A stretch of 64,000 nucleotides of DNA from an uncultured delta proteobacterium (GCA_963808235.1 CAWEEQ010000004.1:1280001-1344000); one strand, 5' to 3'; positions 1 through 64,000 are shown, counted from the first letter of the stretch. Notes: a model not told the origin generated them from the letters alone. Made by a program: numbers and translations.

Positions 1-651
1 TGGATTCGGCTCCTCTACTGCTATCCGAACTTCGTGAGTGCCGAGTTGCTCGACGCGATCGCCGAGCTTCCCAAGGTGGTCAAGTATATAGACATGCCGC
101 TGCAGCATGCCGACGATGCGATCTTGCGTGCGATGCGCCGCGAGCGCTCCGGCGCCGCGCTGGTTAAACTGCTCGATCGGATTCGCGCGCGGATTCCCGG
201 CGTCGTGCTGAGGACCTCGTTCATCGTCGGCTTCCCCGGCGAGACCGATGCCGCATTTCAGCGCCTGCAGGATTTCGTTTGCAGCGAAAAGTTCGATCGG
301 CTGGGAGTGTTTACTTACTCGCGCGAAGAGAACACCAGCGCCTTCGACCTGGCGGATCAGGTGCCGGAACGGATCAAGCGCGCCCGGCGCGCCGAACTGA
401 TGACGACGCAGGCGGAAATTTCCCTGGGCAAGAATCACGACCTGGTCGGACGCGAAATGGAAGTGCTGGTCGAAGGCCCGATGCCTGGGCGCTCGAACCG
501 GCTACGCGCACGAACCTCTGGCCAGGCGCCGGAAATCGACGGCTCCGTGTTCCTTGCCGGCGACGCCGAGGCTGGAGAATTTGTCCGCGCACGAATCGAC
601 AAGGCGCTCAGTTACGACTTGCATGCGACCGTGACCGATGCGGTCGCTTAA
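1..651 (+). CDS. rimO: Ribosomal protein S12 methylthiotransferase RimO, C-terminal part (5' truncated by window)
   Basis: Frame open from base 1 (WIRLLYCYP); YIDMPLQH, RTSFIVGFPGET, GVFTYSREE, QAPEIDG and C-terminal TRAM domain typical of RimO. Confidence 0.92.
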   Translation, partial: WIRLLYCYPNFVSAELLDAIAELPKVVKYIDMPLQHADDAILRAMRRERSGAALVKLLDRIRARIPGVVLRTSFIVGFPGETDAAFQRLQDFVCSEKFDRLGVFTYSREENTSAFDLADQVPERIKRARRAELMTTQAEISLGKNHDLVGREMEVLVEGPMPGRSNRLRARTSGQAPEIDGSVFLAGDAEAGEFVRARIDKALSYDLHATVTDAVA

Positions 652-674
652 ATATACGGGGAGTCGCAAATCCG

Positions 675-1127
675 ATGACCAGCAAACCAGTTGCCGCCGA
701 CCGAAAGAAGTTTCTGACCAGCGCGCGCGAGAACTTGCTCGAGACCAAAGCGAAACTGCTCGGCGTCATCGACTCGGAGTTGCGCGCCGAACGCGAGAGC
801 AACAAGGACGAGGGCATGGATACTTACGATCTCGCGTCCGAAGAGCGCGATCGCGAAATCAATTTCATCCTCTCGGACCGCGAACGCGTGAAGCTGCTGC
901 AGATTGACGAGGCGCTCGAGCGTCTCGACGACGGCACCTATGGAGTTTGCGAGTCGTGCGGCCTCGAGATCGCCGAGGAGCGCCTCACTGCGATGCCGTT
1001 TTCCAGGCTTTGCCGCGATTGCCAGCAAGACCAGGAGCGCGAAGCCAAGTCGCAGCGCCGCTACGATGACGAGCCCAACGCCTATCGAAAGGTTGGTTCA
1101 ACCGACGCCGACGACGAAAGCGTCTGA
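675..1127 (+). CDS. dksA: DksA/TraR family C4 zinc-finger protein
   Basis: Coiled coil with DxxDxA tip (DTYDLA), ALERLDDGTYGVCESC...RL.AMPFSRLCRDC; ATG at 675 preferred over the longer ORF start. Confidence 0.85.
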   Translation: MTSKPVAADRKKFLTSARENLLETKAKLLGVIDSELRAERESNKDEGMDTYDLASEERDREINFILSDRERVKLLQIDEALERLDDGTYGVCESCGLEIAEERLTAMPFSRLCRDCQQDQEREAKSQRRYDDEPNAYRKVGSTDADDESV

Positions 1128-1278
1128 TCGCTAGTTGAGCCCGATCCGTCGAAAATATCCCGCCAGGTTGAGGGGCGATTGCGGCAGGCATTGTCTGCCG
1201 GACCCTTCAAACATAGCATCTTAACCAGCGTCGCTTGCGGGACCATTTTACATCGCATACGAGGGGCGGGACCGATTG

Positions 1279-2224
1279 ATGCGGATATTTTCCGATCTTG
1301 AGACGGATGGCGCGGTCAGGCCGCACGCCGATCTCGCTTTTTCGCGCGAAAGAATTCGCGCCAATCTGGCCGGCGTAGGCGCGACGATTGCGCTTGCGAG
1401 CGCTCGGGGCGGCGTCGGCAAGAGTGTAGTCGCCGTGAACATCGCGGCGGCGCTCGCGCTCAAGGGCAAGAAAGTTGCGATCGTCGACGCGGACCTCAAT
1501 TCTCCGAGTGTCGCGGCGATGCTCGGGATGAAGCCGCAACGAAATTTTCCGATGGTCGAAGGTATCGAGCCGGCCGCGGGGCCCCATGGTTTGCGCACGG
1601 TCTCGAGCGCGCAGCTAAACGGCGGCGAGGCCTCCGGCAATCAGCTTTGCGCAACACTACGAACAAACTGACGGTGAAAACGACGGTCAGGCTGTCACAC
1701 CTGCGCGACTGAATTCGCCCATACTCGGCTACACGGAAGCTCTGACTCGACTATTCGCACAAACTCAATTCGGTAACGTGGATCTGTTGATAGTCGATCT
1801 CGCGAGCGGGCTCGATCGCCTTCACTCGGTCGCTGCGATGGTTTCGCTCGACGGCGTGCTGCTGCTCAGTCATCCGTCGGAGCACGCTGCCCATGCCGCG
1901 CGCCATGCCTTCGAAATCGCGAGCATGATCGGCGCGCCGATCGTTGGCATCGTCGAGAATATGATTGGATTCAATTGCGACGGATGCCGCTCGGTGAGGC
2001 CGTTATGGCCGGAGGGCGATCTGCACGGCGTCGCGCGCGAGCACAAAGTGCCGATCATCGCGCGGCTGGCGTTCGAGCCGCGCCTCGCCGACAGCAGCGA
2101 TCGCGGCGTACTGTTCGTCCGCGAGCACGCATCCACGCCGACCGGCAAGGGCCTTATCGATCTCGCGAGCAAGGTCGAAGCGATCATCGCGACTCGCGCC
2201 CGCTCCGCACAGACGCCGGCCTGA
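1279..2224 (+). CDS. Mrp/NBP35 (ApbC-like) P-loop ATPase, divergent; one +1 frameshift near 1630
   Basis: ASARGGVGKS Walker A, IVDADLNSPS, GIVENM..FNCDGC; frame starting at 1631 (PPAISF...) runs open into ORF 1778-2224. Confidence 0.8.
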
Positions 2225-2225
2225 C

Positions 2226-4016
2226 TCAATCCGTATCAGAATCTTCGAGGTCGTTGACGCCGGTCATCACCGACTCGGCGCGGCGCGAATATTCGAACAT
2301 TCCAGCGCCTCGATGCGCTCCGGCGCGGAAGCTCGCGAAGCCAAGCGACGTATAGATGCGTGATTGTTCGGGTCCTGGCCGTGAAAGCGGGATGAAGCAT
2401 TCGGCGCGGCCTTCGAAGTCGAACGTCGATCCGTCGGGATTGGCAATCGACGCGGAAATGCTCTCAGGCGGTTCTTCGACAGAGGCGGTCTCGATTGAGA
2501 GTTCGTGGAGTTCGCACGCAGACCATCCGGTGGCGCGAAGAATTCTCGCGCTCTGAGCCGGGAACGCATCGTCAGTCTCGACCGATCGAGCTTCAAGCGC
2601 GCGCGGCGCTCCATCTCCTTCGAAGCATGCCCACAGCATTCGTCGAGCGGAGAACTTCTGCGGCCCCAGTCCGGTGAAGGACATCCCGGCGCGCGCGTAA
2701 CCGGTCACGGCCAGCGCCTTGCCGTCGACGCAGACACTTCCGGCAATTCGGCCGAACGCGGCGCTCGAAGAGGGCGCCGCCGCCGAGTCGGCGGACACCG
2801 ACAGAATTCGATCGAAGTTGAAATCAGTGTCTCCGCGGCCAGATTCGATCTGGAAACGGATTTCTACGTTCATCGCGTGATCGAGCCGGCCCGATGCCAA
2901 CGCGCGTTCGATACTCAAGTACGCGGTCGCATCAGGGACGATCACCGCTGGACCGCGAAACGAAAGGACGATCGCATCGCCCTCGCGCGTGAGCGATAGC
3001 GGCCCGTGCGCGACCGAGCTTTCCGAACGCGTCGGACGGCCCTCGGCGGTGAACAGTGCCGCGCGGCGGCTGTCGAACAGGACCATGATTCGCGCGCCCA
3101 TGCCCGCGCCGCCGACATCGAAGCTCGCCATTGCGCCGATGCGCGCGATGGGATCGAAGAACTCGAGACCGACTCGCCCTGGCGCGGCGCCCGTCGCCGC
3201 GGCGCCGATTTCCGGCCTTGCGATGTGCGGCCGCGGCGCGCGATTGACGACCATCCGAGCGGGTGACGGACGCGGCGCAGAGCCGTTTGGCGAGAATGCC
3301 GCCGCGATAGCTTCCTCGCATCGCGCGCGCAATTCGCCGGGCATCCGCAGCGCCACGGACAGTTCGAGTTGCACGGCGTCGACGCCGCCGCCGACGGAAG
3401 TTTCGGAAATCTTCTTCAGTGCGGCAATCGGACTCTCGCGATGACGCGACGAAAATGCCTGCAACAGATTCTGCAGGCCACCGCCCGGATAGCGCATCCC
3501 ATAGCTCGGCATGATGTTATGCGCGCGCAGCCGCTCAGCCAGATCGGTCAAGGGGCCGTGGATGAAATCGTCGCTCGCCGAGACGCAGGCCGAGCCCGGC
3601 GGGCAGAGTTCGCCGCCAATGTTGCGCAAGCCAAGGCCGATATCGACGCGCGGCTCGATTATGTTCCATCCGTGAACGAGCAGCACTATCGCGTGGCCGT
3701 GACGGGCGACAATCTCTGCGGTTCGGTCCGCGATCATCTCGAGCAACCACGGCGCCTGCTCGACGATCTGCGAAAGTCGGTTGCAGTCAAGCCGGTTACG
3801 ATCCATCCCGATGTTGATTAGCGCCGACGCGCCGAGACGAATCGCAAGTGTGCGCGTGATGTCGGCGGTATGAAGGTCGTTTACTTTCGGATTGAGCAGT
3901 GAGCGAGTGCGCGGCTCCGCGCGTCCACCGTGCGGCGCGATCAGTAGAAACGGCGAATCGGAATCGATCACCTCGAGCCATGAATCGGGCGCGCGATTGA
4001 GCATGGATTCAGGCAT
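2226..4016 (-). CDS. Hypothetical protein: N-terminal N-formylglutamate amidohydrolase-like domain plus beta-rich C-terminal domain
   Basis: LLIAPHGG, NDLHT, RNRLDCNR, LLVHGW, AVQLEL resemble the FGase/Zn-peptidase fold; 596 aa, last gene of the lipid operon. Confidence 0.55.
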   Translation of the reverse strand: MPESMLNRAPDSWLEVIDSDSPFLLIAPHGGRAEPRTRSLLNPKVNDLHTADITRTLAIRLGASALINIGMDRNRLDCNRLSQIVEQAPWLLEMIADRTAEIVARHGHAIVLLVHGWNIIEPRVDIGLGLRNIGGELCPPGSACVSASDDFIHGPLTDLAERLRAHNIMPSYGMRYPGGGLQNLLQAFSSRHRESPIAALKKISETSVGGGVDAVQLELSVALRMPGELRARCEEAIAAAFSPNGSAPRPSPARMVVNRAPRPHIARPEIGAAATGAAPGRVGLEFFDPIARIGAMASFDVGGAGMGARIMVLFDSRRAALFTAEGRPTRSESSVAHGPLSLTREGDAIVLSFRGPAVIVPDATAYLSIERALASGRLDHAMNVEIRFQIESGRGDTDFNFDRILSVSADSAAAPSSSAAFGRIAGSVCVDGKALAVTGYARAGMSFTGLGPQKFSARRMLWACFEGDGAPRALEARSVETDDAFPAQSARILRATGWSACELHELSIETASVEEPPESISASIANPDGSTFDFEGRAECFIPLSRPGPEQSRIYTSLGFASFRAGAHRGAGMFEYSRRAESVMTGVNDLEDSDTD

Positions 4017-4030
4017 TCAGATCGACGCTG

Positions 4031-4788
4031 CTACGTACGCGCGTTCAGTGCGGCTCGTGCGTGGAGAATAAACGACGCAATGAAGTAGTAGGCGATGAAA
4101 CTCAGCGCCGCCCACAGCATCAGGGGATTTACTGTCGGGCAACATGAAGAGCATCGCGACCGTGATGACCGCCCAGATTATTCCGAGCGTCAGCGTTATC
4201 GCCCGAAGTGGCACGGTGCGGTTTGGATATATGTACCTTCATCGGCACGAGGACCATCACGCCGAGAAGCAACAGGACGGCCACATTGAATAAAGTTCCG
4301 TAGCCGAGGCAGAACAGGTAGAACGCGACCAGGTTCCAATAATTCGGGAAGCCGAGAAAATAATGATCGTCAGTCTTGGCGCGGGTCTGGCAAAATCCAT
4401 AGACGCTCGCGAGCATGATGAAACACGCAAGCCCGAGGCCCCATCGCGAGCCCGGAATGATTCCCGCCTCGAGCATCAGGAACACCGGCGCGACCGTGTA
4501 GGTGAGGTAATCGACAATATTGTCGAGCAGTGCGCCATCGAAGGACGGCACTCGCATTTTGACCATCAGCATCCGCGCGAGCGGGCCGTCGCTCGAATCG
4601 ATGATCGTCGCGGCGCCCATTGCCAGGAACGAGGCGCGATAGTCGCCATGGGCCGCGGTGAAAATCGCGATCAGGCCGAGCGCCGCGCCGAGTGCCGTGT
4701 AGAGATGCACGCCCCAGGCGCATACCGTGAGAAATGCCTGGCGCGGAATCGCGCGAGGCAAACTTTCGGCTGCACCTGGTGAGGTCAA
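4031..4788 (-). CDS. pcs: Phosphatidylcholine synthase-like CDP-alcohol phosphatidyltransferase; frameshifts near 4236 and 4133
   Basis: AWGVHLYTALG, DSSDGPLAR...FDGALLDNIVDYLTY, KTDDHYFLGFPNYWN; corrected frames give KYIYPNRT and VNPLMLWAALSFIAYYF, ending at TAG 4031. Confidence 0.75.
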
Positions 4789-4789
4789 G

Positions 4790-5326
4790 TCATTTGTCCG
4801 GCTTGTAGTCGCGCGGTCCGAAATAATCTTCGAGCACCGTCATGAAGGGACCGCACGCGCGTTGTTTCTTGACTAGCATCATCGCCTCATCGAGCGACAT
4901 CCGCCGATACGCGCGCAGAAACGCGATTGCGAGCGTCGGCGCGCGATTCATTCCAGCGTTGCAATGCAGGTAGACGCGCCCGCTCGAATCGACCAGCTCG
5001 CGCAATTCGTGTAGCGCAATTTCGAGCCGCTCAGCCATCGCGTCCGCGCTGCCGTCCTGGATCGGGGTGCGAACATAATCGATTCCGTGCGCGTCATATT
5101 CACTGCGCAGGAGTGTCGGATCCAGACCATTCAGGCGCAAGTCTTCGTCGTCCTGCAGATTGTGCACCGCAGCAATTCCAAAGGTATCCTTCAGCCAGCC
5201 GATATCGTCCTGCCCCGGATATTCGCCGACCAGCAGTTCGTCGGATATCACGCTGACCGACGGACGCCGCCCGTTTCGAGTCGGTCGTGGATCGTGATCG
5301 TGCCGCTTGCTGAACCAATCAACCAT
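4790..5326 (-). CDS. Dual-specificity (CX5R) phosphatase family protein
   Basis: VYLHCNAGMNRAPT P-loop, PIQD acid loop. Confidence 0.88.
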   Translation of the reverse strand: MVDWFSKRHDHDPRPTRNGRRPSVSVISDELLVGEYPGQDDIGWLKDTFGIAAVHNLQDDEDLRLNGLDPTLLRSEYDAHGIDYVRTPIQDGSADAMAERLEIALHELRELVDSSGRVYLHCNAGMNRAPTLAIAFLRAYRRMSLDEAMMLVKKQRACGPFMTVLEDYFGPRDYKPDK

Positions 5327-5403
5327 AACCCAAATGTAACCATCCGCGGGGCCGGTATTCCAGCGCCACCGCGGTTTGCCCCGAAATGCCCGGCATTTGT
5401 GCG

Positions 5404-8400
5404 TTAAGCCTTGGCGTGTCCGCGCGGATTTTCGCGCGATCGTTCGGCTTTGCCAACCACCGGCGTCGACGATTCAGGAACCGCGGAGGGCGCGGGAAGA
5501 TCCTTCGATGCGGATAATCGTAGTCTTCGATTCGAGCCGGCGAGCGCGATAACCGTGTCGCGCATAAAGTCGGCGAGTTTGCGATAAGCGCCGGCGCCTT
5601 CGGAGCTGTCGGCGAGATCGCGTATTTCGGCGGCGGTGATCGCGCCCCCGATTCGGACTTCGACCGCGGAACGCCGCGGGACGAGACTGCCCTTGCCCAT
5701 CACGTCGTGAGTGCCGCGAATCAGCACCGGCAGCACGTCGCACTTGGCGCGCAACGCGAGAAATCCAGCGCCGCTCTTGAACTCATGAATTTCGCCGTCG
5801 GCTGAGCGCGTGCCTTCGGGAAACATCAGGACGCTTCTTCCTTGCGCGAGTTCGGCGAGCGCGTCTTCGAGCGATTCGAGTTGCGCGCGTTCGCGGTCGA
5901 ACGGCATCAGTGTCGTAAAATTCGACGCGAGAAAGCGCCGCGCCGGAGTGTTGAAGAAATAATCCTTGGCCGCGAGCACCCGAAGATCGTCGCCGATCGC
6001 ACCGAGCGCGTAACCGACCAGGCTGAAGTCGAGATGGCTCGAATGATTCGCGACTACGATAAAATTTCGATTTGCGGGGATGTTGCCGCGCCCGAGAATT
6101 GTCGGCTTCAGCCATCCGTCGAAGATCGCCCGCTCGGCGCCACGAACTGTCGCGCGCCCGAGCCATTTGAGCGGCGCCGGCAGATGAAATGTGTACGGCT
6201 CGGCAAACTTCGCGTAGGACGGCATCCGCTGGCGCCCGTTTCCGTTCGGTTGCGTAGACAACCGCTGCAGGTCCGCGACGCTGCGCAGGTCGGCGATCTC
6301 CTCGGGAGCTATATCGCGGCCCGCACGCTGGCCGATAAGCTCGCCGATCTCGGCCAGCGCGAGCGAATCGAGCCCGAGGTCCTCGATCAGACGCGTCGCC
6401 GGAGTGATATTGACCGGCTCCGACGCGATCATAGCCAGCGCCTCGGCGAGCCAGGTTTCTACTTCTGAATTGGCGGCGTCAGTCGCGACATCTTTGACCC
6501 GGACGTCGAGCATCCGGCGCAGTATCGCGGCGACCTCGTTGCGTTTGATTTTGCGGGTGCGCGTCCGTGGCAGTTCCGCATCGACATAACGGATAATCCT
6601 GATTCGCTTGTGCGCGCCGAACTCGCCCGCGACTTTCTCGAAATCGCCGCGCAGCCGATCCTCGACCGCGCGCCGGGTCTCTCCGCGCGAATACGCCGGC
6701 ACGACCAAGGCCGCGACCTGCTCGCCCTTACCGACCTTCAGTCCGACGACCGCCATCTCCTTCACGTACTGCGAACGGCCGTAGGCTTCTTCGAGTTCGT
6801 CTATATAGATGTTGTTGCCGCCGGAATCGACGATGACTTCCTTCGCACGCCCGACAACATACAGACGCCCGTCGCCGTCAAATCTCCCGAGGTCTCCGGT
6901 GTGAAGCCATCCGTCGCGAATAACTTCCGCCGTGGCCGCCTCATTGCGATAGTAACCCGCCATCACGTTCGGCCCGCGCGCCACGATTTCGCCGATCGAT
7001 TCACCTTCGGGATCGAGCTTGATCTCGACTCCGGTCAGCGGCTTGCCGACCGACCCTACCTGGTGCGCCTCGTCGGGTCGCGCGACGGCGAGCACCGGCC
7101 CGGCTTCAGTCAGGCCGTAACCCTCGAGCAGCGGAATTCCGATATCATTGAAAAAATCCGCGACTCGATGGGGCAGGGCGGAGCCGCCGCTGACCGCCAA
7201 CTTAAGCCGCCCGCCGAGCGCGGAATGAACCTGGCGAAATACGATCGAACCGAAGTTGAGGCCGGAGCCCGCGTCCAGCCGGCGATTGAGATCGCGCAGA
7301 TTGTCGAACGCCGCGTGGTAGAAGGGCCCGCGCTCCTCGACTTCGTCAACTATTCGCCGATGCACCGCCTCCCACACCGCAGGCACTCCGATCAGCGCGG
7401 TCGGACGCACGTCTGCAAGCGTTCTGGACAATGTCTTCGCGTCAATTTCCAGCGGGTAGACGATCGTCGCCCCACTCGCAAGCGGCAGCAGCATCCCGCA
7501 GGTGAACTCAAACGTATGATGAAGCGGCAGCAGCGACAGCACGACGTCATCGGCGCCGAGGACGAAGACTCGCGAGAGCATCGCGATCTCCGCGGCGAAA
7601 TTCCCATGCGTCAGCATCACGCCCTTCGGCGCGCCGGTGGTGCCGGAGGTAAAGACCAGAGAGGCGAGCGCCTTGCGTTCGTGCTGGGCGGGCGGCGCTT
7701 TCGCTTCGCCACGTAAAATGAACGGTCGCCCCAGCTCGGCAATGTCGAGCTGGAGAATCTTGCGGTTCATATCGCCGAACGCGTCGCCGAGGCGTTTGTG
7801 CACCGCGCTCGATCGAAGCGCGGCCGCCGGCTCGGCGATCTTGCAGATCGGCGCCAGTTCCTCGGCGGAAATCAAATGATCGAGCGGCACCGCGACCGCG
7901 CCCGCACATAGAATCGCAAAGTAGCCGAGCACCCAGTCGGGCGAGTTCTCGCCGATCAACAGCACTCGATCGCCCGGCTTGATGTTGCGCGTCGCGAGCA
8001 GCAGTGCCCCCCGATGCGCCTTGTCGCGAAGCTCGCGGTAGGTAGTCTGCGTCTGCTCGCCCGAGGGCCGCCGCGCGATCATTGCTACCTGCGATCCATA
8101 ACGCTCTGCCGCACGATCGAGCATGTCGACGAGGTTGCGATGACGCGGCAGGGATTTCGGGCGCCCGCGCGTATGCAGGTCGAGCTGCGGAAAAATGTGG
8201 CGGCGCAGTCCCGGCAGATGGACGTTGAGCCAGTAGTCGTGCCAATCGATCAAGTCGGGGCGAAACGGATGATGCGCAGCGTCGGCGGGCTTCAGCGTCG
8301 CATAGAGCGCGCGAATATTTCCGCCATGAAATGTGTAAACTAGCTCCTGTATGTAAGGCCGATAAACCTCGACTAGGTCGCGCGCGATATCGGTGTTCTC

Positions 8401-9763
8401 CTTGAATTTCCGGATCTCGCTTTCGATTTTCTTCGCGCGTTGATTTTCCGCGCCGACTACGTTGCGGACTAGCTCCGCGCCTTGCTCGAGAACTCGTGGA
8501 ATCGTTCGGCTCGCCAAATCGTAGGTGTTCTGCGACACCACGACCGCCTCCAGATGGCGCCCGAGCCAAGCCATTGAGCCGCTTTCCTTGCGATGCTCGC
8601 GGCGATTGCTGAGCCCGGTAAGCTCGACCAGCCGGCGCATCGGAAGCGGATTCCGATCCGACGTGCAGAGCTGGTAGATGGGCTTTTGCTTGCGGAGAAG
8701 GAGCGCGGCGAGAATCGGAATCATCGCATGCGCGGCGAGATCGACCGGGATCACATCGAGCACCAGGTCGGCCTTCGCCGGATAAAAGCGGTAACCGCGC
8801 CCCGCAAGATAAGTCAGCGGAGCGCTGGTGTTGACCCCCTGGTTCCAGCCGGGAAAAGGATCGCGAAGCGCACTTTCGATGACCGCCGGGCGCACGACGG
8901 TGACGTTCAATCGCCCGCGCTCGGCGAGCACAAGCTGCTCGCCGAGACTTTTCGTATAGCTGTACGTGTTGGGCCAACCCCAACTCTGCGCGCGCTTGCG
9001 TCCAACGTCCTTGAGCCGCTCTTCAACCCACTGCTTGCGGCGATGCTCGACCGCTGACTCGCGCGGACTCTCCGCGTCGAGGTCGTCGTCGCCGCGAAAC
9101 TCCGCGTGGCGGACTTGGTCGCGCGATTCCGCCTCGACCCGCGCGATCGCCGCGAGCGCGTCGCGAATCTCCCGCTCCAAGCGGAACGACTTGCGCCCGC
9201 TCGGGCACCAGTCTTCGGGGATGTCGTCTTCGTAACGATGCCCATCGGCAACTCCCGCCACGTAGCACGTCGATACGTGCAGCATCGCGGCGCCGAGGTT
9301 CGCACAGAACTCGATCACGTTGGCAACGCCGGTGGCGTTCACCTCGATCGCTTTTTCCAGCGACGCTTCGAAGTTCACCAGTCCTGCGCTATGCACCACG
9401 GCGTCGAGACTGCCCGGCTTGAATGGTTTCGCCTCGTCGCCGAGAAGACCGTCGTTGGTGATGTCACCTGGCACGACGATGATCTTTTCCTCGACGTGGC
9501 GATCGAACTGCTCGCCGAAGTGCTCGCGAACAGGGCGTCATCGCAGGCGAATCGAGAATCTCGCGCCGGAAACGGCCGAGACTGCTGCGCAGATCGCCGC
9601 GGATGAGCAAATAGATTTTCTCGATCTCAGGATGCCACCGAAGCATCATCGCGAGAAAAACTTTGCCGAGAAATCCGGTCGAGCCCGTCAGGAGAATTCG
9701 CCGGCCCTTAAACACCTGCTCGAGCGGCGGCATTGCGAGCCTATTTTTGCCGTTACTCGACAT
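5404..9763 (-). CDS. elbD: ElbD-like multifunctional enzyme: fatty acyl reductase (extended SDR) + acyl-CoA ligase + ACP + PlsC-type acyltransferase; +1 frameshift near 9533
   Basis: TGSTGFLG, GWPNTYSYTKSLGE (reductase); FTSGTTGAPKG, EGYGLTE, GWLHTGDLG (adenylation); DLGLDSL (ACP); NHSSHLD, FPEGTRS (acyltransferase); joins ORFs 9464-9769 and 5404-9474. Confidence 0.85.
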
Positions 9764-11393
9764 CCGCAATCACCAACGGTGGCAAATGCAGATACGTAAT
9801 CGAGGCCGAGCGCCCGAGCTCCGCGGTCGCCATCGCGATTGCCTCGTCGAGCGTGTCAGCCGCTTCCCATCCCATTCGCGCCGCTACTTCAGGCTCTTCG
9901 CAGCCCGCCGCAATCACGCGGCCAAGGTGCTGACGCGCCGGCTCGCCCCAGTACCACATGTAGAATGGATGCACCCCGTGATACGCGTTGCCGTAGCGAT
10001 ACATATGGATGTAAGTCGGGTTGCGTGCGAACTCATGCTCGAAATTCTTCTCGAGTTCGACCGCGTCGGTCGTCTCGGCGAGGCATCGATGGAAAAACTC
10101 GATGTAACTCGGATGATGCTCGGGATGAAACTCGTCGCGCAGCGGATGACAAACGATCATGGTGCCACCTTCTCGCACCAGCGGCTTGTTGCGGTACATG
10201 TTGAACAGGTAACCGAGTCCGGTGCACTGCGCGAGAATCGGATTCATGATCGAGTTCACGTTGTACGGACAGATGTACGGGACCCCGACGATCAGAATGT
10301 CGGCCTGACCCTTCACCGGCACCGCGTATTGTTGGAAGACTCGCGCGAGCGCCTTCTGATGCACCGTCTCGGTGTCGCCCGCCCACACCCCGATCATTCC
10401 GTAGGGCGCCGCATAGTTGTGCAGCACCTGGCGGCGAAGCTCGCTCGACATGTTGCGCAGCGTCCACTGAAAACCCTTCAACCGCGTGCGATCCCAATCG
10501 CTGAACTGGTCTTCGTTCTTGTGCAGGAAATCGAGCATCCCGCCGTACATCCGAGTGTTCACCGCGGTCTCGATCTGAAAAATATTCAGCGATTCGTGGA
10601 TGAGCTTGCCCATCCGATCCGACGAGCGATGCAGCGCCGAGCGCGTGGGATCCATGTACGAATGCGAATCGCGCAGCGTCTGCGGGTTATGGTGATGACG
10701 CAGGCTCTGATACGGCGCGAGACCCACGGCAACCGACTTATGCCCGCCGTCCATCGGCACCAGGTTGATATTCAGATAGATGAGCAGGTCGGAATCCGCG
10801 GCGCGCTTCGAGAGCCAGACTTCCTCGCCATGGCCGGTTTTGCCGAGCATCGCAAGCTCGGCGCGATTTTCCGCGTCGAAATTGTATAGCCGGTCCGGCC
10901 AGTACTGTTTGAACGCGCGCTCGCCCACGATTCGGCGAATCTCCGCCTCCGTCATCCGCCGATGTAGCGAAGTGGCGATCACAAGGTGCACGTCATCGAC
11001 GCCGTAGTCGGCGAGAGTCTGCAGCACCTGGTTCAGGAGGCGCTCGCGGATGTCGGGCCGGCGCATCTGCGGCAGCGGCAAACTGATGTCGTCGATAGCG
11101 ATCGTCACGCGCATGTTGGGACTCAACTGCGCGAACAACGGATCCTGGTTTTCAGGATGAAGCAGCGCGTAGCGAATCGCCTGGTCGGCATCCGCGAGCG
11201 GCTCCAGCGGCGGCGGTGGATAGATCACTCGCGTGCCCACCGGCAGCTTCTCGAACAGGAACTCTTCGCCGCAAGGAATGATCCGGCGCTCGGAACGCCG
11301 GTTGACGGTCACGACCAGGTCGCGGCGCGCACCGACTTCATGACGAAGCTCGGCGGGCTTGAGTTCCTTGAGCTTGCCTTCAGGACGCGCCAT
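9753..11393 (-). CDS. Lactate-racemase (LarA/DUF2088)-fold protein, ElbC-like
   Basis: VTIAIDDISLP, IATSLHRRMT, GGHKS motifs; overlaps the neighbouring genes on both sides. Confidence 0.75.
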   Translation of the reverse strand: MARPEGKLKELKPAELRHEVGARRDLVVTVNRRSERRIIPCGEEFLFEKLPVGTRVIYPPPPLEPLADADQAIRYALLHPENQDPLFAQLSPNMRVTIAIDDISLPLPQMRRPDIRERLLNQVLQTLADYGVDDVHLVIATSLHRRMTEAEIRRIVGERAFKQYWPDRLYNFDAENRAELAMLGKTGHGEEVWLSKRAADSDLLIYLNINLVPMDGGHKSVAVGLAPYQSLRHHHNPQTLRDSHSYMDPTRSALHRSSDRMGKLIHESLNIFQIETAVNTRMYGGMLDFLHKNEDQFSDWDRTRLKGFQWTLRNMSSELRRQVLHNYAAPYGMIGVWAGDTETVHQKALARVFQQYAVPVKGQADILIVGVPYICPYNVNSIMNPILAQCTGLGYLFNMYRNKPLVREGGTMIVCHPLRDEFHPEHHPSYIEFFHRCLAETTDAVELEKNFEHEFARNPTYIHMYRYGNAYHGVHPFYMWYWGEPARQHLGRVIAAGCEEPEVAARMGWEAADTLDEAIAMATAELGRSASITYLHLPPLVIADVE

Positions 11394-12228
11394 TCGAACC
11401 TCGCCTGTTTTGCTCGCGGTCTTCTTCGTCGTCGAAGTTGGATTCGCCAATATCGTCCAGGACCGCGTCGCCGTCCGAAGAAACACGGTCGTTCGAAAAA
11501 GCCAGATCGCGCGAAGACGGACTCTTCTCGAAACGGATCACAGGCCATTGCCGATTGGTCGCCGCGGTGAACAACTTGCGATCGGGATTGACGGCTACCG
11601 GATGCCCCAACGCGGCGAGGAACGCCGTGTCGTAGTGCGAGTCCGCGTACCCCCAACAATCGGCGAGGTCGATATCCCGCTCGGCGGCATATTGCGCGCA
11701 CCAGACCGCCTTCTCGTCGCTGGCCATCACCGGCGCTTTAAGTCGCCCCGTCGCCACGCCTCGGCTGAAGACGAATCGGTTGGCGGCGAAGTCTGCGATC
11801 TCCAGATGCCGCGCGAGCGGTTCCACGATGAAATCCGGCGAGCCGGTTACCAGCACCGGCGCGATACCGGCGCTGCGATTCGCCTCGATCAGCTCGACCG
11901 CCAGCGGATACAGGTTGCGAATCAGTACCCGCTCGCAATATTCTTCGCCGAGCGAGAACAGGCGATCGCGCGAGACACCCTTGAAAGCCTCGAACAGGAC
12001 CGTGTTCAAGAGCCGCCGATCGCGGCGCTCGGCAAGGTAGAGTTGCGGGATTCGCGCCGCGAAGCCGAACAGGTACGACAGCCGCCCGCTCCATTCGCCG
12101 ACGTTGGCGAGCATAAAAAGCGCTGCATGCACCAGGTTCAAGCCGACCAGGGTGCCGTCGAGGTCGTAAAAAGCGGCGCGGCGCTTTTTCACTCGCGCCA
12201 TGGCGCCATCTTTGTGGGAAACTGACAT
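11380..12228 (-). CDS. HAD-IB family phosphatase (ElbB/SerB-like); start possibly 12201
   Basis: AAFYDLDGTL, LVTGSPD, GYADSHYD, GHPVAVNPD. Confidence 0.9.
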   Translation of the reverse strand: MSVSHKDGAMARVKKRRAAFYDLDGTLVGLNLVHAALFMLANVGEWSGRLSYLFGFAARIPQLYLAERRDRRLLNTVLFEAFKGVSRDRLFSLGEEYCERVLIRNLYPLAVELIEANRSAGIAPVLVTGSPDFIVEPLARHLEIADFAANRFVFSRGVATGRLKAPVMASDEKAVWCAQYAAERDIDLADCWGYADSHYDTAFLAALGHPVAVNPDRKLFTAATNRQWPVIRFEKSPSSRDLAFSNDRVSSDGDAVLDDIGESNFDDEEDREQNRRGSNGAS

Positions 12229-12234
12229 GTCAGT
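12221..12234. promoter_or_regulatory. Perfect 14-bp palindrome ACTGACATGTCAGT, candidate TetR operator
   Basis: Self-complementary; lies directly after the tetR stop at the start of the HAD gene and overlaps a minus-strand TAGACT -10-like hexamer. Confidence 0.5.
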
Positions 12235-12900
12235 CTAGTTTTTGCTCCAAAAAAAAGGGTCCGGGTCGGGGCCGGACTCGCTCGCCGACTCGCCCTGAGG
12301 ACGGATAAACTTCAGCAGCTCCGGCCGCGCCACTCCGCGCAGTCCGAAGTCGAGGATCTCTTCGACGAATTCCTGCTTGTCGATCCCGCGGCTGCGCGAG
12401 ATCATGCCGATTACCTCCTTGATGCCGCCCAAAATCGCGTACGAGGTCGCGCGCGTGTTCGATTTGCGCACCAGGTTCATTTCGATTCCCAAATCCAGCG
12501 AACGCTGAATCAGCGCCGCGATTCGATCGTAAAAATCCTGGATTTTCTCGTCGAGCTCGCGGTCGAAGCCGGTCGAATGATTGAGCAGGATGTCGGTGAG
12601 TTCGCGTTCGGTGAGCACGTATGCGAGCACCCGCTCGAGGTTATCGCGCAACTGTTGCACCGGATCGGGATGCCCCGGGCCAACCCGCAGCCGTTCAATC
12701 CTGGTCGTCAGTTCGCCGACCACTTGCTCGAGCAGTTCCTCGAAAAGGTCTTTCTTGTTCTGAAAATAAAGATAAAAGGTGCCCCGCGCGATTCCCGCGC
12801 GCGCAATGATGTCCGCAACGTTGGTCCTGTGATAACCCTTGCGAGCAAAGATACGTTTGGCGTGGCGCAACACTTGCGCGCGTCGTGCTTGACGTTCCAT
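12235..12900 (-). CDS. TetR/AcrR family transcriptional regulator
   Basis: IFARKGYHRTNVADIIARAGIARGTFYLYFQNKKDLF HTH. Confidence 0.93.
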   Translation of the reverse strand: MERQARRAQVLRHAKRIFARKGYHRTNVADIIARAGIARGTFYLYFQNKKDLFEELLEQVVGELTTRIERLRVGPGHPDPVQQLRDNLERVLAYVLTERELTDILLNHSTGFDRELDEKIQDFYDRIAALIQRSLDLGIEMNLVRKSNTRATSYAILGGIKEVIGMISRSRGIDKQEFVEEILDFGLRGVARPELLKFIRPQGESASESGPDPDPFFWSKN

Positions 12901-12933
12901 CGGGGGTGCCTTGGGCAGAATTCCGGCGACTTC

Positions 12934-12963
12934 AGGCTAGTCCACGAATACTTTTAGTGTCAA
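12934..12963 (-). promoter_or_regulatory. Candidate sigma70 promoter for the tetR-elb operon
   Basis: Minus-strand TTGACA-18 bp-TAGCCT, about 35 bp upstream of the tetR ATG. Confidence 0.5.
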
Positions 12964-13011
12964 ACCAATATCGGCGTAGAATTTCGTGCCAAAACTTCTT
13001 GAGGAGAACGA

Positions 13012-13467
13012 TTGATGAGCGACCCATCTTTTTGGAACAAAGTCCACGCGGCTGCCAGCAAAGCAACATGGGCATATCTCGCGACCGCCGACGGAAATCA
13101 GCCCAAAGTTCGCGTCGTGCATCCCGCGTTCGAAGGCGAACGCGTATGGGTCGCGACCGGCCGCGGCTCGGCGAAGGCCCGCCAGATCGGAAAAAATTCC
13201 AACGTGGAACTCTTCTACCAGATTGGCGCCGAGATGGTTCATCTGACCGTGACTGGGAAGGCGACCTTTGTCGCGGACCCGGCCGAGAAGAAGCGAATCT
13301 GGAACGGGAAGGTGTTCGATTACGATCTCAGTCAGTTCTGGCCGGCCGGGCCCGACGCGGATGACTTTGGCCTGATGCTGATAACACCGGCGCGCATTGA
13401 GCTGACGTCGTTGTCTGAGATGACGACCGGAAAGAAGCCTGAAGTCTGGCGCAGTGCTAAAAAGTGA
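13012..13467 (+). CDS. Pyridoxamine 5'-phosphate oxidase-like FMN-binding protein (general stress protein 26-like)
   Basis: LATADGNQPKVR, TGRGSAKARQIGKNSNVEL; GAGGAG SD upstream. Confidence 0.82.
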   Translation: MMSDPSFWNKVHAAASKATWAYLATADGNQPKVRVVHPAFEGERVWVATGRGSAKARQIGKNSNVELFYQIGAEMVHLTVTGKATFVADPAEKKRIWNGKVFDYDLSQFWPAGPDADDFGLMLITPARIELTSLSEMTTGKKPEVWRSAKK

Positions 13468-13660
13468 TTACTCACATCGACTGGCTATTCAACGATTAGC
13501 TACTTTGAGCATTATTGTGAGGCATGAAATGTAGTAAACTATCTGTTCCGCGCCGACCAAAATACATAGTCAAGTAGTTACCTTAGTAACACCGCGCACT
13601 CCTCTCATTTCGCGCTTCGATCTCAGTATGTGAGCGACTGAAATAAAAGAGGGGTATACA

Positions 13661-14905
13661 ATGTTAAGAAGCTCGAAGGTCGGGCGCGGCTCGGTTGGGC
13701 GATGGACAGTGGCGGCGGGAGCGTTGATCGTCGCGCTCACTGTCACGGCTTCCGCTTCCAATTCATTCGCCACCATTATTGAGGCCTGTCAGAGGCGCAA
13801 CGGCAGAATTCTGATCGTCGATCCCAAGGGCTCCAAGGGTCCAGCGCATTGTGATCAGGACGAGACCCTGATCACCTGGAACGTACAGGGTCTGACGGGT
13901 CAGATGGGTCAGCAAGGTCCGGCAGGTCCGGTGGGTCAAGCAGGTCCGGCAGGTCAGGCAGGGTCAGCGGGGCCTGCGGGACCACTGGGTCCTATCGGAT
14001 CGGCGGGACCGTCGGGACCGAGTGGCCCGATGGGTAACGCCGGCGCGGCCGGACTGACCGGACCAGCGGGACCGAGTGGCCCGATGGGTGACACCGGCGC
14101 GGCCGGACCAACCGGACCAGCGGGACCGAGTGGCCCGATGGGTGACACCGGCGCGGCCGGACTGACCGGACCAGCGGGACCGAGTGGCCCGATGGGTGAC
14201 ACCGGCGCGGCCGGACCGACCGGACCCTCGGGACCGAGTGGCCCGATGGGTGACACCGGCGCGGCCGGACCGACCGGACCCTCGGGATCGAGTGGCCCGA
14301 TAGGTAACACCGGGGCGGCCGGACCGACCGGACCAGCAGGCGCTGACGGAGCCTCTGGCGCTACTGGCGCGACAGGTCCCTTGGGACCATCAGGGCCAGC
14401 GGGCGCGGACGGATCTGCGGGAGCTACTGGAGCGACTGGCCCCTCTGGTCCGACAGGTGCGACCGGTTCGAGTTCGGCGCTGGTCTTTGGCGGCACTCAA
14501 AACAGCTCGATGGACGTCACCAATCCGACCTATATGGGTCCAGGCAACGGCGTCCTTGTCACAGCCGTCCAGACCACCGGGACCCAAACGGTTGGCGTCC
14601 CGATGCCAGTCGCGGGCATCCTGAGCAATCTCCAGATACATATCACGAACCCTATGTTTGAGCCTCTGGGTTTGGATTCCTGGACATTCAATGTATGCGT
14701 GAACAACACCTGCACGAATGGTTTGGCATGCACGATAAACAGCGGGATAATTCCAACCACGGTGTGCAGTGACAACGTCGACACCGTGAGCTTTGCCGCT
14801 GGTGACCTCCTGACGATTCAGGCAGTGCCGACCAACAATTCAGGTCTACTGCCAGCTACGCCGGCGGGTTTCTCGGCCACCTACGCGCCGCTGCCGCCGA
14901 CGTAA
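13661..14905 (+). CDS. Secreted collagen-like (Gly-X-Y) protein with C-terminal beta domain
   Basis: N-terminal signal peptide, long uninterrupted GXY tract, Cys-containing C-terminal domain; AGAGG SD. Confidence 0.85.
   Translation: MLRSSKVGRGSVGRWTVAAGALIVALTVTASASNSFATIIEACQRRNGRILIVDPKGSKGPAHCDQDETLITWNVQGLTGQMGQQGPAGPVGQAGPAGQAGSAGPAGPLGPIGSAGPSGPSGPMGNAGAAGLTGPAGPSGPMGDTGAAGPTGPAGPSGPMGDTGAAGLTGPAGPSGPMGDTGAAGPTGPSGPSGPMGDTGAAGPTGPSGSSGPIGNTGAAGPTGPAGADGASGATGATGPLGPSGPAGADGSAGATGATGPSGPTGATGSSSALVFGGTQNSSMDVTNPTYMGPGNGVLVTAVQTTGTQTVGVPMPVAGILSNLQIHITNPMFEPLGLDSWTFNVCVNNTCTNGLACTINSGIIPTTVCSDNVDTVSFAAGDLLTIQAVPTNNSGLLPATPAGFSATYAPLPPT
14013..14336 (+). repeat. Six tandem 54-bp repeats in the collagen tract
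   Basis: Copies start at 14013, 14067, 14121, 14175, 14229, 14283 (GPSGPMGDTGAAGPTGPA unit). Confidence 0.92.
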
Positions 14906-14924
14906 AAATCACCAACACGAAAAC

Positions 14925-14962
14925 ACTCGGCCCCCGATGCATCGACGCCTCGGGGGCCGAGT
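14925..14962. terminator. GC-rich hairpin between convergent genes
   Basis: ACTCGGCCCCCGA ... TCGGGGGCCGAGT 13-bp stem. Confidence 0.65.
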
Positions 14963-14980
14963 CTCCACACTGGGATTCGT

Positions 14981-15481
14981 TCACCCCCGCACGCGCTCAC
15001 GGGCGAAGATCGCACGCTCTTCCGCGGTCATCTTTTCGCGGATTCGCGATCCTTTGCCGAGATGCCGATACTGGCCGCCTTCCGAAAAATATTCTTCCCA
15101 TGGCTCGGGCGGAGCCGGCTCATCGGGCGGCGTGTCGGTGACCTTAACGCCGAGAACGTTTTCGACCAGGCTGGTGTCGTACATTCGGACCGCATCGTAG
15201 TCGGTCAGCAGCGCGCAGACCTCGACGCAGATGTAACATCCGATGCATTCCTGGAAGCGGTCCTGAACCGGCTGCACGCCGCGGCCCGGAACCGAGCCCG
15301 CCGCCAGATACTCGATGCACTGAACTGGACAGAACTCCGGGCACTTGCCGCACGGGAAGCACAGGTTCACGTCCATGAACGCAACTTCACGCGGCCGCTT
15401 CTTCTTTCGTCCGATTTCTTCGGGAGTCTCCGGGATGCGATCTTCCTTGAGACGACGCTTGATAATTTCGATTGCGCTCAT
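14981..15481 (-). CDS. 2x[4Fe-4S] dicluster ferredoxin-like protein
   Basis: CFPCGKCPEFCP and CIGCYICVEVC motifs. Confidence 0.82.
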   Translation of the reverse strand: MSAIEIIKRRLKEDRIPETPEEIGRKKKRPREVAFMDVNLCFPCGKCPEFCPVQCIEYLAAGSVPGRGVQPVQDRFQECIGCYICVEVCALLTDYDAVRMYDTSLVENVLGVKVTDTPPDEPAPPEPWEEYFSEGGQYRHLGKGSRIREKMTAEERAIFARERVRG

Positions 15482-15584
15482 ACAGCTATAGTCACCCGTT
15501 TTATGGGCGCCCGGTCAAGCGCAGCAAATCTGAAAGTGGCGAACGTCTATCCGATCGCGGCGCGTCTACCTGATCGCCAAGCGT

Positions 15585-17192
15585 CTATCTGATCGCAAAA
15601 ATGCGTCCGTCCGAATTTCCAATGTAGAGCATCCCCGATGCCGACACCGCGGTAGTCGTGATCGTGCCGAAACTTCGCGCCGTCCACACGAAATTACCGT
15701 CGTTGCCGAGCATCGCGCCCAATCCGTCGGTCGCCGCGTCGAATACCTCGTCGTAATTGACCGCCGACATTCCGCCGCGATCCGGTTTGACCGACGGCTG
15801 AGTCCATCTGACCTGCCCGTCCGCGAGAACTCCGTAGATTGCATTTGAACCGAAGAAAATTGTTCCTGACGGTGCGACCGCCGGTCCCGCGATCACAGGA
15901 CGCGCTGTGCTGACGTGCCAGAGCGGATTGCCGGTTCTCAGATCGATTGCGTAAAGCGCGCCGCTGAGCGAGCCCGCGTACACCACGTCGTCCGCGTATG
16001 CCAGCGCTCCTGAGAATCCACCCTCAGGAGTGAACTTCCAGATCACGGCGCCATCCGATGCGAGCGATGTGACCGCGCCTCCTGCCGACGCGATCGCAAC
16101 ACCGTCCACCGTAGTTGCGGCCATCGTCGCCCGTCCGACGTGGACTCTCCAGTCGAGCGTTCCGGCACTGCTGACAGATAAGAGATCCGAGCCCGCCGCG
16201 ACATATATGGTGCTATCGGTTGCGGCCAACGGTCCCGGTCCTGCGCCGGTTTCAAGATGCCACTCCGGCACTCCGCTGGCGTCGACCGCCGCGAGCGTCG
16301 ACGTTGACGACATCGCGATCACCGTTCCGTTGGCGAGAACCACGGGCGCCAGGCCCTCCGCCTGCCGCCGCAATGTTTCGTTGCCTGCTGAATCCACCCC
16401 ATGAAGCACGCCGTCATCAGTGATGAAATAAATCGAGCCGTCGTTGCCGGTCGCGATTCGGCCGCGCAATCCCGCGCCCGTATCGAAGCTCCACATCAGG
16501 ATGCCGGCGCTCTGCGCCGACGGTCCGGGGGTGCTCTGAGCCGCAGGAGCGCCATTGCCCTTGAGCGCGGGCGTGACGGTCGGAAGCGGCGTGGGGCACG
16601 GAAATGGCGTGCCGCATACGCCCAAGTCTGCAACGTAGACTCCGACCAGGACGGATTGGCTGATCACACCCGAATTGCTTGCCTGGATGCAGGTGCATCC
16701 GGTGTTTCCGGTCGTATAGATGCCGCCGTTGGGGCCCGACGCCGGCGGAAACAGGATGTCAGGATTCAGCGAGGTCCAAAGCGTGCCCGGAGCGGTCGTC
16801 AGATCCTGGAACTTGGGCTTCGATACTCTTTTCTTCTGAAATGTACCGATCGCATTGAAGAAGACCTGCCCTCCGGTCGGCACTCCGGTCGGTCCCCCCG
16901 GCACCAGCGTCGCCGACGCTGCCGTGGTTGGCGTCAACGTCGCCGTGGGTGTTTTCGTCGGCGTTTTCTTTGGGGTGCGCGTAACACTACCGCTCGGAGT
17001 GGGCGTGAACGTGGGTTCAAATGTCGGAGACCCCGGTGGGCCGTTCTGGATGCTCAAGACTCTAAGTGAAAAACCCGGCGACGGAGTTGGGTTGGAGGAT
17101 GAACCGCCGCCGCCAGTGCAGCTGAGCAAGAGCGCCCCGCAAACGAATAACACAACCGGCGAAATCACCAGCCATCTGAGCCACCGCGACAT
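15585..17192 (-). CDS. Lipoprotein with PQQ-type beta-propeller repeats
   Basis: Lipobox LLLSC, Pro/Thr linker, repeats such as VYAGSLSGALYAIDLRTGNPLW and LYIGNSDGRIFAI. Confidence 0.8.
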   Translation of the reverse strand: MSRWLRWLVISPVVLFVCGALLLSCTGGGGSSSNPTPSPGFSLRVLSIQNGPPGSPTFEPTFTPTPSGSVTRTPKKTPTKTPTATLTPTTAASATLVPGGPTGVPTGGQVFFNAIGTFQKKRVSKPKFQDLTTAPGTLWTSLNPDILFPPASGPNGGIYTTGNTGCTCIQASNSGVISQSVLVGVYVADLGVCGTPFPCPTPLPTVTPALKGNGAPAAQSTPGPSAQSAGILMWSFDTGAGLRGRIATGNDGSIYFITDDGVLHGVDSAGNETLRRQAEGLAPVVLANGTVIAMSSTSTLAAVDASGVPEWHLETGAGPGPLAATDSTIYVAAGSDLLSVSSAGTLDWRVHVGRATMAATTVDGVAIASAGGAVTSLASDGAVIWKFTPEGGFSGALAYADDVVYAGSLSGALYAIDLRTGNPLWHVSTARPVIAGPAVAPSGTIFFGSNAIYGVLADGQVRWTQPSVKPDRGGMSAVNYDEVFDAATDGLGAMLGNDGNFVWTARSFGTITTTAVSASGMLYIGNSDGRIFAIR

Positions 17193-17284
17193 CAACATCA
17201 AGCAATGAGCTATGACGATGCATTCGCGTGCTGTCAAGTTATCATCGTGTCACGAGAGAAAGTTTCGCACTCAATCGTCAAGAC

Positions 17285-17302
17285 GAATTCAAATTTGAAT
17301 TC
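17285..17302. promoter_or_regulatory. Perfect 18-bp palindrome GAATTCAAATTTGAATTC, candidate regulator site
   Basis: Self-complementary AT-rich site upstream of the beta-propeller lipoprotein gene. Confidence 0.4.
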
Positions 17303-17365
17303 ATATCGACTAATGCGAACGCAAGTGATCGCACGCGGACAAATGATCGCGGAGAACAAAAAAAC

Positions 17366-17525
17366 AAAAAAATGGCGGGCAACTGAAGAGGGGGGGACTC
17401 TCCAATGCCCGCCGTGTTCGTAGCGGCCGTCCGCGTACGCTGCGGACGGTACCTGATTGGAGGGAGGAACATCCAACCAGAGGGTGCCAGAGCCGTCTGC
17501 ACCCAATTAGTGAGACGATTCACTT
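17366..17525 (-). ncRNA. Candidate small regulatory RNA (five hairpins, C-rich loops, intrinsic terminator)
   Basis: Minus-strand stems AGTGA/TCACT, GGGTGC/GCACCC, CTGGTTGGA/TCCAATCAG, CCGTCCGC/GCGGACGG, GGCGGGCA/TGCCCGCC followed by a T7 run. Confidence 0.55.
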
Positions 17526-17629
17526 TTGAGATTATTCAAAGGAGTTCATTCAAGTTAAAAAAATTTTATTTGTTTGCGTCCGCCAGGAGACCGACTAGAC
17601 TTTAATTCCAGAGGATTCGAAAAAAACCC

Positions 17630-18637
17630 ATGGAATATCGACGACTCGGCGGTACTGGACTTAAAGTTTCGGAACTTTGCCTCGGATGTATGACCTTTGG
17701 CCGCGAAACTGACGAAGCTACGGCGGGAAAAATTCTCGATCGCTTCATCGAAGTCGGCGGAAATTTTCTCGATACTGCCAACGTTTATGCGGCCGGCGCT
17801 TCGGAAGAAATTCTCGGCCGCATCCTCGGCGAGCGGCGAAAAGACCTCGTAGTCGCAACAAAAGTTCGCTTCAACGCAAATGCCTTTATGGGCAAGCCGG
17901 TCGCGCCCAATCAAATTGGCCTCTCCCGCGGGCACATTATGTCGGAAGTCGAGGCGAGCCTCCGCCGCCTCAAAATGGATTACATCGATCTCTACCAGGT
18001 GCACGCGTGGGATTTTGAAACTCCGATCGAAGAGACGATGCGCGCGCTCGACGACCTCGTACGCCAGGGCAAAGTCAGGTATATCGGCGCGTCGAACTTT
18101 ACCGCGTGGCAACTGATGAAAAGTCTATGGGTCAGCGATAAGCATGACGTCGCCCGCTTTGACTGCTTGCAACCGCAATACAGTCTGATCTCGCGCGAAA
18201 TCGAACGTGAGCTTCTTCCCCTATGCCGCTCCGAAAGCGTCGGCGTAATTCCATGGAGTCCGCTCGGTGGCGGATTTCTGACTGGAAAATATCGCTCAGG
18301 TCAGCGCCCGCCCGAAGATAGCCGGCTTGCGAGAATCGACATGTGGAATCGGTTAGCCGACCAACGAAATTATTCAACGCTCGAAGCTGTCGAGCACGTC
18401 GCGAAAGAACGCGGCCGCGCCGTCTCGCAGATCGCGCTCGCATGGGTGAATCAGCAACCGGGTGTCAGCTCAGTAATTTACGGCGCGCGCACCGAGGAGC
18501 AGAACGATCAGAACTTGGGCGCGATCGGATTTCATCTCGAGGCGGCAGAACTCTCCGCCCTCGACAAGGCAAGCGCGCTGCCGCCCGAATATCCAAACGC
18601 GATGCAAGCACGACTACCCGGCTACCCCCGCCGCTGA
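17630..18637 (+). CDS. Aldo/keto reductase
   Basis: RRLGGTGLKVSELCLG, LDTANVY, IDLYQVH, GKVRYIGASN, IPWSPLGGG. Confidence 0.95.
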   Translation: MEYRRLGGTGLKVSELCLGCMTFGRETDEATAGKILDRFIEVGGNFLDTANVYAAGASEEILGRILGERRKDLVVATKVRFNANAFMGKPVAPNQIGLSRGHIMSEVEASLRRLKMDYIDLYQVHAWDFETPIEETMRALDDLVRQGKVRYIGASNFTAWQLMKSLWVSDKHDVARFDCLQPQYSLISREIERELLPLCRSESVGVIPWSPLGGGFLTGKYRSGQRPPEDSRLARIDMWNRLADQRNYSTLEAVEHVAKERGRAVSQIALAWVNQQPGVSSVIYGARTEEQNDQNLGAIGFHLEAAELSALDKASALPPEYPNAMQARLPGYPRR

Positions 18638-18673
18638 TCACCGCGCGCCCGCGGCCCTTCTCTTCACGCGATT

Positions 18674-18710
18674 GTTCCCCTTCCCTCGAGGGAAGGGGTT
18701 AGGGGTTAGG
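18674..18710. repeat. REP-like palindromic repeat, copy 1
   Basis: GTTCCCCTTCCCTCGAGGGAAGGGGTTAGGGGTTAGG; near-identical copy at about 58201. Confidence 0.7.
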
Positions 18711-18854
18711 TAAGCTTGTCTCGAGCAGTTATTTAGTCACTCTAAACTACGTGAAATGTCGCGACGGCATTTCGCGAATGGTTGATGTGTGAAATTAATT
18801 GAGTAACGAGTTTGTTGAGAACACTTTTTTTCAGAGCTCGCAGAGGTAAATACG

Positions 18855-19700
18855 ATGGGTCGATTTGATGGGAAAGTTGCGATTATTACCGGGTCGGCTA
18901 GCGGGATGGGAAGGGCGGCGGCGGCGCGATTCGCTGGTGAAGGCGGCGCGGTGATAATCGCGGATCTGAACGCTGAGGGCGGAGAAGCTTCGGTGCGCGA
19001 TTGCAAGGAGAATGGCGGGCGCGCTGTTTTCCAAAAGACCGACGTCTCTGCCGAAGCGGAAATCAAGGCGCTGATTGCGCGCGCGGTCAAGGAATTCGGG
19101 CGGCTGGATATCATGTGGAACAACGCGGGCATCGGCGGCGCAGTCGGACCGCTCGAGCAGATCTCGGTGGAAGATTGGGATCGCAGCCAGGCGGTGCTGT
19201 TGCGCGGCGTGTTTCTTGGAATCAAGCACTCGGTGCCCGAGATGCGCAAAGTTGGCGGCGGATCGATCATCTCGACGGCATCGATCGCCGGAATCCGCGG
19301 CTTCGCGGGATTGCATGCGTACTGCGCCGCGAAGGCCGGCGTGGTGAATCTGACGCGGTCGGCGGCGCTGGAATTCGCGAAGGACAAAATTCGCGTCAAC
19401 TGCATCTGCCCGGGCGGAATCAACACGCCGATCCTGCATCGCAATCAACCGGGGATGAAGGAAGCGATGGAGGAGTGGCTCAAGAAGGGGCAGCCGTATC
19501 CGCGCGCGGGGCATCCGGAAGATATCGCGGCGATGGCGCTGTTCCTGGCGAGCGACGATGCGGAATTCGTCACCGGGCAGGCGATGGTTGTCGACGGCGG
19601 GCTGACGGTGGGCGCGCAGTTCGGGCCGCAGCTACCAGAGGGCACACAGGAAGCGATGGCGCCGCGCGGATTCATGGGCCCGTCGTTCGAGCAGGGGTGA
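18855..19700 (+). CDS. Classical SDR oxidoreductase
   Basis: ITGSASGMG, NNAG, YCAAK, IRVNCICPG. Confidence 0.95.
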   Translation: MGRFDGKVAIITGSASGMGRAAAARFAGEGGAVIIADLNAEGGEASVRDCKENGGRAVFQKTDVSAEAEIKALIARAVKEFGRLDIMWNNAGIGGAVGPLEQISVEDWDRSQAVLLRGVFLGIKHSVPEMRKVGGGSIISTASIAGIRGFAGLHAYCAAKAGVVNLTRSAALEFAKDKIRVNCICPGGINTPILHRNQPGMKEAMEEWLKKGQPYPRAGHPEDIAAMALFLASDDAEFVTGQAMVVDGGLTVGAQFGPQLPEGTQEAMAPRGFMGPSFEQG

Positions 19701-20106
19701 CCCCTGCCCTAGGTATTAGGTAAAGAGCGAAATGCCGCAACCGCATTTCGCAATAGTTTTCTGTGAGAGGCTTGAAACCTGCGCAGCCGCGCTCTTTTTT
19801 GGTGTCATCGCAGAGCGCCAGCCGCGCTCCTTTTTTGTGTCATTCTGAGCGAAGCGAAGAACCCCGGATCTTTCTCGGCGCAAAACACTTCAACTTCACT
19901 TGGGGCGCGCGAAGCCGACCCGCAAAAAAGAACGGCACCAAACTCAATCGACGAAACCTATGCAAGGTTTCACGCACCTCCCCATCCTAAACATCCGCGA
20001 AATGCCGCCACTGGCCGCTTCGCTCCGTCCTGACCCGGGTGCAGGGGTCACCCCTGCCGCCAGCCGCGCAGGCGTGACTAAGATTCTTCTGCTCCTGCTC
20101 ACACCG
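19691..20106. repeat. Paired inverted-arm repeat element (REPIN/MITE-like), copy 1, left arm truncated
   Basis: Shares arms and interior with 21029-21427. Confidence 0.8.
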
Positions 20107-20130
20107 TGTTTCCCTCATCTCACTCGATCT

Positions 20131-20955
20131 TCATACTTGAAATGACGGCCCAGAAAACCCGCTATCCGGCAACCCCGCCAGCCGAAACCGCGCATTGCCG
20201 GTATTGACGCCGCCATCGACGACCATCGCGGTCCCGCTGATCCACTCCGATTCGTCGCTGGCGAGAAACAGCGCCATCGCTGCGATATCGTCGGGTCTGC
20301 CCGCACGCGGTATCGGCTGCATTTTCGCCATCGACTTTTCTGAGCGCTCTTCGGCGCCGGGTCTCCCACGATGTATCAGCGGGGTGTTCACTCCGCCGGG
20401 ACAGATACAGTTGACGCGAATCTTGTCGTGCCCAACTTCGATCGCGACTGCCTGCGTCAGGTTCACAACGGCCGCCTTCGCCGCGCTATACGCCGCCAGG
20501 TAACCGACTCCGCGCAGCCCCGCAACCGACGCAGTTGAGATTATCGATCCGCCACCCGATTTGCGCATCTCGGGAATCGAGTACTTCATTCCAAGAAAAG
20601 CGGCGCGCAACAATGTCGCGATTGTCCGGTCCCAGTCCACGGATTCCACTTTCTCGATCGGTCCGACCGCCCCGGCGATACCCGCATTGTTGAACATGAT
20701 ATCGAGCCGCCCGAATTCCTTGACCGCACGCGCAACCGCCGCCTTGATATCAGCCTCGCTGGTGACATCGGTGCGCTGGAAAACCGCATGCCCACCCGCA
20801 GCCGCACATTCCGCGACAGCAGTTTCGCCGCCCTGCGCATTGAGATCGGTAAGCACCACCGACGCGCCTTCCTTCGCAAACCGAATCGCCGTCGCTCGTC
20901 CCATCCCGCTAGCAGCGCCAGTGATAACCGCAACTTTATTCTGAAGTCTGCCCAT
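20131..20955 (-). CDS. Classical SDR oxidoreductase (paralog of 18855-19700)
   Basis: ITGAASGMG, NNAG, YSAAK, IRVNCICPG. Confidence 0.95.
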   Translation of the reverse strand: MGRLQNKVAVITGAASGMGRATAIRFAKEGASVVLTDLNAQGGETAVAECAAAGGHAVFQRTDVTSEADIKAAVARAVKEFGRLDIMFNNAGIAGAVGPIEKVESVDWDRTIATLLRAAFLGMKYSIPEMRKSGGGSIISTASVAGLRGVGYLAAYSAAKAAVVNLTQAVAIEVGHDKIRVNCICPGGVNTPLIHRGRPGAEERSEKSMAKMQPIPRAGRPDDIAAMALFLASDESEWISGTAMVVDGGVNTGNARFRLAGLPDSGFSGPSFQV

Positions 20956-21028
20956 GACTCTTCTCCCGCGCGCCAAGTGTGGCGCGCTCATTAGAAGCGA
21001 ATTACAAGAAAAGAAGGGCCGGGCACAA

Positions 21029-21427
21029 CAGGAATCTTAGCCACGCCTACGCGGCTGGCGGCAGGGGTGACCCCTGCACCCGGTATTGAGAAAAGAGCGA
21101 AATGCCGCAGCGGCATTTCGCAATAGTTTTCTGTGAGAGGCTTGAAACCTGCGCAGCCGCGCTCTTTTCTTGTGTGATTCTGAGCGAAGCGAAGAATCCC
21201 GGATCTTTCTCGGCGCAAAACACTTCGACTTCACTTGAGGCGCACGCGAAGCCGACCCGCGAAAAAGAACGGCACCAAACTCAATCCATAAAACCTGTGA
21301 ACGGTTTCACGCACCTTCCCACACCGAAACACCCGCGAAATGCCGCTGCGGCATTTCGCGTTGTGTTGGTACTGGGTGCAGGGGTCGCCCCTGCCGCCAG
21401 CCGCGCAGGCGAAGACTAAGATTCTTG
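21029..21427. repeat. Paired inverted-arm repeat element (REPIN/MITE-like), copy 2
   Basis: About 90-bp imperfect inverted arms (GAATCTTAG...GCAGGGGTGACCCCTGC...GCGAAATGCCGC) around a non-coding core. Confidence 0.85.
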
Positions 21428-21459
21428 ATGCCCGCGCGATAGTATAATCACCGACGCCG

Positions 21460-23501
21460 ATGCCCTCCGAAGACGACAATCGCAACCCCGCCAAAAACCC
21501 GGTTGGCCCTGAGTACAGCTCGCTCATCGAGTATCCAAAAGAGGAGGGCGTCACCGTTCCCGCCGCATCTCCAGTCGAAAGCGACGTGGACACCAAGTTG
21601 GACGCCACATCTACCGACGCCGGCGTTTACCTGCTGCGCGATCGCGCTGGCAAAGTGCTCTATGTCGGTAAAGCGAAATCCCTGCGCTCGCGCGTGCGCG
21701 CCTACTTCCGCGAGGGCGGCGACGGCCGCTACCAGGTGCGCTTCCTGATGCGCCGGGTCGTTGACTTCGACACTATCGTCACCGCCAGCGAGAAAGAGGC
21801 GCTGATTCTCGAAAACAACCTGATCAAGCAGTACAAGCCGCGCTACAACATCCGCCTCAAGGACGACAAATCCTATCTGAGCGCCAAGGTCACCAATCAC
21901 GCATGGCCGCGGATCACGGTCACTCGCAAGATCGTTAAAGACGGTGGCCACTACTTCGGTCCGTTCGGGTCTGCGGACGGTTTGCGCGAGACGATCGACG
22001 TCATCCGCAAAACTTTTCCGTTGCGCACTTGTACTGACGCGGTCTTTCGCAATCGCTCGCGGCCATGCCTGGAGTACCAGATCAAGCGATGCCTCGGGCC
22101 GTGCTGTTTGCCCGTCGATCGCGATGAATACGGGCGCCATCTGCACGCAGCGCAGATGCTGCTCGAGGGCAAGAACCTCGAACTGCTGCATGAGATGCGC
22201 GATCAGATGAAGGATCACGCGTCCCGGCTCGAGTTCGAGGAAGCGGCGCGAATCCGCGATCGCGTCCGCGCGATCGAAAAGACTGTCGAGAAACAGACCG
22301 TCCTGCATCACTGGGGAATCGATCAGGACGTGTTCGGGATTTATCGCGAGGGCGGATTCATCGAGGCCATCGTGCTCATCGTGCGCGGCGGCAAGTTGAC
22401 CAGCACCCAGGGTTGGAGCTTTCAGGACGTTGAGTTCCCGGTCCACGACATCCTCTCCGATCTCTGACCCAGTATTACTCGGGCGCGCGCAACATCCCCG
22501 ACGAAGTGATCGTGCCGGTCGAACTCGAAGACGCCGAGGTGCGCGCCGAGCTGCTCTCAGAGCGGCGCGGGAAGAAATGCGAAATTCTGCTGCCGCAGCG
22601 CGGTGAGAAACTCAGGCTGCTCGAAATGGCGATGGACAACGCGCGGCAGAGTTTCGCCTCGCGCCGCGACAACGAAAAGACCCGCGAGCAAATGCTCGAC
22701 GACTTGCGCGTCAAGCTGAACCTGCGCAACTCGCCCAAGCGGATGGAATGCTACGACATCTCTAACCTTCAAGGCTCGATGGTGGTCGGATCGCAGGTGA
22801 CCTTCGACGAAGGCGAGCCGCAGAAAAATCTCTACCGCCGCTACCGCATCCGCAGCTTCGAAGGCCAGGACGATTTCGCCGCGATGTACGAAGTCCTGAA
22901 GCGCCGCCTCGAACGCGCGACCCGCGAAAAAGAGTATCCCGATTTGTGGGTGATCGACGGGGGCAAGGGGCAGTTGAATGTCGCGCTCGAGGTACTGCGC
23001 GAATTCAAGCTCCTCGATCAGATCGATTGCGTGTCGCTCGCCAAGCAGCACGTGCTCAACGAGCGCTACGAGAAGGAGGTGACCAAATCCGAGGAGCGCG
23101 TCTTTCTGCCCAATCGCAAGGACCCGATCGTGCTGCCGAAAAATTCCACCGCCTTGTTCCTGCTGGTCCGTATCCGCGACGAGGCGCATCGCTTTGCGAT
23201 CACCTACAATCGCGAACTCCGCCGCCGCGCGCGGCTGCGCTCGGTCCTCGACGACATCGAAGGCGTCGGCCCCGTCCGCCGCCGCGCGATGCTTCGCCAC
23301 TTCGGAAGTCTGCGCCGCATCCGCGAAGCGACCGTCGACGAAATCGCGGCAGTGAAGGGACTCAATCGCGATGTCGCAGCCGAGATTCGGCGCCATCTCG
23401 ACGAGATGGCGGCGCTGCTCGATCGCGAGGAAAGCGCCGAATCTGGTGACGAGCCGCCTGCTCCCGATGGTCTGGCGGAACCTGGCAGTCAAGGTGCATA
23501 A
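21460..23501 (+). CDS. uvrC: Excinuclease ABC subunit C; one base missing near 22463
   Basis: GIY-YIG (GVYLL...LYVGKAKSLR), PRYNIRLKDDKSY, ECYDISN, IDGGKGQ, IRDEAHRFAI, HhH; DL|LTQYYSG restores the frame. Confidence 0.93.
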
Positions 23502-23587
23502 TCTACCAGTCAACACCGAACGTACGCTGGCATTGATGCGCAAGGGGGTGCGTAGCTATCGCCGCGGGAGCACCCTCCGTAAGACGC

Positions 23588-26192
23588 GTGGAGCTTGGAC
23601 CCGTCGAGTCCGACCGGGTCGAGGCGCGCAAATCCTCGTCCGCCGCGCACACGCAGTACGTGCGGCAACTCCCGCCGCCGATCTATGCGGTCGCGCTGGC
23701 CATAGTAGCGGGTGACGCCCTCGGCAATTTTCACGTCGTAGTCTCCACGTGGATGGCGGTGCCAATCGCGTTTCTCGCGCTCGCGGCGATGCTGGCCGGA
23801 CGAACAACGCTCGGCCTTCTGACCGCCTATCTTGCGATCGCGATTGCCGCGACCGCCAGCGTCGCCAACGTTCTCGCCACACCGACGCAACTGAACAGCA
23901 TACGCACTCTGGCTGATAGTTCGCCGGTGACCATCGAGGGCCGCCTGTTCCGCGAGACCGAGCGCGAAGCCTACGGCGAACGAGTTTACGTCGCGGTTGA
24001 ACGTGCGACGGAGCGGGGTGGGGCGCTTCAATCGATGCGCGGCACGGTGAGGGTGGCGGTGCTCGGCGGTGGGAATTTCAGACTCGGCGACGAAATTCGT
24101 CTGAGCGCGCGAATTCATTTTCCGCACAACTACGGCAACCCGCGCGAGTTCGACTACGCCGGCGAGATGGCACGTGAGAGAATCGACGCGACCATGACCG
24201 CGCCGCAGAATTCCCTGGGCACGCCGACCTTCCAGCTCATCGGGTACCGTCCGAGTTTTCCGACGACCGAAATTGAATCGATCAGAAATCATATCGGCGC
24301 GTTCTTCGATCGCAATCTGAGCTATCCCGAAAATGCCGAGATGCGCGCGCTGGTGATCGGCGACCGCGGCGAAATCGGCGAGCCGCTCAGGCAGACGTTC
24401 GCACGCACCGGGATGGCGCATCTGTTGGTTATATCTGGACTGCACCTGAGTATCGTTGCGGCAACTATATTTGCAGTGGTGCGGCTCGCGATGATGGCCT
24501 TGCCGGCTCTTGCCAATCGCGGCTACGCGAACAAGGCGGCCGCGGTTGCTGCGATGCTCGCGGTGTGCGGATACGCGTCGATCGCGGGGCATCATGTGTC
24601 CACGGTGCGTGCGCTCGTGATGGTCCTCGCATACATGCTGGCCGTTACGATCGACCGGTCGAGCGAGGCGATCGCGTCGCTCGCTCTGGCGGCAATCGTA
24701 ATCTGTTTCGCGCTTCCTGGCTCGACTGCTGACATCGGATTTCAGCTTTCGTTCGCGTCGGTGATCGCTATCGTGCTTGGGATGGGCCGGTTCGCGGCGT
24801 GGTTTGCGCGCCGCAAGCGGCTGGGCAGGCTTGCGGGCGAGCCGCCCTCGCGTGGCTGGAGGTTTGCCGAGGTTGCGCTCGGCTATTTCGCGGTGTCGTT
24901 CTGGGCGATGGTCGGGACGGCGCCGCTCACGGCATTTGATTTCAATCAGTTCTCGATCGTCGGCCTGGTCGCGAACGCCGTGGTCGTGCCGATCATGGCA
25001 TTCGGGGCGACGGTCAGCGGGTTGGTCGCCGCGGGTCTTAGCTTTTTCTGGGAGCCGCTCGCTCGCGCGGTGCTGCTTTTGGGAGCGAAGGCGCTCGGGC
25101 TTGGGAACTGGCTCGCCGAATGGTTTGTCGGATGGCCGCTCGCGTGGGAGCGTATATTCACGCCGACGATACTCGAGCTCGCGATCGTTTACGGATTGCT
25201 CATCTTGTGGTTGCTTGCGCCGCTCGCGATCGTATCCGCGCCGAAAGCGTCGCAAAGCAGCGACGCTAACGATGCTTCCGCGGAAATCACGGGCAGGGGA
25301 CGTCCGTGCCACTAGCCCTTTCGGATGGCGCGCGTGGTGTGGCGCGGCTCTTGGACTCGCTCTGATCGTCGATGCGGGTTACTGGACTTACGACCGATTT
25401 CTGAATCCAGACTTGCGCATCACGTTTCTGTCGGTGGGCGAGGGTGACGGCGCCGTGGTCCGATTTCCGGGCTCGCGGGTGATGGTGATTGATGCTGGTA
25501 CTTCCTACGGGGGCTTTGACGCGGGCGAGCGAATCGTTGCGCCATATCTATGGTCGCAGAAGATCCTACAAATTGATTATATCACGCTAAGTCACCCTGA
25601 TCTAGATCACTTCGGCGGGCTCGACTTTATCGCGACGAACTTTGCTCCGCAGGCGTTCTGGCGCAACGGGGCCGAGAGTTCCGATATTAGTTATCGACGC
25701 TTCATTGACGACATCGCGCGCACGAAAGTTCCTATGGTCAAGGTAGGGCGCGTCGCGCCGATCGCAGAGATTGGCGGAGTCGCGATCGCTTCGCTGAATG
25801 GAGATGTGGGTCCGGAGGTGTCGCACAATAACAGTTCGATGGTGCTGCGCTTGGGCTTCGGCGATGCGTCGATACTGTTTACCGGCGATATCGAAGCGGC
25901 GGGGGAGCGTGCGCTGCTAGCGACGCGGAGCGACCTTCGCTCGACGGTGCTCAAGGTGCCGCATCATGGGAGCGCGACATCGTCGACGGCGGCATTCATC
26001 GCGGGGGTGCGTCCGGAGGTGGCGGTTATCTCGGACGGATATCTGAATCATTTTCACTTTCCGTCGCCGCTGGTGCTGAGCCGGTATCGGGATGCCGGGG
26101 TTAAGGTGATTCGGACGGATACTGATGGCGCGGTGATGGTCGATGTGGGGCGGCGCGGGGTGACGATTCGCACTGGGTGTGAGGGGAAGTGA
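23588..26192 (+). CDS. comEC: Competence protein ComEC/Rec2; frameshift near 25290
   Basis: NPREFDY, GMAHLLVISGLH, GFQLSF, then metallo-beta-lactamase SHPDLDHFGG, LFTGDI, KVPHHGS, RTDTDGAV in the next frame. Confidence 0.9.
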
Positions 26193-26370
26193 TCGAGCAG
26201 GGTAGGGGAGAAGAGATGCGAAACCTCACGCAGGTTTCGTTTTTCGTGGCTTCCCGTGGTGGGAGAAAAAGATAGGATGCGGCCCTATTTGCGCGACCGT
26301 GCCGCGGCCGCGACCGCCGCGTCCATTTCCTTCACGCTTTTCCGCGCGCCTGAGTAAGGGACGCATCCGA

Positions 26371-27312
26371 TTATCGACTCCCATGTCCGCGCGCCGGTTC
26401 CGGCTTTCCGTCAATCTGCAGTATGAAACTAATCATGTGAGACGCGGTTGTCCGGGTCTTTTCCAGAGGCAACAGATGGCCTGCCCCGGCCACGTTGACC
26501 AGCGTTGCTCGCGCCCCTAGCTCCTGCTGGAGCAACACTCCATTCTCGGGCGGCGCGATCTGATCGTCCGCTCCCTGCAATATCAGATACTTGGTCTGTC
26601 CCGGAGGGGCCCACCAGGCCGCGAGTGGGGTGGCTTCCGCTGCCGCCGCTTCGATGCCCGCCGCTTCCGGAGCGCGGCAAGGCTTGAGAATTTGGAATAC
26701 TCGGGCGACATCTGCTGGATTGGCGACCATGTATTTCATCGCCCCCAGGACCTCAGCCTCGGACGAGGCCGGGTTGAAGATAACGTTCAACGCGCGTGCG
26801 GCAGGCGGTTTGGGTGGAACCTTTCCCCCCGCCGCCAGTAGAATGACACTGCGCGTCAACTCAGGATGAGATGCGGCCAACACGCGGGCCACGCGATTGC
26901 CAAAGTCGTTTCCGACCACGTGAACAGAGTCCAATTTTAAGGCCTGGATCACTCCTGCTACATCGTCGGCCATCGTCTGGAGCGTGACCCCTGTGCTCGG
27001 GCCCGTACTCTTGCCCGAACCCCTGAAGTTGATGCCAACCACCCGGTAACCACCCGTGGCAAGTGCCTCCGCCAGACCATCCAGGTAATACACGGTCAGG
27101 GTTCCACCCGGCAGCAAAACGATCGGTTCACCTTCTCCTCGGCTGAAGTACTCGATGTTGGAGTCGGCGAGCTTGATGATCCCTTCTTTTACGCTGCTCG
27201 CCATTGCCGTTGTTTGTGCGGCGGTCTTTCCGGACAGAAGGGTGAGCGATACCATGCCTGCGAAGATGGCAATCAGTGTTCGACGAAAAGGCATGCGTGA
27301 ACAGGTTGCCAT
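26371..27312 (-). CDS. Secreted alpha/beta hydrolase (GNDFG nucleophile elbow)
   Basis: Signal peptide, GEGEPIVLLPG, INFRGSGKS, VVGNDFG, QGADDQIAP, AGHLLPLE. Confidence 0.8.
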   Translation of the reverse strand: MATCSRMPFRRTLIAIFAGMVSLTLLSGKTAAQTTAMASSVKEGIIKLADSNIEYFSRGEGEPIVLLPGGTLTVYYLDGLAEALATGGYRVVGINFRGSGKSTGPSTGVTLQTMADDVAGVIQALKLDSVHVVGNDFGNRVARVLAASHPELTRSVILLAAGGKVPPKPPAARALNVIFNPASSEAEVLGAMKYMVANPADVARVFQILKPCRAPEAAGIEAAAAEATPLAAWWAPPGQTKYLILQGADDQIAPPENGVLLQQELGARATLVNVAGAGHLLPLEKTRTTASHMISFILQIDGKPEPARGHGSR

Positions 27313-27798
27313 GATATCACCGGCTTTAGTGGTTGATTGTCCTGCACAAAAGGACCCCGGCGACCGTGGAGCACAGCAGCACTGGGTCAGCACTCCGTCG
27401 AGGAGCTTGGGTGCGATGATTTTCATAGTTTGAGGTCCTCTCGGTTTCGATTTGAGTTCCAAGCGTCTCGACCATACGGAGTTCGCTTACTCTGCTACAT
27501 CGTCTCGGATCTTGCTCAGTGCCGAGGACTCGGCGTGCATACCTTTACCTTCGCCCGATTTCTCCGCGAAAGCTCCGGCGCTCCAACAACCATACATGGG
27601 GTCTTGATGCGCAAATACCGTTTTGGCGCTCCGAAATTCTCCTAATCCTCTTCCGTTTCCCGCACCGTGCTCTGCTGTGAACCGCCCCGCGCGCGCTCCG
27701 TAAACTACGCGCTGCGACCCCGGCTCGCGGAACGCGACATCCTAACTTGGACGAGGTAAGAAGGGACTTGCGCGGTGTGCATTCAGCGCGTGTCATGC

Positions 27799-27849
27799 GC
27801 CCTCACCTGGCGCGCGCCTGCGCGCGTCGACCTCTCCCGAAGGGAGAGG
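27799..27849. repeat. REP-like repeat ending in CCTCTCCC-N-GGGAGAGG, copy 1
   Basis: CCCTCACC...GACCTCTCCCGAAGGGAGAGG; related copy at about 29670-29719. Confidence 0.55.
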
Positions 27850-27873
27850 TGGATCCAAGAAGAGGTTTCGCTG

Positions 27874-27910
27874 TTGACAATCTTGTAAGTTATGGGTTAC
27901 AAAATTGTCA
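27874..27910 (+). promoter_or_regulatory. Promoter/operator of the GST-tetR pair
   Basis: TTGACA -35 overlapped by inverted repeat TGACAATCTTGTAA-N8-TTACAAAATTGTCA (13/14 match). Confidence 0.65.
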
Positions 27911-27934
27911 GTTGTTCGCTGGCGGAGGTAGCTT

Positions 27935-28757
27935 ATGGATACTCCGGAGTTGTGGCAGTTTACTAGTTCTCACTTTAATGAGAAGGCGCGGTGGGGGCTG
28001 GATTTCAAGCGGGTGGCGCATATTCGGCATTCGCTGGTGCCCGGGTTTCATGTTGGGACCGTCAAGCGGATGACCGGGAAGACGCAGGTGCCGGTGCTGA
28101 AATTGAATGGCGAGGTCTTCGCGGATTCGACCCGGATTATCGAGGCGCTCGAGCGGGCGTATCCGGAGCCGGCGCTTTATCCGTCGGATCCTGAGGAGCG
28201 GCGTCGCGCGCTTGAGCTGGAAGACTACTTCGACGAGGAGTTGGGGCCGTATATCCGCGCGGTGGATGTTTTTCGTGATCCTGCCGTATCCGAAGTTCGT
28301 GCGCGCGCTCTTTGTATCGCACGCGAGTGCGAGTGTTCAATTGGCGCATCGCGCGATTTCGCCGGTGATCGGCTTGGCTATGAGGCGGCAAATGAATATC
28401 ACGCCAGCCAGTGCCGAGATCGCGCGACGGAAGACGATTGAAGCGATGGATCGGTTAACGAAAGAGTTGCGGCCGTCGGGATACCTTGTCGGCGATCGTT
28501 TCACAGTTGCCGATCTTACGGCGGCGGCTCTGCTCTCGCCGATCGTTGGACCGCCGGAGTTTCCGTACAAGGCCAACATGCCGCTTCCGGAGGCGAGTGT
28601 GAAAGTCAGGGAGAGCGTGTCGAAGCATCCGGCGTTCGAGTGGACGCTCGGGATCTATCGGCAGCATCGCGGGAAATCCGCGGAAGTCGGAGTCGAGACG
28701 AGTAGGGCGGGGAGGAAAGCGGATGCGCGCACGGCTGCGAAAGTCGAGCGGCATTAG
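27935..28757 (+). CDS. Glutathione S-transferase family protein; +1 frameshift near 28260
   Basis: SHFNEKARWGLD, QVPVL, ADSTRIIEALE, YLVGDRFTVADL. Confidence 0.87.
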
Positions 28758-29430
28758 CTCCAGACGCAATCGGGCGGCTCTGGCGCGCGCTCGATCCGCG
28801 ACGCGAACGCGTCGCAGCGCGCTGGAGAGTCGAGCTGCGATCCTGGAGGCCGCCGAGCGCCGTCTCCTCAATGGAGGTCCGGAGGCGATTCGGCTTCAGG
28901 AAATTGCCGCCGACGCGGGCATCTCGCATCCCGCGATACTGCATCATTTTGGCAGCCGCGAGGGCCTGGTCGAAGCGATGATCTTGAACGGCATCAACAG
29001 GCTTCAAGCGCAATTTATCGAGGGATGGCCGAGCGCGAAGGAACCGGATATCGAGGGCGTCCTCGAGCGGTTTTACGAGGTGACGGCGAATCGCGGGATC
29101 GCGCGTTTGCTCGCCTGGCTGATTCTTTCCGGACATGGACATCGGACGATGAAACCGGGTGTGTTCAAGCCGGCGGCGCAGAGAATGCATGCCGGCCGGG
29201 TGCGCAGAGCGCAGAAGGAGGGACGACGGTCTCCGGAATTGGAGGAGACGCTGTTCGCCGCGACGCATCTTTTTATTCTCGTGCTCGGCGACTCGTTGTT
29301 TGGTCCGAGCGTGCGACGAGCGATGGGTCTCGGCTCGGGCGCGGACAGCACGCGGCGATTTCGGCGCTGGCTGGGGAGAGTTGTGGAGCGGATGGGATCG
29401 GGGCGGTCGGGGGCGGCGCGTGGTACCTAA
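28723..29430 (+). CDS. TetR/AcrR family regulator
   Basis: AILEAAERRL...IRLQEIAADAGISHPAILHHFGSREGL. Confidence 0.9.
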   Translation: MRARLRKSSGISSRRNRAALARARSATRTRRSALESRAAILEAAERRLLNGGPEAIRLQEIAADAGISHPAILHHFGSREGLVEAMILNGINRLQAQFIEGWPSAKEPDIEGVLERFYEVTANRGIARLLAWLILSGHGHRTMKPGVFKPAAQRMHAGRVRRAQKEGRRSPELEETLFAATHLFILVLGDSLFGPSVRRAMGLGSGADSTRRFRRWLGRVVERMGSGRSGAARGT

Positions 29431-29436
29431 GTCCAA

Positions 29437-29598
29437 AGCGGGAGCGTAGGAATCTTAGTCTCGCCTGCGCGGCTGGCGGCAGGGGTGACCCCTGCCCCCG
29501 GTATTAAGAAAGAGCGAAATGCCGCAACGGCATTTCGCGGGAGTTTTGTGGGAAGATCTTTCGGATTTTGAAACCTTTGAAAGGTTTCACGTTCCCAC
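29437..29598 (+). repeat. Single arm of the paired repeat family
   Basis: GAATCTTAGTCTCGCCTGCGCGGCTGGCGGCAGGGGTGACCCCTGC...GCGAAATGCCGC...TGAAACCTTTGAAAGGTTTCAC. Confidence 0.8.
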
Positions 29599-29669
29599 GG
29601 GGGTCACTCGGAGGTTGCCATCTTTGCGTTTGTGCGGTCCGATTGGCGGGCCGTCTCGGAATTTGGACG

Positions 29670-29719
29670 CTCACCCGCGCCGCGAAGACGCGCCGCGGCC
29701 TCTCCCTGACAGGGAGAGG
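29670..29719. repeat. REP-like repeat ending in CCTCTCCC-N-GGGAGAGG, copy 2
   Basis: CTCACCCGCGCC...GCCTCTCCCTGACAGGGAGAGG. Confidence 0.55.
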
Positions 29720-29734
29720 CTATCTGTAGAGGTG

Positions 29735-29983
29735 CTAGAGGCCGGGTTTTTCTCCGTCGTGGGCGTGGCCGATTGCTTTTCGCAGGCGGCTGTCCAGTTT
29801 GCGGCAGTTCAGGATTACTTTTTCCGAATGCACTGACTCGACTGCGTCGATCGGGACGGTGAAGTCGCCGGCGTTCTCGACGTAGATTACGAGTTCATGC
29901 GGAGAGACTTTGCGGACTGCGCCGAATTCCTCGCCACCATCGGAGGCGAAAGCCTGAAAGCCTACTTCGATTTTTTCCTGCAT
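29735..29983 (-). CDS. Small hypothetical protein (PRC-barrel-like)
   Basis: 82 aa, GGAGA SD, ASDGGEEFGAV...YVENAGDF; host-like codon usage. Confidence 0.65.
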   Translation of the reverse strand: MQEKIEVGFQAFASDGGEEFGAVRKVSPHELVIYVENAGDFTVPIDAVESVHSEKVILNCRKLDSRLRKAIGHAHDGEKPGL

Positions 29984-30016
29984 TGTGATTTCTCCGGTCG
30001 GAGCGTGGGTGTTTTT

Positions 30017-30853
30017 TTATGATACACGGTCTCGCGCGGTGATGCTCGCGAGGTGAATGAAGCTGATCGTCGCGAGCGCGGTGAAGATGACCGCTTGTGC
30101 CGCGTGGATCCAGAAGAGCGCGTCGGTGCCGCCGTCATTAATCAGTCGGCGAGTTGTGTCATGCGGAAAAACCAGGACGAAGAAAGTGAGCAGACCTACT
30201 ATATGGATCGCCAGGCCGGGGAGAATCGATTTGGTAAGGTAAGCGGTGACACTGAGCATCGCGCCGGTCAGGAAATAAAAAATCAGCTTGGGCCACATTG
30301 GAGAGTGCATCGGAGGATGGGGCAGAATCGCGAACACGATGGCGGTGAGAACTATGGCGACAACTCCGGTGCACTCGCGCTCGAGCATCGACTGGCAGTA
30401 GCCCCAGATGCCAGCTTGCTCGAGGATCGGGGAGACGAGCGAGCCCGTCACGACCATCAGGGCGACGGTGAAGCGTGGGTAGGCGGACATGTCGGGCAGC
30501 ACGCTGGACGGGACGCGCACAATTTGCGACATCACTATCCAGCAGGCGGACAAGGCGATTAGCGCGAGCGCGCCGGAGAGTATGGCCCAGGTGAAGACCT
30601 CGCGGGGCACTGGCGTGGCGCGGAGACTGCGGCGTCGTGAGTCCGAGGTGCGCGACGGCCACCATCGCCCACCCAGGTATTGCCAGATGATCCAGAGGAG
30701 AACGATCATCGTCGCGACGGACCATGGGATCGAGGGGGTCGTCTTGAGATTGACGACCAGGATCGCAGACCAGATGGCCTGGCCGAACAGGGCGATGAAG
30801 ATGCCGAGGATAGCGGCCCGGGCGACCAGCAGCACTCGGCTTATGAGCGACAT
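30017..30853 (-). CDS. CPBP (CAAX protease-like) intramembrane protein
   Basis: Multi-TM; SPILEQAGIWGY (degenerate EExxxR), FAILPH, SILPGLAIH. Confidence 0.75.
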   Translation of the reverse strand: MSLISRVLLVARAAILGIFIALFGQAIWSAILVVNLKTTPSIPWSVATMIVLLWIIWQYLGGRWWPSRTSDSRRRSLRATPVPREVFTWAILSGALALIALSACWIVMSQIVRVPSSVLPDMSAYPRFTVALMVVTGSLVSPILEQAGIWGYCQSMLERECTGVVAIVLTAIVFAILPHPPMHSPMWPKLIFYFLTGAMLSVTAYLTKSILPGLAIHIVGLLTFFVLVFPHDTTRRLINDGGTDALFWIHAAQAVIFTALATISFIHLASITARDRVS

Positions 30854-30904
30854 GCGGGACCGATGATAGACGCGTTACCGGCGTAGTGTCTGTAGGAAAA
30901 GTCG

Positions 30905-31705
30905 ATGCTGAAAGTTCGCTCATACGGAAGTTCGGGACCGCAGGTGATCGTTCTGCACGGAGGCCCGGGGGCGTGCGGATCGATGGCTCAGGTGGCGCGA
31001 GGGATTGCCGATTCGTTCCGGGTGCTCGAGCCGTTTCAGAGCGGGACCGCGATGACCGTTGCCGAGCACGTCGCGGATCTGCGCGAGATTGTCGAATCGT
31101 GCGAGGACACTGTCGCGCCGGCGATTGTGGGACATTCGTGGGGCGCAATGCTCGCGCTCGCCTTTGCGGCGGCGCATCCAGACATGGTGGGACCGATCGT
31201 GCTGGTATGCAGCGGCACGTTCGATTTGCCCTCGCGCGAGCGGCTTGGCGCGAACATGAATAAGCGGATGGACGCCGAGATGAGGCGAAAGTTAGATCGC
31301 TTGAAGCAGCTGCCCGATCCTAACGAACGATTCCGCGCATTGGGCGAATTCACGATGGAGCTTTATTCGTACGATCTCGCAACCAAGGATCAGGAGATCG
31401 ATGAGTCCGAGCTGGGCTCGAATAGCGAGACATGGGACGACATGGTGCGGCTGCAAGGTGAGGGCGTGTATCCACTGGCGTTCGCGGCGATCAAATCGCC
31501 GGTGCTGATGTTGCATGGGGCGGTGGATCCTCATCCGGGGAAAATGATCAGGGCGAGCCTAGCGCCGTATATCCCGCAGCTCGAATATCGCGAGTGGGAA
31601 CGATGTGGGCATTATCCGTGGCTGGAGAAGGCGACTCGCGAGGAGTTCTTTGCGGTGCTGCGCAAGTGGCTCCTGGAGCGGCTGCGAGCAAACCTAACCG
31701 TGTGA
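30905..31705 (+). CDS. Alpha/beta hydrolase (proline iminopeptidase-like)
   Basis: LHGGPG, GHSWG, HGAVD, CGHYPWLE. Confidence 0.88.
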   Translation: MLKVRSYGSSGPQVIVLHGGPGACGSMAQVARGIADSFRVLEPFQSGTAMTVAEHVADLREIVESCEDTVAPAIVGHSWGAMLALAFAAAHPDMVGPIVLVCSGTFDLPSRERLGANMNKRMDAEMRRKLDRLKQLPDPNERFRALGEFTMELYSYDLATKDQEIDESELGSNSETWDDMVRLQGEGVYPLAFAAIKSPVLMLHGAVDPHPGKMIRASLAPYIPQLEYREWERCGHYPWLEKATREEFFAVLRKWLLERLRANLTV

Positions 31706-31850
31706 GCAGGAGCACAAGAGTCGTAGTCTCGCCTGCGCGGCTGGCGGCAGGGGTGACCCCTGCACCCGGTATCTACACGGAGCGAAATGCCGCGGCGGCA
31801 TTTCGCGATTATTTACTGTGGGAAGCGTGAAACCTTTCAAAGGTTTCACA
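31699..31850 (+). repeat. Single arm of the paired repeat family
   Basis: Matches the reverse complement of 20036-20106 and carries the same three hairpin modules. Confidence 0.8.
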
Positions 31851-31893
31851 GATTAACTTTGGTGCCCTTCCTCTCTACCTAACCCTTCGGTTT

Positions 31894-32346
31894 TTACTTC
31901 GCCCAGCCTTTTTCGTACGGGGCCGACATCGTGCCGATTGCGCGCAGGTGCTGGAATTTCCATTCGCCGTTTAGTTTCACGTAATCGTCTTCGTAGCGGG
32001 CGGCGAGCCACATCGCGCGGTTGCCGTTGCGCATCGTGAACGGGCCGAGAAAGTACCAGATGCCCTTGGCGCGATTGCCGTCGACCACGATGTCGGGATT
32101 CATCACGTTGTGCTGCGAGAAGCTGATCCGATGCTGGAAGTCCTGGAACAGCTTGCGAATCGCGTCATGGCCCTGATGCGTCCCGACGCCGGCGCCTTCC
32201 CAGATTCCGTCGGGAGCGAACAGCGTGGTGATCTTTTCGGGATTGTGATTGTCGTCGCAGACGGCGCAGTAGCGAGCCTTGAGTTTCTTGATTGCCTCGA
32301 TGTCCTCGAGAATCGTGATGCGTTTTTCGAGTTCGCCGATGTCCAT
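31894..32346 (-). CDS. SnoaL-like/NTF2 family protein
   Basis: LEDIEAIKKLKARYC, HNVMNPDIVVDG, RYEDDYVK..GEWKF. Confidence 0.88.
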   Translation of the reverse strand: MDIGELEKRITILEDIEAIKKLKARYCAVCDDNHNPEKITTLFAPDGIWEGAGVGTHQGHDAIRKLFQDFQHRISFSQHNVMNPDIVVDGNRAKGIWYFLGPFTMRNGNRAMWLAARYEDDYVKLNGEWKFQHLRAIGTMSAPYEKGWAK

Positions 32347-32358
32347 AGATAGACCTCC

Positions 32359-32628
32359 TCAGGTGCCGAATCTTTGCAGGCCGCGGGCCTTCGCCTTTGC
32401 GGCTTCCTCTTCGCGATTGCGCGACGGTGCGTTGGTTTCGAGCGAGCGGAGGAGGCGAGTCGCAGCGCCGGCTATTTCATCGATCGCGGCCATGAAGGGG
32501 GCTTCGTTGGCCTTCGACGGTTTGTTGAAACCGCTTATTTTTCGGACGAACTGGAGCGAGGCGGCGCGAACCTCGTCGTCGGTGACTGGCGGATCAAAAT
32601 TGAAAAGGATTTTGATATTTCGGCACAT
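32359..32628 (-). CDS. DUF2277 domain protein
   Basis: MCRNIKILFNFDPPVTDDEVRAASLQFVRKISG signature. Confidence 0.88.
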   Translation of the reverse strand: MCRNIKILFNFDPPVTDDEVRAASLQFVRKISGFNKPSKANEAPFMAAIDEIAGAATRLLRSLETNAPSRNREEEAAKAKARGLQRFGT

Positions 32629-32782
32629 CGCGGGTGACCTCAAAATCTTGAGAATTCTCTAACTGTTAACTGTTACCAAAAAACTTTAGTCGGCTTTCAG
32701 GCAGTCGAGAAGAGCTGGTCACTGGTCACATCGTTGGAAGCCGGACGATTGCCGACCAGCACGACCTGTGTAAGATGCGGCT

Positions 32783-33724
32783 ATGAACGACGAAGTGACT
32801 AAAAGTTCACCGTGGGACGTGTTCATCAATCTGCTTGCGGTGATCGCGCTTTATGTCAGCGTCTATAGCGCGATCAGCCTGCTTTTTCAGTTCACCAATC
32901 TTGCACTGCCCGAACCTGCCGACCAGCGAACGGCCATCCGCGAGGCGATTCGCTATGGCGTGTCGATGTTGATCATATTTTTCCCAGTCTATTGGTGGGC
33001 GTGGAGCTCGATCGAAGCCGACCTCGCGGTGAACCCGGGGAAACGGCGACTGTGGGTGCGCACAGTTCCCATCTACCTGACACTGTTTCTTGCTGGAATG
33101 ACCGCGCTCGAAGATTTGGCTTACCTGTTCTACTACCTGATGAGCGGCGATCTGACTTCGCGATTGGTGACGAAAATCGCGGCGGTTCTGATCGTGGTCG
33201 GGGGAGTACTCTTCTTTTATCGCGATGCGCTTCGCCGTGAATCCGGTCCATTGCCGGGCGCAACTTGGGCGTTTGCGTATGCTTCAGCGGCATTGGCCGC
33301 GGCGCTCGTAGTCGCCGGATTTGTTATCGCAGGGCCGCCGACTCGTGCGCATCGTGCTCGCCTGGATGCCCTGGATCAGCAGCGGATACGCGATCTCGAT
33401 TCCATACAGCAGAAAATTCTCACCTACTGGGACGACAAGGGCGAACTTCCGGATTCGATCGATCAGTTGAGTAAGGACATGGTCGGCTATTCGCCGCCGC
33501 GAGATCCCGCGAGTGGCGACTCTTACACCTATTTCAAGACGGTCGACGCGTCGTTCGAACTCTGCACGGATTTCGAGCTGGTGGGCTCGGCCCCGGCGAG
33601 CATGAGCACCTCGCGGCAGACGGATCCAAGTTTTACGTGGCGGCATCTGGAGGGGCACTGGTGCTACAAGTGGACGATCGATCCCGCGCTACACCCTCCG
33701 CACAAGAAATCGCTACGCCCTTGA
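32783..33724 (+). CDS. DUF5671-like membrane protein with pilin-like C-terminal domain
   Basis: DVFINLLAVIALY, IYLTLF, D..RIRDL.SIQ..I..YW...GELP, DPASG..Y.Y, FELCTDF, GHWCY. Confidence 0.65.
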   Translation: MNDEVTKSSPWDVFINLLAVIALYVSVYSAISLLFQFTNLALPEPADQRTAIREAIRYGVSMLIIFFPVYWWAWSSIEADLAVNPGKRRLWVRTVPIYLTLFLAGMTALEDLAYLFYYLMSGDLTSRLVTKIAAVLIVVGGVLFFYRDALRRESGPLPGATWAFAYASAALAAALVVAGFVIAGPPTRAHRARLDALDQQRIRDLDSIQQKILTYWDDKGELPDSIDQLSKDMVGYSPPRDPASGDSYTYFKTVDASFELCTDFELVGSAPASMSTSRQTDPSFTWRHLEGHWCYKWTIDPALHPPHKKSLRP

Positions 33725-33909
33725 GCCGAGCGAGCGATTGAATATTGATCCCGCACGGCCTGATTCGCGGTGCGGGCGCGAGGGTTGACGACTTTGCGCA
33801 CCTGTGGGAAACTCCGGCTAAACGAGAAAGACCGCGCCGCCGCAAGGGCGGCGTTAGTCATTCTGATAGCACCGTCAATTGCACCAATTTTGGATTTCGG
33901 AGGATCTGT

Positions 33910-34353
33910 ATGGCTGAGCAAGCTCAAGCTACTGACACCGGACCGCGTCCGATCGTTCCATGGCTGAAACTCGCGCCCAAGCCCCATCTGGAGGGAATCA
34001 AGTGTGGCGCGTGTGGAGCGATCTACCTGGATCCGAAGCGGGTCGCATGCTCGAAATGCGGCGCGACCGATAAGTTCCAGCCGCTGGCGCTCTCGGACAA
34101 GGGTAAGGTGTACGTCTTCTCGGTCGTGCATCAGTCGTTCCCGGGAATCAAGACGCCGTATGTGACCGCGATCGTCGATCTGCCCGAAGGTGTCAGCGTG
34201 CGCGCGAATCTGATGGACGTCGATCCGGAGCAAGCTCAGAAGGAACCGAACAAGGTCTTCAATCTGCCGGTCGAATTGGTGACCAGCGTCGCGGCCAAGG
34301 ATCGCGAGGGCCACGACGTGGTAGCTTTTTCGTACCGGCCGAGCAAGAATTAG
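33910..34353 (+). CDS. DUF35 Zn-ribbon/OB-fold protein (thiolase partner)
   Basis: KCGACG...ACSKCG, GKVYVFSVVH, PYVTAIVDL. Confidence 0.9.
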   Translation: MAEQAQATDTGPRPIVPWLKLAPKPHLEGIKCGACGAIYLDPKRVACSKCGATDKFQPLALSDKGKVYVFSVVHQSFPGIKTPYVTAIVDLPEGVSVRANLMDVDPEQAQKEPNKVFNLPVELVTSVAAKDREGHDVVAFSYRPSKN

Positions 34354-34473
34354 GCAGAAGGCGCTAGCGCCGTTATAATGAAGAGCGTAATTAATAATTA
34401 AGCCAGCTGCGAACTGTGAACAACTAACTCGACGGACCACGGTACATGGCCGGGCCGCCAGGAGGGTATCGAG

Positions 34474-35634
34474 ATGCGAAATGTTTATGTGCTTGGAACC
34501 GGGATGATCAAGTTCGGACGTTATCCCGAAAAGAGCGTTCCTGAACTTGGCGGACAGGCGGCGATCCTCGCGCTGAAGGACGCCGGAATCGCAATCAAGG
34601 ACGTCGAGATGTTCGCCTGCGGAAATCTCTACCAGTCCAACGCGATGGTCGGGCAGAGAATTCTGCAGCAGATCGGCCAAACCGGAATTCCGGTAATCAA
34701 CGTGTCGAACGCATGTGCGACCGGCTCGACGGCGTTTCGCGAGGCGTACATGTCGGTCGCGTCGGGAATGTATGACATCTCGATGGCGGTGGGCGTCGAG
34801 CAGATGGGCAAGCAGGGATTGCTCGGCGGCACCGGCGGTGGCGACCCGGCGTACTCGACCGAAGGCAAAGTGGGCTCGGGCCTGATGCCGGCGGTGTTCG
34901 GGCAGGCGGGTATCGAGCACATGCGCAAGTACGGAACGAAGCTCGAGCACTTCGCGAAAATCTCGGTGAAGTCGCACAAGCATGCGACCAAAAATCCGTT
35001 CTCGCAGTATCGCAACGAAGTATCGCTCGAAGACGTGATGAATGCGCGCATGGTCGCGTTTCCCAACACGCTCTATATGTGCTGCCCGACCGGAGACGGC
35101 GCGGCGGCGGCGATCCTCGTCAGCGAGGACAAGTTGAAGCAGCTAGCCGGCGGGCGCAAGCGCGCACGCGTGGCGGCCTCGGTGCTCACGTCGGATCCGT
35201 GGACCGATCGCGACTTGACCCTGCCTGACGTCAGCACGCTAACGCGGCGTGCGTCGAAGCAGGCCTACGAGAAAGCCGGAATCGGACCCAAGGATATCGC
35301 GCTTACCGAATTGCATGACTGCTTCGCGACCGCGGAACTAGTCCACTACGAGAACCTCGGACTCTGTGGCGACGGCGAGGCCGGCAAGTTCATCGATTCG
35401 GGCGGCGGCGTGCATCCGAGCCTCGGCGGCCACGATCCGGTCAACGTGTCGGGCGGGCTGCTCTCGAAGGGGCATCCGCTGGGCGCGACCGGCGTCGCGA
35501 ATATCTGCGAGGTGGTCTGGCACCTGACCCAGGACGATCGCGCGAAAGAGCGCCTGGTGCCTAACGCCAAGGCGGGCCAGGCCCACGTAATCGGGCTGGG
35601 TTCCGCCTGCACGATTCATATCCTGACGGTATAA
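34474..35634 (+). CDS. SCP2/SCP-x-type thiolase
   Basis: NACATG, CCPTGDGAAA, ELHDCF, KGHPLGATG. Confidence 0.92.
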   Translation: MRNVYVLGTGMIKFGRYPEKSVPELGGQAAILALKDAGIAIKDVEMFACGNLYQSNAMVGQRILQQIGQTGIPVINVSNACATGSTAFREAYMSVASGMYDISMAVGVEQMGKQGLLGGTGGGDPAYSTEGKVGSGLMPAVFGQAGIEHMRKYGTKLEHFAKISVKSHKHATKNPFSQYRNEVSLEDVMNARMVAFPNTLYMCCPTGDGAAAAILVSEDKLKQLAGGRKRARVAASVLTSDPWTDRDLTLPDVSTLTRRASKQAYEKAGIGPKDIALTELHDCFATAELVHYENLGLCGDGEAGKFIDSGGGVHPSLGGHDPVNVSGGLLSKGHPLGATGVANICEVVWHLTQDDRAKERLVPNAKAGQAHVIGLGSACTIHILTV

Positions 35635-35664
35635 TTCAGGACTCAACGCCTAATCGGCACTTCG

Positions 35665-35700
35665 AAAGAGGGCCGCCCCAAAAGGCGGCCCTTTTTCTTT
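35665..35700 (+). terminator. Rho-independent terminator
   Basis: AGGGCCGCC-CCAAAA-GGCGGCCCT followed by a T-run. Confidence 0.85.
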
Positions 35701-35737
35701 CTCGATCCGGGCCGATAAGATTCGGAATCGGTGAAAG

Positions 35738-36640
35738 ATGATGGCTGAAGAAGAACAATCGGAACTCCGGAAGTCGACTGCGGAAAGGCTCGGCTACGCA
35801 GCCGATGCACGCATGCTGATCATCAATGCCGACGACTTCGGCATGTGCCACGACCAGAACGAAGGCGTGATGCAGGGATTGACGCGCGGGCTGTTCACCT
35901 CGTCGACCATCCTGGTGACTTGCCCGTGGTTCGAGGAGGCGGCCGAGTTTGCGCGGAGCAATCAGCAGGCCGACCTCGGGGTGCATCTGACGCTGACGGC
36001 GGAATGGGATCGTTACAAATGGGGGCCGGTGCTCGGGCGCAACGCGGTTCCGACTCTGTGCAACGCAGCCGGCTATCTTCGGCAGACGGTCGAAGATGTG
36101 TACCAGCACGACAGTCTCGACGAAGTCGAGCTGGAACTGCGCGCGCAGATCGAAAAAGCGCTCGCTGCTGGAATCGACGTGACCCATCTCGATTCGCACA
36201 TGGGGCCGCTGCATCTGCGCGCCGACTATCATGAGATCTACACCCGCCTCGCGAGCGAGTATCGGGTGCCGATCAGGCTCGCATCACGGCGGCGGATGCG
36301 CGCGGAAGGATGGACCGCGGTACTCGATCAGCTCGAGGGGCTTGGAGTCGTCACGCCGGATCATCTCGTCTTCCACGGGCCGCCTTCGGTGGACCAGACC
36401 GAGGGTTACTGGACGAATCTGATTCGCAACTTGAAGCCGGGCGTGACCGAGATCTTGTGTCATCCGGCGCTCGCTCGCGACGAACTGAAGAGCTGTGCGC
36501 GCGACGCGTTCCAGCGCGAAGCCGATTTCCGCTACTTCACCTCGGAGCAAACGCGCAAGTTGATCAAGGATGCGGGAGTCACGCTTACCGGCTTTCGCCA
36601 ACTCCGCGACCTGATGCGCGGCGATTCGGCGGATGGGTGA
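35738..36640 (+). CDS. YdjC/ChbG family carbohydrate deacetylase
   Basis: LIINADDFG, LGVHLTL, THLDSHMG, TEILCHP. Confidence 0.9.
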   Translation: MMAEEEQSELRKSTAERLGYAADARMLIINADDFGMCHDQNEGVMQGLTRGLFTSSTILVTCPWFEEAAEFARSNQQADLGVHLTLTAEWDRYKWGPVLGRNAVPTLCNAAGYLRQTVEDVYQHDSLDEVELELRAQIEKALAAGIDVTHLDSHMGPLHLRADYHEIYTRLASEYRVPIRLASRRRMRAEGWTAVLDQLEGLGVVTPDHLVFHGPPSVDQTEGYWTNLIRNLKPGVTEILCHPALARDELKSCARDAFQREADFRYFTSEQTRKLIKDAGVTLTGFRQLRDLMRGDSADG

Positions 36641-37905
36641 GTGAAAAGTTGGAACTGACGAGGCTAAGAGGGTTTCGAGATATTGTCGGCGCGGAGGCGC
36701 GGGCGATGAGTCTCGTCGAGGACGAGGCGCGCGCGGTAGCACTTCGCTACAACTTCAGCGAGATCAGAATTCCCCTGCTGGAGCGGATTCAACTGTTCGC
36801 GCGCTCCACCGGCGAAACTTCGGATATCGTCGAAAAGCAGATGTACGCATTTGCCGACCGCGACGAGGTCGAGACGATGGTCGCGCTCAGGCCAGAGGGT
36901 ACGCCGAGCGTGGTGCGCGCATACGTGGAGGCCGGCTTCGATCGCAGCGACCCGGAGCAGCGTTTCTTCTACTCGGGTCCGGTGTTCCGGCGCGAGCGCC
37001 CGCAGAAGGGCCGCTACCGGCAGTTCTACCAGTTCGGAGTCGAAGTGTTTGGAAGAGCAGACCCGAGTTGCGACGCGGAGCTGCTGATCATGGTCGCGGA
37101 ATTGTGCGGAAATCTGAAACTCAAAGTCAGATTCGAAATCAATTCGATCGGAGACGCGAACTGCCGGCCGGCGTTTCGCGCCGCGCTCATCGAATGGGGT
37201 AGGGCGCATTGGGACCAGCTCTGCGACGATTGCCACAGCCGGCTAGAGCGCAATCCGCTCCGGCTGCTCGATTGCAAGATTGACGCGAAGCTCGCGGAGT
37301 CGGCGCCGAACAGCCTCGACTATCTCTGTGATCCATGCCGGACGCATTTCGCCACGGTCAAGGAACTGGCCTCGGCAGGCGGAGTGGAGTTTGTCGTCAA
37401 CCCGCGGCTGGTGCGCGGGCTGGACTATTACACTCGCACGGCGTTCGAGGTTATGGCCGACGGACTTGGCGCGCAGAGCACGGTGGTTGGAGGCGGGCGC
37501 TACGACGGACTCGTCGAAATAATGGGCGGCGGCGCGATTGCGGGAATCGGCTTCGGGATCGGCGTCGACCGGATGGTGCTCGCGCTGCAAGCCGCAGGCT
37601 TGGCGCCGTCGACCGCGCCGGACGCCGCGATAATCGCGATGGGGCACGCGGCGACGCGCCAGGCGATCCTGGTCGCACGCGACCTGCGCGCGGCGAATCT
37701 TTCCGTGGAGATGCTGTCGCCTGAGCGTAAGATGAAGGCGCTGCTCGGCCGCGCGTCGAAGATCGGCGCGCGCTTCGCGATTATAATAGGGGAAGACGAA
37801 ATTGCGCGCGGAGTCGTGCAGCTCCGCGACCTGAAGCAGAGCGCACAGCGCGAGGTCGCATTCGCCGACGCGGCTCGCACGATCGCGGACGCGCGCAAGG
37901 AGTGA
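36637..37905 (+). CDS. hisS: Histidine--tRNA ligase
   Basis: LRPEGT, FRRERPQKGRYRQF, LVRGLDYY, GGGRYDGL. Confidence 0.97.
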   Translation: MSEKLELTRLRGFRDIVGAEARAMSLVEDEARAVALRYNFSEIRIPLLERIQLFARSTGETSDIVEKQMYAFADRDEVETMVALRPEGTPSVVRAYVEAGFDRSDPEQRFFYSGPVFRRERPQKGRYRQFYQFGVEVFGRADPSCDAELLIMVAELCGNLKLKVRFEINSIGDANCRPAFRAALIEWGRAHWDQLCDDCHSRLERNPLRLLDCKIDAKLAESAPNSLDYLCDPCRTHFATVKELASAGGVEFVVNPRLVRGLDYYTRTAFEVMADGLGAQSTVVGGGRYDGLVEIMGGGAIAGIGFGIGVDRMVLALQAAGLAPSTAPDAAIIAMGHAATRQAILVARDLRAANLSVEMLSPERKMKALLGRASKIGARFAIIIGEDEIARGVVQLRDLKQSAQREVAFADAARTIADARKE

Positions 37906-38020
37906 GGTACTTCACAGTTTCTTGCACAGTTTCGTGCGCCCTCGGGCACAGGTATTCTCGACCGACAAGTAAGATTTCAATTTTTAACGTTTTAACCTTT
38001 CAACTTTTTAACTGTGATGA

Positions 38021-39817
38021 GTGATGGCGAAAACTGAACAATATTCTCCTCTCCCACCGTGGCAGCGCACCGATCTTTGCGGCGCGATTCGCGCCGTCGA
38101 CGTTGGCCGCGAGGTCGCGCTGTGGGGATGGGTGCAGACGCGGCGCGACCATGGCGGACTTATATTTATCGATCTGCGCGACCGCGCGGGAATCGTGCAG
38201 CTCGTCATGAACCCCACCCATAGTCCGGGAGCGCATCAGGCGGCCGAAGAAGTTCGCGCCGAGTTTTATATCGCGGCGAAGGGCAAAGTCGTGCGCCGTA
38301 GCGAGGGAACCGTCAACGCGGAACTTCCGACCGGCGAAGTCGAAGTGCTGGTCAGCGAGTTCGAGACGCTCAGCGGATCGGCGCCGGTGCCGTTTCAGAT
38401 TGCAGACGGCGACGCGACTGCTGAGGAAATCCGGCTGAAGTACCGCTACCTGGATCTGCGCCGCCCCGAGCTGCAAACGAATCTCCGCCGGCGGCATCAG
38501 GCCCTCCAGGCGGTCCGCGAGCATCTCGATCAGAACGGCTTTGTCGAAATCGAAACGCCGATACTTTTCAAATCCACGCCGGAAGGCGCACGCGACTACC
38601 TGGTTCCGAGCCGGGTGAACCCTGGAAAGTTCTACGCGCTCCCGCAATCACCGCAGCTCTTGAAACAGATCCTGATGATCGGCGGCTTCGACCGCTACTA
38701 CCAGATTGCACGATGCTTTCGCGACGAGGACTTGCGTGCGAATCGGCAGCCCGAGTTCAGCCAGATCGATATCGAGATGACCTGCCCGCGTCCTGAAGAT
38801 GTGCAGTCGATCGCGGAGGGCATGATCGCGTCGATCTATCGGCGCGTGTTCGATATCGACGTCAAACCGCCGTTCCCGAGAATGCAGTATTCGGATGCAA
38901 TGGAACGATTTGGCAACGACAAGCCCGACCTTCGCTTCGGACTCGAACTCAAAAATCTCACCACGACGTTTGCGGGAACTTCGTTCAAGGTGTTTGCGGA
39001 AATCCTGGCGCGCGGTGAAGCGATCTACGGAATCAACGTGACCGGCGATCATACGCTCAGCCGGCGCGAGCTCGACGAACTGACCGAATCGGTGAAAGCG
39101 CGCTATTCGATGGGTCTCGCGTGGGTAAAGATCGGCGACGCCGGATGGCAGGGCCCGATCGCGAAGTATCTGAGCGACAGCGAGCGGAGTGCCGCCGCGA
39201 CGATCGCGAATCTCAAGCGAACAGACACGCTCTTGATGGTCGGCGGGCCACCGGACCAGGTGCGTCCCGTGCTGAGCGAGATCCGCCTGCAACTCGGCGC
39301 GAAGTTCGGTCTCGACAAATCCGAAGAGCTTAAATTTTTGTGGATTGTGGATTTTCCCCTGTTCGACTACAGCGCCGACGAAAAGCGGATGGTCGCGGTG
39401 AACCATCCCTTCACCGCACCGCATCCGGACGATCTCGCGATGCTCGAATCTGCGCCGCTCAAATCTCGCGCGCTCGCATACGACATGGTGCTCAACGGCC
39501 AGGAACTCGGCGGCGGCTCGATTCGTATCCATAGCCGGGAGCTTCAATTGAAGGTATTTGAGTTGTTGGGCCTTTCACGCGAGGAGGCGATGGATCGTTT
39601 CGGCTTTTTGCTCGATGCGCTCAAATACGGCGCGCCGCCGCACGGCGGAATCGCATTCGGGGTCGATCGGATTTGTATGATGTTGTGCGGAACGGACTCG
39701 CTGCGCGACGTGATCGCGTTCCCAAAAACGCAGAAGGCGGTCGATCCGATGAGCGGCGCGCCGTCGGAAGTGGATCCGCGTCAACTGAAGGAATTGTCGA
39801 TCAAGGTGACGTCATGA
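38021..39817 (+). CDS. aspS: Aspartate--tRNA ligase, probably non-discriminating (RRDHGG His)
   Basis: RLKYRYLDLR, TPEGARDY, LPQSPQ, CFRDED, GAPPHGG. Confidence 0.97.
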   Translation: MMAKTEQYSPLPPWQRTDLCGAIRAVDVGREVALWGWVQTRRDHGGLIFIDLRDRAGIVQLVMNPTHSPGAHQAAEEVRAEFYIAAKGKVVRRSEGTVNAELPTGEVEVLVSEFETLSGSAPVPFQIADGDATAEEIRLKYRYLDLRRPELQTNLRRRHQALQAVREHLDQNGFVEIETPILFKSTPEGARDYLVPSRVNPGKFYALPQSPQLLKQILMIGGFDRYYQIARCFRDEDLRANRQPEFSQIDIEMTCPRPEDVQSIAEGMIASIYRRVFDIDVKPPFPRMQYSDAMERFGNDKPDLRFGLELKNLTTTFAGTSFKVFAEILARGEAIYGINVTGDHTLSRRELDELTESVKARYSMGLAWVKIGDAGWQGPIAKYLSDSERSAAATIANLKRTDTLLMVGGPPDQVRPVLSEIRLQLGAKFGLDKSEELKFLWIVDFPLFDYSADEKRMVAVNHPFTAPHPDDLAMLESAPLKSRALAYDMVLNGQELGGGSIRIHSRELQLKVFELLGLSREEAMDRFGFLLDALKYGAPPHGGIAFGVDRICMMLCGTDSLRDVIAFPKTQKAVDPMSGAPSEVDPRQLKELSIKVTS

Positions 39818-40608
39818 AAGCCGTGTGGGCGAACCGATTGCCGGCTCTGCTCGGAATCGCGCTCGGAGTCTCAATCGGAATCTCGGGATGCACCACGATT
39901 GCGGCGGATGCGGTCACCTCGACCGGAGAGTCGGTGTCGGACGCGATCAACAGCCGCAACGTCAAAGCGCACGCGGTGCGTTCAATCAAAACGATCACGA
40001 TCAATCGCGTCGCCGTGATGCCGCTGGTTGAAGCGCCGGCCGGCAGCGATGCGCTTGCGCCGGGCGCCGCCGAAGCGGTCACGGCCGAACTCTACAGCCA
40101 GGTGGCGCTGGCCGGCGGATGGGAAGTGATTCCCCAGCTCGATGTTGACGCCGCGCTGCAGAAAATGCCGCCGACGACGATCGCAGACATGGATGAGAAC
40201 GCACTCAAGCTTGCCCATGACGTTTCCGCAGACGGCGTAATCTACGGCACCGTCGAACGCTACAAGGAGCGGGTCGGGATGGACTACTCGGCTGCGAGCC
40301 CGGCTTCGGTCACCTTCAATCTTAAATTTGTCGATCTGAAAAGCCGGGAAATCGTCTGGACAGCCAAGTTCGCAAAGTCGCAAGCCGCGCTGTCGGAGAA
40401 CATTTTCGATCTCGCGAATTTCGTGCAACGTTCCGGAAGATGGGTGCGTGCCAACGAAATCGCGCTCGAGGGCGTGAAGGAAGCAGTCGCAAATCTGCAC
40501 GGCGATCTCGACCTGACCAAGAACGTCAAGCGATTCGAAACCGGCACCTACAGCCAGCAAAAGTCCGGACAGCAGCGCTATAATACCGGCTCGCAGGGAA
40601 TCTACTAG
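39814..40608 (+). CDS. Lipoprotein, GNA1162/CsgG/LpoB-like alpha/beta fold
   Basis: Lipobox ISGC, RVAVMPL, ADGVIYGTV, LVD-like motif (FVDLKSREIVW). Confidence 0.65.
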   Translation: MKAVWANRLPALLGIALGVSIGISGCTTIAADAVTSTGESVSDAINSRNVKAHAVRSIKTITINRVAVMPLVEAPAGSDALAPGAAEAVTAELYSQVALAGGWEVIPQLDVDAALQKMPPTTIADMDENALKLAHDVSADGVIYGTVERYKERVGMDYSAASPASVTFNLKFVDLKSREIVWTAKFAKSQAALSENIFDLANFVQRSGRWVRANEIALEGVKEAVANLHGDLDLTKNVKRFETGTYSQQKSGQQRYNTGSQGIY

Positions 40609-40624
40609 CAAGTCGCGCCGAGCG

Positions 40625-41731
40625 TTAATCCCACACTGAGTGCGGCTTCATCTTCAATGCCTGCGCGACCGCGGGATGCACCACGTGGCCGTCGTAAGTA
40701 TTGAGGCCGTGACGAATCGCTGAGTTCAGGCGGCCCGCCTCCAGGATGCCGCGATCGGCGATCTCGAGCGCATAGGTCAGGGTTGCGTTGGTGAGCGCGT
40801 AGGTCGAAGTATGCGGGACCATCGCGGGCATGTTGGTAACGCAGTAATGCACGACGCCGTTGCGGATGAAGGTCGGCCGCGCATGGTTCGTCGGCATCGA
40901 GGTCTCCGCGATTCCGCCCTGGTCGATCGACAGATCAACGATCGCCGCGCCCGGACGCATCCGCGCAACCATCCTGGCGCTCAGCAATCTGGGCGCGCGC
41001 GCACCGGGCACCAGCACTGCGCCGATCACCAGGTCGGAGTTGGTGACTTCCTCGTCCAGCGTCGCGCGATTCGACATCACGGTGGTGACGCGCCCGCCGA
41101 GCAGGTCGCTCAGGTAGCGCAGCCGAATCGGATTGATATCCATGATCGTGACTTCCGCGCCGACGCCCGCCGCGACCCGGCATGCATTGAGTCCCGCGAT
41201 TCCTCCGCCCAGCACGACGACCTTTCCGGGGCGCACTCCGGACGCGCCGCTAAGCAGCACTCCGCGTCCGCCGGAGCGCGCTTGCAGGCACCATGAGCCG
41301 GCCTGGATCGCGAGGCGTCCGGCAACTTCGCTCATCGGTGCGAGCAGCGGCAGGCTGGAATCTTCGAGCTGGATTGTTTCGTAGCCGACCGCGACGACGC
41401 GGCGGCGAATCAATTCGCGCGAGAGCCGCTTGTCGGCGGCCAGGTGCAGATACGTGAACAGGATCAGCCCGGGGCGCATCAGCGGATATTCCTGCGCCTG
41501 CGGCTCCTTCACCTTCAGGATCAGATCGGCGCGACGCCATACCTCGGACGCGGCGCTGACGATCGATGCACCCGCGGCGCGATAGTCAGCGTCGGCGAAT
41601 CCGCTTCCGACGCCCGCGCCGGCCTGGATCAGCACGCGATGGCCATGCATGCCGAGTGCGGCCGCGCCGGCCGGAGTGAGCGACACGCGCCGCTCATCGG
41701 ATTTAACTTCGGCCGGAATCCCGACAATCAT
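40625..41731 (-). CDS. ald: Alanine dehydrogenase
   Basis: GIPAEVKSDERRV, KVKEP, LFTYLHLAA, PLLAPMSEVAGR, IDQGG, HYCVTNMP. Confidence 0.95.
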   Translation of the reverse strand: MIVGIPAEVKSDERRVSLTPAGAAALGMHGHRVLIQAGAGVGSGFADADYRAAGASIVSAASEVWRRADLILKVKEPQAQEYPLMRPGLILFTYLHLAADKRLSRELIRRRVVAVGYETIQLEDSSLPLLAPMSEVAGRLAIQAGSWCLQARSGGRGVLLSGASGVRPGKVVVLGGGIAGLNACRVAAGVGAEVTIMDINPIRLRYLSDLLGGRVTTVMSNRATLDEEVTNSDLVIGAVLVPGARAPRLLSARMVARMRPGAAIVDLSIDQGGIAETSMPTNHARPTFIRNGVVHYCVTNMPAMVPHTSTYALTNATLTYALEIADRGILEAGRLNSAIRHGLNTYDGHVVHPAVAQALKMKPHSVWD

Positions 41732-41981
41732 TCTGATAGGTCCTCCACGGCGCCGCGATCGCTAAGCGCGGCACTAATGTCATCGGCGGCGAAGGTCAAG
41801 AGTCGTGAGCATGAATGGCGGCCTTGAGCGCGCGATTCGGAACTTGACAAGAGTAAGTCCGCCGCGCTTCATGATCTGAGATGTGATCGTGCGTGGGCGG
41901 TCGCCAGTGAGAAAGTGAAAGAGGGAAAGACTGAAAAAACCGGACGCGCGAGACGCGACTCTCACGATTTGCGGAGGAGTC

Positions 41982-42371
41982 ATGGAGATCCCGCAGGGAC
42001 TCAAATATTCGAAAGAGCATGAATGGGTTGCGACCGAGGACACGGTGGCGACCGTTGGATTGACCGATCACGCGCAGGACCAGTTGGGCGAGATCGTGTA
42101 CATCGAGTTGCCGGCGGTAGGCGACAAGGTCAGCAAGGATGATCCGTTCGGCGTCGTCGAGTCGGTGAAGGCGGTATCCGACATCTACGCGCCGGTCACC
42201 GGCACCGTTATCGAGGTCAACGAGGATTTGCCTGAAAGTCCCGAGACCGTGAACGAAGATCCGTACGGCGACGGGTGGCTGATCAAGGTGAAGATCGCGG
42301 ACATGAGCGATCTCGAGGACCTGATGGACAGCGACGAATACACCGAGATGCTCGCGCGCGAGAAGGAATAG
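41982..42371 (+). CDS. gcvH: Glycine cleavage H protein
   Basis: YSKEHEW, VESVKAVSDIYAP lipoyl motif, NEDPYGDGW. Confidence 0.96.
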   Translation: MEIPQGLKYSKEHEWVATEDTVATVGLTDHAQDQLGEIVYIELPAVGDKVSKDDPFGVVESVKAVSDIYAPVTGTVIEVNEDLPESPETVNEDPYGDGWLIKVKIADMSDLEDLMDSDEYTEMLAREKE

Positions 42372-42392
42372 TCGATCCGAAAAAAATCCTGG

Positions 42393-43757
42393 CTAGCTGC
42401 GTCGCGCCGCCGCGCCGGCACCCGGCTCGGGATTGTCGGCGGCGATCGCTTTCGACACGGAAAGCCGCACCGCGCCCGCGTGCGCAGGCGGATTCATGAA
42501 GACCATCAGGAAGGGAGCGGCGCCCGATGGCTCGATCGCGAACGATTTCTGCGGGCTCAAGCCTTGCGAAAATTCTATTTCGCGCGGCGTCATCTCGCCG
42601 AGCATCTTTGCCGACAACTCGTTGCCACAATAGACGCCCAGCCGCGACAGCGGCCGCGTTCCGCCACCGAGCAGTTCGGCGTCGATCTGAACGAGATGAA
42701 GCGCGCTCGCGCCGACGTTCTGCGCGGTGCCGGTGATCACGATCGCCACCTGCCCGCCCTTCAGAGTGCGATATTCCGTGTGAACGTCATGCAGCGCCAC
42801 CAGCATCGCGGGCACGATCGGCCGCGCGAAGTAGGGGCCTATCTGCGGGGCCTCGCTGAGCAAGCGGGCGCTTGCGACCGGCTCGCCGCAGATCAGGCTG
42901 CTCGCCGCGACGAAACCAATCGCGACCAGGAAAAACATAGCGACGAAGTATCCGGACGCATACGTCTTGCCGGGCATCGGAAGGTCGTCGGCCTCGTCGG
43001 CGAGATGACCGAGTTCGTATCCGGCGGACGTTGCCGGCTGCGGAGCTTGGGCGCGCGGGCGGCCAGCCTTGAGCGCCGCGGCAACGCGATGCGGCGACGC
43101 CGGCGCGGGACGAGCGGAGGGCTCGGCAGCCGCGACCGTAGTCGGCGCATGCATAATCGGCGCGCGTCGATCGGGCTCGGTGTCGAATTCAGCGGCGTCT
43201 CCAACCTCCCATCGATCGTCGTCGCCTTCGGGCGCGGCAATCTCATCCTCGTGCTCGGTGTCGGTGATCTCGCGGCTTTCATCGCTGAAATCGAACTTGA
43301 AATTCTCTCCAGTGCCGGCTCTCTGCTCGCGATCGCCGAACGTGCGATTGAGCGGATGATCGGATTCCAGTTCGCGCTCGTGGATATTTTCGGACGCGAT
43401 CGGCTCGGTACGCTCGATCTCCTGTTTCCCGGATTCAAAGTGCCTCGCGTCGACGGGATTCTCCGGCGCAGCCTCGGGTTCCGGCTGCGCGGCTCGCGCG
43501 GGCGCGATTGCCTCGCGCTTCACGCCGCTGGGCTCGACGGACGGTCGCGGCACGCTCGCACGCAAACGCGCGGGCCGAATCGTCTGCGCCGGCTGCGACT
43601 CAGTTTCGGTAACGGCGGGGCGCGTTTTCGCGGGAAGAGGATCCGCGTTGAACACGTGGCCGCACCGCGAACACTTGAAGGTCGGCGTGTCGTCGGGCAG
43701 CACCCGCTCGTCAATCCGATAGCGGGTATGGCAACTAGTACATTGAATTTCGATCAT
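42393..43757 (-). CDS. MJ0042-type zinc-ribbon + acidic linker + TM + DUF3426-like protein
   Basis: CTSCHTRY...KCSRCGHVF, single TM, ITGTAQN, YCGNEL. Confidence 0.8.
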   Translation of the reverse strand: MIEIQCTSCHTRYRIDERVLPDDTPTFKCSRCGHVFNADPLPAKTRPAVTETESQPAQTIRPARLRASVPRPSVEPSGVKREAIAPARAAQPEPEAAPENPVDARHFESGKQEIERTEPIASENIHERELESDHPLNRTFGDREQRAGTGENFKFDFSDESREITDTEHEDEIAAPEGDDDRWEVGDAAEFDTEPDRRAPIMHAPTTVAAAEPSARPAPASPHRVAAALKAGRPRAQAPQPATSAGYELGHLADEADDLPMPGKTYASGYFVAMFFLVAIGFVAASSLICGEPVASARLLSEAPQIGPYFARPIVPAMLVALHDVHTEYRTLKGGQVAIVITGTAQNVGASALHLVQIDAELLGGGTRPLSRLGVYCGNELSAKMLGEMTPREIEFSQGLSPQKSFAIEPSGAAPFLMVFMNPPAHAGAVRLSVSKAIAADNPEPGAGAAARRS

Positions 43758-43816
43758 CGCCCCTCACCCCAGCCCGTCAAAAAAAATATCACACCAGGCG
43801 TGAGCACGCATCCACC

Positions 43817-44941
43817 ATGCGAATAGCCCTGCTGACCCGGCGATTCGACAGCGGCGGCGGCGGCACCGAGCGCGATTTGATCGTGACGGCGGAATGCCTG
43901 CGCGCGGCCGGCCATCAGATCACGATATTCGCCGACGAGGTCCGCGGAATCGATGGCGACTGGAAGATCGTGCGCGTCGGAGGTGCTCCAATCGGACGCG
44001 CTCTGTCGCTGCTGCGATTCGCATACGGTGCTGCGCCGGCCGCGCGCCGGGCCGGAAACGACCTGGTGCTTAGTTTCGCGCGATGCGTCGGGGCGGACAT
44101 TATGCGCTCCGGCGGCGGGGCGCATGTGAGCTATCTTCGCGCGGCGCGAAAATGGCGCGGCGCTCTGGGCGCATATTCGATGCGTCTCAGCCCGTACCAT
44201 CAGGTGCAGATGCTCATAGAGCGCCAGGGCTTTCGCCACCGCGGGCTCAAGCGCACGGTCGCGGTGTCAAAGCTGGTGCGTGACGATTTGATTCGGGAGT
44301 TTGGCCTCGCACCCGACAAAACGATCACGATTTATAACGGTGTCGATCTCCAGAAATTCCGGCCGGCCGAGAGCGGCCGATCCGAACGCGCGGCGATTCG
44401 CCAAAAGTTCGTGATCCCGTCGAGCGCTCGAGTGGTGATTTTCGTGGGCAACGGATTCGCACGAAAAGGGCTCGGCTTTCTGATTGAAGCATGGCCGCTG
44501 GTCGCCGGCGGAGCGTTTTTGCTCGTGGTCGGCGCAGACCGTGCGACCGCGAAATTCGCGCGTCGCGCGCGCGAGCTCAACGTTGGCGCGCGCGTGGTAT
44601 TCGCGGGTCCGCAGCCGAACGTCGAGTCGTTGTTTCATGCGGCGGACGCGTTCGCATTGCCTTCGCTTTTCGAGCCGTTCGGCAATGTCGCGATAGAAGC
44701 GATGGCGAGCGGGTTGCCAGTGATGACCAGCGCATTTTCGGGCGTCGCTGAGTTGATACCGCCGTCGATGCGCGGGTTTCGAGTCGAGAACCCCACCGAC
44801 CCTGGCGAGATTGCGCTTCGCCTGGGCGCCATGCTCGATGCGCCGGCAAACATTGGAGCGCAGGCGCGCGCGGTGGCGGAAAAGTTTACCTGGGAGCGTT
44901 ATGCGACCGAGTTGAACGCGCTCGTCGAGTCGTTGAAGTGA
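43817..44941 (+). CDS. GT4 glycosyltransferase (WaaG/RfaG-like)
   Basis: GGGTER, IYNGVD, FVGNGFARKG, LPSLFEPFGNVAIEAMASG. Confidence 0.9.
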   Translation: MRIALLTRRFDSGGGGTERDLIVTAECLRAAGHQITIFADEVRGIDGDWKIVRVGGAPIGRALSLLRFAYGAAPAARRAGNDLVLSFARCVGADIMRSGGGAHVSYLRAARKWRGALGAYSMRLSPYHQVQMLIERQGFRHRGLKRTVAVSKLVRDDLIREFGLAPDKTITIYNGVDLQKFRPAESGRSERAAIRQKFVIPSSARVVIFVGNGFARKGLGFLIEAWPLVAGGAFLLVVGADRATAKFARRARELNVGARVVFAGPQPNVESLFHAADAFALPSLFEPFGNVAIEAMASGLPVMTSAFSGVAELIPPSMRGFRVENPTDPGEIALRLGAMLDAPANIGAQARAVAEKFTWERYATELNALVESLK

Positions 44942-44953
44942 AACTTCAGCTGC

Positions 44954-45805
44954 TCAGTGATGTCCGCCCAGGCCGTCGAACATGCCGCGCGCAATCGCGA
45001 GCCTGCGCTCCTCGCGCGCGATTCGCGGCAGTCCCGCGCCGATCAGTTGCGCGAAGCGCAGCCGCGTCAATGCGATCGCATTTTTGGTGATCACTTCCAT
45101 CGCGGAATGCTTTTCATGGATCATGCGGCAGCGACCGCGCTCACGCGCGATCCGGATGAAGCGCTCGCGGTCGGCACGCGATCGATCGACTTCGTGATAG
45201 ACGAGCGCTTTGGGTGCGTAGCCGATCCGAAAGCCCGCGCGTCTTAGCCGCGCCGACATTTCGGTCTCCTCCTCATGTCCGCCCGCACCCGGCCCGAGTC
45301 GCTCGTCGAATGGCCCGACCTGTCTCAGAGCCGTCGCGCGGAATGCCATGTTCGCGCCGAGCACGCCGCGGACTTCGACTACGTGATCGCCGTCGTCGGC
45401 AATCGGCAGGTCGAGATAGACGGCCATCGGGCCGACTTTCTTATCGGGATCTTCGGCCGGGAGGATTCTTCCCTTCATGGCCGCAAACTCGGGATGGGTA
45501 TCGAAGAACGATTCGACCGCGTCGAGATACCTAGCCGCCACGGTCAGATCGTCGTCAAGAAAGACCAGAATCTCACCGGTCGCCTCCGCGATCGCGCGAT
45601 TCTGGATGTGGCATTTTCCGGGCCGCGGTTCGTGCAGGTGCTTTAGCGTAACGCCTTCGGTCGCCAATCGCGTCGGCGCAGGCGTTCCATTTTCCGCCAC
45701 GATGACTTCGCGCGTTCCGGACGCGAGTTCCGGCGCGAGACTGGCGATCAGCCTCGCGAGCGACGCGGGCCGCGCGTGAGTTGCGATTATGATCGAGGTC
45801 TTCAA
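44954..45805 (-). CDS. GT2 glycosyltransferase
   Basis: SIIIATH, VFLDDD, GANMAFR, GPFDERLG. Confidence 0.9.
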   Translation of the reverse strand: MKTSIIIATHARPASLARLIASLAPELASGTREVIVAENGTPAPTRLATEGVTLKHLHEPRPGKCHIQNRAIAEATGEILVFLDDDLTVAARYLDAVESFFDTHPEFAAMKGRILPAEDPDKKVGPMAVYLDLPIADDGDHVVEVRGVLGANMAFRATALRQVGPFDERLGPGAGGHEEETEMSARLRRAGFRIGYAPKALVYHEVDRSRADRERFIRIARERGRCRMIHEKHSAMEVITKNAIALTRLRFAQLIGAGLPRIAREERRLAIARGMFDGLGGHH

Positions 45806-45808
45806 CTC

Positions 45809-46513
45809 TTATGCGACTGTTTCCACTTTACGGAATCGCATCACGATATTCTCGTCCATCAGCAGGCTCGCGCTGGTCATGAATCGTAGCAGGTCGCGAT
45901 TTATCTGGCGTTGCGCCGGATCCTTGACGCGACCGTAGAGCATCCAGGAAAAGCCCACGATGAACGGGTAAAGAATCGGCGCGAAAATGATCGAGCGCAG
46001 CTTGCGCTTGCTCCGCCCGAGCGCTTCCATCCGAAGTCCGGCGCCCCACGCGATCCAGTGCAGGTCGTTGAGGCCCATCACGTGCCAGTTGCGTCCGTCC
46101 GCGACGCGGTAGCGATATGACAATGGCGCGCGGCGGCCCTTGTAGTAACCGCTCAGCAGGTAGTGGATTCGCGAGTTCACGTTCAGGCGATTGGGCGTGG
46201 TGACGATCGCGACTGCACCGGGACGCATCACGCGCGCGATCTCGCCAAGTGCGTGCGGGATATCGGCAAGATGCTCGATCACCTCGAGCAGCGTCACCAA
46301 GTCGAAGCATCCGGTCTGAAAGGGCAGGTCGCTGTTGAGATTGACCGCAACCCAGCCGGGATTGCGCGTACGATACTCGGTCGAGACGACGCGCCACCCG
46401 CGCTCGGCGAGCATGCGGCTGGAGAGGCCGTCGCCGGCGCTCAAATCGAGCGCGCGTGCTGAAGGTCCCGGGGCCGGTGCAAGCGCGATCGCGCCGCGAA
46501 CCCGTTCACTCAT
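45809..46513 (-). CDS. Class I SAM-dependent methyltransferase
   Basis: LDLSAGDG, FDLVTLLEVIEH, RVMRPG, TTPN. Confidence 0.87.
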   Translation of the reverse strand: MSERVRGAIALAPAPGPSARALDLSAGDGLSSRMLAERGWRVVSTEYRTRNPGWVAVNLNSDLPFQTGCFDLVTLLEVIEHLADIPHALGEIARVMRPGAVAIVTTPNRLNVNSRIHYLLSGYYKGRRAPLSYRYRVADGRNWHVMGLNDLHWIAWGAGLRMEALGRSKRKLRSIIFAPILYPFIVGFSWMLYGRVKDPAQRQINRDLLRFMTSASLLMDENIVMRFRKVETVA

Positions 46514-46625
46514 CGCAACGGCAAATGGTGTTTCACTTTATCACTGACGCCTCGCGCTCAAGACCGCGGCGCAAAGTCTTGAATCGGAATGTCGCGACGG
46601 TTAAACCGTATACTCTTGCCCGCTC

Positions 46626-46711
46626 GCGAGAGTGGCGGAACGGCAGACGCGCAAGGCTCAGGACCTTGTGAGCGCAAGCTCGTGGGGGTTCAAGTCCCCC
46701 CTCTCGCACCA
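46626..46711 (+). tRNA. tRNA-Leu (CAG)
   Basis: Acceptor GCGAGAG/CTCTCGC+ACCA, anticodon arm CAAGG-CTCAGGA-CCTTG, long variable arm, GTTCAAGT T-loop. Confidence 0.97.
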
Positions 46712-46739
46712 ATTCCCTTCGGACGGGAGTCAGCGCGTG

Positions 46740-46997
46740 CTAGTAGGGCGCGGGAGTTACTTCGCCGGATGACTTGTTGCCACTGGTCTCGGCGCCGTGG
46801 CATTTCGCGACATCCGCCTCGCTGCCGCCGACCGCCGATGCGATCTCAGCGTCGGTGCGTCCCGATTCCGCCTGCAGCTTCACGACGTTGCAATCGACGT
46901 GGTCGCTGGAAATCGAGCTGCACCCGGAAAGCCCGCCGCCGATTATCATAGTTCCAATTGCCGCTGCGATACCCAGTTTGCGAAGCGCATCAACCAT
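46740..46997 (-). CDS. Small lipoprotein of unknown function
   Basis: GGAGG SD, lipobox LSGC, two further Cys. Confidence 0.7.
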   Translation of the reverse strand: MVDALRKLGIAAAIGTMIIGGGLSGCSSISSDHVDCNVVKLQAESGRTDAEIASAVGGSEADVAKCHGAETSGNKSSGEVTPAPY

Positions 46998-47202
46998 GAA
47001 ACTGTCCCTCCGAAGTCAAAATCCGCCCATCCCCAAATGGCCGGGCATCGGAAAGATATTATTAAGCCACCTGACTTTACAAGCTTGACTCTTTTACTGA
47101 TCAGAGAGTACGAGTCGCGCTTTCGCTGGCTTGAGAGGCGCCCGCGCGGACAATATGATTTGGGATTCGAAGGGCGCGCGTAGCGCCCTTTCCCGACTCA
47201 GG

Positions 47203-49866
47203 ATGCCAGCAGTGGAATTGCCCAAGACATTCGATTCCAAAGCCGCTGAAGAGCGATGGTTCCAGCGCTGGATCGATCTCGGCTACTTCAAGGCCGACCC
47301 GTCGCGCGAAGGCAAAGTATTTTCGATCGTCATCCCGCCGCCCAACGTTACCGGCCAGCTTCATCTCGGCCATGCGCTGAACGTCTCGCTGCAGGACATC
47401 ATCGTGCGCACGCGCCGGATGCAGGGCTACAACACGCTCTGGCTCCCCGGCACCGATCACGCGGGAATCGCCACGCAGAACGCGGTCGAAAAGGATCTCG
47501 CGAAGGAAGGCAAGAACCGCCATCAACTCGGCCGCGAGCCATTTGTCGATCGAGTCTGGCAATGGCGCGAGACTTACGGTGGCCGAATCCTGAATCAGTT
47601 GCGACGCCTGGGCGCATCCTGTGACTGGAGCCGCGAGCGCTTCACGCTCGACCCCGGACTCTCCCGCGCGGTGACCAAGGTCTTCGTCGATCTTTACAAC
47701 AAGGGAATGATCTACCGCGCCAAGCGGCTCATCAACTGGTGTCCGCGATGCGAAACAGCGCTCTCCGATCTCGAAGTCGATCACAAGGATGTGAATGGGC
47801 ATCTTTGGTACATTCGCTATCCGTTCGCCGATGGTAGCGGTGAAATCACGATCGCGACGACGCGGCCCGAGACGATTCTGGGCGATACCGCAGTCGCGGT
47901 GAATCCCGATGACGAGCGCTACAAAGCGTTAGTCGGCAAAACGATCCGGCTGCCGCTGATCGGGCGGGAGATAAAGATCATCGCCGATGCCGCAATCGAT
48001 CGCGAATTTGGTACCGGCGCATTGAAGGTGACTCCCGGCCACGACCCGATCGACTTCGAACTTGGCAAGCGCCACGGCCTCGAGCAGATCTCGATTCTCG
48101 ACGGCCAGGCGCGCATCAACGAGAACGGCGGCCCGTATCGCGGCCTCTCGCGCGAGGAAGCGCGCAAGCAAGTCGTCAAGGACCTCGAGGCGGCGGGCCT
48201 GCTCGAAAAGATCGAGCCGCACAAGCATGCCGTCGGCGTATGCTCGCGATGCGACACGATCGTCGAGCCAATGCTCTCCGAGCAGTGGTTCCTGCGCATG
48301 CGTGAGATGGCCGATCGCGCGATCGCGGCAGTTCGCAACGGCGACACGACTTTCCATCCGAAGTTCTGGGAGAACACTTTCTTCAACTGGCTGGAGAACA
48401 TCCACGACTGGTGTATCTCGCGACAGTTGTGGTGGGGGCATCGGATTCCCGCCTACCGATGCGTCCGCTGCGACCATCTGATCGTCGCGGCGGAGCGCCC
48501 CTCGCGATGCCCGGAGTGCGACGGCTCGGACATCATCCAGGATGACGACGTGCTCGACACGTGGTTTAGCTCGGGCCTGTGGCCGATGTCGACGCTCGGA
48601 TGGCCCGACGACACTCCGGACTTCGCGCGCTACTACCCGACCAGCCTGCTGCTGACCGGTTTCGACATCATTTTTTTCTGGGTCGCGCGGATGATGATGT
48701 TTGGGCTGGAGGTCACCGACAAGGTTCCATTCAAGGACGTGTACATCACGCCGCTGGTGCGCGACGAGCTTGGCAAGAAGATGACCAAGTCGAAGGGCAA
48801 CGTCGTGGACCCGCTCGACCTGATGGAGCAATACGGCGCGGACGCGGTGCGCTTTACGCTCGCGCAGTTGGCCGCGCAGGGCCGCGACGTGATCCTGTCG
48901 CACGATCGTTTCGCCGCGTCGCGCGCATTCGCAAACAAAATCTGGAACGCGGCGCGCTTCGTGATGATGAATCTCGAAGGCGCGCGGCGGCCGCTGCCCC
49001 GCGTCGAGATTGCGACGCTTGGACTCGCGGAGCGATGGATTCTCTCGCGCCTCGACGCGACGATCCGCGAAGTCACTCGCGCGATCGACGCCTACGAATT
49101 CAACCTCGCCGCGATGCGCCTGTACCAGTTCATCTGGCACGAGTTCTGTGACTGGTACATCGAACTGTCAAAGGAACCGCTCAAGAGCGGCGGCGACCGC
49201 CAGGCGGGTGCGCGATGGGTGCTGATCAACGTCTTCGACAAGATGCTGCGACTGCTGCATCCCTTCATGCCGTTCGTGTCGGAGGAGATCTGGCAAGTCA
49301 TCCGGCCGCATTTGGATGAGCCGAATCTCGAGCAGCATCTGCCGATCGCGAAATATCCCGAAGCGTCGGCAACGAATCCGCTTTCGGCGGCGGAAGAGAC
49401 CGCGATGAATCACTGCATCGAGGCAACCGAGGCCATAAACTCCCTGCGCTCGCTGCTTGGATGGCATCCCGGGCAACGCGTGGACGGCGTGATCATGCAA
49501 CGCGGGCCTCTTGACGAGACCTATATGTGGATCAAATACGCGAAGGTCCTTGGCAAGCTAGGGAACGTTGAGACGGAGCAGCAGTCGGGAGAGCGTATCG
49601 TCCTTATTCATCTAGCTTGGGCAGACATAGGAATTAGAGTACCTCCTGAATTCGACTATCAGCGGACAAGGCAGAAGCTTCAGAAGGATCTAGAGGACGT
49701 TTTGAAACACGCGACACAACATGAAGCGCGGCTCAACGATTCAAAGTTCATGCAAAAGGCCGACGTCGAGACTGTGGAGAGTGTAAGCGCGCGCTTTCAG
49801 GAATTGAAAGTCCAAAGCACCCGATTGCAACAACAGATCCAGCAATTGGACGCTGCAGTGGATTGA
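47203..49866 (+). CDS. valS: Valine--tRNA ligase
   Basis: PPPNVTG.LHLGH, DWCISRQLWWGH, DVLDTWFSS, KMTKS. Confidence 0.97.
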   Translation: MPAVELPKTFDSKAAEERWFQRWIDLGYFKADPSREGKVFSIVIPPPNVTGQLHLGHALNVSLQDIIVRTRRMQGYNTLWLPGTDHAGIATQNAVEKDLAKEGKNRHQLGREPFVDRVWQWRETYGGRILNQLRRLGASCDWSRERFTLDPGLSRAVTKVFVDLYNKGMIYRAKRLINWCPRCETALSDLEVDHKDVNGHLWYIRYPFADGSGEITIATTRPETILGDTAVAVNPDDERYKALVGKTIRLPLIGREIKIIADAAIDREFGTGALKVTPGHDPIDFELGKRHGLEQISILDGQARINENGGPYRGLSREEARKQVVKDLEAAGLLEKIEPHKHAVGVCSRCDTIVEPMLSEQWFLRMREMADRAIAAVRNGDTTFHPKFWENTFFNWLENIHDWCISRQLWWGHRIPAYRCVRCDHLIVAAERPSRCPECDGSDIIQDDDVLDTWFSSGLWPMSTLGWPDDTPDFARYYPTSLLLTGFDIIFFWVARMMMFGLEVTDKVPFKDVYITPLVRDELGKKMTKSKGNVVDPLDLMEQYGADAVRFTLAQLAAQGRDVILSHDRFAASRAFANKIWNAARFVMMNLEGARRPLPRVEIATLGLAERWILSRLDATIREVTRAIDAYEFNLAAMRLYQFIWHEFCDWYIELSKEPLKSGGDRQAGARWVLINVFDKMLRLLHPFMPFVSEEIWQVIRPHLDEPNLEQHLPIAKYPEASATNPLSAAEETAMNHCIEATEAINSLRSLLGWHPGQRVDGVIMQRGPLDETYMWIKYAKVLGKLGNVETEQQSGERIVLIHLAWADIGIRVPPEFDYQRTRQKLQKDLEDVLKHATQHEARLNDSKFMQKADVETVESVSARFQELKVQSTRLQQQIQQLDAAVD

Positions 49867-50711
49867 TGGAACTGTTCCAGCAATTCGATCCCACCGAACT
49901 CATCAAGCGGGCGCTCGCCGAAGATGTGGGGCAGGGCGATATCACTACTGTCGCGACTGTTGCGCCGGGACAGAAGGGGCGCGCGCGAATCAAAGTCAAA
50001 GAACCGCGAATGATTCTTGCCGGCGGCATCTTCCTCGAACCCGTGATGCGAATGACTGGCGCCGAGCCGCGCATCGTCAAGCTCGCTACGGAAGGTGCGG
50101 AGCTCAAGGCCGGTGAGACGCTGGCCGAAGTCGATGGAAAGCTCGCGGGACTCCTCACCGGTGAGCGCACCGCGCTGAATTTCATCCAGCTCTTGTCCGG
50201 TATCGCGACGACGACCCGCACTTTCGTCGATGCGATCGCGGGCACCCGCGCGAAAATCATCGACACCCGCAAAACGCATCCGGGACTGCGCATCGTCGAG
50301 AAGTACGCGGTCCGCGTTGGCGGTGGACATAATCATCGCCACGGCCTGGATAGCGGCGTCCTGATCAAAGAAAACCACATTGCGGCGGCGGGCTCGGTCA
50401 CGAAGGCGATCGAGAGCGCACGCCGCATCGCGCCGCATACGCTCAAGATCGAGATCGAATGCGAGACGCTCGCGCAAGTCGACGAGGCCATCAAAGCCCG
50501 TGCCGACGCCATCTTGCTCGACAACATGCCGCTCGAGGACATCCACAACGCGCGCGCGATGGCGCGCGGCGTCATCCTCGAAGTTTCCGGCGGCGTGACC
50601 CTCGACACAGTTCGCGCAATCGCTGAAACCGGCGTCGATCTAATCTCTGTCGGCGCGTTGACTCATTCAGCCCGCGCCGTCGATATAAGCTTGAGAATCG
50701 AAGCTATGTAG
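49866..50711 (+). CDS. nadC: Quinolinate phosphoribosyltransferase
   Basis: GERTALN, DTRKTHPG, LIKENH, ILLDN, SVGALTHS. Confidence 0.96.
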   Translation: MELFQQFDPTELIKRALAEDVGQGDITTVATVAPGQKGRARIKVKEPRMILAGGIFLEPVMRMTGAEPRIVKLATEGAELKAGETLAEVDGKLAGLLTGERTALNFIQLLSGIATTTRTFVDAIAGTRAKIIDTRKTHPGLRIVEKYAVRVGGGHNHRHGLDSGVLIKENHIAAAGSVTKAIESARRIAPHTLKIEIECETLAQVDEAIKARADAILLDNMPLEDIHNARAMARGVILEVSGGVTLDTVRAIAETGVDLISVGALTHSARAVDISLRIEAM

Positions 50712-50731
50712 CTGCGCATGTCAGGTGAAGT

Positions 50732-51547
50732 TTGCCTGCACCGTCCAAACCGCAGAAAAATCCCTACCTCGCGATCGAACGCGGCGAACCGGGCCGGATC
50801 GGTTGGCGCATACACTATTTCGACGAAATCGACTCCACCCAAAACGCCGCGCGCGAACTTGCTGCCGCGGGCGCTGACCAGGGCACCGTCGTAATCGCAG
50901 AGCGACAGACCGCGGGCCGCGGCCGGATGGGCCGCACGTGGCATTCGCCGGCGGGAGTTAATCTCTACGCGACGATAATTTTGCGCCCGCCGATTCCGAT
51001 GACCGACGTGCCGAGGCTGAGTCTTGTTGCGGGCGTCGCGGCGGCGCAGGCGCTCGAGCGCGAAGCAGTCGGAATCGTCGCGCTCAAGTGGCCCAACGAC
51101 TTGTGGCTCCGCGGACGCAAGGCCGGGGGCATCATCGCCGAGGCGGTGACCGACGCGCGGGGCCGGCTCAACTGCGTGCTTTTGGGAATCGGGATAAACA
51201 TCAATCTCGCCGCCGAGGACATTCCCGACCAACTGCGCGACAAGGCCACCTCGATGCGCATCGCGACCGGCCATCCATGCGATCGTATCGCGATTGCGGA
51301 TTCGCTTTTTAATCTGCTCGACTCCCGCTATATGGAAACCCTGACCCGCGGCTTCGAGGCGGTCCGCCCAATGTGGGAACGTTACTCGGCGCTGACCGGC
51401 AAGCGGGTCTCGATTGTCGTCGGCGATCGGCGCGAATCGGGGGTTGTGAAAGGAATCGACGCGGGAGGCGCACTGCTGCTAGACATCGGAGAGCGAATCG
51501 AGCGGATTGTCGCCGGCGAAGTGAGCGTCGAGGGCGCGTACGAGTAA
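50732..51547 (+). CDS. birA: Biotin--protein ligase lacking an N-terminal HTH; the true start may be ATG 50718 with an indel
   Basis: DSTQ, QTAGRGRMGR.W.SP, LKWPND, KAGGI, LGIGIN. Confidence 0.93.
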   Translation: MPAPSKPQKNPYLAIERGEPGRIGWRIHYFDEIDSTQNAARELAAAGADQGTVVIAERQTAGRGRMGRTWHSPAGVNLYATIILRPPIPMTDVPRLSLVAGVAAAQALEREAVGIVALKWPNDLWLRGRKAGGIIAEAVTDARGRLNCVLLGIGININLAAEDIPDQLRDKATSMRIATGHPCDRIAIADSLFNLLDSRYMETLTRGFEAVRPMWERYSALTGKRVSIVVGDRRESGVVKGIDAGGALLLDIGERIERIVAGEVSVEGAYE

Positions 51548-51643
51548 GCTATATGTGATGTGCACGAAATAACTGCTTCGTTCGAGGCGCGGCGCGCTCG
51601 AATCGGCGCCGCTCTCGCGAGGCTTCGGAGAGAGGTAGTCGCT

Positions 51644-53761
51644 ATGGCTGTGGAGGAAATCGGACGGCTTAGAACTATCGCAATCGTTGGCCAGGGCGGC
51701 ACCGGCAAGACGCAGCTCGCCGACGCGATGCTCTTCACGGCCGGCGCCACGACCCGGCTCGGCCGCCCCGACGACGGTTCGGCGGCGATGGACTTCGAGC
51801 CCGAAGAAAACAAGCATCACATTTCAATCAGCTCCGCGTTTCACCATCTCAACTGGAAAAAGACCGAAATAATCATTGCCGATACTCCCGGCTACACCGC
51901 GTTCCTGCCCGAAACGATCACAACTCTCCGTGCCGTTGACGGTGTGGTGATTCTGATAAGCCCGGGCTCCGACACCAAGATTGAATCAGAAAAAATCTGG
52001 GCCGCGACCGCCGAGCTGAAGCTGCCGCGAATCGCATTCGTGTCGAGGCTCGATCGCGAGCGCACGAGCTTCGAAAGTGCGATGAAGGATCTGGAAAAAG
52101 TGCTCGGCGCGCGCGCAGTCGCGCTGACGATCCCGGTCGGCGAAGAGCTCGGCTTCAAGGGAATCGTCGACGTGCTCGCGATGAAGGCGCTCAGCTACTC
52201 CGACACCAGCGGCAAGTTCAAGGAAGAAGAACTCACGCCCGAGCTGAAGACTCGCGCCGAAGCCGCGCGCAACGCGCTCATGGAAGCGGTTGCGGAGACT
52301 GACGACGCGCTGCTCGAGAAATACCTCGACAAAGGAACCCTCGACGATACCGAAGTGCTCGCCGCACTTCGCAGCGCCGTGATGGATCGCACCGTCACGC
52401 CGGTCTTCTGCGGGTCGGGCGCAAAGAATATCGGCATCGCGCCTCTGCTCGACGCGATCACCAACTTTTTGCCGGCGCCCAATCAGCGGCCTCCTGTCGA
52501 ATGCCAAAATCCGGTTACTGGCGAGCCGGCCAATCGTCCCGCCGATCCGGCCGCGCCATTCGCAGCCCTGGTGTTCAAGACGGTGATCGATCCGTTTGCG
52601 GGCAAGCTCTCGATCTTCCGCGTCATCTCGGGCAGCGCGCATAGCGACGGCGCCGTGCTCAACTCATCGCGCGAATCGAAAGAACGCTTCGGCCAGTTGC
52701 TGAGACTTGAGGGCAAGAAGCAGACTCCGCTCGCCATCGCGATCGCAGGCGAGATCGTCGCAGTCGCCAAGTTGAAGGACACCACCACTGGCGACACGCT
52801 GTCCGACGAGAAAGCGCCGGTGCTCGTGATGCCTCCGTTGACGCGGCCGGCCGGCGTCATCTCCTTCGCGATTCATCCCAAGACCAAGAGCGATGAGGAG
52901 AAGTCTTCCGCCGCTCTGCAGAAACTGATCGAAGAAGATCTCGCACTCGAGATGCATCGCGATCCGCAGACCCACGACATCATTTTGTCCGGCACCGGCC
53001 AGATGCATATCGAAATGACGGTCGAAAAGCTCCGCAGAAAATTTAATGTAGACGTTGAACTTCAGGCGCCCAAGGTTCCCTACAAGGAAACCATCAAGGG
53101 ACGCGCCGAATCGCAGGGCAAATACAAGCGCCAGTCGGGCGGCCGCGGCCAATACGGCGATTGTTGGCTCAAGGTCGAGCCGATGCCGCGCGGCAAAGGC
53201 TTCGAGTTCGTCGACGCGATCGTTGGCGGCGTCATCCCGCGCAACTTCATCCCGTCGGTTGAGAAGGGCGTCCGCAACACGCTGGTCGAAGGGCACCTGG
53301 CCGGCTATCCGCTCGTTGATATCAAGGTCACGGTTTTCGACGGTAGTTATCACAACGTCGATTCGTCGGACATGGCGTTCCAGATTGCGGCCTCGATGGG
53401 CTTCAAGGCGGCGCTCGAAAAGGCCCGGCCGATCATTCTCGAGCCGATCGTCGCGATCGAAGTTGCGTGCCCCGACGAATGCATGGGCGACGTAATCGGA
53501 GATCTCAATTCACGCCGCGGCAAAGTGCTCGGGATGGACAGCAAGGGCAGCGGCCAGGTGATCAAGGCTCAGGTGCCGATGTCGGAGGTGCTCAAGTATG
53601 CGCCGGATTTGCGCTCGATCACTTCGGGACGCGGCTCGTTCGAGCAACATTTCTCGCACTACGAGGAAGCGCCGGCGCCCGTCGCGGAAAAGATAATCAA
53701 GGAGACGCACGCCGCGCGCGAGGCCGCCGGCGCCAAGGCGGGCGCTCACGCGCACGCATAG
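51644..53761 (+). CDS. fusA: Elongation factor G paralog (EF-G2-like)
   Basis: GQGGTGKT, DTPGY, KYKRQSGGRGQYG, DGSYHNVDSS, GDLNSRRG; not in an str operon. Confidence 0.9.
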   Translation: MAVEEIGRLRTIAIVGQGGTGKTQLADAMLFTAGATTRLGRPDDGSAAMDFEPEENKHHISISSAFHHLNWKKTEIIIADTPGYTAFLPETITTLRAVDGVVILISPGSDTKIESEKIWAATAELKLPRIAFVSRLDRERTSFESAMKDLEKVLGARAVALTIPVGEELGFKGIVDVLAMKALSYSDTSGKFKEEELTPELKTRAEAARNALMEAVAETDDALLEKYLDKGTLDDTEVLAALRSAVMDRTVTPVFCGSGAKNIGIAPLLDAITNFLPAPNQRPPVECQNPVTGEPANRPADPAAPFAALVFKTVIDPFAGKLSIFRVISGSAHSDGAVLNSSRESKERFGQLLRLEGKKQTPLAIAIAGEIVAVAKLKDTTTGDTLSDEKAPVLVMPPLTRPAGVISFAIHPKTKSDEEKSSAALQKLIEEDLALEMHRDPQTHDIILSGTGQMHIEMTVEKLRRKFNVDVELQAPKVPYKETIKGRAESQGKYKRQSGGRGQYGDCWLKVEPMPRGKGFEFVDAIVGGVIPRNFIPSVEKGVRNTLVEGHLAGYPLVDIKVTVFDGSYHNVDSSDMAFQIAASMGFKAALEKARPIILEPIVAIEVACPDECMGDVIGDLNSRRGKVLGMDSKGSGQVIKAQVPMSEVLKYAPDLRSITSGRGSFEQHFSHYEEAPAPVAEKIIKETHAAREAAGAKAGAHAHA

Positions 53762-53787
53762 AATCGAAGATCGAGGCTGGGCAGCTG

Positions 53788-54315
53788 TTACTTGCGGCGT
53801 CGAAGCGCGTCCGACATGCCGTCATGCGGTCCCAGGCGCCGCTTGGGAATATCGTCCCACCATTCGCTCGGCGGCAGGTCGCCGCGGCGTTGCGGATGCA
53901 TCGGATAGAAAATCCGGTTGTCGGGCTTTGAAGCCTCTCCACCGACTAGCAACAGGGCCTCGTGCTCTGCGTTGTTTATGAAGCAATGGCAAATGCCGGT
54001 GCCCGCGGGAAGTGCCGCAAAGTCTCCGGCGCGCATCGCGTGAACATCGCCGTCGATCCACGCGTCCACCTCGCCCTCGAGAACGTAAACAAACTCTTCC
54101 TCTTTCTCCTCGGCGTGCGGCCAGGAGCTTCGCACTCCGGGCGGCAACCGCATCAGGTGGATGCCGATCTTCGCGAGCCCGGCAGCTTTGCCGATGCTCC
54201 TTTGATACCCCATGTATTCGTCGCTATTCGGATAATGATGCCGCGTCTCGACACACGACGCGGCGGCAATGATGAAGGGTGGTCGTTGGCTATTGCTCAT
54301 GCCGTCCTGTAACAC
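53788..54315 (-). CDS. Cupin domain protein
   Basis: PHAEEKEEEFVYVLEG, AGTGICHCFIN. Confidence 0.88.
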   Translation of the reverse strand: MLQDGMSNSQRPPFIIAAASCVETRHHYPNSDEYMGYQRSIGKAAGLAKIGIHLMRLPPGVRSSWPHAEEKEEEFVYVLEGEVDAWIDGDVHAMRAGDFAALPAGTGICHCFINNAEHEALLLVGGEASKPDNRIFYPMHPQRRGDLPPSEWWDDIPKRRLGPHDGMSDALRRRK

Positions 54316-54377
54316 AAAGTGCCCCCGTATTGCTGCGAGGCGCCGTCTTGTACAATCGGCGCTGAGTCATTTCAGCG

Positions 54378-54590
54378 ATGGCGCCGTTAGGAAAATCTCT
54401 GGTCTTCGCCGGTGTCGGGATGGCGCTGGTCGGCCTCGCTATCTGGGGACTCTCGTCAGTTCCGTACGTCGGCCGCATCCTCGGCGATATCTACATCCGC
54501 CGCGGAAACTTCAGCGTCTACTTTCCGCTCGCGACCTGCATCCTAATCAGCGTCATCGCGACTATACTGTTCTCGCTGATGAGGCATTAA
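54378..54590 (+). CDS. DUF2905 small membrane protein
   Basis: GRILGDIYIRRGNFSVYFPLATCILIS. Confidence 0.85.
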   Translation: MAPLGKSLVFAGVGMALVGLAIWGLSSVPYVGRILGDIYIRRGNFSVYFPLATCILISVIATILFSLMRH

Positions 54591-54593
54591 GGC

Positions 54594-56822
54594 TTGGCGG
54601 CGAATAAAACTGTCAGTCCGCGCCGGCTCGTGGAGCGCAAGCGACGCCGCCGCGAGTTGATCGCGGTTGGCGTGGCCGGCGCGACGCTCGTCGCATTCGT
54701 GCTCGCCCAGACCGAACTGCCGCCGCTCACGCGGCACACCTCGCTGGTCTCGAACCTCGCCGTCATCTCGCTCTTCAACCTGAGCTTCCTGCTGCTCGGC
54801 CTGATGCTGTTCCTGGTCGGGCGCAATCTCGCCAAAGTTATTTTCGAGCGCCGCCGCGGACTGATCGGCTCGAAGTTCCAGGTCAAGCTGGTGGCTGGAT
54901 TTATCGCCGTTGCGCTGATTCCAAGCGCCTTCCTCCTGTATGTCTCCGGCGTGTTTCTGCACGAACAAATCAATAGCTGGTTCAACCCCGAATACGAGCA
55001 GATCCTCGACGACTCGCTCGAGATCGCCAAAACCTACTATTTGAACTCGGCCAACAACGCGTCCCATTTCGCGCGCGAGCTGGCCGAGCAAATCTCCGCA
55101 CTGGGATTGCTCGCGCCGAATAAGCGCGACGATTTGAAAAAGTTCATCGCCCGGCGTCAGCAGGAATACAATCTCGGCACCATCGAGGTTTTCTCCGCCG
55201 ACCGCAAACTCCTGCTCCTCGACATCAGTCCCAAGACTCCGACCGGCATCGGCGCTTCGCCCGATTCTCCGATTATCTCACAGACTCTGAAGGGAGAGGC
55301 TCTCACTCGCACCGATCGGCTCGGCAACGCCGACGTGGTGCGCGGCTCCGCGCCGATTTACGTTTCCGCCGAGACCGACAACGTTCTTGGTGCGGTCCTG
55401 GTCGACTATTACTTGCCGAAGAGCCTGGCCACGCGTGCGACCGATATCTCGCGGGTGTCGGAAGATTATTTCCAGCTCCGGATTCTTCGCCAGCCACTCA
55501 TGAACAGCTATCTGCTGACGCTGGTCTTGATCGGACTGGTTGTGGTGACGCTCGCGAGCTGGTTCGGGATATTTTTGTCACGCGGAATCACCGGCCCGAT
55601 CAAGCTGCTTGCCCGCGGAACGCAGGCAGTTGCCGGCGGCGATCTGAACTTCCGCATTCCTGCCGTCGGCGACGACGAGATCGGCCAACTGGTCGATTCC
55701 TTCAACCAGATGACCGCCGACCTGCGCAGCTCCGGCGCCGAACTCGAGCGCCGCCGCCAGTACACAGAGACGCTGCTCCGCAACGTGTCCGCCGGTGTCG
55801 TCGGTCTTGACCATGAAGGCGTTGTCACGACGATCAATCCATGCGCCGAGCGCCTGCTCGGCCTCGACAGTGCCAGCGTGATCGGTCGCAACTACCAGGG
55901 TGCTTTTCCGCCCTCGCTCGCGCGCTCGCTGGACGACGTATTTGCGACCGCGATGCGGCCGCGCGAGGCGCGCTCGACCGTCAAGCTCGAGGTCTCGGGC
56001 ACCGAGATGGAACTAATGATGACCGCGAGCCCGCTCGGCGACACTCCGAACGCGCCCGCTGGAACAGTGCTTTTCTTCGAGGACGTGAGCCAGATCGCGA
56101 AGGTCGAGCGGATGGAAGCGTGGCGCGAAGTCGCGCGCCGAATCGCGCACGAAATCAAAAATCCATTGACGCCGATCCAGCTTTCCGCCGAGCGCCTTCG
56201 CCGCCAGCTAGGCTCGCGCGCTGGCGCCGAATCGGCGCTGGTCGAGGAATGCACCCGCGTCATCATTGGCGAGGTCGAGGACCTGAAGCGGCTCGTCAAC
56301 GAATTTTCCGCGTTCGCACGGATGCCGCATCTGAACCTGATTCCCGGCGATATCAACCTGCTCGCGAGCGAGACCGCCGCCAATTTCCGCGAAGCCAACC
56401 CCAACGTGGATTTCGCGCTTACGCTCGATGCGTCAGTGCCCCCGATTCTGATCGATCGCGAAGCCCTGAAGCGCGCGCTGGTCAACCTGCTCGACAACGC
56501 CGTCGCCGCGGTGAGCGCCGTCAATCATAACGGCGACCGCCCGCGAATCGAGGTTCTAAGCCGCCGCCGCGCCGACAATTCCATCGTCACTGTCGAAGTC
56601 GCCGACAACGGGCCCGGAATCGATCCGCGCCTGCGCACCCGCATCTTCGAGCCCTACTATTCGAGCAAGAAGGGTGGCACCGGACTCGGCCTCGCAATCG
56701 TGTCGGCGGTGGTCTCGGACCATCACGGCTTCGTTCGTGTGATCGATAACCAGCCGCATGGAAGTAGATTTGTACTGGAGTTTCCCGTACAATCCGCACA
56801 ATTCGTAAAGGCAACTGCCTGA
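54594..56822 (+). CDS. ntrY: NtrY-type membrane sensor histidine kinase (HAMP-PAS-HisKA-HATPase)
   Basis: WREVARRIAHEIKNPLTPIQLSAERL H-box, DEIGQLVDSFNQM HAMP, DNGPG, GTGLGL. Confidence 0.88.
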   Translation: MAANKTVSPRRLVERKRRRRELIAVGVAGATLVAFVLAQTELPPLTRHTSLVSNLAVISLFNLSFLLLGLMLFLVGRNLAKVIFERRRGLIGSKFQVKLVAGFIAVALIPSAFLLYVSGVFLHEQINSWFNPEYEQILDDSLEIAKTYYLNSANNASHFARELAEQISALGLLAPNKRDDLKKFIARRQQEYNLGTIEVFSADRKLLLLDISPKTPTGIGASPDSPIISQTLKGEALTRTDRLGNADVVRGSAPIYVSAETDNVLGAVLVDYYLPKSLATRATDISRVSEDYFQLRILRQPLMNSYLLTLVLIGLVVVTLASWFGIFLSRGITGPIKLLARGTQAVAGGDLNFRIPAVGDDEIGQLVDSFNQMTADLRSSGAELERRRQYTETLLRNVSAGVVGLDHEGVVTTINPCAERLLGLDSASVIGRNYQGAFPPSLARSLDDVFATAMRPREARSTVKLEVSGTEMELMMTASPLGDTPNAPAGTVLFFEDVSQIAKVERMEAWREVARRIAHEIKNPLTPIQLSAERLRRQLGSRAGAESALVEECTRVIIGEVEDLKRLVNEFSAFARMPHLNLIPGDINLLASETAANFREANPNVDFALTLDASVPPILIDREALKRALVNLLDNAVAAVSAVNHNGDRPRIEVLSRRRADNSIVTVEVADNGPGIDPRLRTRIFEPYYSSKKGGTGLGLAIVSAVVSDHHGFVRVIDNQPHGSRFVLEFPVQSAQFVKATA

Positions 56823-56867
56823 TGCTTTCCTTGCCGCGCGACGCGCGATTTCCCGGAGAAATTTGAA

Positions 56868-58145
56868 GTGAATGAGACCGTTTTGGTGGTGGATGATGAG
56901 GAGCGGATTCGGTCGTCAATTCGTGGAATCTTAAGCGACGAAGGCTTTCGCGTCGTCGATACCGGCAACGCGCCGACCGTGATGGACCTTATCGCGCGAG
57001 AGAATCCGGCCATCGTCCTGCTCGACGTATGGATGCCGGACATGGACGGCATCGAGCTGCTCCGCCGGATCAAAGCCGAGCAGCCACGCGTCCCGGTGAT
57101 CATGATCTCGGGCCACGCCAACATTCAGAACGCGGTCGCCGCCACCAAGCTCGGCGCCGCCGACTTTATCCAGAAACCATTTTCCGTCAGCGGATTGCTC
57201 GCGTCGATTGCTCGCGCGCTCGAAGGCGATTCCACCGGCCCCGACTCGTCGGACGCGGGCGGACGTAAGCTCGCGACCGGCGCGACCGCACGCAATGCGT
57301 TAGGCGCCGGCGCGATTCCTCAGCGCACCATCGCGCGTTCGATCGTGATGGGCGGGCAGGGGCTTCATTCCGGCCTCAAGACCGGCGTCATACTGCATCC
57401 GGCCCCGGCCGGATCCGGAATCGCGTTCTCGTCGCTTGCTGACGAAACTACGATCGCGGTGCGATTCGAGAACGTCAGCGACACCGGCTACAACACCACG
57501 CTCACCAGCGGCGGGCGCTCGGTCCGGACCGTGGAACATCTTCTTTCCGCTCTTCACGCATTCGGGATCACCAATCTACTGGTCAAGACCGACGACGAAG
57601 TCCCGGCGCTCGACGGCTCGGCGCTCGAGTTCTGCAAACAGATCGGCGAGGCTGGACTCACCGACCAGGAAACGACTGTGGTGCCGATTACGATCCAAAA
57701 GAAGATCGTCATCGGTTCGGAAGGCATTGGCCGCGAGTTCATCAGGGCCGAGCCCGCCGACCATCTGATCATCGACTACACTCTCGACTATCCGAATCCG
57801 ATCGGCGTGCAGCAGGTGCATTTCGAGCTGACTTCTGTCGATGCCTACGCGCGCGAGATTGCACCCGCACGCACCTTCAGCCTGGTGCGCGAGTTCCGCA
57901 AGCTCACCGAGATGGGCCTCGGGAACGGCGGCCGCCTCGACAATTTGATCCTGGTTGACGATGAAAAAGTCGTGAACACCGCGCTCCGCTTCCCCGACGA
58001 ATTCGCGCGTCACAAGATTCTCGATTTGATCGGCGATCTCTACCTGCTCGGCCGCCCGCTCCATGCTCACGTCACGGCATCGAAGACCGGCCACTCCGAC
58101 AACCTCGCACTAGTAAAAGCAATCCGCACCTCGCTGGGCAGCTGA
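56868..58145 (+). CDS. lpxC: Receiver domain-LpxC fusion (UDP-3-O-acyl-GlcNAc deacetylase)
   Basis: REC: VVDDE, LLDVWMPDMDG, MISGH, FIQKPF; LpxC: QRTI, GLHSG, RTVEHLLSAL, EVPALDGSA, IAPARTF, RHKILDLIGDL, KTGH. Confidence 0.92.
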   Translation: MNETVLVVDDEERIRSSIRGILSDEGFRVVDTGNAPTVMDLIARENPAIVLLDVWMPDMDGIELLRRIKAEQPRVPVIMISGHANIQNAVAATKLGAADFIQKPFSVSGLLASIARALEGDSTGPDSSDAGGRKLATGATARNALGAGAIPQRTIARSIVMGGQGLHSGLKTGVILHPAPAGSGIAFSSLADETTIAVRFENVSDTGYNTTLTSGGRSVRTVEHLLSALHAFGITNLLVKTDDEVPALDGSALEFCKQIGEAGLTDQETTVVPITIQKKIVIGSEGIGREFIRAEPADHLIIDYTLDYPNPIGVQQVHFELTSVDAYAREIAPARTFSLVREFRKLTEMGLGNGGRLDNLILVDDEKVVNTALRFPDEFARHKILDLIGDLYLLGRPLHAHVTASKTGHSDNLALVKAIRTSLGS

Positions 58146-58200
58146 CCCGCGCGCAAACAGCCGCATGCGATCCCGGATCGCCATGAACCCCAACGCGATT

Positions 58201-58238
58201 GTTCCCCTTCCCTCGAGTGAAGGGGTTAGGGATTAGGT
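58201..58238. repeat. REP-like palindromic repeat, copy 2
   Basis: GTTCCCCTTCCCTCGAGTGAAGGGGTTAGGGATTAGG, two mismatches to the 18674 copy. Confidence 0.7.
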
Positions 58239-58270
58239 TTGCTCGCGCTGGTGCCCCTGCAAACCTCAAC

Positions 58271-59002
58271 ATGGATCTCAAAGGAAAAGTCGCGATAGTC
58301 ACCGGCGCAAGCCGCAGAATCGGCCGCGCAATCGCACTAGAAGTAGCCGCGCACGGCGCAGCGATCGCAGTCCACTACCGATCCTCGCACGCCGAGGCGG
58401 ACGCAGTCGTCGCCGAGATCGCGCGCAAACGCGGCAAGGCGCATGCATTCCACGCCAATCTCCAAAATGTTTCCGAGATCGAGAAGATGGTCACCGACGT
58501 GCTCGCATCGTTCGGCCGAATCGACGTGCTCGTCAACTCGGCCTCGGTCTTCACGCGCAAGCCGCTCGAGGAAATCACTGAGCGCGATTGGGACTCGAAC
58601 CTCGACACCAACTTGAAGGCGCCATTCTTTCTATCCAAGTTCGCGGGCGCCGCGATGCGTAAGCAAGGCGCAGGCAAAATCGTCAACATCGGCGATTGGG
58701 CCGGCATCCGCCCGTACAAGGACTACTTGCCGTACAGCGTCTCCAAAAATGGGTTGATAGGCCTCACCCAGGCGATGGCCAAGGCGCTCGCACCCCAAGT
58801 TCAAGTCAACTGCATCGCGCTCGGCCTCGTGATGCCGCCCGAGGAGTACAGCAAAGACGAAGTCGCGCGCCTGGTAAGTCGCACCTTGACCAAAAAAATG
58901 GGCTCGCCGGAGGACGTCGCGCGCGCTGTGATCTTTTTCTGCGAGACCGACTTTGCGACCGGCGCCACCCTGGCCCTCGAAGGCGGCCGCCTCCTCAGTT
59001 AG
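58271..59002 (+). CDS. SDR, pteridine reductase/FolM-like
   Basis: VTGASRRIG, IAVHYRSS, LVNSASVF, YSVSK, LAPQVQVN. Confidence 0.85.
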   Translation: MDLKGKVAIVTGASRRIGRAIALEVAAHGAAIAVHYRSSHAEADAVVAEIARKRGKAHAFHANLQNVSEIEKMVTDVLASFGRIDVLVNSASVFTRKPLEEITERDWDSNLDTNLKAPFFLSKFAGAAMRKQGAGKIVNIGDWAGIRPYKDYLPYSVSKNGLIGLTQAMAKALAPQVQVNCIALGLVMPPEEYSKDEVARLVSRTLTKKMGSPEDVARAVIFFCETDFATGATLALEGGRLLS

Positions 59003-59868
59003 CCCAGATCGCGGAGAATCTCTCTAGCGGTGGACATCCAGTAGGCGGTCCATGCCGGAGGGTGATGACGAATCGACCAATCCACCTGCCGGACGATCAT
59101 GTGCGCCAAATAGACCGTGAGCGCGTCATGTCCCGAGTGATCGATCACCTCGCGCCAAAGCGGATCTCGCACTTCTCGATTGCCGTACGAATAGAAAAGA
59201 AAAGTTGCCAGATCGAAGCCCCGATCGCCGGCACATACGCCGTCCCAATCGATCACGCCCGTGACATATTCTCCATCATTGAGCACGTTGCCCGGATTGA
59301 AATCCCAATGAACGATGTCGCCGGTGATGAATATCCCGTTCGCGTGGCGGACGACCAATTCCTGAACTGTCTCGAGCAGCGCCGCGCTCTCCGCGGAGTA
59401 GTCGCGCAGCGTGTCGATGACGCAGTACCGCTCGAAGCCTTTCAGCACACCGTCGATCACTCGGCCCGGCCACTCCGGCGGCAGGTCGCCGGCGAGCCCG
59501 GCCTGAATACGATTGATCGCGATCAATTCGCGAACCATCGAGGGTGTGATCGTCTGGCTCGGGCGCCCCGGCATCATCGCCTGAATCGAGTACTTAGTGC
59601 CGGCATCGTCGCCGACGCATACATACAAGGGAGCTGGATATCCGGCTTCTCGCAGGCGTTTCGTGCTCTGTTGAGCTTCTTCCGAGCGGGTTTCCGTGCC
59701 GTACCCGAACTTCAGAACAAATCGTTCGCCGACCCCGTCGGTGAGGATATAAGCGGCGTGGCTCTCTCCCATTTCGATGCGATCGCGCAGAGTAAACGCG
59801 GTACGATGGCGCGAATTTATCTCCGCGACGAGTGCGTCGACGTCAACTGGATTTCCATCCGAGGGCAT
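58999..59868 (-). CDS. Aminoglycoside phosphotransferase/kinase-like family protein
   Basis: FVLK, VHWDFNPGNVL, GVIDWD. Confidence 0.85.
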   Translation of the reverse strand: MPSDGNPVDVDALVAEINSRHRTAFTLRDRIEMGESHAAYILTDGVGERFVLKFGYGTETRSEEAQQSTKRLREAGYPAPLYVCVGDDAGTKYSIQAMMPGRPSQTITPSMVRELIAINRIQAGLAGDLPPEWPGRVIDGVLKGFERYCVIDTLRDYSAESAALLETVQELVVRHANGIFITGDIVHWDFNPGNVLNDGEYVTGVIDWDGVCAGDRGFDLATFLFYSYGNREVRDPLWREVIDHSGHDALTVYLAHMIVRQVDWSIRHHPPAWTAYWMSTAREILRDLG

Positions 59869-59889
59869 CTATTCAGACTCTATTCCTGA

Positions 59890-60951
59890 CTACGGAGCAG
59901 GGGGCGGCGGCTCTTCTTTCGGAGGATTTTTGAATTCGATCTTCGCAGTCTTGGCGAGCTTTTTCAGAAGCGCCTTCACGACTTCGTTCTGATTGTAGTC
60001 AAGCAGGACCATCGCGACTTTGGCCTTCACTTCAGGGAGCGGCGAGATCGATTCGCCGCGCCGCGCCACCACCTTGATAAAGCTGAAGCCGAGATTCGAC
60101 TGCACGATTTGCGTTGTTTGTCCGACCGGCGTCGCGAACACCATCTTGTCCACGACCGGCGGGAGCTGCCCGGGCCGGAAGTAACCGAGGTCTCCGCCTT
60201 TCGCGGCCGACTGCGTGTCCTCTGAATTCTTTTGCGCAAGCGCCGCGAAGTCTTTGCTCTTCTGCGCTTCTTTGTAGAGCTTCAGGATCTTATCCTCGGC
60301 CGCTTTCTTCTGCGCGTCGGTTGCCTTGGGTGGAATCTTCACCGCGATATGCGCGATTTGCACCTCGCCCGGATCCTTCACGAACAAGTCGTGATGCTCC
60401 TCGTAGTATTGCTTGATTTGCGCGTCGGTCGGCTGCACATGATGCGCCCGGAATTCGTCGTCGAGCATTTTTTCGATCAACATCGATCCGCGCACCGCGT
60501 TCATCAGTTGCGCGTCGGGAGCACCGCCGGTGTTGACCGCCGCGCCGCTCGCGCCGGCGACCTGGAACTCGCGCGCGCGCTGCGCCACTTCGCCGTCGGA
60601 CACCGTGATCTTGCGCCGCGCCGCCTCCTGCAAAAGAAGACGCCGGCCAACCAGGTTTTCCGCCGCGTCGCGAAAGACCGCCTTGGTTTCCTCGGTGCTG
60701 GTGGCGTTGAGCATCTTCTCCTCGGTCTTCGCATAGTCGGAGACTTCCGCCGCCGTTATCGGCGCGCCGTTAACCGTGACTACGACCGGATCTTTTGGAT
60801 CGGGCTTGACGAGCGGAATTATGCCCAGGAAGCGCTGTTCCCAACTGAGACCCGATTGCCCCAGCTGAGCGCGGATCGGCGGGACGCTTGCAACCGCAAT
60901 GGCAAACGCCACAATCAGAACTGCGAGCGATCTTCGGCAAATGCCCATCAA
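59890..60951 (-). CDS. SurA/PrsA-like parvulin peptidyl-prolyl isomerase
   Basis: Signal peptide, VVTVNG, AHIAV, FAALAQKNSED..SAAKGGDLGYF. Confidence 0.9.
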   Translation of the reverse strand: MMGICRRSLAVLIVAFAIAVASVPPIRAQLGQSGLSWEQRFLGIIPLVKPDPKDPVVVTVNGAPITAAEVSDYAKTEEKMLNATSTEETKAVFRDAAENLVGRRLLLQEAARRKITVSDGEVAQRAREFQVAGASGAAVNTGGAPDAQLMNAVRGSMLIEKMLDDEFRAHHVQPTDAQIKQYYEEHHDLFVKDPGEVQIAHIAVKIPPKATDAQKKAAEDKILKLYKEAQKSKDFAALAQKNSEDTQSAAKGGDLGYFRPGQLPPVVDKMVFATPVGQTTQIVQSNLGFSFIKVVARRGESISPLPEVKAKVAMVLLDYNQNEVVKALLKKLAKTAKIEFKNPPKEEPPPPAP

Positions 60952-61067
60952 TTCAAAACTCCCAATGCCGCGATGCGATGAACTCGTATACTCACCCGCG
61001 TCCGCGCGTCAAGACACTGTTTCGGCTGCGCCGCGCATTGCGCTCGAACCTGCGTGAGCGATCCCCG

Positions 61068-61253
61068 ATGGCCCAACTGCGCACCGTAAGCATCGTCTTC
61101 GCAGCCATCGCGAGCGTCTTTGCGCTGGTCTCAGGAGTCATCTTATTTTTTGTGATCGAGCCGCCGTTTCTCGCGTCGATTTTTCTGGCCTCGGCGCTGA
61201 TCTCGATCGCGTGCTTCGTGCTCGCCGGCCTCGCATCCTACTTTGGCCCATGA
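61068..61253 (+). CDS. Small two-TM hypothetical membrane protein
   Basis: 61 aa, two hydrophobic segments; fills the gap between two genes. Confidence 0.45.
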   Translation: MAQLRTVSIVFAAIASVFALVSGVILFFVIEPPFLASIFLASALISIACFVLAGLASYFGP

Positions 61254-62038
61254 GCTTGCGTCGATGTGCCCCGCGGGACCGCCGCAGGAGCGTACCCGGT
61301 TCGACACGGCGGCCCGGGTGCGAAGAAGTGCGCGACCTCCGGCGTATCCGCCCGCATGAAAATCATGCTTGACGATCGGGTGCCGTAGTTCTCGACGTGC
61401 AGGCAAAGCGCGTTGGGCCGGCCGCCCGCGGCGATGCCGATTCGTGAGTCGAGCTGCGTGTTGTGATCCGCGAGCAGCCGGCCAAGCGCCGCTCGATTCG
61501 CAACCGGATACGCCTGGAACTCCGCGTTGGCCCCAAGTTTCGCGAACTTGCCGTACGACGCACTGATCTTCGGACACTCGAAGTCGTCCACGTCGAGGTT
61601 CGAAAGCAGATGAAGTCCCGGCCGCAGCGCGACGACTTCGATAGCCTCGCCGCGGTTGTATGCAACGAACGCATGGCTGCGCGATACCATCAGCAGGTTG
61701 AATGGATTGTAGTCCGAGCCGCGTTGAGCGGCGGCGAACTCCGCCGCTTCGCCCGCACTGCGGCATCGCAGCGCGTCGAGGCATAGCAGTCCGCGCGATC
61801 GCGCCTGCGGATTAGCGCCACCCTCGGCGCGCCGATTCAGCAGCCCGGCCACGACTCCATGCTCACTGATTCCGAGCCACGTTCCGCCCGCCTTCAAATC
61901 CTTTCCACCAACTACATGCGGATTCTCGCACAGCGTAGTCGGATCGTCCGCGGGCCGATCTAGAAACTCGTCGCGATTCGCGGCGATCACGACCGGGTAA
62001 TCGCGCGTTGTCTGAAAGTAAATCGCAAGCGTGCACAT
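61238..62038 (-). CDS. NRDE/TANGO2 family protein
   Basis: MCT start, AANRDEF, GGTWLG, SRGLL, YNPFNL, YGTRSS. Confidence 0.9.
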   Translation of the reverse strand: MCTLAIYFQTTRDYPVVIAANRDEFLDRPADDPTTLCENPHVVGGKDLKAGGTWLGISEHGVVAGLLNRRAEGGANPQARSRGLLCLDALRCRSAGEAAEFAAAQRGSDYNPFNLLMVSRSHAFVAYNRGEAIEVVALRPGLHLLSNLDVDDFECPKISASYGKFAKLGANAEFQAYPVANRAALGRLLADHNTQLDSRIGIAAGGRPNALCLHVENYGTRSSSMIFMRADTPEVAHFFAPGPPCRTGYAPAAVPRGTSTQAHGPK

Positions 62039-62256
62039 CCAGATAAAGTTGGCAGCCCCGCGCCCCCTCCGCAATCTACTAATAGTCTCGTTCTGACCGG
62101 CAGAGGCCACGACTCATCGCGTAGCGCACTAGCGAAAAACGAATGGCGAATGAGGGTCCACATTCCAGGTTCTGCGCCCAGACCGAGGTTGGCCCCTGCC
62201 TTTCCCCGACCGAGAGCAAAATACCGTCCGCGGGATTTTGCGATTGAATGGACGAT

Positions 62257-62294
62257 GGGTGCAGGGGTCACCCCTGCCGCCCCGCGCGCAGCGG
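62257..62294 (-). repeat. Short degenerate arm of the paired repeat family
   Basis: TGGGTGCAGGGGTCACCCCTGCCGCC. Confidence 0.7.
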
Positions 62295-62367
62295 TCCGAA
62301 TCCTCAAAATCTACACATCTTTGCACGACCCGACCGGAGGTCTGCCCGGTTTTGCTAGAATTAAACC

Positions 62368-63585
62368 GTGAGAATAGGCGAGCGTTTCGACCTGATCGTC
62401 ATCGGCGCCGGCGTCGTCGGCAGCTCCGTCGCGATGGGCCTCGCCGAGCGCGGACTCAAGACGCTCACCGTCGATATCGATTTGAGCGGGCGCCTCAGCT
62501 CCAGCGAGAAGAACGCGGGCGGCGTGCGCGCGACATGGTGGCAGCGCGTCAACATCGCGCTATGCCGCGCGTCGATCGAATACTACGATCGCATCCGCGA
62601 CGAGGTTGGCTTCCGCCAGAAAGGCTACCTGTGGCTCTACGATGATCAGACCTTCCCGCGCGCCCAGGAGCACCTGCCGCTACAGCGCGAACTCGGCCAT
62701 CCGATCGAGACGCTCACGCCTGCCGAAGTCGCTCGCCGCTTCTCCGAGATCGACAAGCTCGAGGGAGTCGCCGGCGCGACTTTCTCTCCTGAGGACGGAC
62801 TCATCAATCCCAACTTGCTGAAGGAGCACTATCGCCATCGCGCGTTGAAACACGGCGCGCAGTTTCTCGATCGCTCCTACGTGGTCGGCTTCGATGTGAC
62901 CGCGACGGGCGTGCGTCTGGAATGCTGGCAGTCGGACGAACCGCTAACCGACGAGGGGCTGGTCCGCCTGATGACCCAGGATGGCCCGGGCGACGCGGCA
63001 CCGGGACGCATCTTCGAGCTGGTCGCGGACTCGATCGTTCTCGCGAGCGGCGCATGGTCGCCGTCGGCTCTCAGAGCCCTCAAGCTGCGCAACTACACCG
63101 AGCCGATCCGCCGCCAAATCTGCCTCGTCGACAATCGCACGACCAACCTCGCGAACTACGGGATGATCGTCGATACCTCGGGCGTGTACTTTCACAACGA
63201 GGGCCCGCACATCCTCGCCGGATACTCGCCGCCCGACGAGCCGGCCGGTTATCACTTCAACTACGACGGCGAACCGTTTTTCCAAAATGAAATCTGGCCG
63301 CACCTGTTCGCGCGGATGTCCTCGATGGAACGTCTGCGCCACGTCACCGGATGGGCCGGCCTGTACGAAGTCAGTCCCGACCGCAGCGCAATCGTCGGCC
63401 GCGCCGCACCACGCGTCTACGAGGCGCACTCGTTCAGCGGACGCGGCGTGATGCAATCCTACGGAGCAGGGCAGGCCCTCGCCGAGCTAATCGCTCACGG
63501 CAAGTACGGCGTGCTCGACGCATCCGCTCTATCCCGCGACCGCTTCGCGCGCGGCGAGCAAGTCTTTGAAGAACTCCACATCTGA
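62368..63585 (+). CDS. FAD-dependent oxidoreductase (DAO/sarcosine oxidase beta-like)
   Basis: VIGAGVVG, NAGGVR, WAGLYEVSPD, FSGRGVM. Confidence 0.9.
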   Translation: MRIGERFDLIVIGAGVVGSSVAMGLAERGLKTLTVDIDLSGRLSSSEKNAGGVRATWWQRVNIALCRASIEYYDRIRDEVGFRQKGYLWLYDDQTFPRAQEHLPLQRELGHPIETLTPAEVARRFSEIDKLEGVAGATFSPEDGLINPNLLKEHYRHRALKHGAQFLDRSYVVGFDVTATGVRLECWQSDEPLTDEGLVRLMTQDGPGDAAPGRIFELVADSIVLASGAWSPSALRALKLRNYTEPIRRQICLVDNRTTNLANYGMIVDTSGVYFHNEGPHILAGYSPPDEPAGYHFNYDGEPFFQNEIWPHLFARMSSMERLRHVTGWAGLYEVSPDRSAIVGRAAPRVYEAHSFSGRGVMQSYGAGQALAELIAHGKYGVLDASALSRDRFARGEQVFEELHI

Positions 63586-63591
63586 TCGCGA

Positions 63592-64000
63592 TTAGCGATC
63601 AGCGCGCGCGGTCGTGGGCTCGAGATCCTGGTCGAGGAACGGCCGGACTGCCTGGTCGATCTGCTCGGCCTCGCCGTCGCCCGGGACACTGATATGGTCG
63701 GTGCCCTCGATGGGTACCAGCCGGGCTCCCGGAATGAGAGACGCCAAGTCAGTAGCCGCAATGAAGGGCACCACCTGATCACCGCGGATCTGGATTATCA
63801 GCGTGGGCTCCTTGATTTGACGAGCGAGCGCGCTGACGTCGACATTGTTGACAGCCGACAGGAACGCATCGACATCCTCCGGTGTCCCGGAGATTCGCCC
63901 CATCTCGTCGAGGAACCGCTTATCAACCTCGCTCCCATTGGGCATCAGGAGGTTGGTAAACAGGTCGCGGTAGGCGGGATTGTTCCATCCGCCTTTCACC
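63592..64000 (-). CDS. Alpha/beta hydrolase C-terminal part (5' beyond window)
   Basis: PTLIIQIRGDQVVP, LASLIPGARLVPIEGTDH. Confidence 0.75.
   Translation of the reverse strand, partial: VKGGWNNPAYRDLFTNLLMPNGSEVDKRFLDEMGRISGTPEDVDAFLSAVNNVDVSALARQIKEPTLIIQIRGDQVVPFIAATDLASLIPGARLVPIEGTDHISVPGDGEAEQIDQAVRPFLDQDLEPTTARADR

Follow-up and report, generated by a model that had tools for sequence, protein, structure and literature searches.

The question raised by this locus is whether seven closely packed genes form one pathway for ether lipids or bring together functions that can stand apart. The genes lie at 2226-12900 of the window, the stretch of 64,000 nucleotides that was analysed (GCA_963808235.1, CAWEEQ010000004.1:1280001-1344000), and all are carried by the minus strand. 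The source genome is that of an uncultured soil bacterium, a Candidatus Binatus; close ElbD homologues bear the names 'Candidatus Binatus' and 'Binataceae'. The genes, in order from tetR, are as follows.

12235-12900, minus strand: tetR, TetR-family regulator, 221 aa
11380-12228, minus strand: HAD-IB phosphatase, ElbB-like, 282 aa
9753-11393, minus strand: ElbC-type LarA homologue (LarAH; nickel-pincer-nucleotide enzyme family), 546 aa
5404-9763, minus strand: ElbD-like FAR / acyl-CoA synthetase / ACP / AGPAT enzyme, split by one frameshift
4790-5326, minus strand: CX5R dual-specificity-type phosphatase (PTP), 178 aa
4031-4788, minus strand: Pcs-family CDP-alcohol phosphatidyltransferase, split by two 1-base frameshifts
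2226-4016, minus strand: 596-aa two-domain protein (U596), amidohydrolase/PghP fold and AttH-like double beta-barrel

We favour, with moderate confidence, a reading in which two lipid units lie head to tail, a Binataceae elb ether-lipid core (unit 1, tetR to elbD) followed by a Binataceae-specific head-group module (unit 2, the last three genes), with the frameshifts being assembly errors. When coordinates and junctions were re-read, the seven co-oriented, closely packed genes of the original prediction were recovered; from tetR to U596 the junctions are a 6-bp gap, overlaps of 14 bp (HAD/LarAH) and 11 bp (LarAH/elbD), and gaps of 77, 1 and 14 bp, a spacing that is valid only after reading through three frameshifts. 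Synteny in relatives, which had been proposed as a check, was also found: 11 of 13 congeneric loci have the full gene order, and among the 22 Binataceae loci with ElbD complete and 3.5 kb or more of sequence beyond it, 18 have PTP and Pcs downstream. This conservation of gene order is well beyond chance.

One of the frameshifts lies in elbD near 9530-9545; the Pcs-like gene holds the other two, near 4236-4240 and 4135-4139. All three were assessed against relatives. ElbD, Pcs and Mrp are intact in congeners, where the ElbD orthologues measure 1450-1462 aa in 13/13 loci, and removal of one base per frameshift site gives a sequence matching these congeners. Near-identical short-read soil contigs have one base fewer at 4240 and at 4135/4137 and also lack the extra base at the mrp site; all four indels listed over 11.7 kb fall on predicted frameshift sites (1633, 4135/4137 and 4240). 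This contig support covers the Pcs and mrp sites, at a depth <5. The housekeeping genes mrp and uvrC are split in the window as well. Decay of the operon in this strain, with real inactivating mutations as the cause of the elbD and Pcs-like frameshifts, is very improbable: three frameshifts inside 10.7 kb and the complete loss of HAD-LarAH-ElbD in some congeners would fit decay, but the soil contigs do not have the extra base at the mrp site or at either of the Pcs sites, genes of an essential type are split too, the genome is a 4-contig assembly and deleting single bases restores a congener-like sequence. The three frameshifts are thus most likely consensus errors of the long-read assembly rather than gene decay.

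The first unit was compared with the elbABCDE ether-lipid operon of Myxococcus xanthus (Lorenzen et al. 2014, as cited in PMC9131029 and PMC13012113). The domain order of ElbD by Pfam is NAD_binding_4, AMP-binding, PP-binding and Acyltransferase, i.e. the FAR-ACS-ACP-AGPAT order that PMC9131029 gives for M. xanthus ElbD and that had been claimed here; the fragment 9464-9769 carries NAD_binding_4 profile positions 1-54 and the remainder lies on 5404-9474. Over residues 3-1311, the protein shares 38-39% identity with Myxococcaceae ElbD. The HAD hydrolase expected beside elbD is present in the same cluster and is ElbB-like (PF12710, 95.5 bits; TIGR01490, 113.6 bits against a cut-off of 98.3); its identity with the Myxococcaceae HAD is 35-38%, and a HAD gene lies directly 5' of the LarA homologue in 36/51 loci from other phyla. 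In profile searches, the regulator matched PF00440 (61.4 bits) and PF17932 (30.6 bits), and its best NCBIfam match was a FadR-type fatty-acid regulator, at 64.7 bits and under the cut-off of that model. In every Binataceae locus with upstream sequence the cluster opens with tetR, which is preceded here by the following element.

12934-12963, minus strand: promoter-like TTGACA-N18-TAGCCT, about 35 nt 5' of the tetR start codon

The TTGACA hexamer is invariant in 8/8 aligned Binatus upstream regions, and the element is a putative promoter. A generic promoter scan, which was not above chance, did not have it among its matches.

The gene between HAD and ElbD had been recognised by its LarA fold, and its presence was confirmed, but its identity as ElbC had been missed. 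The order HAD-LarAH-ElbD is also found in Myxococcus dinghuensis, five Corallococcus species and Pyxidicoccus fallax, where it matches the Binatus locus in orientation too and where an ElbE-type epimerase directly follows ElbD; because of this common order the LarA-fold gene is identified as ElbC. Its product scores 839.4 bits on NF052592 (LarAH14/15/16; cut-off 740), compared to 848 bits for the Myxococcus homologue, and is 51-54% identical to its Myxococcaceae counterpart. It is the sole Lar_N gene of the genome in a genome-wide profile search, and larB, larC and larE are all present above cut-offs, each outside the window. Of 301 Binatia genomes, 44 have a LarAH above cut-off, every one of them a member of the Binataceae, and ElbD was absent too from all four LarAH-negative Binataceae genomes checked. 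The LarA homologue and ElbD therefore strictly co-occur. Combined, the domains, the synteny-based orthology and this co-occurrence identify unit 1 (tetR, HAD-IB, ElbC, ElbD) as the form that the bacterial elb ether-lipid core takes in Binataceae, the expected product of which would be an alkyl glycerol ether.

Alignment of 74 ElbC-type sequences indicated which parts of the LarA active site are kept. The NPN-binding Asp (D103), the first catalytic His (H145), the Lys tether (K220) and the Ni-binding His (H236) are invariant in 74/74 sequences. The second catalytic His is replaced by Asn209, and position 106, where LarA has its carboxylate-binding Arg, is Leu or Val and never Arg, again in 74/74 sequences; this absence of the Arg argues against a hydroxy-acid substrate. 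Judged by its residues, ElbC is a one-histidine enzyme of the nickel-pincer type. Groups 14/15 of the LarA superfamily likewise have no second catalytic His (Desguin 2020, cited in PMC12611868), and as in such groups the protein is above the NF052592 cut-off and LarB, LarC and LarE are present. The protein departs from the two-histidine LarA pattern in having other residues for both the second His and the carboxylate-binding Arg, and the gene stands in a lipid context rather than in a sugar-acid or hydroxy-acid context. Among the publications listed by literature searches, none brought elbC or ether lipids together with LarA or nickel-pincer chemistry.

The Binatus locus shares with elbABCDE the FAR-ACS-ACP-AGPAT ElbD, the ElbB-like HAD and the ElbC-type gene between them, but differs in opening with tetR, in carrying the phosphatase/Pcs-like/596-aa module directly 3', and in having no ElbA- or ElbE-type epimerase. 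As predicted, neither an epimerase gene nor a patatin gene was found in 2226-12900. An ElbE-type NAD-dependent epimerase/dehydratase was found in 0/29 Binataceae loci compared to 42/51 loci from other phyla, and no ElbE orthologue was found genome-wide, the best match being HpnA inside an hpnCDE cluster. In M. xanthus, ElbE was reported to be necessary for full ether-lipid levels (PMC9131029). These distributions show ElbE to be dispensable in cis, while ElbC is never separated from ElbD. They point to ElbC as the candidate enzyme for ether formation in the aerobic bacterial pathway.

One alternative is that no ether lipids are made, the core supplying wax-ester synthesis with fatty aldehydes or alcohols, or making some other acylated glycerolipid, and LarAH serving an unrelated sugar-acid or polyol epimerisation. 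ElbD has a FAR domain and a WS/DGAT homologue is encoded elsewhere in the genome, so that wax esters are possible; ElbE is absent; a LarAH15-labelled member was characterised as a gluconate 2-epimerase, according to PMC11770544; and Pontiella carries an ElbD homologue, yet no ether lipids were detected in it, according to PMC11868695. Against this stand the order HAD-LarAH-ElbD common to Myxococcaceae, the block of alkyl ether lipids upon elbD deletion in M. xanthus (PMC9131029, PMC13012113), the missing carboxylate-binding Arg, which disfavours a hydroxy-acid substrate, and the fusion of the AGPAT domain to the FAR domain. We regard this alternative as unlikely.

In the preferred reading, ElbD would activate a fatty acid, load it on its own ACP and reduce it via the FAR domain, while the AGPAT domain would acylate an acceptor of the glycerol-phosphate type. 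ElbC, with the nickel-pincer cofactor from LarB, LarC and LarE, would carry out a hidden redox step on a non-carboxylate alcohol and the HAD would remove a phosphate, leaving a 1-O-alkyl glycerolipid precursor.

Ether lipids of soils serve as environmental proxies, although to our knowledge little is known of the organisms that make them. Metagenomes from soil and peat commonly contain Binatus and its relatives, and the complete elb core found in 44 of the 49 sampled Binataceae genomes makes them an added candidate source of soil ether lipids.

The original prediction had placed an extended elb operon outside the myxobacteria. The downstream trio is indeed foreign to the myxobacterial cluster, but elb-like clusters in Acidobacteriota, Poribacteria and >150 organisms are already in print, and some of the non-myxobacterial ones adjoin CDP-alcohol phosphatidyltransferases or a phosphatase, according to the texts of bioRxiv 10.64898/2026.06.23.733905 and PMC11868695. 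The clusters of sponge-symbiont Acidobacteriota and Poribacteria, as presented in that preprint and in PMC9426513, share with ours elbD and elbB homologues outside myxobacteria; the host here is a soil member of the Binatota. The text of the preprint mentions neither elbC, racemase, LarA nor nickel. As known ether-lipid genes adjoin a separable three-gene unit, the locus can be recognised as a variant of a known ether-lipid system rather than a new pathway.

That the trio is separable follows from four sets of observations. Firstly, PTP-Pcs-U596 is kept without LarAH or ElbD in four Binataceae genomes (G042, G223, G243, G252), the arrangement being tetR-PTP-Pcs-U596 in G042 and tetR-PLC-like-PTP-Pcs-U596 in G243. 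Secondly, core and unit 2 are on different contigs in three other Binataceae genera (G094, G275, G315) and also in G016, and are about 9.5 kb apart in G014. Thirdly, PTP, Pcs and U596 were found in the flanks of 0/51 non-Binataceae elb-type loci. Fourthly, the phosphatase gene has a conserved upstream element of its own.

5327-5363, minus strand: conserved element CTGGAATAC-N18-TTACAT, its TTACAT hexamer lying 7 nt 5' of the phosphatase ATG

The motif GGAAYA precedes the phosphatase in all 22 Binatus-type rows regardless of the upstream gene, and other genera have a -10-like hexamer at the same place. We infer that this element may act as a promoter giving a leaderless mRNA. The three downstream genes thus form a module, as had been proposed, but not an obligate extension of elb.

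It would also be conceivable that all seven genes constitute one pathway co-transcribed from the tetR promoter, PTP, the Pcs-like protein and U596 being dedicated tailoring enzymes of the ElbD product. The genes are on one strand with gaps of <=77 bp, their linkage is held in the congeneric and Binataceae loci counted above, both ElbD and U596 are missing from G009 and G018, and tetR comes directly before the downstream genes in G042 and G243. The tight 77-bp spacing, the common strand and the linkage in most Binataceae loci would fit a single operon too. However, the persistence of the trio without LarAH or ElbD, the unlinked arrangements, the separate upstream element and the absence of the trio from elb-type loci of other phyla all speak for two units, and a single seven-gene pathway has, in our estimate, a low probability.

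Unit 2 probably builds a lipid head group. It would join a CDP-activated lipid with a phosphorylated alcohol, which it attaches and afterwards trims, and may work on ether or diacyl backbones. A bolder version, which we consider quite improbable, holds that HAD-ElbC-ElbD of the Binataceae, with no ElbE or AGPS-type partner in the cluster, suffices to make the alkyl-glycerol ether bond, and that the leaderless unit 2 then builds a lineage-specific head group. ElbC with its nickel-pincer cofactor would transiently oxidise a glycerol hydroxyl, thereby allowing an ester-to-ether exchange, and the head group would be made from a phosphorylated, N-acylated alcohol on the ether backbone. If this were true, abundant soil Binatus would carry a previously unseen ether phospholipid.

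The proteins of unit 2 represent a small unstudied set of candidate enzymes for a non-standard phospholipid head group, in which an LSF2-like phosphatase and a divergent Pcs are joined by a new two-domain family. The phosphatase has the HC-x5-R loop HCNAGMNR and scores 57.7 bits on PF00782 (DSPc; cut-off 33.5). The sequences of solved structure closest to it are those of LSF2 (E 7e-19, 71.7 bits) and SEX4, plant glucan phosphatases that belong to the dual-specificity phosphatases with non-protein substrates, and the alignment spans 138 residues; unlike these, it is bacterial, has no carbohydrate-binding module and adjoins a phospholipid transferase.

The Pcs-like protein matches PF01066 (24.8 bits) and, in the window, the Pcs equivalog (160.7 bits). 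Bacterial phosphatidylcholine synthase is its best-matching family and is of like size (~255 aa), and the CDP-alcohol motif D-x2-DG-x2-AR...G-x3-D-x3-D is intact, with D64, D67, G68, A71, R72, G85, D89 and D93 invariant in 25 sequences. Nevertheless, an intact congener protein reached 185.5, 142.2, 141.7, 133.8 and 128.9 bits on five equivalogs with cut-offs of 440, 350, 400, 400 and 300, so that no cut-off was attained (129-186 bits against 300-440), and choline condensation needs neither of the partners found here, the phosphatase and the protein of amidohydrolase fold.

U596 would be a soluble amidohydrolase/AttH-barrel protein of unit 2. Its predicted model (pLDDT 91.3, pTM 0.92) suggests an N-formylglutamate-amidohydrolase/PghP fold joined to an AttH-like double beta-barrel. 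Residues 4-249 gave a VIA Z of 16.7 to 2q7s and 2odf (2q7s rmsd 3.1, 195 residues aligned), PF05013 scoring 14.2 bits against a cut-off of 28.9, and H29, D47, H115 and E218 are invariant. Residues 277-581 gave a VIA Z of 20.9 to 2ich (rmsd 3.2, 248 residues aligned), with Foldseek E values of 1e-8 to 1e-10 for the AttH / CrtC-like double beta-barrel and Z of 18-20 to Fsa2, CghA, 25-phosphosteroid lyase and kievitone hydratase. From sequence searches, U596 is a Binatia-restricted two-domain protein, matched by 293 representative clusters among 1.84 billion proteins.

Seven long ORFs on the minus strand were named with Pfam and NCBIfam in window 2226-12900:

12235-12900, minus strand: TetR regulator (Pfam, NCBIfam)
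11380-12228, minus strand: HAD-IB hydrolase, ElbB-like (TIGR01490 at 113.6 bits, cut-off 98.3)
9753-11393, minus strand: LarA homologue (LarAH), ElbC-type (Pfam, NCBIfam)
5404-9763, minus strand: large ElbD-like enzyme with NAD_binding_4/Sterile, AMP-binding, PP-binding and Acyltransferase domains (Pfam, NCBIfam)
4790-5326, minus strand: CX5R dual-specificity-type phosphatase (Pfam, NCBIfam)
4031-4788, minus strand: CDP-alcohol phosphatidyltransferase, nearest to phosphatidylcholine synthases (Pcs) (Pfam, NCBIfam)
2226-4016, minus strand: 596-aa protein (U596), no family above threshold

Going from tetR to U596, neighbouring genes are first 6 bp apart, then overlap by 14 bp and by 11 bp, and are then separated by 77, 1 and 14 bp. 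Such spacing is obtained only when three frameshifts are read through, and the figures equal those of the original prediction, whose gene set and spacing are thereby confirmed. Its interpretation of the core as ElbD-type also stood, the large enzyme having four domains in an order common to Myxococcaceae loci that carry HAD, LarA homologue and ElbD genes. The locus is a variant of the known elb system for ether lipids of Myxococcus xanthus, with predicted TetR control, without ElbE and confined to Binataceae within the class. Next to its elb core stands a lineage-specific module, which includes a new two-domain family and is predicted to form a head-group product; ether-lipid production by the core is likewise predicted.

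The elbD-like gene is interrupted once, within its reductase domain (near 9530-9545), and the final third of the transferase gene carries the other two frameshifts (near 4236-4240 and 4135-4139). We read all three as probable assembly errors, real gene decay appearing very improbable. The genome assembly amounts to 4.59 Mb in 4 contigs, and two plus-strand genes of the window are each split over two frames: an Mrp/NUBPL ATPase gene (1225-1668 covers profile positions 2-81 and 1619-2221 covers 97-245) and uvrC (21460-22467 and 22434-23498), whose C-terminal half opens mid-domain at 22434 and whose candidate upstream part is a 335-aa ORF in the other frame. These split genes point to about one indel error per 10 kb. 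Contigs from four public soil runs were aligned to window 1200-12900. Four one-base omissions were found over these 11.7 kb and all four fell at predicted frameshift sites: 1633 in mrp, 4240 at the first transferase site, and 4135 and 4137 at the second, the latter two coming from two runs of different studies. Each omission is weak taken singly because it stems from a single contig of depth 2.5-3, and at the elbD site, where coverage of the exact place is not established, the soil contigs gave no omission. ElbD is intact in 13/13 congeneric loci (1450-1462 aa), as are the transferase (253-258 aa) and Mrp in 11/11, and removal of one base per site brings the sequence into agreement with the congeners.

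In M. xanthus elbABCDE, elbA and elbE are described as NAD-dependent epimerases, elbB as a HAD and elbD as a FAR-ACS-ACP-AGPAT enzyme, and no function is assigned to elbC in these descriptions (PMC9131029, PMC13012113). A locus search over one genome per species, built on six aligned Binataceae LarA homologues, returned 80 loci: 51 belong to other phyla and 29 are of the Binataceae type. HAD, LarA homologue and four-domain ElbD genes follow one another in that order in Myxococcus dinghuensis, Pyxidicoccus fallax and five Corallococcus species (C. exercitus, C. terminator, C. llansteffanensis, C. praedator and C. interemptor), directly followed by an ElbE-type epimerase gene. Identity to these Myxococcaceae proteins is 51-54% for the LarA homologue and 38-39% for ElbD over residues 3-1311, and the Myxococcus LarA homologue scores 848.1 bits on the LarA-homologue family NF052592. 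Since the gene order is conserved in Myxococcaceae and the score assigns the family, elbC, situated between elbB and elbD, is a member of the LarA subfamily. Synteny with the myxobacterial clusters agrees with what had been proposed for the core. Among the loci from other phyla, a HAD gene lies directly upstream of the LarA homologue in 36/51 and a four-domain ElbD gene directly downstream in 18/51; in the remaining loci, such as those of Bryobacterales and Acidimicrobiales, the arrangement is split or reshuffled. In a quick tree, the 25 Binataceae ElbC sequences form one clade (SH-aLRT 100) that adjoins one Myxococcota MAG sequence. A literature search pairing elbC or ether-lipid with LarA or nickel-pincer terms gave no paper containing both among the matches listed.

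ElbC was aligned to solved LarA homologues, with residue roles taken from PMC12611868 and numbering from the 547-residue translation of window 9753-11396, whose first residue precedes the ATG. ElbC retains D103 (cofactor-ribose Asp), H145 (first catalytic His) and K220, the Lys to which the nickel-pincer nucleotide is tethered; 16 residues further on, H236 occupies the nickel-ligand place. The second catalytic His is replaced by Asn209, and the substrate-carboxylate-binding Arg of the D-I-T-R-P motif by Leu106. In 74 ElbC-type sequences drawn from the 80 loci, D103, H145, N209, K220 and H236 are invariant and position 106 is Leu or Val in all 74. We infer that the substrate may be a non-carboxylate alcohol. 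The ElbC gene is the sole LarA-family gene of the genome, which encodes elsewhere LarC (215.9 bits, cut-off 90), LarE (326.8 bits, cut-off 150) and LarB (293.5 bits, cut-off 175); on present evidence, the Lar cofactor machinery would serve ElbC alone. A protein labelled LarAH15 is a gluconate 2-epimerase according to PMC11770544, and the family name leaves the ElbC reaction unfixed because LarAH group numbering may differ between papers.

Candidatus Binatus and Candidatus Binataceae are the source names attached to close ElbD homologues. Full-length ElbD matches were obtained in 22/24 same-genus genomes and in 0/16 genomes of the class outside the window's family, where the AMP-binding part alone matches at about 35% identity. 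NF052592 was above cut-off in 44/301 sampled class genomes, all in the family of the window. These tallies and that for U596 take in genomes flagged unpublished (G018, G023, G204, G228 and G233). The emphasis of the original prediction on occurrence outside myxobacteria is out of date: three sources (bioRxiv 10.64898/2026.06.23.733905; PMC9426513; PMC11868695) report elb-like clusters in Acidobacteriota, Poribacteria and many others, with CDP-alcohol phosphatidyltransferases or a phosphatase beside them in some clades. No literature joining Binatota, Binatia or Binatus with 'ether lipid' was found among the matches listed.

An ElbE-type epimerase gene was present in 42/51 non-Binataceae loci (three of these weak, at most 36% identity) and in 0/29 Binataceae loci. 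ElbE, a feature of the elb cluster, was found neither in the genome of the window nor in the Binataceae loci. The best ElbE match in that genome, 35% identical and about 1 Mb away, was rejected as ElbE: it is HpnA (TIGR03466, 466 bits against 367.65), beside hpnE, hpnD and hpnC. This hopanoid/squalene cluster occupies positions 2369000-2374000 of contig C4 (locus L142), and its hpnD and hpnC ORFs look truncated or overlapping, perhaps through another frameshift. The same contig carries a homologue of the WS/DGAT wax ester synthase/acyltransferase family (3597501-3598301, 170.7 bits), which could take fatty alcohols from a FAR domain. The CarF/PEDS1 family PF10520 gave no match in the genome; control genomes were unmatched too, so that this is no evidence of absence.

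The three downstream genes had been proposed to extend the pathway. Their synteny in relatives was borne out: the full seven-gene order is present in 11/13 congeners and in three other Binataceae genera, and phosphatase and Pcs genes lie downstream in 18/22 Binataceae loci with enough downstream sequence. Two genomes (G009, G018) are without both ElbD and the 596-aa gene, and this joint absence, together with conservation of order, counts for a linkage of the module to the elb pathway. However, the proposal was too strong, the module persisting without LarAH and ElbD. Four genomes (G042, G223, G243, G252) keep the 596-aa gene without either, the order being tetR-phosphatase-Pcs-U596 in G042 and tetR-PLC-like-phosphatase-Pcs-U596 in G243. 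Core and module are separated by about 9.5 kb in G014 and lie on different contigs in G016; in G094, G275 and G315, tetR-HAD-ElbC-ElbD and the module are also on different contigs. None of the three genes was found in the flanks of the 51 loci from other phyla. Distant U596 homologues (30-38% identity) occur in 207/301 class genomes, many without ElbD and with varied neighbours; at ten loci of other Binatia families the neighbours were varied, mostly of acyl-CoA metabolism, and included no Pcs or phosphatase gene. Persistence without the core, unlinked placements and absence elsewhere count against an obligate linkage.

Among solved structures the phosphatase is closest to LSF2 (E 7e-19) and SEX4, both plant glucan phosphatases, a hint that its substrate may be a non-protein phospho-alcohol. 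The CDP-alcohol motif of the transferase is intact; the intact congener protein scores 129-186 bits on five Pcs equivalogs (cut-offs 300-440), and the genome has six further CDP-alcohol transferase genes. Nothing relevant was found in the literature on a pairing of Pcs with a dual-specificity phosphatase. U596 had no NCBIfam match and sub-threshold Pfam matches only. Its family is small (293 representative clusters at E <=0.001 among 1.84 billion proteins searched); in the ESM Atlas the nearest clusters are unnamed and Binatota is the commonest phylum. The structural model has two domains (pLDDT 91.3, pTM 0.92). Residues 4-249 resemble the N-formylglutamate amidohydrolase/PghP fold (2q7s and 2odf, Z 16.7; 3a9l, Z 14.2), and residues 277-581 an AttH-like double barrel (Z 18-21), the fold of Fsa2, CghA, 25-phosphosteroid lyase and kievitone hydratase. 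In our reading of the model, U596 would join a lipid-binding barrel to an amidohydrolase-type domain, and the invariance of H29, D47, H115 and E218 suggests a live active site. Some Binatus genomes encode an exported protein (about 283 aa) of zinc-dependent phospholipase C/S1-P1 nuclease type (PF00882, 37.1 bits), which is absent from the window.

Position of the PLC/S1-P1-like gene between elbD and the phosphatase gene, by locus
L012: 12054-12911
L016: 7166-8014
L022: 12022-12879
L014: 7074-7925
L015: 12083-12931

Directly before the phosphatase start lies the element CTGGAATAC-N18-TTACAT, with TTACAT 7 nt ahead of the ATG. The GGAAYA motif is present in 22/22 Binatus-type rows irrespective of the upstream gene, a set that includes the genome of the window and counts at least one genome twice, and other genera show a -10-like hexamer at the same distance from the phosphatase start. 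This element may be a promoter of its own giving a leaderless mRNA. A sigma-54 reading was rejected as the GG-to-GC spacing is too short, and so was a coding N-terminal extension of the phosphatase, no in-frame ATG, GTG or TTG being present upstream. A generic promoter and terminator scan of 1500-14000 was uninformative because its counts (2 promoter-like and 9 terminator-like sites) are below expectation (3.3 and 11.0). Upstream of tetR, only three short palindromes were found, and none makes a convincing operator.

At about 12990-13100 (plus strand) lies a small conserved gene that starts MSDPSFWNKVHAAA and runs divergently from tetR; its 5' coding region is conserved in 7/8 aligned congeners. 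Also upstream of the tetR region, a plus-strand gene (13661-14905) encodes a 414-aa protein with three stretches of collagen triple-helix repeats (PF01391, 96 bits). Elsewhere in the window, a 425-aa ORF (56868-58145, plus strand) fuses a response-regulator receiver to an LpxC (UDP-3-O-acyl-GlcNAc deacetylase) domain, directly 3' of an NtrY-like HAMP/PAS histidine kinase gene (54594-56822); such a fusion would place lipid A synthesis under direct phosphorelay control.

What the first reader, a model, noticed from the sequence alone, without database searches (positions are those of the whole stretch)
54378..58145. NtrY kinase paired with a receiver domain fused to LpxC: possible direct phospho-switch on lipid A synthesis
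Seen: an NtrY-type kinase is followed 45 bp later by one continuous 425-aa ORF. Its first ~120 aa are an NtrX-like receiver with all phosphoacceptor residues (DDE, LLD*VWMP, S, KPF). A ~35-aa Gly/Ala/Ser linker, with no internal Met, leads into LpxC with Zn ligands and catalytic residues intact (TVEH, HKILD, KTGH). Established: NtrY normally pairs with NtrX (REC-AAA+-HTH), a transcription factor linked to envelope control, and LpxC catalyses the committed lipid A step, regulated in E. coli by FtsH/LapB/YejM proteolysis. Inference: the two-component output here is the enzyme itself, so LPS flux could be set by phosphorylation. I know of no characterised example.
Basis: partly seen in the sequence, partly recalled or inferred. 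Interest (0 to 1): 0.88.

Follow-up and report, generated by a model that had tools for sequence, protein, structure and literature searches.

The report
Receiver domain fused to LpxC enzyme
This soil bacterium's only gene for the committed enzyme of lipid A synthesis is fused to a two-component receiver domain and lies just behind a sensor kinase gene, which suggests that outer-membrane lipid synthesis is switched directly by phosphorylation, a mode of control I found no report of.

Summary
A 742-aa NtrY-like histidine kinase (54594-56822) is followed 45 bp later by a 425-aa ORF (56868-58145). That ORF is a receiver (REC) domain, a roughly 30-aa disordered linker, and a complete LpxC. It is the only LpxC hit in the 93%-complete genome.

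It is not an assembly artefact. All 120 listed database clusters (73-100% identity) share the architecture, and a contig from another study bridges the junction. Fused forms occur in 35 of 144 LpxC-bearing genomes sampled from the window's phylum group. They also occur in two other phylum groups (15 of 121 and 9 of 121).

Relatives show an evolutionary series:
- Separate genes in the order lpxC, ntrY-like kinase, sigma54 activator. A sigma54-type promoter precedes lpxC in 12 of 13 such loci.
- REC, degenerate AAA+, HTH remnant, LpxC.
- REC, HTH, LpxC.
- REC, LpxC.

REC phospho-site residues and LpxC catalytic residues are kept in 43 and 44 of 44 sequences.

My best reading is that a transcription activator of lpxC was captured by its target, so the kinase now acts on the enzyme itself. 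Phosphotransfer, the sign of control and the mechanism are untested. Four full-text searches found no report of this architecture. It is a new variant of enzyme-output response regulators.

The parts
54378..54590 (+). 70-aa DUF2905 small membrane protein. Its stop codon ends 3 nt before the kinase start, so it is probably the first gene of the operon.
   Evidence: Translation. Pfam PF11146, E 3.9e-19. Homologues lie directly upstream of the kinase in L014 and upstream of lpxC in L032, L048 and L049.
54594..56822 (+). NtrY-like membrane sensor histidine kinase, 742 aa: NtrY_N membrane region, dCache_3-like segment, HAMP, PAS, HisKA with H-box HEIKNPL, HATPase_c.
   Evidence: No close paralogue in the genome: the next best tblastn hit scores 116 bits against 1350 for itself. 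Relatives at 34-45% identity over nearly the full length lie next to fused or separate lpxC.
56823..56867 (+). 45-bp spacer between the kinase gene and the REC-LpxC gene, with Shine-Dalgarno GGAGA at 56855-56859.
   Evidence: No sigma54-type -24/-12 element was found here or upstream of the kinase.
56868..57227 (+). Receiver (REC) domain, residues 1-120. Acidic pair D9 D10, phosphoacceptor D53, S81, F100, K103-P104.
   Evidence: Pfam PF00072, E 9.2e-32. The best solved relatives are Brucella NtrX structures 4d6x and 5m7n, E about 1e-25. The AF2 model shows a (beta-alpha)5 pattern.
57228..57320 (+). Linker, residues 121-151. It varies in length and sequence among orthologues and is predicted disordered.
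   Evidence: pLDDT is below 50 for residues 121-144. Linker length is 26-116 residues across 44 orthologues. There are no conserved columns in this stretch.
57321..58145 (+). Complete LpxC (UDP-3-O-acyl-GlcNAc deacetylase) domain, residues 152-425, plus the stop codon.
   Evidence: PF03331, E 4.8e-83, profile positions 1-266 of 268. TIGR00325 scores above its cut-off. It aligns with P. aeruginosa LpxC at E 9e-50 with the catalytic motifs conserved. Foldseek gives TMt 0.95 to Aquifex LpxC. It is the only PF03331 match in the genome.

Best explanation
The locus encodes a three-gene unit: a DUF2905 small membrane protein, an NtrY-like sensor kinase, and a response regulator whose output domain is the cell's only LpxC.

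Shown:
- The protein is a conserved fusion of a phosphorylation-competent-looking receiver and a complete, catalytically equipped LpxC.
- The fused LpxC domains form one clade.
- The clade includes intermediates that still carry a decayed sigma54-activator AAA+ module and an HTH remnant.

Inferred, origin: in the ancestor, as in present-day relatives, the kinase phosphorylated a sigma54 activator that switched on a sigma54 promoter in front of lpxC. Fusing the activator to its target then made DNA binding and sigma54 contact dispensable. The AAA+ and HTH parts decayed and were deleted, while the receiver was retained.

Inferred, present function: the kinase phosphorylates D53, and the phosphorylation state of the receiver sets LpxC output post-translationally.

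My preferred sub-mechanism is relief of an intramolecular, CheB-like inhibition, so that phosphorylation turns LpxC on. This would keep the sign of the ancestral circuit, in which a phosphorylated activator gave more LpxC. That direction is a guess. Given that regulation exists at all, I put it at about 0.55.
For: Architecture and integrity. In alignment A2 (44 fused orthologues, 31-89% identical to the window protein), D53 is kept in 43 of 44, S81 and K103-P104 in 44 of 44, and the LpxC residues E223, H224, H382, K383, D386, D390 and H409 in 44 of 44.

Housekeeping role: there is one LpxC match in the own genome, while LpxB and LpxK are present. Of 144 LpxC-bearing genomes among 151 sampled in the phylum group, 142 have a single LpxC locus, including 34 of the 35 with a fused form.

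Not an artefact: 120 of 120 listed clusters carry both Pfam domains. Contig record 32 of run X5, from another study, covers 56888-57511 across REC, linker and LpxC, and the call lists no indels.

Kinase partnership:
- The kinase lies directly upstream of the fused gene in the window and in 4 of 4 same-class genomes.
- It also lies directly upstream in 5 REC-AAA-LpxC loci: L030, L031, L036, L037, L040.
- In 5 of 5 tested genomes where the fused gene stands alone, an NtrY-like kinase exists elsewhere with no receiver gene within 1.5 kb.

Ancestry:
- The order lpxC, kinase, activator occurs in L032, L033, L048, L049, L050, L058, L063, L064, L065 and L084. L051, L067 and L127 show lpxC and the kinase, with no activator found or beyond the locus.
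- The activators aligned from five of these loci have intact Walker A, GAFTGA and Walker B.
- A sigma54-type element lies 30-90 bp upstream of lpxC in 12 of 13 such loci. That is 12 hits in 1,638 window bases against 0.15 expected.
- No element scoring 9 or more lies upstream of any of 44 kinase or fused-gene starts.
- The 20 REC-AAA-LpxC proteins keep Walker A in 18, but GAFTGA in 0 and the Walker B DE in 0.
- REC-HTH_8-LpxC forms exist (P0138, P0139).
- In the LpxC tree, a branch with SH-aLRT 99 separates 43 of 47 standalone LpxCs from all 66 fused ones, which come from three phylum groups.

Experiment in a relative: DVU2934, a response regulator of D. vulgaris, had lpxC as its single DAP-chip target, and in S. 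fumaroxidans lpxC lies directly upstream of the orthologous operon (PMC3333781, passages).

Hint of a fixed REC-LpxC packing: AF2 pTM is 0.85 and 0.88 for two orthologues about 46% identical to each other. An LpxC-only superposition accounts for only TMq 0.58-0.62.
Against: No experiment shows phosphotransfer or any effect of the receiver on LpxC.

The interface itself could not be inspected. The tools give no coordinates or PAE, so reading a fixed packing from pTM is my inference.

Most REC-LpxC genes outside the window's class are not next to a kinase: 10 loci, L018-L027, and L139-L146. The partner there is only presumed.

One representative (P0140) has Asn in place of the phosphoacceptor Asp.

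The receiver tree joins the fused and activator receivers with only weak support (69) and includes one other receiver of the own genome.

Four standalone-length LpxC entries (P0162, P0169, P0180, P0199) fall inside the fused clade. They may be fragments or secondary un-fusions.

The base of the fused clade is poorly resolved, so the order and number of AAA+ losses are not settled.

Orthology of the neighbouring activators to DVU2934 was not tested by sequence.

In alphaproteobacteria NtrYX lowers lpxC transcripts (PMC7240162 and PMC12444477, passages). The sign of control is therefore not uniform across bacteria.
Confidence: 0.7

Rival explanations
1. The receiver controls how much LpxC there is or where it sits, not its catalysis. 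Phosphorylation would expose or hide a degron (as with RssB- or CpdR-type receivers), or drive dimerisation or membrane association. Turnover by a housekeeping protease or access to the membrane-bound substrate would then set flux.
For: In other bacteria LpxC is controlled mainly by proteolysis or by partner proteins, namely FtsH/LapB, Lon and MurA (PMC12444477, passages). The window LpxC domain ends soon after the last position aligned to P. aeruginosa LpxC, about 15-20 residues before that protein's C-terminus, and is closest in fold to the short Aquifex enzyme. E. coli carries its FtsH degron in that C-terminal tail (stated in the title of reference B22 of PMC3333781). The intermediates with an AAA+ module that retains Walker A (18 of 20) suggest phosphorylation-driven oligomerisation was once part of the mechanism.
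Against: Nothing here distinguishes this from direct catalytic control. It is still a phospho-switch on LpxC, differing only in the last step. The high pTM of both models fits a packed intramolecular state at least as well.
Confidence: 0.17
2. The receiver is an evolutionary leftover or a purely structural or dimerisation module. LpxC is constitutively active and the neighbouring kinase signals to another regulator.
For: Most REC-LpxC genes outside the class have no adjacent kinase. One representative has lost the phosphoacceptor Asp (P0140). The genome has 19 strong sigma54-activator matches that the kinase could in principle serve.
Against: The AAA+ and HTH parts decayed or were deleted, yet the receiver's phosphorylation residues stayed intact in 43 of 44 sequences spanning three phylum groups. 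This is the signature of selection on phosphorylation. The kinase has no adjacent alternative partner, either here or in 5 of 5 genomes where it is an orphan.
Confidence: 0.08
3. Signal flows the other way. The LpxC domain acts as a sensor of substrate or product, and the receiver acts as a phosphate sink that tunes the kinase's signalling to other targets.
For: Receiver domains that act as phosphate sinks are known (recalled, not from a call). The kinase could have other targets.
Against: This is the only LpxC hit in the genome, all catalytic residues are kept, and LpxB and LpxK are present. Its primary role must therefore be enzymatic. No other NtrX-like receiver lies near the kinase.
Confidence: 0.04
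4. The fusion is an artefact: a misassembly, a frameshift, or a recent deletion that joins ntrX and lpxC in this one genome.
For: None found.
Against: All 120 listed 90%-identity clusters, from several sources, have the same two domains. Dozens of 50%-identity representatives have fused lengths and matched ranges. Fused forms occur in 35 genomes of the phylum sample and in 24 genomes of two other phylum groups. Independent contigs cover the junction, and the call lists no indels.
Confidence: 0.01

Closest known systems
CheB (receiver fused to methylesterase), the classic enzyme-output response regulator
   Same: An N-terminal receiver is joined to a C-terminal hydrolase by a flexible linker, with the cognate kinase encoded nearby. 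In CheB the unphosphorylated receiver packs against the active site and phosphorylation relieves the block (recalled knowledge). Both AF2 models here have a pTM (0.85 and 0.88) that suggests a packed two-domain state.
   Different: The output here is a Zn-dependent deacetylase of an essential biosynthetic pathway, not a chemotaxis-adaptation enzyme. The receiver comes from an NtrC/NtrX-type activator. Autoinhibition is not shown and the interface could not be inspected.
NtrY/NtrX two-component system of alphaproteobacteria
   Same: The kinase has the NtrY-like domain order. The receiver's best solved relatives are Brucella NtrX, and the best NCBIfam response-regulator model is NtrX. NtrYX affects the envelope and lpxC transcript levels in R. 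sphaeroides and C. crescentus (PMC7240162 and PMC12444477, passages).
   Different: There the effect on lpxC is transcriptional, reported as indirect in R. sphaeroides, and is one part of a regulon of dozens of genes. Here the regulator has no AAA+ or HTH domain and is covalently joined to LpxC. Orthology of the kinase to alphaproteobacterial NtrY was not tested.
DVU2934 of Desulfovibrio vulgaris and the lpxC-kinase-activator gene cluster
   Same: This response regulator, encoded in an operon with its kinase, has lpxC as its sole mapped target, and in S. fumaroxidans lpxC lies directly upstream of the orthologous operon (PMC3333781). I find the same gene order, with a sigma54-type promoter before lpxC, in 12 of 13 loci from several phyla.
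   Different: Those systems are separate proteins acting through transcription. The window has the collapsed form, with no sigma54-type promoter. Sequence orthology to DVU2934 was not checked, and the paper's supplementary orthologue table could not be seen.
FtsH/LapB/YejM proteolytic control and MurA activation of LpxC
   Same: [quoted passage not shown]
   Different: Those mechanisms work through a protease and adaptor or through a partner enzyme. None involves a two-component phosphorylation site on LpxC itself. In that 2025 review, the text hits for 'phosphorylat' concerned LpxK only, and 'fusion' and 'fused' gave none.
Bifunctional LpxC-FabZ fusion (NCBIfam NF009667)
   Same: It is another natural fusion in which LpxC is joined to a second domain. 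The window protein matches its LpxC half (200 bits, below the cut-off of 465).
   Different: That partner is a C-terminal pathway enzyme, not an N-terminal signalling domain.

Membership tests
LpxC, UDP-3-O-acyl-N-acetylglucosamine deacetylase (PF03331 / TIGR00325) | Full-length match to the family models above their curated cut-offs | tested here: met
   PF03331 scores 279.2 bits (cut-off 27) over profile positions 1-266 of 268. TIGR00325 scores 233 bits (cut-off 187.25).
LpxC, UDP-3-O-acyl-N-acetylglucosamine deacetylase (PF03331 / TIGR00325) | Zn ligands (His, His, Asp) and catalytic Glu and His. Their roles are recalled from the LpxC literature; their positions come from the alignment. | tested here: met
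   E223-H224, H382, K383, D386, D390 and H409 align with the conserved TVEH, HKILD..GD and GH motifs of P. aeruginosa LpxC. They are invariant in 44 of 44 fused orthologues.
LpxC, UDP-3-O-acyl-N-acetylglucosamine deacetylase (PF03331 / TIGR00325) | LpxC fold | tested here: met
   The AF2 model has mean pLDDT 88.2. Foldseek against Aquifex LpxC 5u86 gives E 1e-32, TMt 0.95, rmsd 1.6.
LpxC, UDP-3-O-acyl-N-acetylglucosamine deacetylase (PF03331 / TIGR00325) | Acts as the genome's lipid A deacetylase | tested here: inconclusive
   It is the only PF03331 match in a 92.95%-complete genome, and LpxB and LpxK are present. Enzyme activity was not measured.
Response regulator receiver domain (PF00072) | Family model match and (beta-alpha)5 fold | tested here: met
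   PF00072, E 9.2e-32, residues 5-114. The AF2 model shows five alternating strand/helix pairs, E4-8 through H107-119.
Response regulator receiver domain (PF00072) | Phosphorylation residues: acidic pair, phosphoacceptor Asp, Ser/Thr, Lys | tested here: met
   D9, D10, D53, S81 and K103 are present. D53 is kept in 43 of 44 sequences, and S81 and K103 in 44 of 44.
Response regulator receiver domain (PF00072) | Receives phosphate from a cognate histidine kinase | not testable with these tools
   Only gene adjacency and orphan kinase/orphan regulator pairs bear on this.
NtrX / NtrC-type enhancer-binding response regulator (REC-AAA+-HTH_8) | Sigma54-interaction AAA+ domain | tested here: not met
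   The window protein has no PF00158 match. The NtrX model NF051870 scores 127 bits against a cut-off of 600, matching the receiver only. The protein derives from such a regulator but is not one.
NtrX / NtrC-type enhancer-binding response regulator (REC-AAA+-HTH_8) | C-terminal Fis-type HTH_8 DNA-binding domain | tested here: not met
   The window protein has no HTH_8 match. Residues 121-151 are a disordered linker.
NtrY-type sensor kinase | NtrY_N membrane region followed by HAMP, PAS, HisKA and HATPase_c | tested here: met
   All are found. NtrY_N is only just above its cut-off (25.9 against 23.2 bits).
NtrY-type sensor kinase | Orthology to characterised alphaproteobacterial NtrY | not tested
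   No NtrY-specific NCBIfam model is among the best 25 hits, and no tree was made.
CheB-like autoinhibited enzyme-output response regulator (works-like comparison only) | The receiver packs on the catalytic domain and blocks it until phosphorylated | tested here: inconclusive
   pTM is 0.85 and 0.88 against TMq of about 0.6 for LpxC alone. This suggests a fixed packing, but the tools give no coordinates or PAE, so the interface is unseen.

The most novel reading that the evidence does not exclude
[quoted passage not shown] This switch arose when a sigma54 activator dedicated to lpxC was fused to its own target gene product. Transcriptional control was thereby replaced by post-translational control, and living intermediates of every stage survive.
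Probability: 0.55. Interest if true: 0.9.

Novelty: new variant of a known kind. Interest (0 to 1): 0.8.

Why it matters
LpxC catalyses the committed, tightly controlled step of lipid A synthesis and is an antibiotic target. The control modes covered in the passages I read of a 2025 review are proteolysis, partner proteins and transcription. A phosphorylation switch built into the enzyme would be a further mode, and it would be specific to LpxC, unlike the broad NtrYX regulons.

The idea is directly testable with two purified proteins and standard receiver-domain mutants.

The family also gives an unusually complete natural series for how a transcription factor can be captured by its target enzyme. 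The stages are separate genes with a sigma54 promoter, a full fusion with a decaying AAA+ and HTH, and finally the minimal receiver-enzyme protein.

The kinase's unknown signal becomes a lead to what these poorly studied soil and sediment lineages monitor in order to balance outer-membrane synthesis.

Tried and rejected
- Docking test. Complex prediction was run with LpxC (residues 148-425) against REC (1-120), each given as alignment A2. The verdict was 'no answer' (score 0.01, mark 0.32). This counts neither for nor against binding.
- Expression. The look-up of sequencing runs listed 18 runs from 11 studies, with no RNA holder. Nothing can be said about transcription or co-transcription.
- Read laying. 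Only short, low-depth metagenome contigs were available and none spans the whole stretch. I used it only to show that contigs cross the REC-linker-LpxC junction.
- LapB. A search of the own genome with PF18073 (Zn_ribbon_LapB) found nothing. The same model also rings in Gram-positive control genomes and is only 28 positions long, so I draw no conclusion about LapB.
It was useless as a census. It was useful for organism names and for the lpxC-kinase-activator synteny.
- Receiver-domain tree. With 122 columns, the split of fused plus activator receivers from the genome's other receivers has support of only 69. I treat this as weak.
- Triple kinase fusion. I considered that the very long open frames around the fused gene in G143, G110 and G076 (1007-1423 aa) meant kinase-REC-LpxC triple fusions. 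They are overlapping stop-free frames in 67-76% GC DNA. The kinase and the fused gene are separate ORFs in different frames with their own starts.
- Number of AAA+ losses. The trees are not resolved at the base, so I did not settle this.
- Orthology of the syntenic activators to DVU2934 could not be tested.

Full report
**Observation**

A 742-aa ORF at 54594-56822 is followed after 45 bp by a 425-aa ORF at 56868-58145. A GGAGA ribosome-binding site lies 8 nt before the GTG start.

Pfam places a receiver domain at residues 5-114 and a complete LpxC domain at residues 152-419 of the second ORF. The NCBIfam lpxC equivalog model is passed at 233 bits against a cut-off of 187.25.

The first ORF has the NtrY-like order: NtrY_N, a weak dCache_3 match, HAMP, PAS, HisKA, HATPase_c.

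There is one correction. The stated start, 54378, belongs to a separate 70-aa DUF2905 membrane-protein gene whose stop codon ends 3 nt before the kinase start. The unit is therefore three genes.

**The fusion is real and is the housekeeping enzyme**

- The own genome (4.59 Mb, 4 contigs, 92.95% complete) has a single LpxC match, which is this gene. LpxB and LpxK are present elsewhere.
- All 120 best-listed 90%-identity clusters in the 5.8-billion-protein collection (73-100% identical) carry both Pfam domains. Where a source names them, they come from Candidatus Binatus or Binataceae.
- In soil metagenome contigs, an identical piece covers 57025-57318 (run X1).
- A 624-nt piece from a different study covers 56888-57511 (run X5). 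It crosses receiver, linker and LpxC. The call lists no indels.

**Distribution**

In 151 genomes sampled from the window's phylum group, 144 have LpxC, and 142 of these have it at a single locus. By full-length matches and by BLAST and Pfam on fetched loci, the fused forms are:

- REC-LpxC in 24 genomes. This includes the window and all 4 other genomes of its class. Two of the 24, G011 and G090, are counted on the match range alone.
- A longer REC-AAA+-LpxC form (685-776 aa) in 11 genomes.

That makes 35 fused of 144. Only G034 also has a standalone copy.

The phylum group is the one that holds Desulfonema magnum. A search centred on that genome returned the same places.

REC-LpxC also occurs outside this group:

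- In 15 of 121 genomes sampled from the phylum group of a MAG titled 'Nitrospirae bacterium'.
- In 9 of 121 from that of an acidobacterial (Thermoanaerobaculia) MAG.
- In none of 101 from that of a Rokuibacteriota MAG.

Three of five tested genomes of the 'Nitrospirae' group also have a standalone LpxC.

In the 1.84-billion-representative library, the best 150 hits include many 50%-identity representatives with fused lengths and matched ranges: roughly 20 of 412-505 aa and 15 of 650-736 aa. Four of these were checked with Pfam.

**Both halves look functional**

In an alignment of 44 fused orthologues (31-89% identical to the window protein):

- The phosphoacceptor D53 is kept in 43. The exception, P0140, has Asn.
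- S81 and K103-P104 are kept in all 44.
- D10 is invariant, and D9 is replaced by Glu in two.
- The LpxC residues E223, H224, H382, K383, D386, D390 and H409 are kept in all 44.

These LpxC residues align with the conserved motifs of P. aeruginosa LpxC.

The linker has no conserved column and ranges from 26 to 116 residues.

**Where the fusion came from**

This is the main new result.

*Separate-gene relatives.* In relatives with a standalone lpxC, the gene lies directly upstream of an orthologous NtrY-like kinase (34-46% identity over nearly the full length) and an REC-AAA+-HTH_8 activator.
- I saw this in Desulfobacterota-group genomes (L032, L033, L048, L049, L050). I also saw it in records titled Rokuibacteriota, Thermoanaerobaculia, Candidatus Acidoferrum and 'Deltaproteobacteria'. 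In L051, L067 and L127 (Desulfonema magnum), only lpxC and the kinase were seen.
- The activators aligned from five of these loci have intact Walker A, GAFTGA and Walker B motifs, so they are true sigma54 activators.

*Sigma54 promoter.* A sigma54-type -24/-12 element (TGG-N9-TGC, at least 9 of 12 consensus letters) lies 30-90 bp upstream of lpxC in 12 of these 13 loci.
- That is 12 hits in 1,638 window bases against 0.15 expected from the loci-wide rate.
- Among named standalone-lpxC loci without the kinase downstream, 9 of 71 have such an element. Seven of those nine are the seven Nitrospira-type records.
- Upstream of 44 kinase or fused-gene starts there is none at that score.

*Published experiment.* This matches a published finding. 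In D. vulgaris the response regulator DVU2934, encoded in an operon with a kinase, had lpxC as its single DAP-chip target. In S. fumaroxidans lpxC lies directly upstream of the orthologous operon (PMC3333781, passages read).

*Intermediates.*
- The 20 REC-AAA+-LpxC proteins I aligned keep Walker A in 18. All 20 have lost GAFTGA and all 20 have lost the Walker B Asp-Glu. Their arginine-finger region is not conserved.
- Twelve of them still have a segment alignable to the HTH_8 region between the AAA+ lid and LpxC. Pfam did not call HTH_8 in the six of them that I scanned.
- Two representatives, P0138 and P0139, are REC-HTH_8-LpxC with no AAA+. P0138 scores 25.7 bits, above the cut-off of 22. 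P0139 scores 20.9, below it.
- LpxC was therefore appended to the C-terminus of a whole activator. The sigma54-contact, ATPase and DNA-binding functions then decayed while the receiver was kept.

*Trees.*
- In an LpxC-domain tree of 113 rows, one branch (SH-aLRT 99, length 0.50) puts 43 of 47 standalone LpxCs on one side. Those from the same phyla as the fused forms are among them.
- All 66 fused domains lie on the other side, together with four standalone-length database entries that may be fragments (smaller tree).
- This supports a single origin of the fused lineage followed by spread, including spread between phyla.
- The base of the clade is poorly resolved. The number of AAA+ deletions is open, although the drawn topology needs several. 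The tree is a quick search and the root is not inferred.

**Is the kinase the partner?**

- The kinase has no close paralogue in the genome: 116 bits for the next hit against 1350 for itself.
- The genome has 19 strong sigma54-activator matches, but none lies next to the kinase.
- Among the genome's receivers, the one most similar to the activators of L032 and L033 is the one fused to LpxC (55% and 51% identity over 119 residues).
- A receiver tree agrees, but weakly (support 69).
- The kinase is directly upstream of the fused gene in all five Binatia-class loci and in five REC-AAA+-LpxC loci.
- In five of five tested genomes where the fused gene stands alone, an NtrY-like kinase exists elsewhere with no receiver gene within 1.5 kb. 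This gives an orphan kinase and an orphan regulator.
- For the 'Nitrospirae' and acidobacterial group loci, no kinase lies within 1.5 kb. The partner there is unknown.

**Mechanism**

What is shown is an intact receiver tethered by a disordered linker (pLDDT below 50 for residues 121-144) to an intact LpxC.

AF2 gives a pTM of 0.85 for the window protein and 0.88 for an orthologue about 46% identical to it (L021). An LpxC-only superposition explains only TMq 0.58-0.62 of the model. I read this as AF2 being confident about how the receiver packs on LpxC. The tools return neither coordinates nor PAE, so this remains a hint.

The most likely working model is CheB-like. The unphosphorylated receiver packs on LpxC and holds it off, and phosphorylation by the kinase releases it. 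I prefer activation because sigma54 promoters are activator-dependent (established knowledge). In the ancestral circuit, a phosphorylated regulator therefore meant more LpxC. A fusion that kept that sign would need no rewiring.

The opposite sign cannot be excluded, nor can control through dimerisation, localisation or proteolysis.

The signal sensed by the kinase is unknown. The same is true of any role for the co-encoded DUF2905 protein. That protein also lies upstream of the kinase in G143 and upstream of lpxC in three separate-gene loci.

**Comparison with what is known, and novelty**

Response regulators with enzyme outputs are a known kind (CheB and others; recalled).

NtrYX is known to influence lpxC transcript levels in two alphaproteobacteria. 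There it is part of large regulons, and in R. sphaeroides no NtrX site was found at lpxC (PMC7240162 and PMC12444477, passages).

A 2025 review of lipid A regulation lists proteolysis, partner proteins and transcription in the passages I read. In its text, the hits for 'phosphorylat' concerned only LpxK, and 'fusion' and 'fused' gave none.

Four full-text searches of the held library found no description of a receiver-LpxC protein:
- LpxC with 'receiver domain' and 'response regulator'.
- LpxC with NtrX.
- 'REC-LpxC', 'LpxC fusion', 'LpxC domain' or 'receiver-LpxC'.
- LpxC with 'response regulator' and 'output domain'.

Subscription journals and supplementary files were not searchable. The sources that name these proteins call them simply LpxC.

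I therefore rate this as a new variant of a known kind. It is widespread rather than a curiosity of one genome, and its evolutionary origin can be traced with unusual clarity.

**Limits**

- No experiment was done.
- Genomes are named only by group codes or record titles.
- Samples of phylum groups are not censuses.
- Trees are quick searches without a root.
- Orthology to DVU2934 and to alphaproteobacterial NtrY/NtrX was not tested.

Noticed in passing
window 54378-54590 (+): A 70-aa DUF2905 (PF11146) small membrane-protein gene whose stop codon ends 3 nt before the kinase start. Homologues lie directly upstream of the kinase in L014 (G143) and upstream of standalone lpxC in L032, L048 and L049, so it may be an accessory part of the system.
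   Followed up: partly
L051 (G034:C33) and L027 (G034:C11); G160, G224, G254, G153: Some genomes carry two LpxCs, a REC-LpxC and a standalone lpxC. In G034 the standalone copy has a sigma54-type promoter and an NtrY-like kinase downstream, but no activator gene in the 1.6 kb beyond the kinase. In the tree, the fused copies of G034 and of the 'Nitrospirae' group cluster together, which suggests transfer of the fused gene as an extra copy.
   Followed up: partly
L060, L062, L074, L080, L090, L095, L107 (Nitrospira-type records): All 7 named Nitrospira-type standalone lpxC loci have a sigma54-type -24/-12 element 39-111 bp upstream of lpxC, although no NtrY-like kinase follows. Sigma54-driven lpxC may be general in that phylum.
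   Followed up: no
P0138, P0139 (database representatives): A third fused architecture, REC-HTH_8-LpxC (491 and 505 aa), without an AAA+ domain. It may still bind DNA as well as carry the enzyme.
   Followed up: partly
P0140 (database representative, 454 aa): The only one of 44 aligned REC-LpxC proteins with Asn in place of the phosphoacceptor Asp. It may be a naturally locked or pseudo-receiver variant.
   Followed up: no
window 57238-57309: One low-depth contig of run X5 skips 70 nt inside the linker-coding stretch, with the content between the flanks unknown. It probably comes from a relative with a different linker. Linker length varies widely among orthologues.
   Followed up: no
window 59890-60951 (-), 58999-59868 (-), 58199-59002 (+), 53788-54315 (-), 51560-53761 (+): The neighbouring genes are a SurA-like periplasmic PPIase (an outer-membrane protein chaperone family), an APH-family phosphotransferase, a short-chain dehydrogenase, a cupin, and an EF-G-family GTPase with all five EF-G domains. 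The SurA-like gene adds an envelope flavour to the neighbourhood, but I did not check whether this gene order is conserved.
   Followed up: no
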